Shown: positions 1-64,000 of the stretch, piece after piece | How positions within the stretch are numbered: the first letter of the stretch is position 1 | How the letters are laid out: each line of letters opens with the position of its first letter | Assembly (NCBI GenBank): GCA_043228905.1 | Contig: JBHGNT010000006.1 | Location: forward strand, 16,616,001-16,680,000 | Direction: 5' to 3' | Source: Azolla caroliniana | Lineage: Eukaryota > Plantae > Polypodiophyta | Length of the DNA stretch: 64,000 nucleotides | Translations under genes and position numbers: made by a program | The notes under the pieces: model-generated | What the model saw: only the letters and a program-made list of their open reading frames with translations | Told to the model about the DNA's origin: nothing | The model's database searches: none

Positions 1-893
1 CGGATCGTGACCTTGTTCACCGGTTGCAAGTCTTGGATGAATCGGAGTGACCCATTCTTCTTCGGAACCGTAAACCATCGATTTGAGTACGGAGCACTTG
101 ATGGCTCTAGAATCCCCATCGCCACCTTCTCCTTGAGCAAGTCGATGACTTTCGGAATATGCGCCCGTGGCACCGGAATCGGCTTCAGGTTCCACGGTAC
201 ATGATCAATCGTGAAAATCACCATCGGCTCCACTATCTTTGGATCAATGCATCCGATCTCCCTCGATGTGAACGCGAATGCTTTGCCATGTTGCTCCAAC
301 ATCTCTCGAAACCGTTTTTCTTCTTCTTGTAAGAGGAACCCACCTCCACCGATCCGAAGTTTCTTCCGGGTCTCATCTGTGAAGGCATGTCCGATATCCA
401 CGGACTTCCGAAGTGTCGGATCTCCCGAGACTTCTTTTTTCTTTTGTTCGCTATCGGCGGGTAGTGGTCCCGCGGCCGGTTTCACCTTCTTCTCCACGGT
501 CTTGTATTTCGTACTTACCATTGCTTCTTCTTTGCGGAGCGCATCCGGCCCCATTTTCGCAACGATCTCGTACATCTCGACCGATTCCACCGGGACTACC
601 CGGTTCCCTTGGCTTTTATCTTCCGCAAGCTCTTCAAGCCGTTGTAGTGTATTCCCATAGAACACTTCCTCGATCACTCCCACGATTTCTTCGTCTTCTT
701 TTATTATTGATGCCGACCGTAACTTATCCTCCACTTGTCGGTATTGTTTCTTCATTCCTCCGGTTACGGCCGTGTACGTAGATGCCCCATCCGGGCCGAT
801 TCGTACTTGTTTTGCTCCGAGAGTTTTCTTCCTGTGTGGGGTATCAGGGCTTCTCGGACTATCACTTCCCCACTCCGCAACAGTCCGCTTTAA
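1..893 (-). CDS. pol: Pol (linker + RT N-terminus), partial, -1 frame relative to gag-PR
   Basis: Hand translation is open from the slippery site to the window edge: LKRTVAEWGSDSP...KYKTVEKKVKPAAGPLP...VPWNLKPIPVPRAHIPK...RWFTVPKKNG; homologous to the Pol at 45427-48912. Confidence 0.85.
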
Positions 894-2929
894 AAATCCA
901 TTCTCACTTGGGACAAGAGTTCCCTCTTGTTCCTTTCGTGATTTGCCGGCACCGTTAGGAATTGGACGGATTTCCCTCCGTTTTGGCTCCGAATTCGCGC
1001 AAAAGCCGCACCACTATCGAGCACCTTCGTCTCCATCCGTGAAGCCGTGATAAAGGGTTGGCCGAGGATGACAGAATGTGAAACCTCATCCTGCACAAAG
1101 AAATTTTGGTCAATTTCGACATCCCCGATCTTTACCGTCACATCCGGACAAGCCGCAAACAGGTCTTCTGTCGTTTTCGTGGCTGCCCGAATCTTCCATC
1201 CATGGTTGGTGTTTATAGGCCACTTCCCCTTTCGGTAGAACTCCTTGGACATCAAGTTGATCTCCTATCCGTGATCAATCAATGCTAGCACGGGTTCTTT
1301 GATGTTGCCGATTCGGACCGGAGTCTCCGTAGTCGCACGTGCCCAGTGTGGCCTTGTATAGTGGGAGTTCGGAATTTCGCCTTCCACTTCGGTGTCGTTC
1401 ATTGAAACGGTATTTGCATTCACCCTTGGAGCATTTTCCTCCGTACTTTGTCTCTTCCTTTTCACGAGATCCACGAGAAGATCGTGAAACTCCTTCTTCG
1501 CTATTCCGAGTAGTTCCCGCAGCGAAAAATCTACCCGGCTATCCAAGATTCTTTCCTCGAACACTCTTTTCAAGTCGGTTTGTTGTTCTATGTCCGAGGC
1601 GAGCTTGAATGCCGGAGTCGCCTTTTCTTTTCCCTTACCTCCGGAGTTCCAGCTTTCCGGTATCTTCGATGGTCCGGCCGCATCCTCCGTGCGCCGTCGT
1701 TTCTCGTCCACATACACCTCATGTAATTGACACAGGGCGTATATGCTATTCTTGTCGACAGGGCACTCCCATCCCGTAGCTTCCCGGACGCCTTCCGCGG
1801 TGTTTCGGATATCGTTGGAGTCGGTTTTCTCGGTGTTTCCTAGCACCTCCGGCCAGAAAGACGCCTTCGCTCCCGATGACTCCCCGACACATATTCCCGC
1901 GGTTGTCGCATAGTTGCTTCTTGCCGCTAACTCCTCCTCGAGCACCTTCTTCATGCCGCCTTTCCGGAAGTTCGGTCGGAGTGGCTTCCGAGAGTCCATC
2001 GAATGAATCCGGTTTCCCTCGTAGTAGATGAGATCCCGTCGTAGCGCCTCCTTATGGTCGTCGCAATCCCTCCGATCGTGTTCGGCGCTATCGCACCATA
2101 TGCACCGTCGATCCGTATATTTGGAGCTTGTGGGGCGGTCATCCGACTTCTTCACCATCGCGATCTTTAGATTCTCCATCTCCTTCAGCAACTGCTCCAC
2201 CGTAGACGCGTCGACTCCCTTCTCGGCCGTAATCTCCCGAGCCCTCGGTTGATGGTCTTCCAGTCCCGTTCTCGGTTTCGGAATCGGTTCCGAAACCCTC
2301 TTTTCTTCGTTGGCAAGCCATTGCCCCCTCTTCGTGTACCGCGCGACGATATCCCGCACGCTTTCCCATGTTTCGGTGAGGCCGCTTTCGGTGGTCGTGT
2401 CCTCAAGAAGCACTCCGAGATCTTTCCGGTCCCGGACGTCCACAGCTCGCAAAAACATGATGACTTTGTCCGGTGCAAGAATAGTTTGATCTCTCGCGGA
2501 CAACCTCCCGAACCGACTTTCGAATGTCGAAAACACTTCGAGGACCTTCAGCCCCTTACCTGACGTTTCCACCCAATCCTCGAATCCCCTCCGCGTTGCC
2601 TTGGAGGAGTCCTCGATGGCAAACGTGGTCTTTAACGCCTCTTCGAATGCTTCCCACGTCGGATTTTGTTGTTGCAACCCGTGGATACTCCCTTGAAGCC
2701 CGTCGGTCGCCACCCGGTTAAAGGATGTCACTCGCAGTCCTTCCGAAGCCCGGCACCGGAGCATCTCCGCCTTGTAGTCCTGCAAATATCGCGACACATC
2801 CTTACCATTAAATTGCCCGTTGCGTTGCACGAGCCGCTCTACTGATGCCGAAATCTCCGACATCGTGCGTTGTTCTTGAAGCATCCGTTCGAACATCGCC
2901 ATCATATTGTTAGCTTGTTGAGCCTCCAT
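890..2929 (-). pseudogene. gag: Gag-protease ORF1 with one internal stop (1265-1267)
   Basis: ORFs 1265..3016 and 890..1255 are in the same frame; TAG replaces S in DHG(S)EINLM; likely ATG at 2929 (MEAQQ), downstream of the PBS. Confidence 0.85.
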
Positions 2930-2945
2930 CTCCTTGCCACCCGTC

Positions 2946-2963
2946 TTCACGTCGGGTTCACCA
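2946..2963 (-). promoter_or_regulatory. Primer-binding site complementary to the tRNA-Trp 3' end
   Basis: Sense TGGTGAACCCGACGTGAA is the reverse complement of ...TTCACGTCGGGTTCACCA (plant tRNA-Trp, recalled). Same PBS at 4907-4924 and 43265-43282, and partial at 50086-50100. Confidence 0.88.
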
Positions 2964-2967
2964 ACTG

Positions 2968-3763
2968 TGTCGTGCCTTTCGGCTCCGGATCGTTGCGTGA
3001 GTCGGGTGGGAACCACAGAGGTCTTGGACTAGGAGAAAGAAGTTCGTGAGATAGAGATTAATTATGAGTAAATAGCAAAGAGAAAGATAAGAAACTCGTG
3101 AATCACACGAGTATACTATATTAATTGGTACTTAGGGTGTTAAGAGAGAAGTAGATGTATAAATCGTGAATCCCACGAATAATTTTTGTATTCATTAATA
3201 CTTAATCCAAATAATCAACAACCCTTTTACATATTTCTCTCCTCCTTATATAAGGAAGGAAGAGCTAAGCATGGCTTCATGCTTTTTTTTTTATTACAAA
3301 AGTGTTCATGTCCACTAAATGTGCATGTGATGCTTTTTTATTTCCCAAGTATAGGGCTCATGCACGCTAGATGTGCATGAGTTATTTTTAGTGTCTCGTG
3401 TTTTTCATATATTAAAAAAAATACACGATTTACCTTTTAATAAAGGTATGCATAAATAAAGGTCTATATTTAAAACACTTAAGAAAAGTTAATGTAATGG
3501 TAAGGTTGGGGTTTGTCAACGTGGAGGTGCAGAGTTCGAATCACGCCCTGCGCAGTAGTGAGTATTTCCTTTCTTTTTACATTTATGTCTCTTTATCCGT
3601 TTTCCTCCTTGCCGGTATGCCGTTTTCTTCTTCTTCCTTGCCGGTATGCCGTTTTCTTCCTTGCCGGTATGCCGTTTTCTTCCGGTTCTTACCGAGCACT
3701 CCATTCTCTATCCGGAGAGACAAAAATATAATTTCCACATAGTGTGCAACCTACACTACGACA
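2968..3763 (-). repeat. 5' LTR of copy 1, with a 23-bp tandem repeat (3597-3690) and a tRNA-like segment
   Basis: TG..CA ends; 4 nt from the PBS; TATA near 3250; repeat unit CCGTTTTCTTCCTTGCCGGTATG. Confidence 0.8.
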
Positions 3764-5448
3764 ACGCTTGCCACCGTCTCTTCCATGCCGTTGTCTCGAT
3801 TGCCCGCCTTGCTGCCGCCACCGTCCGTCACTCTAGGTCTCACACCGGCACTCGGGCCGACCGCCGGAGCCTCTAGGGCCGGTTTGCGTAAGGCCGCGGC
3901 ACCGCCGCTCGTTGTCTCCGTAGCCGCCTCCATCCAAACTTCGTTATCCGCGGCTACCCCACCTCCAATCGCGCAAGCCTCAATTACGCTTGCCACCGTC
4001 TCTTCCATGCCGTCGTCTTGGTTGCCCACCTTGCCGCCGCCACCGTCCGTCACTCTAGGTCTCACACCGGCTCTCGGGCCGGATGCCGGAGTCTCTAGGA
4101 CCGGTGTGTGTAAGGTCGCGGCACCGCCGCTTGTCTCCTTCCCACTCGATGTTTCGGGCCGCCATGTCCCGAATCCGTAGTTACCGGCCTCCATGGTCGT
4201 CCCTTCACCGCAAGGCAAGAGGGTCGCTTGCTCCGCACCCTCTCCCATGTTGCCGTCATACGTCTACGTCTAGGGAGGCTTCTTCGTCCGCATCCTCCGA
4301 TCGCCTCTTGCCCGACTCCATAACAAGCCCTTCTTCGGCTCCGATTTTCGCCTTCACAAGCTCGCATGTCTCTCGTATTAGCACCTCTAGGTCGAGCTCC
4401 TCCGAACCGTTTTGCGTTGAGCTCTCTTCCGGCGGTAGTGCATACTCACTCGCCGTTCTCTCTTCTCCGCTGCTCGAGGGCCGTGTTGTGACCGACCGCC
4501 TCGCATCATGTTGCCGGCACACCCACCGATCGAACTCATGTCGACCTCTTCCTTCCGGTTCCGTGTACCCTTACGCCTCCAATAGGGCTCCCTCAAAGGA
4601 CACCCACGACTCATGAGCTTCTCGTAGCTCCTTCACCTCCTTGTGCACCGATACGGCCGCCACTCGAGGAAAATACTCTAGCCGCATCGCCTCGTCTACG
4701 CCCCCTTTTGCCATCTCGGCCTTGTAGGCTCCCAAAATTTTTAGGACCTCATTCCCATTGAACCAGCCGACTCGATCGACCACCCTTTCGACGGCTTGTT
4801 GAGCCGCATCTCGCTTCGCCATCTTCCGTCCGGCTTCCATCGCGATCTTTTCCATCATCTCCTCGAAGTCGAAGTCTTCTTCCATCTCCATGCTCCCTTG
4901 CCGCCCTTCACGTCGGGTTCACCAAAGATGTCGCGTTGTTACGCACATGCGTGTAGAATGGGCGGGACCACGGGGTCTTGGACTAGGGAGTGGAGGAGAA
5001 AGAATAAGACACAAAATGGAAGCTTAGCTCAAGAGGAGGTGAGAAAGAATAAGACAATAACGTAGAATAGACGGGCAAGATGCTCAACAAGTTAGCTTAA
5101 GGGAAAACAAACACTTTACAATGGTGGCCGCCATGGCCGCACCAAACGACTATATAAAAAGAAACCCTAAAGGAAAACCCAAGAAGAAAACCCCAATCAA
5201 AACCCTAAAACCGAATAGGAAACCCTCGACCTAAGTGGTATGCCTCTCTCCCTCAAAATAGGCAACCCCTCATAAGTGACCCCTCCCTTCCTTTTATAGC
5301 CCAAGGAGGGAGGGACCTTACAATGTGGGATAGAATTTCCCCTCTTATTTCTATGCACCATTTCCTAGTATACATGTGCACATGGTGCACACCACCGATT
5401 TGCCTATTCCACCCCGGTTTCCGCCTATGTACGAAAATCTTCACGACA
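3764..5448 (-). mobile_element. Probably non-autonomous (gag-only) member of the Trp-primed Ty3 lineage, interrupted at 3764 by copy 1
   Basis: LTR 4929-5448; Trp PBS 4907-4924; gag N-terminus 4571..4891 (VDRVGWFNGNEV...YKAEM); then a ~220-bp tandem duplication (3764-4140); no pol visible. Confidence 0.78.
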
Positions 5449-6341
5449 ACGGTTGAAGAAGTCGAAGGCTGAAACAAGGGCAACAACCAAAGGGAAGAGC
5501 CGAAAGCTCCCAACCAAGGGGGAGATGAATGCAAGAAGGGCAAGAAGGGCAAGAACAAGACATGGTCTGATGTGGTTAAGGGCCTGATGACAAAAGACGA
5601 ATTGGAGACCCCCAAGTCGGGCAAGAGTGGAAACGAATCGGAGACAACTGATTCAGTTCGAAAGTTTGATTCAGAGACGCCGAATCAACTGAATGCCAAG
5701 TGGAAGAGGCACCAACACCACGACAACAAGGGAGCTAAGAAAGGCCGCACGAGTAGACAAGCCAATCAGGCACGAGCAGACCGAAAGGGTCGAGGAGGTG
5801 TGAAGCCAGGAGAAGCCAGAACAAAGATTCGAAAGAGTAGGTGGAACCTCAAGTTGAGCTTGAGGGGGAGTGTTGACATACAAGCTCAACAGTGGGTGCG
5901 TAAACCGGTGTGTAAACCAGTGCATAGATTGGGTGCGCAACGAGAGGTCGTAGCAGTGCGTAAACCGGTGTGTAAACCAGTGCGTAGATTGGGTGCGCAA
6001 TGAGAGGTCGTAGCAGTGCGTAAACCGGGAGGCCGTTGGATAAATATTCCACGTGGGAATATATTTTGGGAGTTAGTGTTGGGGCTCATTGATGAGAATT
6101 GAAGTACGAGTCAATACTTTTGTCAGTCCGTATGGACTTGTATAAAAGTGCTCTCTGAGCACATCCTATGGACAGAGTTTTAGAGTATTATTGTGGAATA
6201 GAGTTTTATGTGTTCTGCTCTCTCTGTCTCTCCTGTGTACGTTGTGTTGATTAAGCTTTCCATTAAACCTTCTTTGTCTCTTGTCTTTTGTTTGTTGTTA
6301 TCCAGTTGTGTCTATTAAGCTTCCGCATGTATTCTTTTACA
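5449..6341 (+). mobile_element. Ty1/copia 3' end: Pol C-terminal extension, PPT and 3' LTR (5871-6341)
   Basis: PPT GAGGGGGAG then TGTTG at 5871; LTR end GCTTCCGCATGT...TTACA resembles that of the 36904 element; 60-bp tandem repeat 5895-6028; extension homologous to 37346-38070. Confidence 0.75.
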
Positions 6342-6362
6342 ATTATTATATTTAACATGCAC

Positions 6363-7389
6363 TGATGATAGACTATTCATTGTAATATAATGGAGCAACA
6401 GAGATTGTAGTTGAATGTTCGACATAGAAACGATTAGAAGATATGAAGAAGAGTAGTGGACACATAAGATACACTAACTACTAAACTTATATTACTCCAA
6501 AATAGAACAATAGCATTACAATGCTGTCAGCCCTTTTTTATAGGTGATCTGAGAGTCTCTCTTCCAAGATTACACTTGCCTTATTTGGCAAGAACTACCA
6601 CAAAACTGCTCTAACTTACTATATATTTTTTACTTGATGAAACTATATTAATTCTATTTAATTTTGTCATTGCTCTTCCGACTCCTGTTCACATTGTCTA
6701 CTCCGACTCCGACCTTTCGAAACTGGGTAGCCGACCGGCTAACACGTTTATTCTTGGTGTCACGTTGTTGCTTGATTCATTGTAGTTCTCTTTCGTCTTC
6801 TAGTTCGAGGTCTCTGAGCATGGCCTTCTGGATCATTTCCCGATCCTTATGTTCTTGTGCTAATAAGTCAGAGGTGAATTGTAATCTCTTGGCTAACCAA
6901 TCCACCAATTTGTAAGATGTGTCGAATTGGAGTAGCGCCGCAAACTGGTGGAATATCTGGTAATCTAACGACTTCGTTCGGGGAGATTGTCGACGCCTTC
7001 CCCTTCTCCATTGTTCCTCTTGGGCAAGTTCGAAAACTGGTGGAATATCTGGTAATCTAAGGACTTCGTTCGGGGAGATTGTCGACGCCTTCCCCTTCTC
7101 CATTGTTCCTCTTGGGCAAGTTCGACTGGTTCCAGAGTCGGTTGTTGTTCTGTTGATTGTTGTTGTTGTTCAGCCGACGACTGCTATTCGGCTCTATTTC
7201 TTTTCTTCGGTCATCATTCTTCTTGATTCAGTTGGTCATTGGAAACTCGTTGTGACGCCAACACCTGACTCCTCTATTTCATACGTTGTGATGGCCATGA
7301 TTCTGCTTGTGGCCTACTGGCTTCTAGTACTTGAGTCGAGTGTCGAGTGTCGGGTTGAATAGCTTCTATGGTTGGTTGTGTCATGAACA
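6363..7389 (-). repeat. Probable ~1-kb LTR-like repeat with an internal ~92-bp tandem duplication (6942-7124)
   Basis: Sense TGTTCA...CATCA ends and a TATAAAAAAGGG box near 6535; no matching TSD found. Confidence 0.4.
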
Positions 7390-7401
7390 CATGACCATTA
7401 T

Positions 7402-7470
7402 GGCGTCACCCAGACTTGAACCTCGAACCTTGTCATCCAAAATTGAAAATCTCAACCATTAAGATAGCTT
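7402..7470 (-). other. Degenerate tRNA-derived (SINE-head-like) remnant
   Basis: Sense TTAATGGTTGAG (A-box-like) and GGTTCAAGTC (B-box-like) at roughly tRNA spacing; abuts the LTR at 7473. Confidence 0.3.
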
Positions 7471-7472
7471 AT

Positions 7473-9560
7473 TGTCATATGAGAGGATAAAATCTACTTT
7501 TTGAGTTAGATTGATTATTGTAAAAACTCTAGATCATTCTAGAATGTTCTAGAATGTCCTAGAACATTCTAGAACATTATAGAAATCTCTAAGCTATTCT
7601 AGAGGAACCTATAAATAAGGGCATACATGTATTCTCAAATCAATTCGAATCAACACCAGTCTTTAGCTCTCATTGCATATTTTGTATCCATTCTCTTTCT
7701 TTCTCTATCTTAATACACCCATTCTTCTCGTGTTTCCTTATATCCTTCTTCCATCATTCTATCTTTTATTCTTGGTTTTGACAATTTGATTCGAATCCCC
7801 CCCCCCCCCCCCTCTCTCTCTCCCTCATCCTCCTCTGTAACCATCACGAAACCATGGCCGCCATTAACTCAGAAGAGTATCTCACCCTGGTTGCAAAAAT
7901 GGAGAATCTTAATTCCAAGTTCGCATCTCTTGAAGTAGAGAATCAACGTCTATTTGGGGATCTACAAAAGTTACTATACACAAGCAACAACAACAAGAGG
8001 AGTTCACGCGGCGAGTTCAACAGTTAGAGTCGATAATCGTTGTGTTACAACAACAAAGGGTCGAAGGTCAAGGACTTATCAAGGAGCCCAAAATCAGCCT
8101 CCCAGCTAAATTTGATGGTTCGAGGGCGCATTTCCGAGGTTTCTTGAATCAAGTACGGTTGGTGATTCAAATGCATCCCACACGTTATCCAACTGATGCA
8201 TCACGATTCAGGTTAGTGGGCACCTTATTGACTAGCATAACGTTGTCATGGTTTGCTCCATTGCTAGAGACAAATTCTCCTCTATTGAATAATTTGGAGG
8301 AGTTTATTAAAGAATTTAAGGCTTGTTTCAGAGATACTGATGAGGCGAGAACAACTATCAACAAGATCTGCACACTACGTCAAGGTGATTAGCCAGCTTC
8401 GACATATGTAGCCAATTTTCATCTCATCGCAAGCGATATTCCTTGGGATGAACAAGCCCTAATGGAGCAATTCCGTTCAGGCCTTCGTAGTGATGTCAAA
8501 GACTTACTTCTTACCTTCCCCGAGGATCCAAGGTCACTTACAGATGATATTAGTCGAGCAAAACGGTGTGATAATCACCTTTTTGAGCATCGATGTGAGC
8601 GACAATAACAAATAACAATATCAAGATTCACACCAACTTATGCATCAGTAACGGCCCAATCATCCCCAAGGCAAACATATAGCCCTGCTCCAACTCCAAG
8701 GCAAACACGTAGTCCAGTCCCAATGGAGATCGATAGTCCTACACCCATGGAGATCGATATCACCCAACGACGAGGACTGTTGTCGGACGAAGAGAAGCAA
8801 AGATGCCAAGCAAACCATCGGTGCTTATACTGCGGAGGTCCAGGACATATAGTCATTCATTGCTCCTATAGGCCGAGACGTCAGGTAAATCAAATTCACT
8901 ATGACAATAAAAATGAGTCCAACATATTATAAGCAGTTAGTGAATTTAATATTATGAATAATCCACCCTTGTCCAATAAGTTTGAAGTCCTAAGCCAATT
9001 AGAAAAGGAGTCAAACGAATAAGTTCGGCCAAAATAGGAGCCATTTGGTTGGACAACCTTAGATATGTACAACCTAGTGTGTGGTTCCATTTCTTCCAAG
9101 CATGTTAGTAGAGTCTTCTCAGCCCAAGTACAAGTTAGGACACCGAGTTGTCAACTTCAAGTCCACGCCCTCTTAGATACTTCAGCCAAATCTTGTTTCA
9201 TGGATAGAGATTTTGCCCAAAAACACCAAATATCCTTGCATACACTTCCTTGTCCAGTTTCCGTAATAGTGATTGATGGACGTCCCATAGCTTCTAGAAA
9301 GATATTCGAAGCGTCTGAGCCAATACACATACTCTTAAGTGATTGAGGATGTGTAGTTTCCTTTAAAACATAATCCGTAGTCCTGAGCATCCAATCGTCC
9401 TCGGTTTGCCATGGTTCGAGTGACATAACCCTATAATTGATTGGAGGAAGCGAGAAATTTGGTGCCCTTCAGCAAAAAAATATCATTGCCAAGGATCAAA
9501 CTCGGGATTATTCTCTTGAAGAATATAGTTCTACAAAGGACCTACCCACGAGTTAGTAAA
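7473..9560 (+). mobile_element. Decayed Ty3/gypsy of Tf1/sushi/Tcn1 type (5' LTR, gag, protease)
   Basis: LTR 7473-7783 TGTCA...TGACA; PEG10/RTL1-like gag (KEPKISLPAKFDGSR...FRGFLNQ, PMEID, CLYCGGPGHIVIHC); protease ALLDTSA; many stops. Confidence 0.85.
7537..7584 (+). promoter_or_regulatory. Heat-shock element array in LTR U3
   Basis: Ten alternating nTTCn/nGAAn pentamers (8 perfect), ending ~25 bp upstream of TATAAATA at 7610. Confidence 0.75.
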
Positions 9561-11854
9561 AATCTACAATTTCCCTCAATACCCTTCCCTTACACACCAA
9601 TACACAATTCACACATAACCCCGTACACACATAAAATAATACACACATCTCACACCCAACCATCCCGCACAATAATGCATATATAAACATTTGCATAATA
9701 TACACACACTGTTACGAGCATGACCATATAATATCCCGTGGTAAGAATTTACCGTAGTAATCTATACACGTGGATAAGTGTGAGGGTTAAATGAGAGTGT
9801 AAAGAAGGGGAGGATTACTTTTAATCCTCGGGATTGAGACAACCCATTAGGTCAAGTGTGAACTTGCCTGGGGGCCTTGGGTTTCGCTATAAATAAGAGG
9901 CCTAGCTACCCTCATTTGATCATCTTTTGACTACATCGAGACTCTGCTCGTGTGGTGGGTCAACTCTTGTAGCGAGCGCGCCAGCACCAGGTACGACTCG
10001 ACGCCACGGCGGTGGTATGGGACGCCGATCGAGGCTCGAGTCCGTCTCGATCCCTTCGCTCGGGGGTGGTCGGGTGGATCGGCACCCTTCTTTCTCTTTC
10101 TCCTTTCTATCTTTCATTTCTTTATCCTTATCTTAAGCTTACATTAGTACTATGATCTATAATATTTGGTATCAGATTTTTTGTACTAATGTTTCTTTGT
10201 TTTTCATTTGTCTTTTGATTGATGCTGATCGATCGTTGTGCGGTTGGCCTTGATCCAGACAACGATCAACAAAGAACTTCGGTAACTCTTTCTATAATTT
10301 TTCTTTCTATTCTCTCTTCTCCCATCTAATCATGTGTTTAGTTTATATGTAATTTTTTTCATTAAATCAATGATGTTGTAGTGGTCTTTAATTGATTATC
10401 TAAAACGTTTACATATGTGCACGAGGTCAATACCTCGTTTGACATATTAATAATATGTGATGAGTGTCGTATGCGTACGAGGTTAATACCTCAATTACGT
10501 ATTACGTTCACGAACATATGTTACGTTTGCGTATCAGTTTAATACCTTGATTTGTTGTAAACGATATGCGTTTGGTCTCGTATGCGTAAGAGGTCAATAC
10601 CTCCATTGCGTATTACGATGATCTCTTATTTGTGGATGTTTCGTGTGCGTAGAGGTATATACCTCGATTACGTATCTCGATCACATCATTTGTGGCTATT
10701 TAATATAACGATATGTTTAATATAGGCATATGTGGTCACATATATATGTATTTGATCGTATATATGTGATAAGTAAACATATGTGTATATTCGTTATTAC
10801 GTGATTATATCGAAAGTTGTCCTTGTCGGGAAAAGGATGTTGGTGGCCGTCCTCACATTTTTGTGAGAATGGCGTTGTCACCATCCCTTTTTCAACATTT
10901 TTTTATTGTTGATAACCACGTTGACGACCTCGATTTCGTTACGTAAAGAAACGCGAATAGCCAAAATGATGTTGAGTACGTAGGGCTTGACCCACTTCAA
11001 GTGAGGTCGCTCCAATGACGCACGTATCCAACATCCCTCCCTCGTTACATGGATACGATGCCACCATGATCTCGTTCTTACGAGAGGCATTCGTAATGAC
11101 GTGACCATGTGATGGCCCACGTGAGCCTACTACGAAACGAGGGCTCATTTGGCTTGACCATTAGGTTGCCCTTTGGCATATGCCATCGTAATTACGAGAC
11201 TTGAGGTTAGGTAACGTACCAACATAGTTTTGGTAAATGAGGGCGAAATAAGGATCCTTGACATATATGTTCTTTTAAAAAAACATATATGATCAATTGC
11301 CTCGCATATCTCTTATACGCATCAAACATTAAGCATTCGAGAAGAGCAACTTACTTGGTTGGCTCAAGTGTTTAATGTATTTGTTCTCGAGGTCTCGAGT
11401 TCAAATATGACCAAGACCATACAACATCCTTGATACATATGACTATAACACATGTTTAGACTTAAGGTCTAAGTGCACCTCGGGGTCCTCGTAATAGGAC
11501 TTAAAGAGCCGAAACCACTTATGTGGGCACCGAAACATAGTTTATTGTTAACATTTTTTTTCGTGTATAAACTATTCATGACGCGAACATACATGGTGGA
11601 GCCTCGGGGAGCCACCATGAAAAAATCGATATAGAGATCAGGGAAAGACATTTATTTGTCACCCCCATGGTTTTTAAAACACCTTTGTGTTACCATAGTA
11701 ACCTGATCTTGAACCTCATCTCATACGTCTAGAGGGGTATTGACGTGAGATAATGATATCGATTAATGCTCGCCCATGATATGTTTACATCACGACATGA
11801 TGTTATGACTATATCTCTGACCTTATCCTATTTCTTTTCCAGAAATAATCTTTA

Positions 11855-13381
11855 ATGGCTCAAATTAACGACCCGATGTCATCCGCTCAAGCGGAAGGAA
11901 CTCAAGGGAATCCTCCTGGACAAATGTCCACTGAGATGTATTTGGCACAAATAACCCAATTCCTTAGTTTCACCGCTCAACAGATGACCGAACTTCGGCA
12001 ATCTCAGAGTGCTCTTGAGGCACGTGTCATTAGTCTACAACGTGAGACTAATAGCCCTGATGAGCGACAAGGTGAACCATCATTTGTCGTTAAGCCATTT
12101 ACGGGAGACAAAAAGGAAAGAACCGAAGAAGCAATCTGCACATGGCTGGGACGATGGGAGTCTCATTTTGAGCTCTATCCCACACCAGATAGTACGAAGA
12201 TTGCATATGTCGGCCGAGAACTCGGGGGTAAGGCCGCCGCCTGGTGGCGTGGCCTCCGTACTATGGGGAAATTGCCAGATACCTGGACAGATTTTGCCAC
12301 GGTTTTTAAGGGCCAATTTCTGCAGCCTCCCTCTCGAACCGAGGCAGCACAAGCTTTAATGAACCTCTCTAGCAGGAAATTTTCCTCGCTAGAAGACTAT
12401 GTTCACCATGCTAGAACCCAAATCCAAAAATCGGGTCTAGAAGGGGACAATTGGTTGATAGCTTGTTTTGTCAATGGCATCCCCAATTCGGACTATCACT
12501 GGATAGTGCACGATAAGGATCCAAAATCCTTCGAAGAGGCCGTTGAAATAGTTCTTCGCTATCAACGCACTTCGAAGAAGGACCATAACAAACCCAACGA
12601 AGCGCCCGGGACTAAGCAGTCGCAATTTGTTGGGAAACGCAAGACACCCAACGAATTCCTGGATCGCGATTGTAAGCGACAACATCCTTTTTGTGTATTC
12701 TGCAAAAAGAAGGGTCATACAAAAGATCAATGTCGAAAGCTCCAACGGAAAGAGCACGACAACAAAGCTAAAGCTGCAGACCATAAAGGTCAGATTCCTA
12801 ATGTCCTTCAGGTCTATACACATCATTTAAGTAATTGTCAATGTTCTTTCCCTCACTATGTATTGGGTCCCAATGATTTACTACGTGCAAACGGGTATAT
12901 CAATGGATCTCCCGTACAATTTTTATTTGATTCGGGAAGCTCACACAATTTTGTGAATGATCGTTTGGTTCAGATATGGGGAATCCAACCCACCGTAAGT
13001 GATCACACCTACACGGTGCACTTGGCTGATGGAAGAGTACAATACATCAACGGGGCGATTCATTCATTAGGAATTTCTATTGATACTTATATAGAGGAAG
13101 TAGACTTCCATGTAATGAATCTTTGTACCACCGATGTAATACTGGGTTATCCCTGGTTTTATAATAAAAACTCTTCTTTATTTATTGATTGGGTTCGTCA
13201 TTCCATTTCTTTTGTACTGAACGATTGTACGCATTTTATTCAATGTGTAAAAAAACAATCCCTCTCGATTGTTTCCTCGTGTCCATCAATATCCGAGTTG
13301 TCTTGTTCTACGTTAAATTTTATTGTGTACTTGATCCGGACATTCACGTTTACAATATCGATAATGTCCCGATTCAATTAA
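11855..13381 (+). CDS. gag: Gag-protease
   Basis: 508 aa; retrotransposon gag core (AAAWW...TWTDF), knuckle [14 protein letters not shown], protease [10 protein letters not shown]. Confidence 0.92.
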
Positions 13382-16290
13382 CATATTTTGAACAACAACA
13401 ACTTGATGAAATCTTAAATGATTTTCATGATGTTTTTCCAAGTGAACTACCTGATGGGTTACCTCCTAAACGTAATATAGACCATCGTATAGATATTGTA
13501 CCTGGTGTTGCACCAATAAGTATACCTCCGTATCGCTTAAGTCGATCCGAAGAAGATGAGGTATCTAAGCAACTCAAGGACTATTTACGAATGGGTTATA
13601 TACGTTATAGTAAATCTCCATGGGGTGCACCAGTTCTCTTGGTTAAAAAGAAAGAGGGCACATGGCGTATGTGTATTAATTACCGACGCTTGAATAAAGT
13701 GACGATCAAGAATTCGTATCCATTGCCCCGGGCTGACGATCTAATTGACCGTCTCCAGGGAGCTCGGTATTTTACGAAACTTGATCTCCGTACTGGCTAC
13801 CATCAAATACGAATAAGTGAGGACGATGTTCCTAAAACGGCATTTCGTACGCGCTATGGCCATTACGAGTTTTTGGTTATGCCTTTTGGTTTGACCAATG
13901 CTCCGGCTACTTTTCAACAAGAAATGAATGACATTTTCCGAGAACAACTTGGAAAATTTGTCGTTATTTTCTTGGATGATATTTTAGTTTATAGTCGTAC
14001 ATTACAAGAACATGCTAGACATGTCCGCTTTGTTTTACAAACATTGCGTGACAAACAGTTTTATGCGAAGATCTCAAAATGTGAGTTCTTCAAGAAATCA
14101 ATTACTTATCTAGGACATCTCATAACCGAACGAGGAGTTGAAATTGATCCTTCTCGCATTGAGAAAATCAAGCTTTGGCCCACTCTTCGGAATATTCGAG
14201 AAGTTCGATCATTCCTTGGTTTTGTGGGGTTTTTGCGAAAGTCTCTTCGTAATTACTCCCAATTGACGACGCCGTTTACTGATCTTTTAAAAGGTCAAAC
14301 GCGTAAGTCTACAAAACCTATTGTGTGGAATGCTACACTAGACCTTGCATTTAAGGAACTCAAGGACCTAGTTTGCAAGGCTCCTTCACTTCTTTTACCT
14401 GATCCTTCAATACCTTTTGAGGTCGAAACCGATGCAAGCGATTATGCTATAGGTGCTGTCTTGTATCAAGATGGTAAACCAATAGCATTCGAGAGTAAGA
14501 AACTTGATTCTGCTCAATGTCGGTATACAGTTCAAGAAAAGGAATTATTTGCAATTATACATGCGCTCAAAACATGGCGCCATTATCTTTATGGAAATCA
14601 CTTTGTGGTAACTACGGACCACGAGTCCTTGAAATATTTTTGTGACCAACAAGACCTGAAAGGTCGTAAGGCACGATGGGCTGATCTCATCCAGGACTTT
14701 GATTTTTCCATACGATATCGTAAAGGTTCCATGAACACTGTCGCTGATGCACTAAGTCGCATCCGTGAAGTTAACACGCTTAGCTTCACTGAAATATCAT
14801 CAGATCTTTATGATCACCTTCGAGGAAAGTATCCTGATGACAGTTATTTCGCAAAATACTGGGCAAGAGTTGAGTCTGGAACAGACACCACCACATCCTC
14901 GAAGGAATACTTCCACATTGCTAACGGTTTGCTCTACCGTAATGGGAAGGTTTGTGTTCCAGATTTACCCGAGGTCAAAAAGAGGATTCTTTTTGAATGC
15001 CATGATGTACCCTCAGCAGGGCACCCTGGAATACATCGTACACTCGTTCTCATCTCCACTCAATTTTATTGGCCTAAGATGCGTCCTGACATACATAGCT
15101 ATGTGACTAAATGTCACCAGTGTCAGGTTAACAAAGCCGAGCGACTTAAAGTCGCAGGACTTTTACATCCCCTGGACATTCCCAATAATAAGTGGGAAAG
15201 TATATCCATGGATTTTATCGTTAGCCTTCCTCGCACCCAAAAAGGTCATGATGCCATCTGGGTTGTCGTTGATCGACTAACTAAAATGGCCAGATTTATT
15301 GCTACTAAAACCACGGTAACAGCTCCTGAATTGGCTTACCAATTCGTTGACGAATTGTTTCGTTTTTATGGGTTACCGATGGATATCGTGAGTGATCGAG
15401 ATCCAAAGTTTACTAGTGACTTCTGGACACAAGTCTTTAAGAAGTTAGAAACTACGTTGAGCATGAGCTCCACGGATCATCCTCAATCCGATGGACAGAC
15501 AGAACGAGTAAATCAAATTATTGAGGACATGCTTCGAGCATACGTTGGTGCAAAACCAACAAAATGGGAACGTTATCTCCCAATTTTGGAGTTTGCTTAT
15601 AACAGCTCCAAGCATACGTCGACGGGATATAGTCCTTTTATGTTGATGTATGGTTTTCAGCCACGAGCCCCGATTGATGTTACTATACATCATGATGAGT
15701 TGCGAAGTACGCAAAACTTTCTTCGGGATATGCAAGATATGTTGCATATTGCACGAGATAATATAAAAACAGCTCAAGATAGAGCGCGTTTTTATGCCGA
15801 TCATCATAGGCAACCTCGTGTATTCAACCCTGGACAGAAGGTATTTTTACGTGTACCTCACAATTCTAAGACATTGTCTACAGGTAAGTGCGCTAAGTTA
15901 GCCCCACGGTTTTGTGGACCTTTTACAGTCCTCAAACGAATTGGGTCATCAGCCTATCGTCTCGCTCTTCCCGATGGTGTCGGAATTCATCCAGTCTTTC
16001 ATGTGAGTCGTCTAAAAGAACTTCTAGGTTCTGGCGACAATATCGTTACGACTGAAACTCTGGTTACTTCTGAAGAATTATCTTCTAAACCACATGTACC
16101 AGAAAGAATTCTCGATGTTAAAACAAAAAAATTACGTACTAAAGAAATCCGAGAATTCAAAATAAAATGGATGGATAAATCAATAAAAGATGCCACATGG
16201 GAACGCGAAAATACTCTTAGAACTAACTTCCCTAACTTTCCATTGCAAGAGTGCAATGTTTTAAAGAGGGGGAGTATGTTACGAGCATGA
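13318..16290 (+). CDS. pol: Pol: RT-RNase H-integrase-chromodomain, probably expressed by -1 frameshift
   Basis: RT ([13 protein letters not shown]), RNase H (ETDAS, EKELFA, DALSR), integrase (HHCC, SMDF, SDRD, GQTE, GPF), chromodomain (PERILD...KW...ATWE). No plausible ATG; -1 frame relative to gag. Confidence 0.92.
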
Positions 16291-17878
16291 CCATATAATA
16301 TCCCGTGGTAAGAATTTACCGTAGTAATCTATACACGTGGATAAGTGTGAGGGTTAAATGAGAGTGTAAAGAAGGGGAGGATTACTTTTAATCCTCGGGA
16401 TTGAGACAACCCATTAGGTCAAGTGTGAACTTGCCTGGGGGCCTTGGGTTTCGCTATAAATAAGAGGCCTAGCTACCCTCATTTGATCATCTTTTGACTA
16501 CATCGAGACTCTGCTCGTGTGGTGGGTCAACTCTTGTAGCGAGCGCGCCAGCACCAGGTACGACTCGACGCCACGGCGGTGGTATGGGACGCCGATCGAG
16601 GCTCGAGTCCGTCTCGATCCCTTCGCTCGGGGGTGGTCGGGTGGATCGGCACCCTTCTTTCTCTTTCTCCTTTCTATCTTTCATTTCTTTATCCTTATCT
16701 TAAGCTTACATTAGTACTATGATCTATAATACACACACACATACATTGTACACAATTACACACTTGACATATTGATATACGCATAAACACCAAAAAACAT
16801 ACACATTCATATACACAAACAAATACTCACATTCAAAGACATATATGCACGCACATGCATGGTTATTACATAAGGTTAACAATACTTGGACTTAAACCAA
16901 CATCTAGGATTTCACACACACACACACACACACACAGAGTCAAAGTCCCTAGAAGTCCTACTCACATTTCACACACATGCGTGCAGCCTTGCGATATCGG
17001 AATAAAAATAGAAGAGGGGACCTTGTGGCATGGTGGTTCTGGATATGACGATTAAAAGCGATAAGATATTTGCCCCATGATAAAAGGGCGAAATATTGGT
17101 TGCAACATTTAGATTTAATTAATATTGGGGGATCATGTCAAGTCTCTACTGTGGGGAAATGAATGCATCCCCATCACATATCTTTGCTTCATGTGATTTG
17201 ATTTCGTTCTATTCCTCTAAAGTACGAATAATCACAATCGTTAGATGCTTCATGTTTGAGCATGAGCGTGTAATATGCATGACAAGACGAGGAGATGTTG
17301 ACACAAATTGTGTTGCTCCCTACATATGTATGTATGTATGATCATTTATCGTTGGTCATGAGCATCAACATTCATTCTAGGCTATTACAATTGGGGTGTG
17401 TGAGATGGACGCTCTCACATGTGCAAGTGAGTAATGGGAGAAAGAAAGGAAGACGTGCACTTTGTTTTTAATTAATTAATTATTTTTTACCAAAAAAACA
17501 CTACTTTGCATTAGTTAGTAAACAGAATACAACAAAGTTCAACCCGAATCCACATTGGGATCAATATATACAACACTGAGGACCAACTCTAAAACCAGCA
17601 AAACTCATGTGGCCCTTATCCCCAATGAAACTGAAATAAACCCCATTTTACCCCGACTCTACTTATCCCAACATACGTTATTTATTAGAAAGTTATATGG
17701 GGAACACAACTATGATAACCCATTGTGCTCAAACTTTGTTTTTAATTTGATCAGCTCAATGAATGATTGGTGAGTGTATGTATGTATGTATACAAACGAA
17801 AAGAAACAAAGTGGAGGGACGTAGAAAAGGTGGTGGCAACAAATTTACTTCCTTTTATAGCGAATACATGATCATGCC

Positions 17879-17880
<2 letters not shown>

Positions 17881-17920
<40 letters not shown>

Positions 17921-18835
17921 GTCTGTGGTTTTCTTGTTATTTTCGGTGGAGAAATTAGTGGGAGGAAAGTGAAGAAGAAGAAGAAGAAGAAGAAGAAACA
18001 CACACACACGCCCGCCCGCCGCCAGCCCTCCTCTCCTGTCCTCTCCTGTCCTCTTCTGTTCTGTTCTGTTCTCTTCAACCCTAAACCCCCCGTTCTCTCT
18101 TTCCTCCCTTCAAAACATATGTATATATAACACTGAAAACGATTTACAATTTCCATAGTAGTAGTGCATAGCAACACTATCTAAATTAAACAACACACAC
18201 ACACACAAACTACAGAAGCAGAAGCAGAAGCAGAAGGCAGGAGGAGTCTCTGCGCTTGCGCCTGTGCCTGTGTGCCTGTGCCTGTGCCTGTGCCTGTGGA
18301 AGGGGAGGAGGCAAAGAAGAAGAAGAAGAAGAAGAAGAAGAAGAAGAAGGTGCAGGTGGTGGTGCTGCTAAGGAACGAACAGATTTAGAAGAAAAAAACA
18401 TCGCTTTCTCTTCTTCTTCATCATCATCATCATCTTCTTCTTCTACGTTCTACTACTACGTTCTACGTACGTACGTACGTACGTACGTACGTACGTTGTT
18501 GCTGTTGTTGTTGAGTGGAGTAGTATCCTGTCCTCCCCTCCCCCCACTGCCACTGCCACTGCCACTGCCACTGCCACTGCCAAAGACACAGCGCACACAC
18601 ACACACACACACACACACAGCGCAGCGCAGAAGCTCCTTCCTTCCGATTATTTATTTTATTTATACCCTTCTTGAACCCTCTTTTCTTAAAAACTATCTC
18701 TTAAGACTTTTTGTTTTGTCATCTCTTAGATTCCAACATCATATATTTATCTAATTCACACGCACACGCACACGCACACGCACACATACGCATATATCAT
18801 ATTTTATCTATTCTATCTATCTATCTATCCATCTA
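17881..18835. repeat. Microsatellite mosaic upstream of or within the 5' UTR of the AAA ATPase gene
   Basis: (CT)n, (GAA)n, (CA)n, (GCAGAA)n, (CCTGTG)n, (TCA)n, (TACG)n, (GCCACT)n, (CACGCA)n and (TATC)n in under 1 kb. Confidence 0.9.
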
Positions 18836-18916
18836 TATCTAATACATATTTGTTTATCGAATCCTGTACAGTTGTTGAACCCTTAAAAGACAATATTTAA
18901 ATTTATTACTACTACA

Positions 18917-26057
<7,141 letters not shown>

Positions 26058-26700
26058 TATGATTGATGGTTTTGGGTCATAATCTACACGAAACAATGAT
26101 TTTGAGTTACTTGGTTGATATTCGAAGTATAGTAGTAAGAGTGTGAATGTAAAACCAGGATGAAAACAAAACCAAAAACAACTACAAAAAGAGCTTGGCA
26201 GAAACAAAATCAATATGAAAGAGTAGAGCTTGCTCGGCATCGTATGTTCTCGATATAATTTATTTGTTTTCTTAAAAAGACTCGACAGCTCCCTTTCATG
26301 CAGGGAAATATGTCCCAATCTTTCGGCTCCTCATGTATTCAATGGGAAGTTAAGCTTATAGTTTGAACTTTATTATTACATTTTCTATATATCAAATAAC
26401 AGGGCTAATTGCTGAAACATTCGAGATATAAATAGTTCCAAGTAACGGTCATGGATGTCTTTGGAAAGATGTTATGGTATTTGCAACCCCATGAAGAGCC
26501 CTTGCATTAGCACACATGATGTGGAGTTTGCTAATGGAAGTAGAGAAGTGTGTGATAAAAGAGCTATCATTGTGATTGCCAAATGTTTGAAATTGCGTGA
26601 GTGAAGATTTTTGATAAAATCTTTCTGTGCTAAGTTATTTGTTTTGTAGATGAAAGTTATTGAAAATTTTAATCCCTCCCAAATAACATGGCTCACAACT

Positions 26701-26884
26701 CATATTATGTTTTTGGAGTAACTTCGTTGTGATTGAACAAACATATTTTAGATAAATGCCATACTATGTTTTTGGAGTAATTTCGTTGTGATTGAACAAT
26801 ATAACATATTTTAGATAAACGCCATACTATGTTTTTGGAGTAATTTTGTTGTGATTGAACAATATAACACATTTTAGGTAAATG
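26701..26884. repeat. Three-copy ~59-63-bp tandem repeat
   Basis: CATA(T/C)TATGTTTTTGGAGTAA...GTTGTGATTGAACAA...ATTTTAG(A/G)TAAA starts at 26701, 26760 and 26823. Confidence 0.9.
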
Positions 26885-27916
26885 TGAGGGAGCAATGAGG
26901 TGGTTCTATTTTTTAGTAAGAGAATTTTATTATTATTGTAACTCTATGATCCAATTGCTTCATCGCCTTATATAAAGTAGTCCTTATTATGCAATTTCTA
27001 GCAAATTGTTGGAATGGCCAAAGTCGAGTGAATCATCCAAGGTCGGTGGAACAAGTTTATCAAACCATGATGCACCACTTCATGGTTCATGTCTAGTGCT
27101 CGAACCTTGACAATCATTAATGTAAATTTCAATGCACCCTAAACCCTAAACTCATGCACACTACCATTTTATGAAGTTCCTAGTTGACCATCAATCTCCA
27201 TTTGGTGGTGAGGCATTTGAGTGGTCGATCACGGTAGATCGTGAGTTGGTGATAGTTGGGTGGGATTTAGATCTGAACTTTCAGAATGTAATTTCTATCG
27301 TAATGTTTAGGTTGGACACATCCATTGTTTTGCATCATGTAAAGCCTATGCCACTAGTGACACAAATCTCATTCCCATGGAAGAATCACCCATTTACACC
27401 AATCTTCAAAGTTCGATTGTAATCCAAGAAAATTATGCGTTCAACAATGTGATTCACATTTGAAGAATGACTTGCCCTCCAAGAAAGTTGACATGAGGCA
27501 TGCACAGTTGAGGCAACAAGCGATGACAAGATGCTAATGAAAAAAATGTGACTATCATAAACCCCATAAAACACCAACAAATGGCTAACAGATCAACCAT
27601 ATTGACCATAGCGTAGAATGACTAAGGCCAACAATTAATTAAATACGTGGAAGAGAATTTACCAATATTCCCTATTGCAACTCAATGTGGGTGCTACCAA
27701 TAACTCCCCCATACTCTAACAAAGTGTTTTTCGTTTCATGCAAGGATCTCATATATCAAGGAGGAAAATTATACTCGAGGAAAAAAAGGAGAAGGAAGAA
27801 AAACATGTAAAAATTGGCGGCACACCAAAAACCCTCTATTTCCTTACTAATATCCACTATTGTTACATTTTTCACATCGTAACTATTTCATTTTTGACAT
27901 TTCACACCATATGTAT

Positions 27917-28174
27917 TAGGAATCGGCAACAATTCGATTCCAGGTTAACTAGTTTGGAAGTTTTCAAAATTGAACTGAAACTGATTAAGAATTAACCAAT
28001 TGAGGAACCAGCTTGGTCCAAACCGGTTTCGGCTTGACCCTTGGCAAACCGAGCTCAAACCGGTTTGGGACACTCAAGCCTCAAAGAAGCCAACCAAACC
28101 TCCACACTGCCAAATTGTTTTAAAATGGTTTAATGTCTCGGTTTAGGCATGAGCTGAACCATTGCCAACTCCTA
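27917..28174. mobile_element. hAT-like MITE
   Basis: Imperfect TIRs TAGGAATCGGCAACAATTC / TAGGAGTTGGCAATGGTTC; 8-bp flanks ATATGTAT and ATTTGTAA (6/8 match); internal AACCG/CGGTT motifs. Confidence 0.6.
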
Positions 28175-28239
28175 ATTTGTAATAATCTCCCACTACATGT
28201 TAAAAACGGTGAATATGAGGAATGATTATAGAATATCTA

Positions 28240-29029
28240 GATCTCCCACCTAATGGCATGTTATATAGGTACATGAAAGAGTGTGTAATGTAAAGAACTA
28301 AGAAACACCAAGTGACAACAATGCTTCAACATCATATGGTAAGACTTTGTGAATGTGTCTCCAACATTTTCTCAAGAAACAACCTAATGGTCTCCAATAG
28401 CCACAAATTCCTAGATGATATTGCACTCCAATGTGCTTGGTCTTGACATGATAGATTGGATTCTTAGCCAAAGCAATGACACTCTAAGTATCACAAAGCA
28501 ATCTAGGTACAAGCTAACGTGTGCCCATGTCACATAGTCTAGAGAGCCAAACAACTTCCTTACATGCCTCACTAGCTTCAAGATACTTTGCTTTTGTAGT
28601 AGATAGAGTAGTACATTCTTAAAGACGAGACATTGACCTACATGTTCTACTTCAGTGGGAGCATCTTTAGATCAATTTGTACATCACCTTATGTGAGTCC
28701 CCCTTTATATAATTCGTGCTCAACGAACGTGGCACGAGCTTATGGGCGAATGTAGGAGATGAGGCGAACATAGGAGATGTGGTGAATAGTCTAGAAAGCC
28801 ATACAACTTCCTTACATGCCGTACTAGCTTCAACATACTTTGCTTTTGTGGTAGATAGAGTAGTGTATTCATAAAGACGAGATTTGCACCTGCATGTTCT
28901 ACTTCAGCGGGACCACGAGGGAGAAGGTGATGTCATGTGAGAAGATTCTTTGATCAATGTTTATATCTCATTGTGTGATTCCCCCTTTATATAATTTGTG
29001 CTCAACGAACTTGGCATGTGCTGAAGGGC
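28240..29029 (-). pseudogene. Old Ty1/copia RNase H remnant with a local ~250-bp duplication
   Basis: Minus-strand SVIALAKNPIYHVKTKHIGVQY at ~28420-28490; ~28540-28740 is repeated at ~28790-29020. Confidence 0.6.
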
Positions 29030-29299
29030 TGTTGAGAATCAAACTCAACTTCCCTAGTGTGGGAACACACCTTAGTATCTCAAGCGTGTGAACACCACAC
29101 CTCCTAGTATATAGTAACTAGTGTGTAACACATATTTCATAAATAGTTAAGACTCTACCTCTTTCCCAAGAGACGGTTCTAGTGAGAGAACTTAGGGAGA
29201 AGGTGACTGACTATATAAGCATCGTCTCCTCCTCTTTGTAGTTGTTGGTTCATTCTTGCTTCTTGTTAATACAATTTTCTTGTTTTTTGTATACATTGT

Positions 29300-29359
<60 letters not shown>

Positions 29360-32300
29360 CTCTTCTACTGCACAGAGTCACTCCCGATTCCTTACATGGT
29401 ATTAGAGCGATTGGTAGCTTGATCCAAGTCCATCTATATGTGTTGTGCCAAAGCCCACGTTCACGAAGAACTAGTCGATGACTATAGCACCAACCTGCAG
29501 AGTTCGCATCACAGAGAAGAAGAAGAAGAAGAAGTTCAACATGAATACTCAGATGGGAAGCGCTCTTACTACCGAGAAACTCGACAGAAACAACTTCGCA
29601 TCTTTGGAGTACAAGATGCACCAATACTTTCTCGGACAGGGCTATTGGAGCTATGTTGAGGGAGCTCAAGAAAAGCAACCCAACCCAGCACATGCCGACC
29701 ACCCAGCTTGGGAGTAAGCGGTAAGTCGTATGCTATATTGCCTTGCATCATGCGTTCATGATCACATGCTCGGCTACATCGGAGAGGCCAAAACGTTGAA
29801 GAAGGCATGGGGAAACCTCGAAAACATATTCCCAGCCAACACGACTGCACGAAAGGTTCAACTTCGTCAAGAGTTGAACAACATACAACAAAAGGATATG
29901 TCAATCGACAACTACACCTTGAAGATCAAGGAGTTGTGCGACTCCCTCGGGTCAATCAATGTGAACATTGACGATGACGTAATGGTGCAAATATGCCTCG
30001 CAGGCCGAGCACCTCGGTTCAACGCCATATGGTCGACAGTCCTTGCGAGGAAGAATCCTCCTTCCTTCTTCAACCTCTAATCGATGCCACTAGTCGAAGA
30101 AAATCACGTCTGAATAAGAGGCAACAGATCAGATGGACAAATGTTGTACACAAGTTTGGACGGAGGAAGGGGACAAAGTTGTGAAAGAAGAGGCCAATTT
30201 GGCCAAGCCCAACATAACCAAGAACCACCCCATGAACACAACTTCTACTACTGGCGAGATGCTGCAAACGCACGAGGCAGAGCGTCTGGTAGAAGGGGGA
30301 GCAATCATGCCGGACCTAGCCGTCAAAACAATTGCGCCCAGTGCGGATACTGTGGCAAACTTGGCCATTACTAGGCAGAGTGTTGGAAAATGAAGAGTGA
30401 GTCAATCTTCACAAGGCCCCAACTCACCAACTACGCCTCCAACTCTGACTACAATGATCATGGCAGAATGCTTGTAATGAGGCACATAGTGAACTCAATG
30501 TCGGCCTTCAACACTTCCAACTCAGAAGATGTATGGTTTGTTGACTCGGTGCATCCAATCACATCACATCTCATACAGATTGGTTTCAAGAGCTACGAAA
30601 GCCCGAACAACCCGTCTATGTGGAAACTAGGGTTGACATGATTCACCCCATTTAACATGTCGGTAATGTCCCATTCAGCGAAAAGGGTAACCAGACCTAC
30701 ATCAAGAGCATCTTGCATGTTTCGACAATAACGAAGAATTTGGTCTCGATTGGCCAAATTGTGGAACAAAGCACGGAAGTTCAATTCAACGATGAAGGAC
30801 ACTTCATAGAAAAGGAAGGCTGAATTATCCCTCGCGGTCGAAGAGAAGGTTAGATGTTTATTCTCAATTCTGACGAGATGAAATCGGAAATGTTTGCCAA
30901 GGGCCATGGACCCAATGCCAACATAGAGTTCTGGCACAAAAGGATAGGTTCCATCAATCTCCAGAAGCTCAAAGGAATGCAGTTGAAAGGGTCATCATTG
31001 GACTCCCGACCTTTACTGAGAAGGAGATTGCAGGTGTATGCGAAGCCTACCAATTTAGCAAACAACATCGCCAACTGTTCCTGAAAGAGAGGAATGTGAG
31101 CAAAGGGATCTTGTATGTAATATATTCTGATGTATGGGAACCAACCCAAAGAGCAACATTCGGTGGTTGCTGGTATTATATGACATTTTTCGACAACTTC
31201 TCCAGGCACACCTAGATATTCCTTATGCGGTAAAAGAGTGAAGTGTTCTCACACTTCTAGAAATTCAAAAACAAAGTCGAAAAGGCAACCAGACATCATG
31301 TATGGTGCCTTTGATCGGAGGCTGGCAAAGGATACTTCTCCGACGCCTTCACAACATACCTTCGATAAGAAGGAATCCGAAGGGAGTTTACATGCCGACA
31401 GACATCTCAGTAGAACGTAGTAGCCGGACAAAAGAACTGACACATACTCGAGGTGGCAAGGGGGATGATGAATGAGAAACATTTGCCAAAATCATACTGA
31501 CAGGCTGAAGTGGCGAAACGGTCTTCTATGTAATGAATCGTTGCACAACATCCGGAGTGCATGATATTACCCCCCATGAGAGATTTTATGGAAAGGAGCC
31601 GGATCCATCCTACATCATGATATTCAACTCGACCGTGTACATACATATTACCGACGAGAAGCGGCAAAAGCTTGATCCTAAGTCAGAGAAAGGTATCCTC
31701 GTGGGGTACTTGCTTGAACAAAAGGGGTATAAGTGCTTACCAAGAAGGTATGAGTGAGTAGCGACATCGTATTCGACGAATTGGCTTCCTCGTACACAAT
31801 CGACTCAACTCCATCGGATCCGATCGAAACCAACTTCGACCTAGATTCAGAGGAGGATGATTGACTAAGGCTCACAACAAAGGAAAGTACTCAACCAGGT
31901 TGAGTGGATGACAAGAGCCTCGAAGATTCCAAAGCACGTCACAACCAAGTCCAAAACTGGACAAAGGGAAGGCCACAATGCCTGAGTACAAAGACTCAGA
32001 TGGAAATGAATCGGCTCACTCACTTGACAATGAGTATGGTGGATTGGATGTGCCTATCGTGAGGACACCAAGAGCCAAGAAATTGTGCACAAAGATGAGT
32101 GAACAACCCCATCGGTCCACCCAAGAAAAGAACGCGGTTAGCCGATTCAGCTACAACGACTACAGGGCATATCATTAAGCATTCACGATGAAGGTGGCGA
32201 CAGTTCGAGAGCTGGAAAGTTTTTCCGAAGCCACAAAGGACCCGCGATGGGTAGAAGCGATGAATGAGGAGATGTAAGCACTCTCCAAAAACGAGATGTG

Positions 32301-33225
32301 AGATCTCGTCCCCTCTTCACCCCATTAGAAGGCAATATAGCGGGTGCCGATGATACCATCAATTGGTATAAGGCCCAACTTGTGGCAAAGGGCTATGCGC
32401 AAATGCATGAGGTCGATTATGAAGAGACCTTTGCCTCGGTGGCAAAGATGACAACCATTTGAACTGTGATCACTCTTGTAGCTGGCAAAGGGTGGCACCT
32501 CCACCAAATGGACGTAAAGAACACCTTTCTTCAAGGCCAACTAGAAGAGGAGGTGTACATGGTACAACCGCCTGGTTTCCAGTCGAGCACACACCCACAA
32601 GTGGTATGCTGACTCAAAAAGCCTCTCTACGGCCTCAAGCAGGCACCTACAACCTGGCATTCGAAGATAACACAATATCTTCACCAAATCGGCTTTAAAA
32701 TGTCCAAGTTTGACAATTCTCTATTCATCCGAAGCGACTCCAAAGGACAAGTATTTATCATAATATATGTGGATGAATTGGTCATTGGAGGAGAGCATTT
32801 AATAGGTATTGATCATATCAAAAAGCTTTTCTCTGGCCGTTTCGAAATGAAAGACATGAAGGAGCTCCATTACTTCCTAGGAATAAAAGTCATTCAAACT
32901 CTAGATGTCGTCATGATCTCCTAGCGACACTATATCCTCAATCTTATTTACAAGTTTGGGATGAGAGAGTGTAAGTTCATCGCCACCCCTCTCGATAGAA
33001 ATCCAAAGCTAGATGTTGATTCGGCACAGAAGAGTGTGAGCCGACTTTCTATCGTCACCTAATTGGAAGCCTAATCTACCTCACCATTACTTAGCCCGAC
33101 CTCAGTTACAAGGTCCGTCTCCTTAGCCAGTTTATGCAGACACCACGAAACATTCACCTGGACTATGTTAAACGAATGTTATGCTATGTGAGTGGAACCA
33201 TGGATTATAGCGTCCTCTACAAATC
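29030..33225 (+). mobile_element. Decayed Ty1/copia (5' LTR, gag, PR, INT, RT; truncated before RNase H)
   Basis: LTR 29030-29396 TGTTG...TTACA; Met PBS TGGTATTAGAGC; gag KLDRNNF; WFVDS; INT and RT (YVDE) motifs with many stops. Confidence 0.88.
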
Positions 33226-35845
33226 GTCCCGTTATGTAGACAGGGACCTTCTTGCCGTAGACCGCCTTCCGGAGAGCTGGTGCCACAGTAAGCGCCTCTT
33301 TTAATCTCCGGATCGATTCCATATGTTCATCACTCCATTCGAATTTTTTCCCTTTTTTAAGCAATCCGTAGAGCGGTTCCGCGACGTGTGCATAGTGCGG
33401 CATTCAAAGGTGATAGAACGTGCATGCCCCCAGGAACCTCCGCACCTCCGTAACCGACTTGCATTTTTCCTTCATCGTGGAGATGGCCTCTACCTTTGCC
33501 CGAGACGGTTTCTGGCCGTAAGGCCCGCACAGGTGACCGACCACAAGGATCTCTTGCTGCCCGAAAGCCGACTTCTCTCCGAAGAGGGTGAGCCACGCAC
33601 CCCCTAGCCTTTGCAGTACCTTCTCGCAGACGTCAATGTGGTGCGCCACGAATGTTCGGCATCCGTCCGGCCCAACCGTCTCATCCTTATCCTCCACCGG
33701 GCACCCCTTTATCGGTATATCATCCTGAATGCCATTGAGTTTGTCCCTCCCTACGGCAGGGTACACATGCGCACTAATCTGAGAGGTGTCCGCATCGTCG
33801 TGACATCCGTGCTATCCTCGGCTAGTTGGAATTGGTCGTACCCTGAGTATAGATCCCCGACCGAATAGATCGACCTCCCGGCGAAGGCCTCTACAAACCC
33901 GTCAATCGTCGGTCCGACTCCTGCGTTCCGACTGGTCACTTTATTGACCGGTTGCAGGTCCTGAATGAAACGCAACGTGCCATTCTTCTTAGGCACAGTA
34001 AACCACCAATTCGAGTATGGGGCACTCGACAGTTCGAGGATGACCATCTCCACCTTCTACTTTAGCATCTCCATCAGCTTCGGGATGTGAGCTCTGGGTA
34101 TTAGAATAGGTTTGAGATTCCATCAGCTCAACGACCGTCGGGTCCACGCACCCAATCTCTCCTTGTGAGAATGTGAAGGCCTTCCCGTGCCTCCCAAGTA
34201 TTCTCCGAAACCGTTCCTCCTCCGCCGGCAGTAGAAAGCCATCCCCACCAACGTTGAGCTCCCATAGCGTTGTGTTGGTGAACTAGTGTCCTATACCGGA
34301 CGAATACCGTAGACTTGGGTCTGACGCGACCCCTTTCATCCATAACCCGCAGCCCTCCAGCAAGGGTGCAACGACTGGCCTCACCTTCCGGTCCACAGTC
34401 TTGTACCTCGTATGCACGCAGGCCGTCCGATCCGACTTGAGCCTTTCCCCAAAGTTAGTAATGATTCCGTACATCTCCACCGAGTTAACCGGAATCATTC
34501 GGTCTTCACTGAGGCCTTCATCGATCACCTTCCCAATTTCCCCGAGGGTCTCATCGAAAGAGACTGCCTCCACTGCGCCGCTAATTTCCTCATCGGGGGT
34601 GAGGACTCCACGTATCTTGAGTCGTTCCTCCGCTCACTTCTTCTCCTAGCCAATGATGTCGGCTATCATACAACCTCCGCTATTGGAGAACCAAAACTTC
34701 CGACCTATGGTACATGTGTGGGGATCCTCCGAGGTGTCCGGACTATCGCGGCCCCATGCCTTGATAGCCCTCTCTAAAAATCCCCGCTGCTTTCGCCGCT
34801 GAGGGTCTCGCGATTGCGCTCATGGTTCGGTCGCACGATCAAGAATTGGACGGAGTGTCGTCCATCTTGGCTCTTCACGCGTGCGTACGCCGAACCGTTA
34901 TCCAGCACTTTCGTCTCCATACGTGCTGCCGTAATGTACGGTTCTCCGAGTATCACCGGATCCGAGGATGTCTCCTGCACGAAGAAGTGTTGGTCGATCT
35001 CGACATCACCGATTTTCACCCGCACATTTGGGCAAGCCCCATGTAGCTCTTCCGTGGCGCATGTCGTTGCTCATATTTTCCACCCGTTCTTGGTGTTAAT
35101 CGGCCACTTGCCTTTCTTGTAGAAGTCCATAGACATCAAGTTGATTTCCGAACCGTGGTCTACTAATGCTACCACCGGCTCCTGGACGTCCCCGATCCTA
35201 ACTAGGGTCTCCGTAGTGGCTCTTGCCTAGTGCAGCTTTGAATAGTGGCCTTCCGCTAACTCGTCTTCTAGCGCCATGTCTTCTAGGTGCGTCGTTTGCA
35301 CCTCCACCGGCCTCTCTGGCTCCGGCTCTGTCAAAAGTCTCTTCCACTTCACCAAGTCCACGATGGAGTCATGGAATTCTTTCTTGGAGATCCCGAGCAC
35401 TTCCCTCAGCAACAACTCTACCTTGCTGTCGAGGATTCGTTCCTCAAGGACCTTCCGTAGGTTCGTCGTTCTTTCTATCTCGGTGCTCAACCGGTAGCCG
35501 ACTTTCTTTGCTTTATCCGGTGTGCCGGCAGCACCGGCGTCATTCCGCTTCAGCCCGAATCGGGTCTTGTACCGTTGCAAAGATCCGGAACCTCCTGCCT
35601 TCCCCACACGCTTGTCTTCTACCAGGACCTCGTAGTTCTGGCACGCGGCTTCCACAAAACCGGTCTTTTCTTCGACCGGATCGTTCCACCCGGTGACCTC
35701 CTGGACCCGCCTTTCCGCACGGTCCACTTCTTCCCTTCTCAACCGTACACCGATGAGGCCTTCTAGTACCACCGGCTAGAACCCGGAGTCTTTCGTCTTC
35801 CGGCCTTCATCACTCCCGACCCGAATTCCTGCGGATACTGAGTAT
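33226..35845 (-). mobile_element. Internal fragment of the Trp-primed Ty3 lineage (gag end, PR, frameshift site, RT)
   Basis: Homologous to 44360-47085; LVDHGSEIN; GGATTTTTAG at 34783-34774; no LTRs, so the ends look like deletion junctions. Confidence 0.88.
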
Positions 35846-36069
35846 ATAAGCGATAACCTAACATTGTAAAGAGAGACATATCATCTTGTACATCGAGTCT
35901 CTCAGAGATAGAGAGAAAACAGAAATAAAGAGAGCTTCCATTATAGCTTCATTTGTGTGTCTATCATCTGTTTATATCTTCTTTCCTTCCTTCTGTGTTG
36001 TTTGCTGAGCATAACCGATAGGTCCTCACATACGTTTCTGCGCATATCTATCCCTCACTACCGCCAACA
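35846..36069 (+). repeat. 3' part of an LTR of another family
   Basis: TATATAAG followed by an R/U5-like segment ending CCAACA, abutting copia RT. Confidence 0.5.
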
Positions 36070-36903
36070 ACACACGAACGGTCATCATCTTTGCGACCAA
36101 TGCGAACGTCTCATTGTAATTGATGTTGTGTGTCTACGCATAGGCCTTGGGCACCAATTTGGCCTTGTACCTGTTGATTGAGCCGTCGGTGTTGTATTTA
36201 CCTTATACACCCACCTGCATCCGATCGGCTTCACTCCTTTGGGGGGTTCAATGTGGTCCCATGTCTCATTGTCGGCTAGAGCATGCATCTCTTCCTCCAT
36301 AGCCGCTCTCCAATTGGCGTCCTGTGCCGCCTTCATGTAGCTCTCCGGCTCATGTATCTCCACCACTTTGGTCATGAACGCATAATGATGCGTCTTGTAC
36401 TCATTGTACTCGTACCTAATGACAAGCTTCTTCTAGAGAGATGATTAGCGCAACCTTTTGTTGGCCGTCTTCAAGGTCCTTTTGGTCGATTCCGACCTCA
36501 ACTTCGAAGGTCCATCTTCGCTCATGGCCCCATCGGATTCGCTTTGATCCGATGTGTCAACATTGGTGCCGTATCCCAACATCTTTTCCTTGTGGGTAGG
36601 CCGTCTCCTTCACTTCATTCGTGCGGATTGCATGAACGAGTCTCCACTACTCGCCAACTCCTACTCCAACCGGTCGTTTTGACTCAATCCCTTATTCAGC
36701 CCGCTTAGCCGAAATGATATTGGACTCTCCTCTAGAGTGCCGATGTCTTCCTCAACTAGAGGATTGGCCTCACGGGCCTCATCTTCAAAACTTGGCATGG
36801 AGTTCATAGGGATCAGATTGGACGGAGGTTGGTACCATGAGGCCGTTTTGTCGAACACAACATCATGGCTTACTCAAACATGTTTCATCTTAGGGTTATA
36901 ACA
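36070..36903 (-). pseudogene. Ty1/copia INT-RT fragment (continues at 49974-50085), host of the 36904 insertion
   Basis: EPESYMKAAQDANWRAAMEEEM; KGYKCYNPK is restored when 49979 is joined to 36903. Confidence 0.8.
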
Positions 36904-39900
36904 TGTGAATGTAAACGTGCGGAAGCATTAGATAGAACTAGCTCAACCTGATAGCAACAGAGAATAAGATGAAGGTTTAATGGAGAAGCTTAGTATACAA
37001 AGAGTATATGTGGGAGAGACAGAGAGAGCAAAACGTAAGCGTATATTCAAAAAAATGAAAATACTTTGTAACTCTGTACATACAACGTGCTAAACAACAC
37101 TATTTATACAAGTCCGTAAAGGACTAACAAAAGTACTGACAGGTACTTTAATATTCCTACGTGCGATTGACACTAACTAAGAGACAATGATTACCTAGTA
37201 GTCTAGGCCACTACTAGGCTTCTGGTTCCTGCTCGAATCCGACTATCTGATCCGTCTCCCCGATCCGGCTGGTTGTTTCCGGATACCGATCCGGCTCATC
37301 CTTCCGGATGCCAATCCAGATCCGGTTGAGCTTGCTCTCTCAACACTCCCCCTCAAGCTCAACTTGAGGTCGGATCATGGTGTTAGTGTTGGCGGCAGCC
37401 GGTTCTTCTACGCGGCTCCTTTTGGCGTTGCTCCGCCTTGCTTGCGCTCCTCATCCGGTCCGGTCCTGTTTGCCACGACCCTTCTGGTTCTGTACACCTC
37501 GACCTCCTCGATCGTCTTGTTTTCTCAACAAGCCCATTTCAGCTTCCTCACTACTGTGACTCCAGCGCTTGTCGACCCATCGGTTCCTTCATGTTGGCGT
37601 CGACTTCCGCTACGTCTGTGTCCGTTTGGCCTTTAGTTGATCCGCCTTTTCTGAATCTTGAATTGAATCGGTTTCCTTCGATTTGTTCCAACTCTTGTCC
37701 AAATCGGTTGCTCTGGATTCGTTCCAGCTCTTGTCTGAGTCGATGTTCTCCAACTCGTCTTCCAATTTCAGGCCCTTCATCATATCAAACCATGTCCGGG
37801 TCTTGGCCTTCCGAGTCAGTGTTCTCCAACTCGTCTTCTAGTTTCAGGCCCTTCATCATATCAGACCATGTCCAGGTCTTGGCCTTCTCCTTCCAGTCGG
37901 CTCTATCATTCTTGAATCTGCCGCCGCTGTCGCTCGTTCCGACTTGTTCGGATGTGCTGACTTCCTTCGTTGACTCGGCTTCCTTTTTCCCTTTTTGTCT
38001 CCCCCTTTGTTGGTTCTTTCTTCCTCTCTGGCTCCTTGTCCAGTGCCATCCGTTCCCTTTCCTTTTCTCCCCCTCAAGTGCGGCACATCGAGATGCTGAA
38101 TACCGAGCATCTCCGAAAAATGTTGCAACTTGTCCGATCTAAGCGGCTTGGTGAAGATGTCGGCAACTTGCCGATCCGTGTGAACATACCGAAGTTCAAC
38201 TTCACCGCTCAGGACCCGCTCGTGAACAATGTGATAATGCACTTCTATGTGCTTTGTTTGAGCATGGAATATAGGGTTCCTGGCGAGCTGAATGCTGCTC
38301 ATGTTGTCAAAGTAGATCAGGATCGGGGTTGGTACATCGATTCGGAGGTCACACAGTAGTCGTCGAAGCCAGATGGCTTCATTGGTGGCATTGGTAGCAC
38401 CCTGGTACTCAGCCTCAGTGCTCGATAGAGCCACTATTGGCTGCTTTTTGCTGCTCCACGCAACAACCACGCTACCTAGAGAAAACATGTAACCGGAGGT
38501 GGATCGGTGATCCGATGCATCACTAGCCCAGTCGGCATCGGTATATCTGACTAGCTTCCCAGCTATACCATGTCGGTATAACAGTCCCCGATCCTTTGTG
38601 AGACTAACATACCAGAGTATCTAGTGGGCGCACTGAAGGTGCTCAACAGTTGGCTTCTGCATGAACTAGCTGATCACTTCGACCGGGTAATTGAGGTCGG
38701 GTCAAGTGATTGTCAGGTATATGAGGCTTCCGACAATTTGTCGGAATTGTTTCTCATTGCAGGCCGGTCCGGATTTGGGACGGAGCTTCTGGTTCCGGTC
38801 CAGGGGCGTGGACACAGGTCGGCATTCCGTCATGCCGAACTTGTACAACATATTCAACACATAGTGTCGTTGTGAGAGCAATATGCCGTCGGGGGTTCGG
38901 ATCACCTCGATCCCAAGAAAATAATGAAGGTCTCCCAGGTCCTTCATTTCAAATGCATCCGATAGCTGGAACTTTACGCGGCTGATTTCATTGAGTCCGG
39001 GTCCGGTGATGACTAAATCATCAACATAAAGTAGGATGCAAACCGGACTGTCTGAACCTTGCCGGATGAACAACAATGAGTCGGATTTAGATGTCACAAA
39101 CCCCATCTTACGCAACTGGTGTGTAATCTTCGCACTCCAAGCTCGGGGGGCTTGTTTCAGACTGTAAAGTGACTTCTTAAGCCGACACACCACCGACTTG
39201 TTCATCTCCGACTGAAAACCAGAAGGTTGGATCATATAGACCCGTTCTTCAAGGTCACCTTGAAGAAACGCATTCTTCACATCCATTTGGTGAAGATGTC
39301 ACCCCCTTGCAACAACAACTGCCAGTACCACATGAACCGTCGTCATCTTCGCTACCGGTGCGAAGGTCTCGTCGTAGTCGATTCCCTGGGTCTGTGCATA
39401 TCCCTTCGCCACTAATTGGGCCTTGTACTGGTTAACCGAACCGTCAGCATTGTACTTTATCTTGTACACCCATTTGCAACCGATTGGTTTACAGTGTCGG
39501 GGAGGGTCAACTAGGTCCCATGTGTCGTTGGCATCGAGTGCCCGCATTTCTTCTTCCATAGCGGCATGCCAATTTGCGTCCTTTGTCGCTTCTGCATAGC
39601 TCTCCGGCTCACGCACTTCCGCCACTTTGGTCATGTACGCATAGTGATGCGCCATGTACTCATTGTAGCCATACCGCGTAACGGGGTTCTTCTTGCGGGA
39701 AGACCGGCGTAACTTGTCATCACCCGATTTGGGGCCCTTCTTGGCCGGTTCGGACTTCAGTCCTGAAGATCTGCCTTAATCCTTTCCGAAGTTGGAGTCG
39801 CTCCGATCCGACTCAACGTTGCCAAAATTCGTATTCCAACATCTTCTTCTTCCCCTTCTCTTTGCGTGTGAACTGTCTCCTCGGTTTCTTGCGTGGGGAG

Positions 39901-42900
39901 AGCACGACAAAGTCTCCACTACTCGCCGGTTCTTCATCCGACTAGTCATCTAGACTCAGCCGTCTCCACTACTCACCGGTTCTTCATCTGACTGGTCATC
40001 TCGACTCAGCCACTCATTCGGTCCACTGAGCCGGAATGAGATCGGACTCTCTTCTAGAGTGTCGAAGTCTTCATCTTCTATCTGGACCTCCTCGGACTCA
40101 CTAACCTCATCTTCCGGAATCGGGTCTTCGTCGGGAGTTGGAGTCGTTAAGGAGTACCATGATGCCATCTCATCAAACTCAACATCTCGGCTTACTCAGA
40201 CCTGCTTAGTCCGGGGTATAGCACTTATACCCCTTCTACTCATGCGAATAGCCAACTAGGATGCATTTCTCTGAATTCGGATCTAGCTTCCTCCTCTTCT
40301 CATCCAGTACATGCACATATGCTATGCTACCGAATATCTGAAGGTGTCTCAAATTCAGCTTCTGCCCGAAATACAACTAATGTGATGACACCTTGTCTCC
40401 GATCCGGTTTTGGATGTAGACGGCCATCTGGACTGCCTCAGCCCAATAGAATTGGGGCATGCTCTTCTCCTCCAGCATTGCCCTTGCCGTGTCGACAATC
40501 GACCGGTTCTTCCTTTCGGCCACACCGTTTTGCTCCGGCGTGTATTTGCAGCTGAATTCTCTCCGAATTCCGTTCTGCTGCAGATAACTATTGAATTGGC
40601 CAGAAAAATATTCTTTTCTGCGTTCCGACCGCAAGCACTTGACCTTCTCTCTGTTTCCCGTTCAACTAAGCTTTGCAAGTTCCGGAAACATTCAAATACT
40701 TCGCTCTTTCGTTCAATGAGGTAGATCCACATGTGCCAGCTATAGTCGTCGATGAAGGAGACGAAGTATCGACTCCCGCCATGACTAACGTTCTATGCCG
40801 GTCCCCATACGTCCGAATGTATTAGATCGAGCTTGTTACGGCTCCGGTTTTGTTCAGTGGGGAATGGAAGCCAATGTTGCTTCCCGAGTTGGCAGGCTTC
40901 ACAAATTTCGTCCTTCCGGCTGCTAAGTTTCGGCAAACCGAAGACAACTTGTTTCGATTGTAGGTCCTGAAGCCTCCGGTAGTTCACGTGGCCGATCCGC
41001 TTGTGCCATAGGTCAATGTCCGACTCGACCTTCTGCCCTTTGGCAAACATGGTGGTGCCAACGTCATTAGTGTTGAGGATGAACATCCTTCCTTCTCTGT
41101 GCCCTTGCACAATTATCTAGCCTTCTTCCTCGATGAAGCACCTGACATGAATAAACTGCACCTGCATCCCCTGGTCGACGATTTGTCCGATCGACACCAG
41201 GTTCTTTGTGATTGTCAAAACGTGTAATACGTTCATCAACTTCCCCTTTTGTCTGACATGGCTTAAAGGGACTTCTCCGACATGCACAATCGGTTGAGGG
41301 GTGTCGTCTCTGGTTTCGACAATCCCCAGTTGCTCCGGTTTCTCCAAAAAAGAGAACTAGTCTTCATGGCTCGTCATGTGGTTGGACGCTCCGTAATCAA
41401 TGTACCATACTTCCTCCAATTCGGAAGTAGTCTTCTTCATCGAGTTAGCCTTGTGCTTCATCACGAAGGTTGGCCCTTTACCGGTTTTCCCAGTTCCGGA
41501 TCCTTCTGATACTTCCACGTAGTGCGAGCTTTGTTGGTTCTCCCGACCGGTTTTGCCGGATCCGAATTTGTCCGAATCGGCGTGCTTCTTCCAACACTCG
41601 CTTTCCTTGTGGTCCTTTTTGCCACAGTACCGGCATTCCATGTGGGCCTTTCCTTGCCGGTTCCCGGCGCCGCTTTGACTCCCCCTATTTGTGGAGGGTT
41701 CGGAACTGCTGTTGACACCACCTCTGTGCCTCCGGTCCTGCCCTTGCCGGCCACCTCCATTGCGTGCCGACCCACCTCGTCCACCACGTCCATGGGGGCG
41801 ATCTTTCTCCGTGTACAACATCTGACCGTCCAATTGAGTGGTCCTTGACCCACTCGCGTGCTTTTCTTCGACCATCAACATCGATTGCAAGTCGAAGAAA
41901 GACAATGGTTTCTCTCGGGTGAAAATCGTTGTCCGGATTGGCCCGTACCTTTGTGCTAGACCACCGAGGCAGATTTGTACCATCTCGTCTTCATCCACCG
42001 TCACGTTGATGGACCCGAGTGTGTCGCAAATATCCTTTATCTTGGTGGTGTAATCCGTAACCGACATGTCTCTTTGCCAGATGTTGTTCAGCTCTTGCCA
42101 GAGCTGCAACTTACGGGTTGTGGTACTCATGGCGAAAATCTTCCTTAGATTTCCCCAGGTCGCCTTCGGCGTCTCTACATCCTTGATGTAGCCGAGCATC
42201 TGATCGTACACACAGGACGCGAGGCAATACAATACTCAGCTTGCTCCTTGCTCCCATACCGGGAAGTCATTGTGTGTCGGCTCCGACGCTACCTCGTTTG
42301 TTCCTTCCTCAAAGCTCCAATATACATGCCCCAGAAGGTACTGGTGCATCTTGTATGACCAAAACGCGTAGTTGCTCCGGTCGAGCTTCTTTGTTGGAAG
42401 TGAACTCGCCATTCCTTTGTCCATATCTTCTCTCTGTTTGTTGTTACTGGGTTCTAGGGTTCGTCTATGGAACCATGTGAATGTAAACGTGCAAAAGCAT
42501 TATATAGAACCGGCTCATCCTGATAGCAATAGAGAATAAGATGAAGGTTTGATGGAGAAGCTTAGTACACAAAGAGTATACGTTGTCGTGAAGAAAACCG
42601 TCCCCAGGCACAAACCATGTATAGTGTGTGTGAACTGGCCCTTACACGTGGGCACGCCCCTCGTTGTGCAGTAGATAGGCAGGCACAAAGGTCACATCCT
42701 AGGTAGCAATATCCTATAGGGAGAATCAAGGAGTATCTCTGTCCGAAAGGACAGAGAATTAATGTGATGTAAACGGGTAAGACGGCCTCCCTCCTTGAGC
42801 TATAAAAGAGAGGGAGACGGGGAGAGAAAGACATCGCGCGCTAGAGGGGACGAAGTGCTGTTGGACTGGGACCGAGCTCGTCTCCTCACCATAGCTTTCT

Positions 42901-43304
42901 TTGCGCAGGTTCTCGAGAGGCTGATTCTGCTCCGTGGAACGCCCGTGTGCTTCCGGCAGAATCTCCATCTTGCTCTCCTGTGAGCGTGGGTGATCAGGCA
43001 TCGGCATCCGTCTTGCCGACCTGGTCGGCTATATCTGTTCGAGTCATCTGCATACATATATTTATATACGCGTTCTTATACTCTATCTCCTGCCCAACTC
43101 GTGTCTCTTGTGTTGATTGGGCTGCGTTCCCGCGCGCTTCTTTGTCTATCCGTGTGTGAGCGTGTCTCTCTCTCTCTCTCTCTCTTTTCCCCACCTATTC
43201 CTCGGTCCAAGACCCCAGTGGTCCCGCCTTGTTCTCCACGCACGCGCGTAACAACGCGACATCTTTGGTGAACCCGACGTGAACAGGCGGCAGAGGAGTA
43301 GAAG

Positions 43305-45430
43305 ATGAGGGGGTCGGACCTTGCAGAAGCCATGGCTTCGGCTATAGACCGTATAGTGAGTGCGCGCGAAGGCACCGGTGCCCTTGATAGGGCTATCGAG
43401 GCGGTTGTCGGTACGATCGGCCGGTTTAGTGGAAAGGATGCCACGAGCTACTTGGCGTCCTACGGGCTGAGATGGTAATGAGGGACATCCCGGAAGAGAG
43501 GCGTCTAGCCGGATTCCCTTGAGTGGCGATGCCGGGTATCCATACGGAGGTGCTCGAGGTACGGGCCGAGAGCCGGACCTGGGAGGAGTTCGAAGGTCAG
43601 CTCCTCGAAAGATACGGGCTTGAAGATGCGCTTCGACTTTCGAAGCGGGACTTCATGGAGTGGGTGGAGACCCCCAACAAAGGAAGGAACACATCAGTGC
43701 TCCTTCGGGAGTTTGAGGAACGCTTCGCGCGCCTCTCGGTGCTTGACCAGACCGTTCTGGACACAAGCCGTATCCTATTGTTTGTTAAGTCGGTTGACGA
43801 GCGGGATCGGGAGCAGGGAGGCCTCCTACTGGAGACTGATGACGGGCTGACGGCCGACTGGGCCGTGGTGAAAAGGGTCTGTGGCCGTTTCGACAAACGG
43901 TGGGAATGGGTTGACAAAGGGTCGACAGGGGCAGGCTCTGTCGCAGCAAAGAAGCTCGAGCCAACACCACCAACGCGAAGGGAAGAGACCTGAGATTGGC
44001 TCGAGACCGGGTCGGCTTCAACCGGCGTGGTCAAGGGCTCGTCCGGGGGAGCAGCTCTGGAGGAGCTGACGCGAATGGTAAGGGATCTCCAGATCGCCCA
44101 AGCACGGAGGGATGGTGGCGACCAAGCCCGTGACCGACGACCTCTGGCTGAAAACAGGTGCATGTGGTGTGATGCAGTTGGGCACATCCGAAAGGACTGC
44201 GGGAACTTCGTCGAGGCGATGAGAAGCAACGTGGTGTACCTGTGGAACGGTCGGGTGCACGCCAGCGAGACCTAGAGGGCCCTGAACCTGAACGTCGGGC
44301 GAGGGGGTATGAAAAGGCTGATGCAGGAGGCGGCGGCTCGTCACGCGGAGATCGTTCACTACTCGGCGTCAGTTGGTATTCGGGTCGGAGGTGGCGAGGC
44401 CCCGAAGACGAACAAAGACGGGTTCTGGCTGACGATGCTGGAAGGCCTCGCTGGCGCACGGCTGAGGAAAGAAGAGGTGGACCGCGCGGAAAAACGGATC
44501 CGGGAGGTAACCGGGTGGAGTGACCCGGTGGAAGAAAAGACGGGCTTCGTCGAAGCCGCTTGTCAAAACTACGAGGCTCTGGTGGAGGACAAGCGGGTAG
44601 GGAAAACCGGAGGGGCCGGGCCCTCGCAGCGATATGAAACTCGATTCGGGCAAAGGCGGAATGAGGCTGGTGTAACCGGCGCCCAGGATAATCCCAAGAG
44701 GGGCGGGTACCGGCTAGGCACAGAAATCGAAAGATCCACGGACCTGCGAAAGGTCCTGGAAGAACGAATCCTCGACAGCAAGGTGGAACTGTCGCTGAGG
44801 GAAGTGCTCGGGATCGCCAAGAAGGAGTTCCACGACTCCATCGTAGACTTGGTGAAGAGGAAGAGGCTGTCGACGGAGACAGAACCGGAGAAGCCAGTGG
44901 AGGTGCGGACGACGCACATAGAGAACATGGCGCTGGAAGACGAGTTGGTGGAGAGCCACTATTCGAGGCCGCACTGGGCCAGGGCGACCATGGAGACCCC
45001 TGTGAAGATCGGAGATGTTCATGAACCGGTGGTGGCGTTGGTGGACCACGGTTCAGAAATCAATTTGATGTCCATGGACTTCTATAAGAAGGGGAAATGG
45101 CCGATCAACACCAAGCACGGGTGGAAGATACGGGCAGCGATGCGTGCCATCGAAGAACTGCATGGAGCCTGCCCGAATATACGAGTAAAGATCGGCGATG
45201 TCGAGATTTACCAACACTTCTTCGTATAGGAGACGTCCTCACATCCGGTTATACTAGGAGAACCATACATCACGGCAGCACGGATGGAGACCAAGGTGCT
45301 GGACAACGGCTCGGCCTATGCAAGGGTCAAGACCCAGGATGGGCATCACTCGGTCCAGTTCCTGACGGTGAGACCAAACCATGAGCGGAACCGCGAGACC
45401 CTCGGGGGCGAAAGTCAAGAGGATTTTTAG
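43305..45430 (+). pseudogene. gag: Gag-protease ORF1 (one frameshift and several stops)
   Basis: ORFs 43523, 44027 and 44309 are in one frame; CMWCDAVGHIRKDC; LVDHGSEIN; ends ...EDF-TAG. Confidence 0.88.
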
Positions 45431-48400
45431 AGAGGGCTATCAAGGCGTGGGGCCGCGATAGTCCGGACACTCCGGGAAAACCCCACCAGTGTACGATAGC
45501 GAAAAGGACCTGTACTATAAGTAGGAAATTTTGGTTCTCCGACAACGGAGGGTGTACGATAGTTGACATTGTTGGATGGAAGAAAAAAAGGGCGGAGGAG
45601 CGACTTCGGGCATGTGGCGTCCTCGGCCTTGGAGAGGAAATCAACGGAGCCGTGGAGACGGCCTCTCTCGTCGATACCTTGGGGGAGCTGCGAGAGGTAG
45701 TCGGACGAGTCCTTGAAGAGGACCGGATGATTGCGGTATGTTCGGAAAGGATGTACGAAGTCATCGCAAACTTCAGTAGAGGGTTCGAGTCGGATCGGAC
45801 GGCACGGGTGGACACGAGGTACAAGACTGTGGACCGGAAGGTGAGGCCAGTCGCGGCTCCCTTGCCGGAGGGCAGCGAGTTGTGAATAAAGGGGGTTGCG
45901 TCGGACCCGAGTTTACGAAATCCGGCCCGCATAGGACACACGTTCACCGACATAACGCTGCGTGAGCTCAAAATCGGTGGGGGTGGCTTCCTACTGCAGG
46001 CGGAAGAGGACCGTTTTCGGGGAATGCTCGGAAGGCACGGGAAGGCTTTCGCGTTTTCACCAGAGGAGATCGGGTGCGTAGACCCGACAGTCGTGGAACC
46101 GATGGTGATATTCACGGTACCGCATGTGCCGTGGAGTCTCAAACCGATTCTAGTACCCAGAGCTCACATACCGAAGCTGATGGAGCTGTTAAAGCAGAAG
46201 GTCGAGATGGGAATCCTCGAATTGTCGAGTGCCCCATACTCGAATCGGTGGTTTACCGTGCCGAAGAAGGACGGCACGCTGCGCTTTATTCAAGACCTGC
46301 AGTCGGTCAACAAGGTGACCATTCGAAACGCAAGAATCGAACCGACAATAGACGAGTTCGCGAAGGCCTTCGCCGGAAGGTCGATTTACTCGGTCGGTGA
46401 TCTCTACTCGGGGTACGATCAGTTCCAGCTTGCCGCAGAGAGCAGAGACATCACGACATTGCGAACTCCTCTCGGCCTAGTACGGATGTGTACCCTGCCG
46501 CAAGGAGGGACGAACTCGGTGGCTCACATGGTGAACGCAATGAACAAGGTGTTGAGGGATTGTATCCCGGACATCACCATGCCGTTTTTGGATGACGTCC
46601 CGATCAAGGGATGCCCGATGGAGGAAAGGGACGAGACGATCGGACCGGACGGATGCCGGAAATTCGTGGCGATGCACATCGATGACTGCGAGAAGGTGCT
46701 GCAGAGGTTGGAGGGCGCGAGGCTCACCTTCTCCGGGGGAAAATCGGCGTTCGGGCAATTAGAGATCATGGTCGTCGCACACCTATGCGGGCCGTATGGC
46801 CGGAAACCATCTCCGGCTAAAGTGGAAGCCATCTCCGCGATGAAGCACGACTGTAGCTCGATCACGGAGGTTCGGAGGTTCTTGGGAGCGTGCGCGTTCT
46901 ACCACATATGGATCCCGCATTACGCTCACGTCGCGGAGCCGTTATACGGGTTGCTGAAAAAGGGGCGAAAATTCGAGTGGAGAGACGAGCATACAGAGTC
47001 TGTCCGAAAGATGAAGGAAGCACTTGCCGCAGCTCCGACGCTCCGAAAGGCTGTCTACGGAAAGGACACTCCAATTTACGTAACGGTAGACACGAGCCCG
47101 ACCAGGATCAGATGGGTCGTCAACCAAGAGGACGAGGACGTCATGCGTTTCCCGATATGGTTCGGCGCAAAGGTCCTCAGCGAGCGACAGCGAGGATACG
47201 CCCAAGTTAAACGCGAGCTCTGGGGTATCGTTTCGGCGGTAAAGGCCGATAAAGACTACCTGATCCGGGCAGAGGTAATTATCGAGACGGACTGCCTGCC
47301 AACTCTTGGCATGGTTTCCGGATGCACAATGCCGGACCTGGCAATGCTCAGGTGGATAGCGTACATCAAGTCCCTGAATCCGGAAATACGACACATTTCC
47401 GGGAAAGACAACGCCATGGCCGACATGCTTTCAAGGGCGAGGTTCGAAAACGAGGGTGGCATGGTTTCGGAGGATGAGGAAGTCGGCGTGGACTTCTTCG
47501 AGGCGGCCTACGTAACAACCGGCAGGGAATGCACTCCAACGCTTAACGATTTCGACGAGAGCAAGTACAACGGGGAGTGGCTACAGATCGGCGAGTTCCT
47601 GAAAACAATGACACCGGACGCGGCATGGACAAAGGATGAGGCCGACCGGATCCGGAAGAAAGCATACTTATTCTTTCTCCGGGACGGGTACATATGGAAG
47701 CACCCGAAGAAGAGGAACGACATCCCACTCCGAGTGGTGGCGAAGGAGGAACAGGAGCATTTGCTGGCGGTGTACCACGATAGCCTGCGGGCTGGACACC
47801 GTGGAACGTGGGCCACGTTCGAAAAGCTAAAGGGGAAGTACTGGTGGTCGGGACTATACCGGGACGTGCATCGGTTCGTGACGACTTGCGAGAGCTATCA
47901 GGTGCACTCCATGATCCGACATCGGGACGAGCTTCACCTGACCTACCCTCCAACCGTCCACTTCAAGTGGATGGTGGATTTGGTAACGATGCAGATGGGG
48001 GTAGGATAGATGCGGTATCTAGTGCTGGCTCGGGAAGATCTAATGAACCAGGTTGAAGGCCGAGCCCTGCAGAACAAAAAGACGGCAGCCGTGTGGGGGT
48101 TTCTGATTGAGGACGTAGTATGCCGATACGTTTGCGTAGGGAAGATCGTGGCTGACCGTGGTGAGTTGGACGCAGAAGAGGCCGAAGAGTTGTTCGACAG
48201 GCTAGGAGTCAAACTCTCGCTCACCACAGCGTACAATCCGGAGGCGAACGGGAAGGTAGAGCGCGAACACGGGCCGATTGTCAAAGCGCTAGTCAGGGCG
48301 TGCGGAGGCCAGGTCGGGAACTGGCCACGGCTGCTACCTTATGCCTTGTGGGCAGACCGGACTACGCACAGTTCGGTGACAGGGTTCATGCCGGCCGAGC

Positions 48401-48912
48401 TTATGTTCGGACAGAAACCGATCATGCCAACGGAACGGACGATCTCCTCGTGGGCCACGGTGGACTGGAGGGATGAGATGAGCCGGGAGGAACTATTGGC
48501 GGCGCGGATTCGGCAGCTCGAGCAGAGGCCGGAGGACGTAGAGCGAGCCGCGGAGAAACTTCGGGTAGCGAGGATAAGGAACAAAGCCCAGTTCGACCGA
48601 ACACACCGGCTCCGACCAAGGAAGATCGAGGAAGGCGACTGGGTGCTAGTCTACGACAGCAGCCTCGACAATCAACACAAGGCCACGCGGAAGTTCGCGA
48701 GGAGGTGGTTCGGGCCTTACGTAGTAACAGGCGCCAACGACAATGGGATGTACCATCTCGCGGAGCTCGACGGTACGAGAATGGCGATACCGGTAGCGGG
48801 AAAGAAGATCAAAGCGTTCAAGAAACGACACGACGGTGAGCCGGAGCAAGGGGGCACGAACAACAACGACGAGCAACCCGAGGCGGAGGACAAACCGGTA
48901 AACAAGGAATAA
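45427..48912 (+). pseudogene. pol: Pol RT-RNase H-integrase in the -1 frame, two point stops (45883, 48007), no chromodomain
   Basis: DLYSGYDQ, FLDDVPIKG, VDTSP, ADMLSR, GH/CESY zinc region, VADRGE, NGKVER, WFGPY. Confidence 0.9.
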
Positions 48913-50085
48913 GGGCAATGACCAGTTTTCTCCAGGAGGAACCCAATTTTGGCGCATACCAGTGGATGCGCGGTTAGGTGGGGGCGGATGTCGTGAAGAA
49001 ACCCGTCCCCAAGCGCAAACCATGTATAGCGTGTGTGAACTGGCCCTTACACATGGGCACGCCCCTCGTTGTGCAGTAGATAGGCAGGCACAAAGGTCAA
49101 ATCCTAGGTAGCAATATCCTATAGGGAGAATCGAGGAGTATCTCTGTCCGAAAGGACAGAGAATTAATGTGATGTAAACGGGTAAGACGGCCTCCCTCCT
49201 TGAGCTATAAAAGAGAGGGAGACGGGGAGAGAAAGACATCGCGCGCTAGAGGGGACGAAGTGCTGTCGGACTGGGACCGAGCTCGTCTCCTCTCCATAGC
49301 TTTCTTTGCGCAGGTTCTCGAGAGGCTGATTCTCCTCCGTGGAACGCCTGTGTGCTTCCGGCAGAATCTCCATCTTGCTCTCCTGTGTGCGTGGGTGATC
49401 AGGCATCGGCATCCGTCTCGCCGACCTGGTCGGCTGTATCCGTTCGAGTCATCTGCATACATATATTTATATACGCGTTCTTATACTCTATCTCCTGCCC
49501 AACTCGTGTCTCTTGTGTTGATTGGGCTGCATTCCCGCGCGCTTCTTTGTCTATCCGTGTGTGAGTGTCTCTCTCTCTCTCTCTTTTCCCCACCTATTCC
49601 TCGGTCCAAGACCCCAGTGGTCCCGCCTTGTTCTCCACGCACGCGCGTAACAACGCGACAACGTGTGAGAGACAGAGAGAGCAGAATGTAAGCGTAGATT
49701 CAAAAAAATGAAAATACTCTATAACTCTGTACATACAACGTGCTAAACAACATTATTTATACAAGTCCGTAAAGGATTGATAGAAGTACTGACAGGTACT
49801 TCAATATTCCTACGTGCGACTGGTACTAACTATGAGACAATGATTACCTAGTAGTCTAGGCTACTACTAGGCTTCCGGTTCCCGCTCGAATCCGGTTGTC
49901 CGATCCGTCTCCCCGATCCGGCCAGTTGTTTTTGGATACCAATCCGGATCCGATTGAGCTTGCTCGCTCAACATAACACTTATAACCCTTTTGCTCTTTC
50001 GAGTAGCTGATCAAGATACATGTCTCGGCTTTGGCAAAATCCAACTTCCTCCACTTCTCCTTTGGCACACGCACATATGTGATGC

Positions 50086-52673
50086 TGAACCCGACGTGAA
50101 GGGCAGCAAGGGAGGACGAGGATGGAAGCTTCATTGGAGGCATACGGGTACAAGAAACCGGAGGGGAGAAGTCGGCATGAGTTTGATCGATGGGTGGTGT
50201 TAGTGAAGGCCCATCGAAGCATGATGGAAGCATTCCAAGAGTTCGAGCGTCGTTTTGCTCAACTCTTGGAGCGGGATCGGAGATCGGTGGGGGGCCAATC
50301 GGAGTTGGAAGGGACTACGACGACGAAGGAAGAAGAGGCCGATGCGAAGGTCGGGTCTACGTCAGGTGAACAGCGTGATACGAAGCATGCATTACGGCCG
50401 GCGGAGGGCCAAGAAACGAGCATACATCCGGAGGAGCCACAACGAGTGACCGACAATAGCGGACCGGTTGAGCCTATGAGAGGCAAGTACGAGACGGAGG
50501 ACGAAGCGGTGAGTTGCCGAGATTGACGGATGAACGGCGTGAACGGAAGGTTGTGTCTCAGAAACCGAAGGAGGTGCGTGGAGGACAAAGGGCTACGCAC
50601 TGAGAAGAGAAAACGCGGCATCCCGGAGGACGTGCAAGGCCAAGCGGGCCAAGAGGGCGCGGGTCGAGACAAAGCGGTAACGAGAGCCACAAAGGACACC
50701 AAAGTCGGGTACATCAACACGGATGTCGGGATGGAGGTATGCTCTATCGTGAGAGAGCACCGCAAGCAAGGAAGAAACGAGGGGCGTGTAATGTGGTCAC
50801 ATAAGGACCTAAGAGCAAGTGCATATTCGGAGGATAACAATGACACATGGGTAGAGCCTACGGGAGGCAAGCGCAGAACGGAGAGAGGATGCACGCCGAG
50901 GTGCTTGGGATGAGGAGACGATTGAGCCGAAGGAGGAACACATGCGGTATGCGAGGGGCGGAATCCGGCGTGCAATCGGAGTAACCGGGAGCACATCCAG
51001 AGGACATATGCGGCGGACAAAGGAAGAGTGACCGGATTGGCAACGTTGTTCGGGAGGACCGATCGGGGAAGAAGGTGCGAGCGTTGGATATGGCGGATCA
51101 GATGGAGCCGACGGTTCGAGGACGTGCGACGGACACGATGGTTCGTGTGGAAGGCACCGGCGTGCTTGAAATGGAGAACGAAGTCAAGCAAATCCAATGA
51201 GGACATGGCAGAACCCGGTTGATCACCATTGCCAAAAATCTCACCTCTTCTCCTTTCTTGGCACATACCGGTGGATGTGCAGTTTGGTGGGGGCGGATGT
51301 CGTGAGGATTTTCAGCCATGGTGAGAAAACCCGAGTGGGAGGAATAAAACAAATGTGCAACATTGCACATGAACTTAGGAAAATTGTTACATAGGAATAA
51401 AAGACAAATGTAAGGAGGAAAAGTAAGATGTAAAGGTATAAAGGTGATGTGCACTTTGTAGACTAGAGGGAGGCACATGAAGTATGGGTGTAGGGAGTAG
51501 TGGGCATTGAGTATGTCGGTGAGAGGAGAGGGAGTTAAGACCCATCAATCTCACCTCCTAAAATCGAGGTCAAATATTCTCCTTTGAAAGAAAGGGGATT
51601 TGACCACTCCTTTGTAATGTGCCTCACCCCTTACTACTATAAAAGGGAGTGAGGGGTCTCTTGTGAAGGGGTTACCTATTTTGAGTGAGGAGGCTTCCAC
51701 TTTTTGGGTTTCTTTGGGTTGCCATTTGTTGGTAGACATGTCCCTCCGGATGGGAAGGGGGAAGAACAGTGCCAACGAACAAACTCGGCCGAGGCCGAAA
51801 CGGTATGAAGCCGGATGAGGAGTACCCGACTCCGGAGAGTCGGATGGTGTAGGCCCGACTGCGGAGAGCCGGATGAGGAGTACCCGACTGCGGAGAGCCG
51901 AATGGAGCCCATCAAGGCTACATTTGTAAATAGCCGAAAAGTCATATTAGTAAAATATGACTTAGGGCAAACCTTTTAGATATACGTGTGTGTTGTTGTC
52001 ATTCTTGTTGTTATTATTCCTTCTTGTTGGTGCAAGTAGAAATCAGAGCGCGTAACTGTACAGAGAGAGAGAGAGAGAGAGAGACGAGGTCGTTGCCTGC
52101 CTCTGTTGTAACCGCCGCCTGTGGCGAAGATCTGAGAGCACGAGGTCGTTGCCTCAGTGATCTCACTGTTGTATACTTCTGCATAGTGACAGTTTGCAGC
52201 TTGTGGGCTGCCGTGGTTTTTCCCCTATTTTTGGGGTTTTCCACGTATACCTCCTGTGCACCATTTCTCCTCTTTTGTGTTGCGTTTTAATTACCTGTTT
52301 TGCTGTGTATGTAAAGAATCTCGGTTGTGGCCGAGCGACGGACATAAGGAACGTCGAGTTCCCAACACCATTAGGGTTTCAGAATTCTGGGTTTTAGGAT
52401 CTTGTTTTAGGGGTTTCATTCTTCTTCTTCTTTTCCCCTATCTAGTTAGAATTTCATCTAGAGGATTTACATTCGACCTACACCGCCACGGTTGTAATTG
52501 GTGTGGTGCTTTCCATAATGTATCTTGTCTTGTTTAGATCTTATTCTCTTGAATCTTAATCTTTCTCTTCCTTCTCGGTTGAACTCCCAAGCTTCTCTCC
52601 CTCCTCTTACTCCCTAGTCCAAGACCCCTGTGGTCCCGTCCTATCCGACACGCATGCACGGATTTCCGCGACA
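50086..52673 (+). mobile_element. Non-autonomous Trp-lineage element (5' LTR deleted): PBS remnant, gag fragment, PPT, 3' LTR 51298-52673
   Basis: TGAACCCGACGTGAA; gag-like EAYGYKKPEGRSRHEFDRWV...FQEFERRF; same PPT and U5 motif as 42584-49660; only ~1.2 kb internal and no pol. Confidence 0.82.
51727..52367 (+). mobile_element. Solo LTR (related to the copia LTR at 55365) with TSD CCATT
   Basis: TGTTGG...CCAACA; CCATT at 51722-51726 and 52368-52372; shares AATATGACTTAGGGCAA with 55491-55507. Confidence 0.85.
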
Positions 52674-55364
52674 CCGGGGCACCCATTTTCTTTGTCAAGA
52701 AAAAGGATGGATCACTTCGTCTCGTCGTGGATTACCGTGGCTTGATAAGTTCCCCATCAGGAATAGGTATGCACTTCCCCTTATCTCGAGTACTTTAGAA
52801 CGGATTAATGGTGCAAAGTTCTTGACAAAGATCGACTTATGAGGTGCATATAACCTCATACGGATCCGACCGGGAGATGAATGGAAGACCGCTTTTCGCA
52901 CCCGATACGGGCACTTGGAGTATACGGTTATGCCATTCGGTCTCACCAATGCGCCAACAGTCTTCAAGCACATGGCAAATGATATATTCCGAGATCTCTT
53001 GGATATCTGTTTGATCATCTATTTGGATGATCTATTAGTTTATTCGAAGGCTCAAGAAGAGCATGATTCTCACGTACTATTAGTACTAAAACGACTTCAA
53101 GAACATGGACTTTATCCAAAACTGAAAAAATGTAGTTTTGAGTGCAACCAAGTGGAATTTCTAGGATATGTCATCTCCTCGGAAGGTATCTCTATGGATC
53201 CAACTAAGGTCAAAATTGTGGTAGAGTGGCAGATTCCCCATTCGTTGCGAGATGTGCAATGTTTTTTAGGTTTCACAAATTTCTACCGCAACTTTATACA
53301 AGACTACTCAAAGCTTATTTTGCCTCTCACACAGCTCACCAAGAAGGGGCAGTTGTTTGTTTGGTCTAAGGAAGTGGACACGGCTTTTGTAAGTCTTAAG
53401 AAAGCATTTACATCGGCTCCTATTCTAGTTCATGTTGATCCGAAAAAACCGTTCATCATGGAGGCAGACACGTCAGATTTCGCCCTTGGTAGCATTCTGT
53501 CAGCACAAGGCGATGATGAAAAACTACATCATATGGCTTTCCACTCGCGCAAGTTTGACGCCACCAAAATCAACTACAAGATACATGACAAGGAGCTATT
53601 GGCAATAGTGGACTCTTTTGCACAATGAAGGCATTTTTTAGAGGGATCATCAAAGTCACCGTATTCAATTATCACAAAAACCTTGCCTATTTCCAAAATG
53701 CTCGTGTATTAAATCGACGACAAGCTCAATGGGCCCAATTCCTCACTCGTTTCGACTTCAAAATGACATATCGTCCTGGAAGGCAGATGCATTATCGTGG
53801 CACTCATATCCCGTTGATCTAGCATTCAATAATCAAAAGCAAGTCATCCTAGGACCATCACGACTACAAGCAACGTGCGTATTTTACACTCCATTGAATT
53901 CCCACATTATTGAGACCATACGTGAAGACTTGGAGATGGACGCTTTCGCTCAAGCCATTCTAGCACAAATTGATCCCTCGCGGGCAACCTGTTCACAGTC
54001 GCAACAACTAGGTACGAACTATCGACAATTCAAATGTCATGATGGATTACTATTCTTTAAGAAACTCTTGTATGATTTCGCCCTTGGTAGCATTTTATCA
54101 CAACAAGACTATGATGAAAAACTACATCCTGTGGCTTTCCACTCTCGCAAGTTTGACACCATTGAAATCAATTACGAGATACATGACAAGGAGCTATTGA
54201 CAATGATGGACTCTTTTGCACAATGGAGGCATTTTTTAGAGGGATCTTCTCATCAAGTCACTGTATTCAGTGATCACAAAAACCTTTCCTATTTCCACAA
54301 TCCTCGTGTATTAAATCGACGACAAGATCGGTGGGCCCAATTCCTCACTCGTTTCGACTTCACAATTACATATCGTTCTGGAAGGCAGCAAGGGAAGGCA
54401 GATGCATTATTGCAACGCTCGTATCTAGCACCTCGTCCCAGTAATCCAACATTCGATAATCAAAAGCAAGTCATCCTGGGACCAACACGAGTGCAAGCAA
54501 CGTGCGTTTTTGACACTCCATTGGATTCCCGCATTATCGAGACCATACGTGAAGACTTGAAGACAGACACTTTTGCTCAAGCCATTCAGTGCAAATTGAT
54601 CTCTTGTGGGAAACCTGTTCACAGTCGCAACAACCAGGTACAGACTATCGATAATTTGAATGTCATGATGGATTACTATACTTTAAGAAACTCTTGTATG
54701 ATTTCGCTCTTGGTAGCATTCTGTCACAACAAGGTGATGATGAAAAACTACATCTTGTGGCTTTCCATTCGCGCAAGTTTGACACCACGGAAATCAACTA
54801 CGAGATACATGACAAGGAGCTATTGGCAATAGTGGATTCTTTTGCACAATGAAGGCATTTTTTAGAGGGATCTTCTCATCATGTCACCGTATTTAGTGAT
54901 CACAAAAACCTTGCCTATTTCCAAAATGCTTGTGTATTAAATCGACGACAAGCTCGGTGGGCCCAATTCCTCACTTATTTTGACTTCAAAGTTACATATT
55001 GTCCTGGAAGGCAGCAAGGGAAGGCAGATGCATTATCGCGGCGCTCATATCCCGGTGATCCAGCATTCGATAATCAAAAGCAAGTCATCCTAGGACCAGC
55101 ACGACCGCAATGCAACATGCGTTTTTTACACTCCATTGGATTCCCGCATTATCGAGACCATACGTGAAGACTTGAAGACAGACGCTTTCGCTCAAGCCAG
55201 TCCAGCGCAAATTGATCACGGGCAACCTGTTCACAGTCCCAACAACGAGGTACGGACTATCGATAATTCAAATGTCATGACGGATTACTATTCTTTAAGA
55301 AACTCTTGTATGTTCCCATTGATTCTTGTTGCCTTTGCGTAGATCAAAATTTTCATGACACATA
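52674..55364 (+). pseudogene. pol: Tf1/Tcn1-type Ty3 RT-RNase H with a triplicated RNase H block
   Basis: [49 protein letters not shown]; repeats start at 53476, 54074 and 54700. Confidence 0.88.
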
Positions 55365-58300
55365 TGTTGGGAATTCGATCCCTCCGGATGGTTCTGGGGC
55401 GAGCCGGATTCAGGGACATATTTGTAAGTATGTTTCTAGTGTGTCTGTCATAGCCATATTTGTAAATAATCGTAAAGTCATATCAGTATAAATATGACTT
55501 AGGGCAATCACTTTTAATATGTAGTTGTTGTTATCCTAAGCTTTGTTGTACAGAGAGAGGCAGAGAGAGCGAGATAGGAACAGAAAGTAATTTCTGTTGT
55601 AACCGCCGGTTGGCAAAGATATAGAGCTCGAGGTCATTGCCTCTGAGTCTCGCATTGTATCCTTCCTCTCATAGTGATAGTTGGAGTCTGTGGGCTCCCA
55701 TGGTTTTTCCCTATTAGGGTTTTCCACGTTAACATCTTGTGTCTGTCTTATTTCTATTTTTTGCTTTCTTCCATAGAGTGATTAAGACTCGGTTGTGGCC
55801 AAGTGCTATTCCGCACAAACTAGTATCAAAGCAAAGGTTCTACGTCTTGAAGAAAATGGAAGAGTCATTCGGAAGCATGTTCAAGCTCACCGGCTCCAAC
55901 TACCCAATGTGGAAGTCGAAGATAAGGGACATGCTCATGGTCAAAGATCTTTGGTTGCCGATATAGTTTGGGGACAAGAAACCGGACAAGATCGATGCCA
56001 CGACGTGGGAGGTGATGCATATGAAGATGGTGGCATAACTTAGATGCTTCATCAACATGAGCTTGTACAACAACTTCAATGAAGAAAGTAAGGCTCATGT
56101 GCTCTGGGAGAAAATTGGTACCATGCTAGAGAGTAAAAACGTCGTAAATCGGGTGTCGGTATTCTGAAAGTTAGTGAGACTCCAATACCAAGATGGATCC
56201 AGCATGGCGGAGCACATGAATGCACTCCAGGGCTCATAAATCAAACAACCTCATTGGAAGTACCTCTTGCCGACAAGGTACTTGTGTTGCTCTTGCTCGG
56301 ATCGCCTCCCGGACAGTTGGGAGATGCTAGTTGTCACCTTGGGCAATGCCGGGCCGGAAGGAAAATAATTGTCCCTAGGAAGGGTAAAATCTAGCTTGCT
56401 GGATGAAGAAGCTCGTCGGAAGGACCGGGAGTCCAAAACTGATCCGAAGGCCTTGTTCACGGAAGATAACCATAACTGGGGAAGAGGCTGGAATAGGAGT
56501 CCCCAAAACCGAGACAAGTCGGGGACAAGGTCGAAGTCAAGGGGGAGGCCCAGTTGCTTTTATTGCGGAAAGTCGGGGCACTTCCAGAAGAATTGCCGAC
56601 ACATCCGGAAGTAGAAAGGAACCAAAAATGCCAACTCAAAGAAGGATCTGGACCGGAGGAGTTCGGATCGGAAAGGAACGTCGGCAATCGTGACAAGTGA
56701 AGAAGAACTGATGTTAATCACCGGGGAGAGTGAGATGCATCTTGTCAGCGACGAAACGACCAGGGTGGTCGATTCCGGAGCGTCGTTCCACCTGACTCCT
56801 GACCAGAAGTGCTTCTCATCGTACAATGTCGGAGATCACGGTTCTGTCCAGATGGGAAATAAAGGTGCATGCCGAATTGTCGGCAGAGGAGAGGTGTTGT
56901 TGATGACATCAACCGGGTGCAAGTTGTTGTTGAAGGATGTCTGACATGTTCTGGAGGTTCGATTAAACCTAACATCAACCGGTTGTCTAGATAATGAAGG
57001 CTACACGGAACGGAGTCATGAAGTTCAACAAAGGAAGCCTGATGCCTGCCTGGATATGCCGGGAGGAAGTCAACATGGCATCTGAAAATGCCGGTGAGCT
57101 GTGGCACAAGAGGTTGTGCCACATGTGCCACCTACGAAGATAACCTCATTTTGGAGGTGAAAGACGTGCATCTTGAGAAGTGCACCGATTGCTTGGCTGA
57201 CAAGCAGAACCGAACCTCTTTCCGGTTGAAACCACCATCAAGACGGAATGCACCACTAGAACTTGTGCATACCGATGTATGCCAAGTAGACACGAAGTCA
57301 CATGCCGGATCGCAGTATTTCGTGACATTAATAAACGACCATAGCCGAAAGTTGTGGGTCTCACCGCTGAACACGAAGGACCGAGTATTATCTGTCTTCA
57401 AGGAATTCCACGCGAGAGTGGAAAGGGAAACCGGCCGGAAGCTGAATGTAGTTAGAATGGACAACGGAGGAGAATACAGGGTTTACTTCAAGGAGTACTG
57501 ACGGTCGAAAGGGGGCCAACTCAAATTCAACATGCCGAAGACAGCGGAGCTAAACAGATTGGCAAAAAGAATGAAATGAACCATACTGGAGAGAGTTCGG
57601 AGCATGCTTGCACATGCTAAGTTGTCCAAGACATTTTGGCCTAAGGCGTTGATGACGACGACCTATGTGATTAACAAATCACCCTTAGCACCCTTGGACG
57701 GAGACACGCCACAAAGAGTATGGACCGGTAAAGATGTGTCTTACCAGCATCTGAAGGTGTTCGGTTGTCTCGCTTACGTGCATGTTTAAAAGTAGAAGAG
57801 AGCAAAGTTGGATCCGAAGTCCCGCCCATGCATATTCCTTGGATACGGAGATGATGAGTTCGGATATCAAGTATGGGACTTGGACGACAAGAAGGTCTTC
57901 TAGAGTCGTGACATAGTCTTCATGGAAGACAAGACCATTGCCGAATGGGAGTCGGAAAAGAAGATCATGAACTCTGGGTCGACCAATAGAGATCAGTCAG
58001 AAGATGCAAGGATATATCCAGTTGGAAGCCAGATGCCAGCCAAAGACCATGATGAACCAGCCAGATTCGGACAAGAGATTGAACTGATCGAAGAAGAAGA
58101 AGATTTGGAGACTGGAACTGGACAAGACCCCGAATCAGATTCGGATGAAGAACAGACAGAGGAACTGGTGGATGTGAACCAAGGAAGAAGATACCCTTTG
58201 AGAGAGAGCAGGCTCCTCGGAGATTTTCGTATGCAGAGCATATGCTATTGACCCACAAGGAGGAGCCAGAAAGCTTCGAAGAAGCAAAGAAAGACACCCA

Positions 58301-59259
58301 CAACCCACAAGTGGTTAAGTGCCATGCAGGATGAGATGGATTCCCTACATGAGAACCACACATATGAATTGACGGAGCTGCCGAAAGGAAAGAGAGCACT
58401 CCGAAACAAGTGGGTGTACAAGCTAAAACCGGGAGACGCCGGAAATCCACCAAGGTACAAAGCCTGCATTGTGGTGAAGGGCTTCCAACATAAGAAAGGA
58501 GTGGACTTCGATGAGATCTTTTCCTTGATAGTAAAGATGACATCCATCCGGACGGTGTTGAGCATAGCAACAAGCATGGACCTCGAGGTCGAGCAATTAG
58601 ATGTCAAGACGGCGTTCCCGCATGGTGACCTCGAAGAAGAGATCTACATGCAACAACCAGAGGGATTTGTCAAGAAAGGGAAGGAGCACCTGGTATGCCG
58701 GTTGAAGAAGAGCTTATACAGACTAAAGCAAGCTCCCCGACGATGTTACCGGAAGTTCGACTCCTTCATGACTAACCAAGGATACCACAAGATGCAGGCC
58801 GACCATTTTGTATTTGTGAAGAAGTTTGATAGAGGAGACTTCCTGATACTTCTGCTATATGTGGATGACATGTTGACCGTCAGACCGGACCGAACCAAAA
58901 TCGGGAATATAAAGAAAGCCTTGAACCAGACTTTCTCAGTGAAAGATTTAAGTATGGTGTGATGGATATTGGGGATGCACATAGTCTAGGACCAGACGAA
59001 GAAGCTATTGTGGCTATCATAGGAGAAGTACGTGATGAAGGTGCTCCAATGGTTCAGCATGACGGATGTGAAGCCAGTCGGATCGACACTTTCGACAAAT
59101 TGCAAGCTATCTAGAAAACAAAGTCCGAAGACAAAGATGGAGAAGTCAGAGATGATGAAGGTACCATAATGCCTCCGCCATCGGAAGCTTGATGTACACA
59201 ACGGTGTGTACCTGGCCAGATATCGGATATGCAATCCAAGTGGTCAACCAGTTCATGAG
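55365..59259 (+). mobile_element. Decayed Ty1/copia, Tnt1/Tork-like (5' LTR 55365-55817, gag-PR-INT-RT)
   Basis: Degenerate Met PBS TAGTATCAAAGC; MEESFGSMFKLTGSNYPMWK; CFYCGKSGHFQKNC; VVDSGASFH; LELVHTDV; LLLYVDDM. Confidence 0.87.
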
Positions 59260-59351
59260 TGTAAAGAATCGGGTGGATTCTGTGCAGCGAAAGAATTGTG
59301 TGTGTGTGTGTGTGTAGAGAGAGAGAGAAAGAAAGAAAGAAAGAAAGGTAT

Positions 59352-60795
59352 ATTAATGTCTTCTAGAGACAAATGGTTTACAACAAAAAAATGGGATATT
59401 TACCCATTCATTGAAAGTAAAAAATAAAAATAGAAATAGAGTTTTAAGTTAAATAGTTCTAGTAAAATAACAAACATGTTCTACAATGAAAATAATGTTA
59501 TACGAGGCCTAATTTCATTTCCATCCAAGTCTCTCGAAGAGAAGCGGGAGGTCAAAGGGTTTCGATGTGGATGTGGCCCGTGGCCCCAATGTAAAAGGTA
59601 CCCCAACCATAGCTTCTAGTCGACGTAGCTCACGTTCCCTTATCTTCTTAATCCTTTCTACTTCGTGTTGACTTGTTTTGAAGCCCAACATCCGAGGGCG
59701 TTTGATTGTTCTTTGCATTTCGGCTTCCTCAAGAGAGAGGCCGAGTGGCGTAAGTGTATCCACATTCATCGTCTCCCCTTGTTCCTGAAAAATTACACTA
59801 GTTACAAGTTGATGAATAGGAAAAGGGTTATGGTTAACACTTTGTAATTTGTTCTCCCTATGTTGTTTTAGCTCTAAGATATACCTACCTAGTCTCTTTA
59901 CATCCGGGGTATCTAATACTTTGGAGAGGGTACTAATATGTCTTGGTATTCCACTTGTATCTCGGCATAAGTTGGGCACTTGCATGTGAAGTGATACTCA
60001 TCCTCTATCTCTATGTGGCACAACCTACATAGTTTTTCCTCTCTAGGGACTCTATTAGCCCGACCATTCTCAATCTCAAGTTGGTGAGATGATATCCTAA
60101 GTTGTTCAATGGCCACCCTTAGTGCATTTGATAAGAATGTATCTAGATATCTTGGTCGTGTAATAAATGTTAGCCAGCCGGCAAGGAGTGGAGGACAATC
60201 CAGAATGTGAAAGGGCAGGAATTATCGGAAGCTGTTATTAGAATAATTAGTAATTAAGTATATTTTGAGAAGTGAACGGACGGACCGGAATCAGTATGCC
60301 GATCCGGATCCGGACCGGTTCATATCAGTGTGCCGGTTGGCACTGTTTTGTATGCAGAGCCGATGATCTATAAAAGGGTCTGGTTACATTGTAAATCACG
60401 ACGGATAATTAATAAAGCTCTATTGTCTTATCTCTGTGTATTGATTACCGTTCTATGCTATCACTTTCTATCTTACGTGTGTGTTAAGATTCATGCTATG
60501 TTTCTTAAGTAGCCGATAAAGGCTTGATCAATCGTTAGTCTAAGTTACCTCGCCGTAGCACCCTTTGGTGAAGTGTCTTCCGTAGACACCTTGTGTTAGG
60601 CTATTGTCCGGCCCTTAGGAGTAACAATAAAACCTAACTGAGAGAAGTGCAAGAAGTGTTTCTTATAGTACAACATTTTAGATGGGAGTGGCTCTCGTGG
60701 GGTGATCCATTTATATCGAGTGTAAATTTGCCATATTTCTTGGTGTATCACTTTATTACGGTCTTCATGAGATATTAGAGTTCAGCTCACCATTA
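59352..60795 (-). mobile_element. 5'-truncated LINE (RTEX-like ORF2 C-terminus)
   Basis: PRYL...QLRISSHQLEIENGR...REEKLCRLCH...EDEYHFTCKCPTYAEI; reading is restored across the solo LTR; boundaries approximate. Confidence 0.78.
60168..60626 (+). mobile_element. Solo LTR with TSD ATAAA
   Basis: TGTTA...TAACA; ATAAA at 60163-60167 and 60627-60631; TATAAAAGGG near 60369. Confidence 0.85.
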
Positions 60796-63465
60796 CAGAA
60801 AAATCAGAAAACTGTATTACAAGGAAGCAAGAATGACCAACAATTACAAAGAGAGGGAGGAGGTGCTTATATAGTCACTTTCTCTCTAAGTTCTCTCACT
60901 ATTACCGCCTCTTGGGAAAGAGGTCATGTCTTAACTACTTAAAGAATATGTGTAATAGGACATTAACTTCTATGACACACTAGTTACTATACAAGGAAGT
61001 GGGGTGTTCTCATACTTGAGTATCCTGGAGTGTGTTCCCACTCACGGCAAGTTGAGTTTGATTCTCAACACGCCCCTTCAAACACAACTTTCGGTCGTCG
61101 GATTGTCGGATGGTTGGTTCGGATTGTTTTCAGCTTCGAATGGTTGGTATACTCCTACCCTGGTATACTACTACTGCTCCTTACTCCCCCTCAAGCTCGG
61201 TTGGTCGATGGTCGAAAGACCCAAGTCGGTTGTGAACTGCTGCAACTTGTCAACTCCCAGAGCTTTGGTGAAGATGTCGGTCGTCTCCATGTTTGTGCTG
61301 ATGTATTGTAGGTCGACATCCCCATCCAGAACACGCTCTCGGATGAAGTGATATTGCAATTCGATGTGCTTAGTTCGAGCATGGAAGACTGGGTTCCGAG
61401 CAAGGTGAATACTGCTCATGTTGTCGTAATAGAGGAGAATCGGATCCTTGACGGGAACACCCGGATCCTTCAAGATTCTCTTGAACGAAACAGCTTCGCA
61501 TGCGGCTACGGCCGCACCCCTTTATTCGGCTTCGGTGCTTGACAGTGTGATTGTCGGTTGTTTCTTACTACTCCATGATATGGCGCCACTACTGAGAGAA
61601 AGACAAATCCGGATGTCGATCGTCGGTCGGCTCAGTAGCCGACCCAATCGGCATCAGTATAACCTTCGAGTCGTGTATCAGTGTGGCCGATTTGTAAAGG
61701 ATGCTAAAATCCATGGTTCCATTCACATACCTTAGCACTCTCTTAACACAATTGAGATGGATGTCTCGCAGAGTTTGCATAAACTGGCTAAGGAGGTCGA
61801 CCGGGTAACTCACGTCGGGTCGGGTAATTGTGAGGTAGATGAGGCTTCCGACTAGTTGACGATAATGCATCGGCTCACACTCTCTAGTGCCTGAGTCAAC
61901 ATCTGGCTTTACATTTCAATCAAGAGGAGTAGTGACGGGCTTACACTGTGTCATCCCAAACTTGTAAAGAAGATTAAGGGTATAGTGCTTTTGAGAAAGC
62001 ATGATGCCGTTTGGAGTCCGAATTACTTCTATTCCTAGAAAGTAATGGAGCTCCTTCATATCCGTCATTTCGAATTGGCTAGAGAGGAGCTTCTTGATGT
62101 CCTCAATATCCGCTAAATGCTCTCCTCCTATGACCAAATCATCCACATAAATGATGATAAATACCTGTCCTCTGGCGTCGCTCCGGATGAACAGAGAGTT
62201 GTCAGACTTGGACATGTTGAAGCCGATTTAATGAAGATATTGCGTTATCTTCGAATGCCATGTTCGCGGTGCTTGCTTCAAGCCATAGAGAGGCTTTTTG
62301 AGTCGGTAGACAGCAATTGGATGTGTAGTTGACACGAATCCAGGTGGTTGTACCATGTACACCTCTTCGTCTAACTATCCTTGTAGAAAGGTGTTCTTTA
62401 TGTCCATTTGGTGGATGTGCCACCCTTTTGTTGTTGCAAGCGCAATCACGGTTCAAATTGTAGTCATCTTTCCTATCGGGCCAAAGTCTCTTCATAGTCG
62501 ACACCATGCGTTTGCACAAACCCCTTTGCCACAAGCCAAGCCTTGTACCGATGGAAAATGCCGTCGGCATTATGCTTTATCTTGAAGATCCACCGGCATC
62601 CAATTGCCTTTTGGTGGTTTGATGAAGGGACGAGATCCCATGTCTCGTTCTTGGAGAGTGCTTACATCTCCTCATCCATCGCTTTGACCCATCTAGGGTC
62701 GTTGGGGGCTTCGGAATAGTTTTCTGGTTCTCGGACTGTCGACACCCTCATCATGAATGCTAATTGATATGCCATGTAGTCGTTGTAGCCGAATCGGCTA
62801 ACTACGTTCTTTTCTCGGGTGGATCGATGTGGTTCTCTTGTTGGCCTCATGATGGGCACATCCAATCTACCAAACTCACTATTGGATAAGTGAGTAGATT
62901 CATTTCCAACTGAGTCTTCGTACTCAAGCATTTTGGCCTTTCCTTTGTCCTGTTTCAGACTCAGTCGCGACGTGCTTTGCTCGTTTGGAGGCTCTTGTGG
63001 TCCACTCAACCTGGTTGAGATTAGAATTTCCTCTAATGTGAACCTCGGTTGATCATCCTCCTCCACATCTGTGTCGAACTCGGTTTCCATTGTGTCGGAT
63101 GGAGATGATTCGACTATATACCAGTATGTTGACTCGTCGAATACTACATCCTTACTCACTCATACCTTCTTGGTGGAAGGGTTGAAGCAGTTATACCCTT
63201 TTTGCTCGAGTGAGTACCCTACGAGTATACATTTCTTTGACTTGAGATCGAGCTTCTGCTATAGGTTGTCGGGAATATGTACATATGTAATTGAACCAAA
63301 TATCCATAGCTCCAGTTTCTTCCCATAGAACTTTTCACAGGGGGCAACTTCGTGCACTCCTGATGTTGTGCAACGATTCATCAGATAAACGGCCATATTC
63401 ACTGCTTCAACCCAATATGACTTTGGCAAATGTTTCTCGTTCATCGTTGCCCTTTCCACCTCGAG

Positions 63466-63965
63466 TATTTCCTGATGGTGTCGAAATCCATCCAGTTTTT
63501 CATGGAAGTCGTCTAAAAGAATTGCTTGGTTCTGGCGATAGTATAGTTACAACTGAAACTCTAGTTACTTCTAAAGATTTAGCTTCTAAACCACATGTAC
63601 CAGAGAGAATTTTCAATGTTAAAACGAAACATTTGCATTCTAAAATATTCCGAGAATTTAAAATTAAATGGATGGATAAGTCTATAGAGATGCTACATGG
63701 GAATGAGAAAATACGCTTAAAACTAACTTCCCTAACTTTTCATTGCAAGAGTCTGACCATAAATATAAGGCCTAACTACCATTTTGATACATTGTCGACT
63801 ACGTCGAGACTCCGACCTTGTGGTGATCAACTCTTGTAGCGAGCGCATCAGTACTAGGTACAGGTCGATGCCACGACGGTGGTATGGGACGCTGATAGAG
63901 GCTCTAGTCCATCTCGATCCCTTTGATCGGGGGTGGTCGGGTGGATTGGCACCCTTCTTTCTCTC
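63466..63965 (+). mobile_element. Diverged fragment of the 9710 chromovirus family (chromodomain + partial LTR)
   Basis: [17 protein letters not shown]...KPHVPERI matches ~15970-16250; 63760-63965 matches the LTR R region; PPT and U3 are deleted. Confidence 0.85.
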
Positions 63966-64000
63966 TTGTTGATGGGTGGAATGGCTCCACCCCCCTATCA

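What the first reader, a model, noticed from the sequence alone, without database searches (positions are those of the whole stretch)
42580..49664. Ty3 lineage appears to integrate at CpG: 4-bp, CG-centred target sites
Seen: the complete element has a two-sided 4-bp TSD, ACGT. The other three readable outer LTR flanks of this lineage are ACGC (3764-3767), ACGG (5449-5452) and CCGG (52674-52677), so 4/4 are NCGN. All four sit inside other TEs. The other TSDs in the window are 5 bp without CG (CACAC, TAACA, CCATT, ATAAA). Established: most plant LTR elements make 5-bp TSDs with weak sequence preference. Inference: an integrase with no chromodomain that reads CpG, possibly methylated CpG, would be steered into silenced repeats and away from genes. 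With uniform bases, four sites sharing any one central dinucleotide has chance about (1/16)^3; three of the flanks are one-sided.
Basis: partly seen in the sequence, partly recalled or inferred. Interest (0 to 1): 0.8.

Follow-up and report, generated by a model that had tools for sequence, protein, structure and literature searches.

The report
Fern retrotransposons that insert at CG
These jumping genes, from what is likely a fern, almost always sit in the middle of a CG pair and copy four bases around it, a habit already published for the moss Phygy group they resemble; the enzyme itself likely reads the CG, and a role for DNA methylation is untested.

Summary
The element (42584-49660) has a 4-bp ACGT duplication, confirmed against an empty paralogous site, and the three one-sided flanks are as described. 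In metagenome contigs, 73 of 82 distinct flanks of related LTRs have a central CG (background 3.7%); 6 more look like decayed CG. Neumann et al. 2019 list Phygy (moss non-chromovirus Ty3, 186 elements) as 4-bp NCGN with a tRNA-Trp primer. This element matches those traits, but I could not test membership on a tree. Three things are added here: the host groups with ferns; the motif sharpens to VCGB, a strict case of the VYRB rule of 4-bp retroviral integrases; and the lineage has an invariant Glu at the foamy-virus Ala188 position. Best reading: the integrase reads CG at the kinked central step, with methylation tolerated but not required. The methyl-CpG idea is untested and has points against it: no reader domain, TG/CA unused, one insertion in a host exon, CG gene-body methylation in a tree fern. 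The scan noted NCGN sites once before, in a likely fungal genome.

The parts
42580..42583 (+). left target-site duplication ACGT
   Evidence: sequence; empty paralog has one 4-mer
42584..43261 (+). 5' LTR, 678 bp, TGTCG...CGACA
   Evidence: 11 transitions and 6 transversions against the 3' LTR in 672 aligned positions
43266..43283 (+). primer binding site TGGTGAACCCGACGTGA; tRNA-Trp 3' end (assignment recalled, no tRNA library tested)
43307..45229 (+). gag-protease region with DUF4100, broken by stops
   Evidence: Pfam PF13352 E 7.9e-7 on 44276-45226; stop map
45886..48912 (+). RT, RNase H and integrase (H2C2, DDE core, SH3-type C-terminal domain, short acidic tail); one in-frame stop at 48007-48009; no chromodomain, no extra RNase H
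48980..48988 (+). polypurine tract GGGGGCGGA
48989..49660 (+). 3' LTR
49661..49664 (+). right target-site duplication ACGT
36968..37060 (+). paralogous empty site of the host repeat (copia-associated), single ATGT
1..3763 (-). related element cut by the window edge; 5' LTR about 2968-3763, outer flank GCGT (3764-3767), nested in the gag region of the next element
3764..5448 (-). related element: 5' LTR 4929-5448, Trp PBS, start of gag; outer flank CCGT (5449-5452)
51258..52673 (+). PPT plus 3' LTR (51298-52673) of a related element, holding nested pieces; right flank CCGG (52674-52677) in a Ty3 RT coding sequence
33230..35844 (-). internal fragment of the same lineage (77% DNA identity), no LTR ends found
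19984..26054 (+). host AAA-ATPase gene used to place the host among ferns

Best explanation
These are Phygy-like Ty3 retrotransposons without a chromodomain, in a likely fern, whose copies sit at V-CG-B sites with a 4-bp duplication, and the integrase itself likely selects the CG. Shown: 4-bp duplication, CG centre, near absence of T at the first and A at the last position, no chromodomain or other appended domain in the predicted model. Inferred: as in foamy-virus intasomes the target is kinked at the central pyrimidine-purine step and outer T/A is excluded, and lineage-specific contacts narrow YR to CG. Candidate contacts are the invariant Glu at the PFV Ala188 position and the conserved Gln-His and Lys in the C-terminal domain loop. 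Methylated CG is likely tolerated but not required. Nesting in other repeats likely reflects where CG sites are abundant and where insertions survive selection.
For: Right flanks: 73 of 82 CG, 4 TG, 2 CA, 2 TA, 1 AG, although TG, CA and TA are each more common than CG in the flanks (6.9, 6.8, 5.9 against 3.8%). Left flanks: 15 of 18 have CG at -3,-2, the register of a 4-bp stagger. Among 73 CG sites, T first in 2 and A last in 0, against 35% each in background CG contexts (p 1e-11 and 2e-14), as in the PFV consensus VYRB and in all 4-bp retroviruses (PMC4422553). Decay-type changes are 6 of 79 at the target and 5 of 68 at a CpG inside the LTR end, so the exceptions fit later mutation. Raw reads of run X21 lack this insertion's left flank yet give a mixed flank whose majority starts ACGT (818 reads); the top loose-end rows lie at the LTR end (PBS) and after the CG, with none listed at 49661-49662. 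The model shows standard integrase domains only and is closest to PFV and Ty3. Glu at D+3 is in 68 of 68 relatives and aligns with PFV Ala188. Intrinsic CG reading has precedent: ZAM integrase binds CGCGCg in vitro (PMC2527525 abstract), and Ginger1 uses CCGG or CCGT/ACGG (PMC2836005).
Against: No biochemistry and no methylome. PFV Ala188 contacts bases outside the centre, so the Glu need not read the CG; invariance may only reflect shared ancestry. Only 1 of 8 LTRs with two readable flanks had an exact 4-bp duplication (4 of 8 within one mismatch; 0 of 8 for 3, 5 or 6 bp); I attribute this to collapsed short-read assembly or recombination, which I did not show. 34 of 82 flanks resemble TEs or window DNA and only 1 carries a clear host-gene domain; all 15 CpG-poor flanks are still CG-centred. 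Both results also fit a methyl-CG preference. The 82 flanks come from sister families (68-82% LTR identity in the 25 with long alignments) and few assemblies (11 among the 79 loci listed), and the pattern favours well-preserved LTR ends.
Confidence: 0.65

Rival explanations
1. The integrase prefers methylated CpG, through the shape or methyl groups of the central step, and so targets silenced DNA without a chromodomain.
For: Cytosine methylation created strong target preferences for retroviral integration in vitro (review passage in PMC11054761; the primary paper was not held). All four window sites and at least 34 of 82 other flanks are repeat-like; 15 of 15 CpG-depleted flanks (1% CG) are still hit at CG. 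The empty paralog has decayed to ATGT.
Against: No appended reader domain. TG/CA steps, which also present a 5-methyl group, are not used beyond the decay rate (inference). L036 sits in an exon of an NdhN-like host gene. A tree fern has 88.87% mCG and CG gene-body methylation, so reading mCG would not by itself avoid genes (PMC9122828; another fern than this host). ZAM targets CG in Drosophila, which lacks CpG methylation (that last point recalled).
Confidence: 0.2
2. CG choice is intrinsic, but a host chromatin factor also tethers the complex to heterochromatin.
For: Frequent nesting in this window; Phygy into Tcn1 is the commonest repeated nesting in moss (PMC6911290).
Against: The C-terminal tail is short, variable (0-155 residues, mostly 20-50) and low in confidence. 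The window is mostly TE, so nesting is expected by chance.
Confidence: 0.12
3. The pattern is an artefact of LTR boundary calls, of the search pattern, or of selection after insertion.
For: Three of the four window flanks are one-sided; 7 of 8 two-flank LTRs lack an exact duplication.
Against: Boundaries are fixed by LTR-LTR identity, PBS, PPT and an empty paralog. The search pattern contains no flank base. Selection has no evident way to fix one dinucleotide in register on both sides.
Confidence: 0.03

Closest known systems
Phygy, non-chromovirus Ty3/gypsy clade of Physcomitrium patens (Neumann et al. 2019, PMC6317226; passages, section 9 and Additional file 5 read)
   Same: 4-bp TSD with NCGN preference (100% 4 bp, n=186), tRNA-Trp PBS (81%), no chromodomain or aRH, polyprotein filling the internal part
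   Different: Host groups with ferns, not moss; 7,077 bp is below the listed 7,656-9,968; motif resolved here as VCGB; tree placement against Phygy references untested
Prototype foamy virus and other 4-bp TSD retroviral integrases (PMC4422553; passages and section 6 read)
   Same: 4-bp stagger, central YR step, T first and A last disfavoured (VYRB); closest solved folds
   Different: Their preference is weak (YR up about 63%); here about 9 in 10 sites are CG
Drosophila ZAM subgroup errantiviruses (PMC2527525 abstract; PMC5408687 passages)
   Same: Ty3-group integrase with CG-containing palindromic target (CGCG)
   Different: Insect lineage with AGT-type ends and alternating CG target; relationship not tested
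Ginger1 DNA transposons (PMC2836005; passages read)
   Same: Gypsy-like integrase, 4-bp TSD CCGG (75%) or CCGT/ACGG (24%)
   Different: DNA transposon with terminal inverted repeats, no RT; ACGT is the commonest site here
TatI and Selgy clades (PMC6317226, Additional file 5)
   Same: 4-bp TSD non-chromoviruses of seed-free plants; TatI also uses tRNA-Trp
   Different: TatI has aRH (absent here); Selgy uses tRNA-Ala; no NCGN listed for either

Membership tests
Phygy | Ty3/gypsy domain order PROT-RT-RH-INT | tested here: met
   RT, RH, integrase in order by Pfam; the protease is read from the sequence upstream of RT and had no Pfam hit
Phygy | no chromodomain and no extra domain | tested here: met
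   no Chromo or RVT_3/RNase_H hit in the element or five full-length relatives at E 0.05; model ends in SH3-type domain plus short tail
Phygy | 4-bp TSD with NCGN | tested here: met
   caveat: 1 of 8 two-flank LTRs exact
Phygy | tRNA-Trp PBS | tested here: met
   TGGTGAACCCGACGTGA behind 3 window LTRs and 34 metagenome LTR ends; Trp assignment is recalled
Phygy | falls in the Phygy clade on RT/RH/INT trees (the primary criterion) | not testable with these tools
   reference FASTA too large to read; no P. patens protein among listed hits; tree has no labelled Phygy
Phygy | length 7.7-10 kb and P. patens host (descriptive, not diagnostic per the paper) | tested here: not met
   7,077 bp; host gene groups with ferns. 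Hence filed as Phygy-like, not as a Phygy member
TatI | archaeal-type RNase H domain | tested here: not met
Selgy | tRNA-Ala PBS, 4.4-6.7 kb | tested here: not met
Chromovirus | chromodomain at integrase C-terminus | tested here: not met
   absent here, while the same scan found it in the element at 9710-16731

The most novel reading that the evidence does not exclude
A chromodomain-free Ty3 integrase lineage shared by mosses, liverworts and ferns senses methylated CpG directly through its catalytic core, a DNA-level route to heterochromatin targeting kept for hundreds of millions of years.
Probability: 0.2. Interest if true: 0.7.

Novelty: new member of a known kind. Interest (0 to 1): 0.3.

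Why it matters
The CG target rule is known from one line and one table row in a 2019 survey, and my searches found no mechanistic follow-up (mostly listings seen). Finding it in a fern lineage suggests an old, conserved, near-strict dinucleotide specificity, rare among plant LTR elements, and gives candidate residues. Inserting at CG would also place new copies where methylation can silence them. If methyl-CpG were preferred, it would be a targeting mode not described for LTR retrotransposons in the papers I saw.

Tried and rejected
No whole genome was held, so no genome-wide logo for this host. Solo LTRs in short-read contigs failed as a TSD-length test (1 of 8 exact); length rests on the empty paralog and the left/right register. 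A moss host, my first guess, was rejected by the host-gene tree. Phygy reference sequences could not be read. The Atlas search with a liverwort homologue gave only generic Ty3 clusters. A T-loop-like stretch in the LTR at about 3520-3570 gave no tRNA or Rfam hit, and the Helenus paper did not bear on it. The RLG2 paper passages gave no target-site data. Base preferences beyond the TSD were weak: G at +5 (p 6e-4), little else after allowing for 16 tests. In one search, 1 end was too short and 5 duplicate flanks were dropped from 87. In one search, 10 of 121 sequences were dropped for short overlap. In one search only 66 of 82 flanks had an ORF long enough to scan. Runs with small word shares were not used.

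Full report
1. Observation. The element spans 42584-49660 with LTRs of 678 and 672 bp (96.6% identical, TGTCG...CGACA), a PBS at 43266-43283 and a PPT at 48980-48988. ACGT stands on both sides. The host is a repeat with a second copy in the window: 36902-37011 matches the left flank and 37010-37297 the right, and that copy has a single ATGT at the junction. The duplication is therefore 4 bp, and the sister copy carries TG where this one has CG. The other three flanks are as reported. The element at 3763 is nested in the gag region of the element at 5448, and a tandem copy of that stretch reads through the same four bases uninterrupted. The CCGG site is inside a Ty3 RT sequence. The host of the 5449 site resembles copia-associated DNA at 36971-37888, but I did not annotate it further. 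The element has in-frame stops in gag and pol and is defective.

2. Independent test. No genome was held. In 121 loci there were 122 ends: 34 followed by the PBS, 87 by a flank, 1 too short. After dropping 5 duplicates, 73 of 82 flanks have CG at positions 2-3, against 579 CG in 15,615 background steps (p about 7e-94). The rest are 4 TG, 2 CA, 2 TA and 1 AG. TG/CA changes are 6 of 79 here and 5 of 68 at a CpG in the LTR end not fixed by the pattern, so the original rule may have been nearly strict (inference). Left flanks have CG at -3,-2 in 15 of 18, which is the 4-bp register. Against this, only 1 of 8 LTRs with both flanks had an exact 4-bp duplication, 4 of 8 within one mismatch, and none fitted 3, 5 or 6 bp; collapsed assembly is my untested explanation. 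These are sister families (68-82% LTR identity in the 25 of 82 with long alignments) from few assemblies.

Reads agree. Run X21 has no depth on this insertion's left flank, yet 818 reads leave the LTR end into mixed DNA (agreement 0.36) whose majority begins ACGT; X4 gives the same from 34 contigs. On the 3' end, loose ends are listed at 49660 (805, PBS majority), 49663 (421), 49664 (531) and 49665 (249), none at 49661-49662 among the rows shown (63 rows hidden). Depth falls from about 2,530 to 1,590 across the first three flank bases, roughly nine in ten of non-PBS reads; this is rough because the clipping rule is unknown.

3. The motif is VCGB. Among the 73 CG sites the first base is A 47, G 13, C 11, T 2 and the last is T 33, C 20, G 20, A 0, while T before and A after CG are each 35% of background contexts. 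Serrao et al. (PMC4422553; passages and section 6) give VYRB for foamy virus, a kinked and unstacked central YR step, and T first and A last disfavoured in all 4-bp viruses examined. The outer rule here is thus generic. The special part is the narrowing of YR to CG, since TA, TG and CA are all more available.

4. What the element is. Pfam finds DUF4100, RT, RNase H and the integrase zinc finger, and no chromodomain or second RNase H in the element or five full-length relatives. Named relatives are from Riccia, Adiantum and Ceratopteris (about 50-68% identity); closer hits, up to about 90%, are unnamed. The host AAA-ATPase gene groups with ferns, split from bryophytes, Selaginella and seed plants with FastTree support 1.0 (26 references, 775 columns, one gene). 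The integrase, read with X at its stop, folds (mean pLDDT 83) into the usual domains and a disordered tail of about 30 residues, closest to foamy virus and Ty3. Three residues after the second catalytic Asp, 68 of 68 relatives have Glu, which HMMER aligns with PFV Ala188; the C-terminal domain loop has Gln in 61, His in 61 and Lys in 66 of 68. These are leads only: Ala188 contacts bases outside the centre in PFV.

5. What is known. Neumann et al. [quoted passage not shown] Additional file 5 lists Phygy as 186 elements, 4 bp (100%) NCGN, tRNA-Trp 81%, no extra domain, 7,656-9,968 bp; section 9 calls it a P. patens-specific clade. Jedlicka et al. (PMC6911290, passages) note GC-rich centres in 4-bp TSDs and frequent Phygy nesting in Tcn1. 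CG-type targets are also known for ZAM (PMC2527525 abstract; PMC5408687 passages) and Ginger1 (PMC2836005 passages). The element works like Phygy on every trait I could test except size and host. The primary criterion, the tree, was not testable: Additional files 1 and 3 were too large to read, and file 1 may already show the V/B refinement. Searches for NCGN with retrotransposon (3 papers), Phygy (18 papers), moss CG targets and fern elements showed no methylation test or fern report; I saw listings only for most.

6. Methylation. For: a review passage says C methylation created strong target preferences in vitro (PMC11054761; primary paper not held); 34 of 82 flanks resemble TEs or window DNA and one has a clear host-gene domain; 15 of 15 CpG-poor flanks are CG-centred. 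Against: no reader domain; TG/CA not used; L036 lies in an NdhN-like exon; a tree fern has 88.87% mCG with gene-body methylation (PMC9122828 passages), so mCG would not mark repeats alone; and nesting is expected from TE density and selection. These data suggest tolerance of methylated DNA and cannot show preference.

7. Verdict. Real feature, known kind, new host lineage and a sharper motif. Intrinsic CG readout 0.65, methyl-CpG preference 0.2, added chromatin tethering 0.12, artefact 0.03. Interest 0.3; 0.7 if methyl-CpG sensing were shown.

Noticed in passing
runs X1 and X5, joint 43261 to 42584: Contigs read LTR end, CCGC, LTR start: likely a second element inserted into the 4-bp target site of a first one.
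   Followed up: no
window 9710-16731: Chromovirus with identical 455-bp LTRs ending TG...TA rather than CA, a Met-type PBS (label recalled) and two long open overlapping ORFs, inside a (CA)n run; a very recent insertion.
   Followed up: partly
window about 3520-3570; table 5c: A T-loop-like stretch inside the LTR of the 1-3763 element; reads show a similar stretch directly after an LTR end, starting ACGT, so it may be a repeated target. No ARAGORN or Rfam hit.
   Followed up: partly
L036:164-530: LTR end abuts an exon of an NdhN-like host gene (Pfam E 1.5e-24), with no start codon between; an insertion into a gene or gene copy.
   Followed up: partly
L002, L041, L051, L067: PPT-LTR-PBS structures: tandem elements sharing an LTR, or collapsed assemblies; L041 has a unit of about 2.35 kb, possibly a short non-autonomous form.
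   Followed up: no
window 53368-55312: Three tandem copies of about 600-625 bp covering the RNase H region of a Ty3 element.
   Followed up: no
window 19984-26054: Host AAA-ATPase gene on a long branch among fern homologues (55-65% identity to named proteins).
   Followed up: partly

Follow-up and report, generated by a model that had tools for sequence, protein, structure and literature searches.

How does a retrotransposon make Pol when the frame encoding Gag and protease (PR) closes at a stop codon and reverse transcriptase (RT), RNase H (RH), and integrase (INT) follow in the -1 frame? Three elements raise this question in the window, the whole stretch of 64,000 nucleotides of Azolla caroliniana DNA that was analyzed. 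On comparative evidence, we judge that programmed -1 ribosomal frameshifting probably takes place at the junction, giving Gag-PR and Gag-PR-RT-RH-INT (probability roughly 0.88). For most ribosomes, translation would end at the codon that follows G_GAU_UUU, yielding Gag-PR. A minority, held by a predicted H-type pseudoknot 5 to 6 nt downstream, would slip back one base and produce Gag-PR-RT-RH-INT. We infer the slippage, its efficiency, and a role in the Gag-to-Pol ratio from the features described below.

Phygy-like elements and their junctions

The three sites are the ORF1/ORF2 junctions of Phygy-like Ty3/gypsy LTR retrotransposons. Copy 3, which lies on the forward strand and is 7,077 bp long, has a 5' LTR (TG...CA; 42584 to 43261) just after an ACGT target-site duplication (42580 to 42583) and a primer-binding site (43266 to 43283) that is complementary to host tRNA-Trp(CCA) genes at their 3' end. 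ORF1 encodes Gag (DUF4100) and protease (43305 to 45430, start approximate, with a protease DHG motif near 45044) and contains private stops. ORF2, in the -1 frame, encodes a linker, RT, RNase H, and integrase (45421 to 48912) and has two private in-frame stops. A polypurine tract immediately precedes the 3' LTR (48989 to 49660), which is about 96.6% identical to the 5' LTR and is directly followed by the second ACGT (49661 to 49664). A Pfam scan of pieces of copy 3 detected RT, RNase H, and the integrase zinc finger; Chromo was absent. The same scan did match Chromo in a neighboring chromovirus.

These features resemble those of Phygy in REXdb, for which a 4-bp NCGN duplication, a tRNA-Trp primer site, no chromodomain, a coding region that fills the internal part, and the order GAG-PROT-RT-RH-INT are given (PMC6317226). 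The duplication was ACGT at copy 3 and ACGT, ACGC, ACGG, GCGT, CCGG, or CCGT at the other copies fetched. The copies here are 6.8 to 8.0 kb long, compared with 7.7 to 10.0 kb for Phygy (7,656 to 9,968 bp in REXdb [Neumann et al. 2019, PMC6317226]): copy 3 and its young relatives (6.8 to 7.4 kb) fall below that range, and members of a clade with pol in the -2/+1 frame are 7.9 to 8.0 kb. Phygy ORF organization is entered in REXdb as “ND”; here, GAG-PROT overlaps RT-RH-INT. Tcn1 and Selgy are the overlapping-ORF plant clades in the REXdb table, with the break between GAG and PROT (PMC6317226). Our searches also turned up homologues in Physcomitrium patens.

In all three copies, ORF1 ends in GGATTTT plus a stop (45421 to 45430, forward strand, TAG; 34783 to 34774, reverse strand, TAG; 899 to 890, reverse strand, TAA), and pol is read onward from the heptamer in the -1 frame, as the initial annotation had described. 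The heptamer of copy 3 (45421 to 45427) supplies the last ORF1 codons, Glu-Asp-Phe, and the TAG (45428 to 45430) is the first half of a 6-nt spacer (45428 to 45433). Stem 1, which is supported by folding and by cross-family covariation, follows with GGGCTATC (45434 to 45441) and GATAGTCC (45457 to 45464). Inside its loop, GTGGGG (45447 to 45452) forms one arm of a predicted stem 2, the other arm being CCCCAC (45481 to 45486). The copy 2 junction (34718 to 34783, reverse strand) has its heptamer at 34783 to 34777, then TAG, with stem 1 at 34770 to 34763 and 34747 to 34740. Copy 1, from a young family, has its junction at 836 to 899 on the reverse strand, with the heptamer at 899 to 893, then TAA, and stem 1 formed by CGGACTGTTGC (887 to 877) and GTGATAGTCCG (865 to 855). 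Its predicted stem 2 joins GTGGGG (873 to 868) to CCCCAC (841 to 836).

The positions given for pairing between the loop and CCCCA(C) were correct; in copy 2 the helix comprises five pairs only, TGGGG (34756 to 34752) with CCCCA (34723 to 34719). Two points qualify the earlier description. At 76% identity, copies 2 and 3 fall into the same family group, which leaves the window with two independent versions of the site instead of three. Private stops also occur elsewhere in all three copies, so that the window by itself could not reveal a programmed break; evidence for one comes from comparing sites across the genome and across families.

A conserved break and a conserved heptamer

The junction pattern had 2,625 matches in the genome, compared with 2 for a reversed-pattern control, and the best 40 matches to copy 1 were 100% identical over 351 nt. 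Of the 14 young copies retrieved in full, seven carry exactly two intact ORFs and no break other than the one at the junction; the ORFs are 712 and 1,241 codons long (stop to stop) and overlap in the -1 frame. Among 82 anchored loci from this genome (a set of 90 loci, 8 without the anchor and some fetched twice), 79 have GGATTTT immediately before the ORF1 stop. We also searched for relatives that carry both coding regions in one frame and lack the motif, and none was found as a family. The ORF break is a conserved feature and not decay.

One extra base puts both ORFs in one frame in six genomic copies, one of which is open on both sides. This base falls within GGATTTTT, which contains five T's; both observations would fit an RNA polymerase that slips on the T run and inserts a base to give an in-frame mRNA. 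Families with G_GAT_TTC (L184-186, L192, and L215) have three T's only and keep the same layout, however, and polymerase slippage has no need for a downstream pseudoknot at ribosome spacing. We consider this explanation extremely improbable.

Another possible explanation is an intron between protease and RT, spliced from some transcripts to join both ORFs. Ogre elements have the same GAG-PROT/RT-RH-INT split and resolve it by splicing (PMC6317226). Moreover, single-protein annotations exist for 13 long fused homologues; all of these are gene models that bridge the junction, and the readable ones skip it. However, the bridged stretch varies among models of related elements (P0123, P0124, P0128, P0130, and P0133), as predictor artifacts would. 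In 18 of the 23 families with an anchor motif, the linker is open in the pol frame for 120 to 140 codons, and each of the other two frames contains 4 to 19 stops. The linker and RT have equal T content, and no common GT donor occurs near the stop. The Ogre-type junction, a non-coding intron between separated ORFs, differs from this one, with its overlapping ORFs and an open linker that is not rich in T. Splicing would also leave the heptamer and the stems unexplained, and we regard it as very unlikely. RNA reads from another species cover gag or scattered parts and never the junction; they are silent on splicing or expression.

GGATTTY was present in 59 of 60 metagenome loci that had been selected only for an ORF1 ending in Asp-Phe-stop. 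Among the 26 nonredundant loci of this set, G preceded GAT in every case, over nine different amino acids; all three stop codons were represented, and GAC was found in none (background Asp codons, 212 GAT to 98 GAC). The heptamer is conserved at the nucleotide level, which points to selection on RNA and not on protein alone. Two other families have G_GGU_UUU. In 57 of 70 anchored metagenome loci, the heptamer leads into an open pol frame.

A single accession series accounts for most of the 80 metagenome loci, and some are nearly identical to families of this genome; the loci thus count as independent families and not as independent species. Support from other species is confined to the protein level. 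Of 120 ORF1 homologues, 70 end in DF, liverwort proteins among them, and 5 end in GF or NF; in another 24, DF or GF is found five residues from the end. Internally, DF occurs at a frequency of 0.002. The distant DF-ending homologues P0199, P0202, P0212, and P0231 carry no taxon, so they do not show a fungal range. Basidiomycota clusters are listed in the Atlas as look-alikes only.

RNA structure downstream of the heptamer

Stem 1 begins 5 to 6 nt after the heptamer. It lies where it had been placed initially (45434 to 45441 with 45457 to 45464, and the arms given above for copy 1), and ViennaRNA forms it in all three window copies, with folding z-scores of -2.56, -1.95, and -0.74. The initial annotation had called for a covariation check on family alignments, and in 24 diverged families (mean identity, 0.50) stem 1 covaries: 90.4% of cells are paired, both sides have changed in 7 of 10 pairs, and the covariation score was reached by none of 500 shuffles. 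Slid controls paired at 27 to 46%. In 23 of the 24 families, stem 1 also outperformed controls in which the pol-frame peptide was recoded synonymously.

The position of stem 1 bears on the idea of separate Pol synthesis, either through reinitiation past the ORF1 stop or starting at an internal AUG of a shorter RNA, with the stem serving another purpose such as packaging. In several families, a Met does recur at about codon 100 to 110 of the pol frame, and the clade with pol in the -2/+1 frame has a pol-frame AUG shortly upstream of the ORF1 stop. However, the first pol-frame Met lies anywhere from codon 3 to codon 111. The frame is already open at the heptamer and, in the -1 families, closes 1 to 56 codons upstream of it. 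The distance from stem 1 to the heptamer is constant, also in families whose ORF1 stop lies five codons farther downstream (L192, L194, L202, L204, and L216). Separate synthesis of Pol seems to us most improbable.

A stem 2 that would complete an H-type pseudoknot is backed statistically, more weakly than stem 1. A helix of 4 to 8 bp, chosen as the best helix in each family, is predicted at a similar place in 24 of 24 families, with differing sequences (e.g., GCGAGA/TCTCGC, GCAGGGA/TCCTTGC, GGGACA/TGTCCC, and ATGAGGGT/ACCCTCAT), and the last loop of the predicted knot spans 9 to 16 nt after stem 1. Windows further downstream reached an equally good score in 16 of 192 cases. Rfam gave no match to the three junction loci at E values up to 1.

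Could stem 1 alone drive the -1 shift, with stem 2 incidental in many families? Taken singly, only half of the families (12 of 24) have a stem 2 that exceeds the synonymous control, and several have a weak one; in family L158, 22 of 23 foreign partners pair equally well. The minimum-energy fold of the copy 3 junction (ViennaRNA) also uses competing hairpins. Against this, pairing within families exceeds pairing across families (P = 5e-5 in one test and 1e-4 in another), loops without a G run still have matched partners, and the stem 2 partners of copies 1 and 3 are offset by 2 nt in register, with pairing retained. We therefore think a shift driven by stem 1 alone unlikely. A -1 programmed frameshift after the protease with a local H-type pseudoknot, as originally proposed, is consistent with every comparative test that was run.

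Known frameshift systems and a -2/+1 sister clade

The junction combines three features of a canonical -1 signal: a zero-frame heptamer of the X_XXY_YYZ type, a 3' structure at 5 to 9 nt, and a long -1 ORF from the site. G_GA is accepted as X_XX in umbraviruses and dianthoviruses, with spacers of 5 to 9 nt (PMC5009743), and RCNMV and PEMV RNA 2 likewise have G_GAU_UUU near the upstream ORF stop, decoded by plant ribosomes (PMC5009743, PMC4737148). The label “plant-virus-type” suits the heptamer but not the stimulator. In these viruses, a bulged stem-loop pairs with a distant 3' hairpin (PMC5009743, PMC4737148), whereas the knot here is predicted to be local, a partner 9 to 16 nt after stem 1 accounting for the loop. 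No relative was found among the viral contigs searched.

The protease of Rous sarcoma virus lies in the gag frame, upstream of the shift. The gag-pol signal of this virus also gives a -1 shift just where ORF1 ends, with a pseudoknot stimulator, and works at 5% efficiency (PMC5009743). The heptamer is a different one, the knot is larger and three-stemmed, and the virus is a vertebrate retrovirus; no relationship is shown. Animal LTR retrotransposons and PEG10 similarly use a heptamer and a 3' structure to give a Gag-Pol fusion in a Ty3/gypsy-type element (PMC5009743). For plants, a 2003 survey, as summarized in PMC5009743, found elements with separate frames only in +1. Our literature search, which included parts of PMC7466625, PMC11871058, and PMC11358816, found no published account of this signal; Additional file 1 of REXdb may give per-element Phygy ORF layouts.

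A young intact sister clade with pol in the -2/+1 frame (100 genome matches) is new here. It has an AG_GUU_UUU site and the same predicted knot, with a spacer one base shorter; a -1-frame UGA lies right at the site in 89 of the 100 matches. This clade was rooted by a protease-region tree and not by an RT tree with a very long outgroup. The clade is derived and likely uses -2 slippage on AG_GUU_UUU. The arterivirus nsp2TF -2/-1 signal (PRRSV, GG_GUU_UUU) resembles this sister clade alone in its G_GUU_UUU site, its -2 frame, and its -1-frame UGA at the site, and shorter spacers favor -2 (PMC4937337). The PRRSV shift is described there as requiring nsp1-beta and PCBP on a C-rich motif, without RNA structure (PMC4937337); the sister clade instead has a covarying RNA structure 5 nt downstream. 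The C-rich CCCANCUCC motif, about 11 nt downstream in arteriviruses, is absent from the sister-clade sequences, in which stem 1 occupies that position.

We lean toward the view that these elements are the first group of plant LTR retrotransposons in which a pseudoknot drives a -1 frameshift, located after the protease, and that one young amplifying clade switched to a pseudoknot-driven -2 shift through a change from G_GAU_UUU to AG_GUU_UUU and a spacer one base shorter. If so, they would constitute a natural spacer-length experiment and would have converged, with no protein stimulator, on the -2 site of arteriviruses. Since the -1 and -2/+1 clades have one fold and differ in the heptamer and one spacer base, the question of slip direction is directly testable. 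The junction would fill the “not determined” entry in REXdb on how Phygy-type elements express Pol, and it would explain false introns that annotation pipelines place across it in moss and liverwort genomes. It would also supply plant ribosomes with a host-genome -1 cassette, in thousands of copies and two dozen natural structural variants.

Two overlapping frames in a Phygy-like retrotransposon

Of the three copies in the window, copy 3 is an LTR retrotransposon of 7077 bp (LTRs at 42584-43261 and 48989-49660) with target duplication ACGT and a primer site, starting at 43266, complementary to host tRNA-Trp(CCA) genes. DUF4100 and a DHG protease motif lie in ORF1, and the RT, RNase H, and integrase domains in ORF2 (pol), which places the predicted shift after the protease, as the initial annotation had it; a chromodomain is absent. 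REXdb Additional file 5 lists Phygy as duplicating 4 bp of target (NCGN) and priming from tRNA-Trp, with its ORF organization as “ND,” and by such features we classed the element as Phygy-like. Homologs with a named source came from Physcomitrium patens, Riccia sorocarpa, and Adiantum nelumboides. Sequences matching the 3′ end of tRNA-Trp also cluster in the source genome (G000:C8:17796786-17823372, C16:4989494-5105657, and C5:10105608-10112202), partly at regular spacing (about 1.2 kb on C8 and 0.87 kb on C5), and are likely tRNA gene arrays.

GGATTTT plus a stop is present, as first described, at 45421 (+) in copy 3, 34783 (-) in copy 2, and 899 (-) in copy 1; copies 2 and 3 share 76% identity, with copy 1 at about 70%. 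ORF1 ends in Asp-Phe-stop in each, and the pol frame crosses the site in the -1 frame. A hairpin 5 to 6 nt past the heptamer (stem 1) folds in all three (ViennaRNA), and its loop is complementary to the downstream CCCCA(C) as claimed, copy 2 making 5 pairs. Copy 3 differs from copy 2 by a short duplication past this pairing (about 45490-45530), which keeps the pol frame.

All three copies have private stops elsewhere, but the break between ORF1 and ORF2 is programmed rather than decay. The 40 best genome matches to copy 1 are all 100% identical across 351 nt, and in 7 of 14 whole copies fetched from such matches there are just two ORFs, both intact (712 and 1241 codons) and in a -1 overlap, with LTR identity of 97 to 100%. 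GGATTTT precedes the ORF1 stop in 79 of 82 anchored own-genome loci (8 of 90 loci lacked an anchor, and some were fetched twice). The heptamer, stop, and stem start together had 2625 genome matches versus 2 in a reversed-pattern control, while a one-base-longer junction, putting both ORFs in one frame, had 6 scattered matches, including one that is open on both sides. In contrast, the protease/RT frame break of a young gypsy element of chromovirus type that has a chromodomain, at 11849-16290 (+), is private to the window copy; most of its sisters lack 2 bases at that point, and those fetched read through up to about 1050 codons. Amid nested gypsy and copia fragments at 24699-25196 (-) lie exons recognized by eye, from the translation, as those of an AAA-ATPase-like host gene.

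Conservation of the heptamer

A metagenome scan yielded 80 related loci, of which 70 could be anchored. Where loci were picked by protein alone (ORF1 ending DF-stop), 59 of 60 had GGATTTY. G precedes GAT in 26/26 nonredundant DF-stop loci, across nine amino acids; GAC occurs in none, and TAA, TAG, and TGA all serve as the stop. The junction signal is thus kept at the RNA level across families. The metagenome loci are independent families but probably from few host species, because a single accession series covers most of them; support across species comes from the named proteins.

In a subgroup, the heptamer (G_GAU_UUY or G_GGU_UUU) lies five codons ahead of the ORF1 stop, and it is the heptamer, rather than the stop, from which the stem keeps a fixed distance. 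In L192, L194, L202, L204, and L216, loci of this type, the stop falls inside stem 1; the corresponding protein endings, PL or PF, were seen in Physcomitrium and fern proteins. Among 120 ORF1 homologs, 70 end in DF, 5 in GF or NF, and 2 in VFx, and 24 carry DF or GF at a point five residues short of the end; 19 fit no class, and many of these are fragments or spliced gene models. Very distant homologs with no taxon attached (P0199, P0202, P0212, P0231, P0150, P0157, and P0180) end in DF, NF, or GF, 127 to 138 residues past the protease motif, and because they share this ending, the signal may long predate the mosses.

The heptamer is, as proposed, that of umbraviruses and dianthoviruses, whose stimulators involve long-distance pairing (PMC5009743, PMC4737148), unlike the local knot predicted here. 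A 2016 review (PMC5009743) describes -1 frameshifting as common in animal LTR elements and reports a 2003 survey in which plant elements with separate frames had them in +1 only. A search of the open literature, REXdb Additional file 1 aside, found no description of this signal.

Predicted pseudoknot and frame change

For structure, 13 of the 70 loci were dropped (4 short or heptamer-less and 9 whose pol frame was broken) and copy 3 was added, giving 24 families with <80% identity to each other (mean, 0.50). Stem 1 covariation was 0.451 versus 0.260 in shuffles (0/500 reached it); 90.4% of 240 cells were paired, versus 27 to 46% in slid controls, and 7 of 10 pairs had both-sided changes. Because related sequences can beat such shuffles, we added synonymous recoding of the pol-frame peptide, against which stem 1 was significant in 23 of 24 families.

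Stem 2, a helix of 4 to 8 bp between the loop and a stretch 9 to 16 nt past stem 1, can be drawn in 24/24 families from differing sequences. Own-family pairing averaged -11.7 kcal/mol, versus -9.6 with permuted partners (p = 5e-5; 1e-4 by another score), and 16 of 192 downstream windows scored as well as the stem 2 partner. It was significant singly in only 12 of 24 families, is weak in L158, L187, L146, and L216, and in the minimum-energy fold of copy 3 loses to competing hairpins. Of the covarying pseudoknot originally claimed, stem 1 is firm, and formation of the whole is likely.

From the observed two-ORF layout and its conservation, we infer slippage, its efficiency, and its stoichiometry. 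Most ribosomes would terminate past Asp-Phe, yielding Gag-PR; a minority would pause at the structure with GAU in the P site and UUU in the A site, move back onto GGA and UUU, and read on into RT-RH-INT. Gag and protease would then be equal in amount and Pol lower. Alpharetroviruses likewise make equal Gag and protease and less Pol.

Splicing could instead join the ORFs, as in Ogre (PMC6317226), and 13 long homologs are indeed fused, all of them gene models from two annotated genomes. However, the 11 with a readable junction skip it at points differing between related elements, and the linker is open for 120 to 140 codons, stop-rich in other frames, and not T-rich. Internal initiation of pol fits poorly with a first pol-frame Met anywhere from codon 3 to 111, as does polymerase slippage on the T run with the only three T's of G_GAT_TTC families. 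On sequence evidence we rate each of these rivals as unlikely; RNA reads from another species covered gag or scattered parts and never the junction. We consider the junction signal real and well supported. Poly(A) reads of another species, about 90% identical, cover gag in sense at 1350-2950 (-) at 5-19x (runs X7 and X8) and leave that element's protease and pol uncovered, which could mean that gag alone is transcribed or that the source is a truncated copy.

A sister clade with pol in the -2/+1 frame

In two metagenome loci (L190 and L195), ORF1 ends CAG GTT TTT NAC TAG, and pol lies in the -2/+1 frame for >1100 codons. This AG_GUU_UUU junction has 100 own-genome matches versus 0 in the control. 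The clade, represented in the source genome by loci L221-L254, is young: 4 of 14 whole copies have intact ORFs (737-739 and 1164-1181 codons), with LTRs 99.9 to 100% identical. The protease-region tree shows it as monophyletic (100/99) and nested among -1 families that together form a 100/97 clade. Both predicted stems are kept, one base nearer the heptamer, with stem 2 as 8-bp helices.

The arterivirus-type precedent is PRRSV, which makes a -2 shift on GG_GUU_UUU, where a UGA stands in the -1 frame (PMC4937337); a like UGA occurs in 89 of the 100 matches. Shorter spacers favor -2 shifts (PMC4937337, PMC5009743). Judging from sequence, we put -2 slippage at roughly two chances in three; +1 slippage, which DNA alone cannot separate from it, seems unlikely, and reinitiation at a nearby AUG a little more so. 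In locus L205, G_GUU_UUC lies one codon ahead of the stop, and pol, open for 169 codons, appears to be in the -1 frame; this locus may be an intermediate between the two types.
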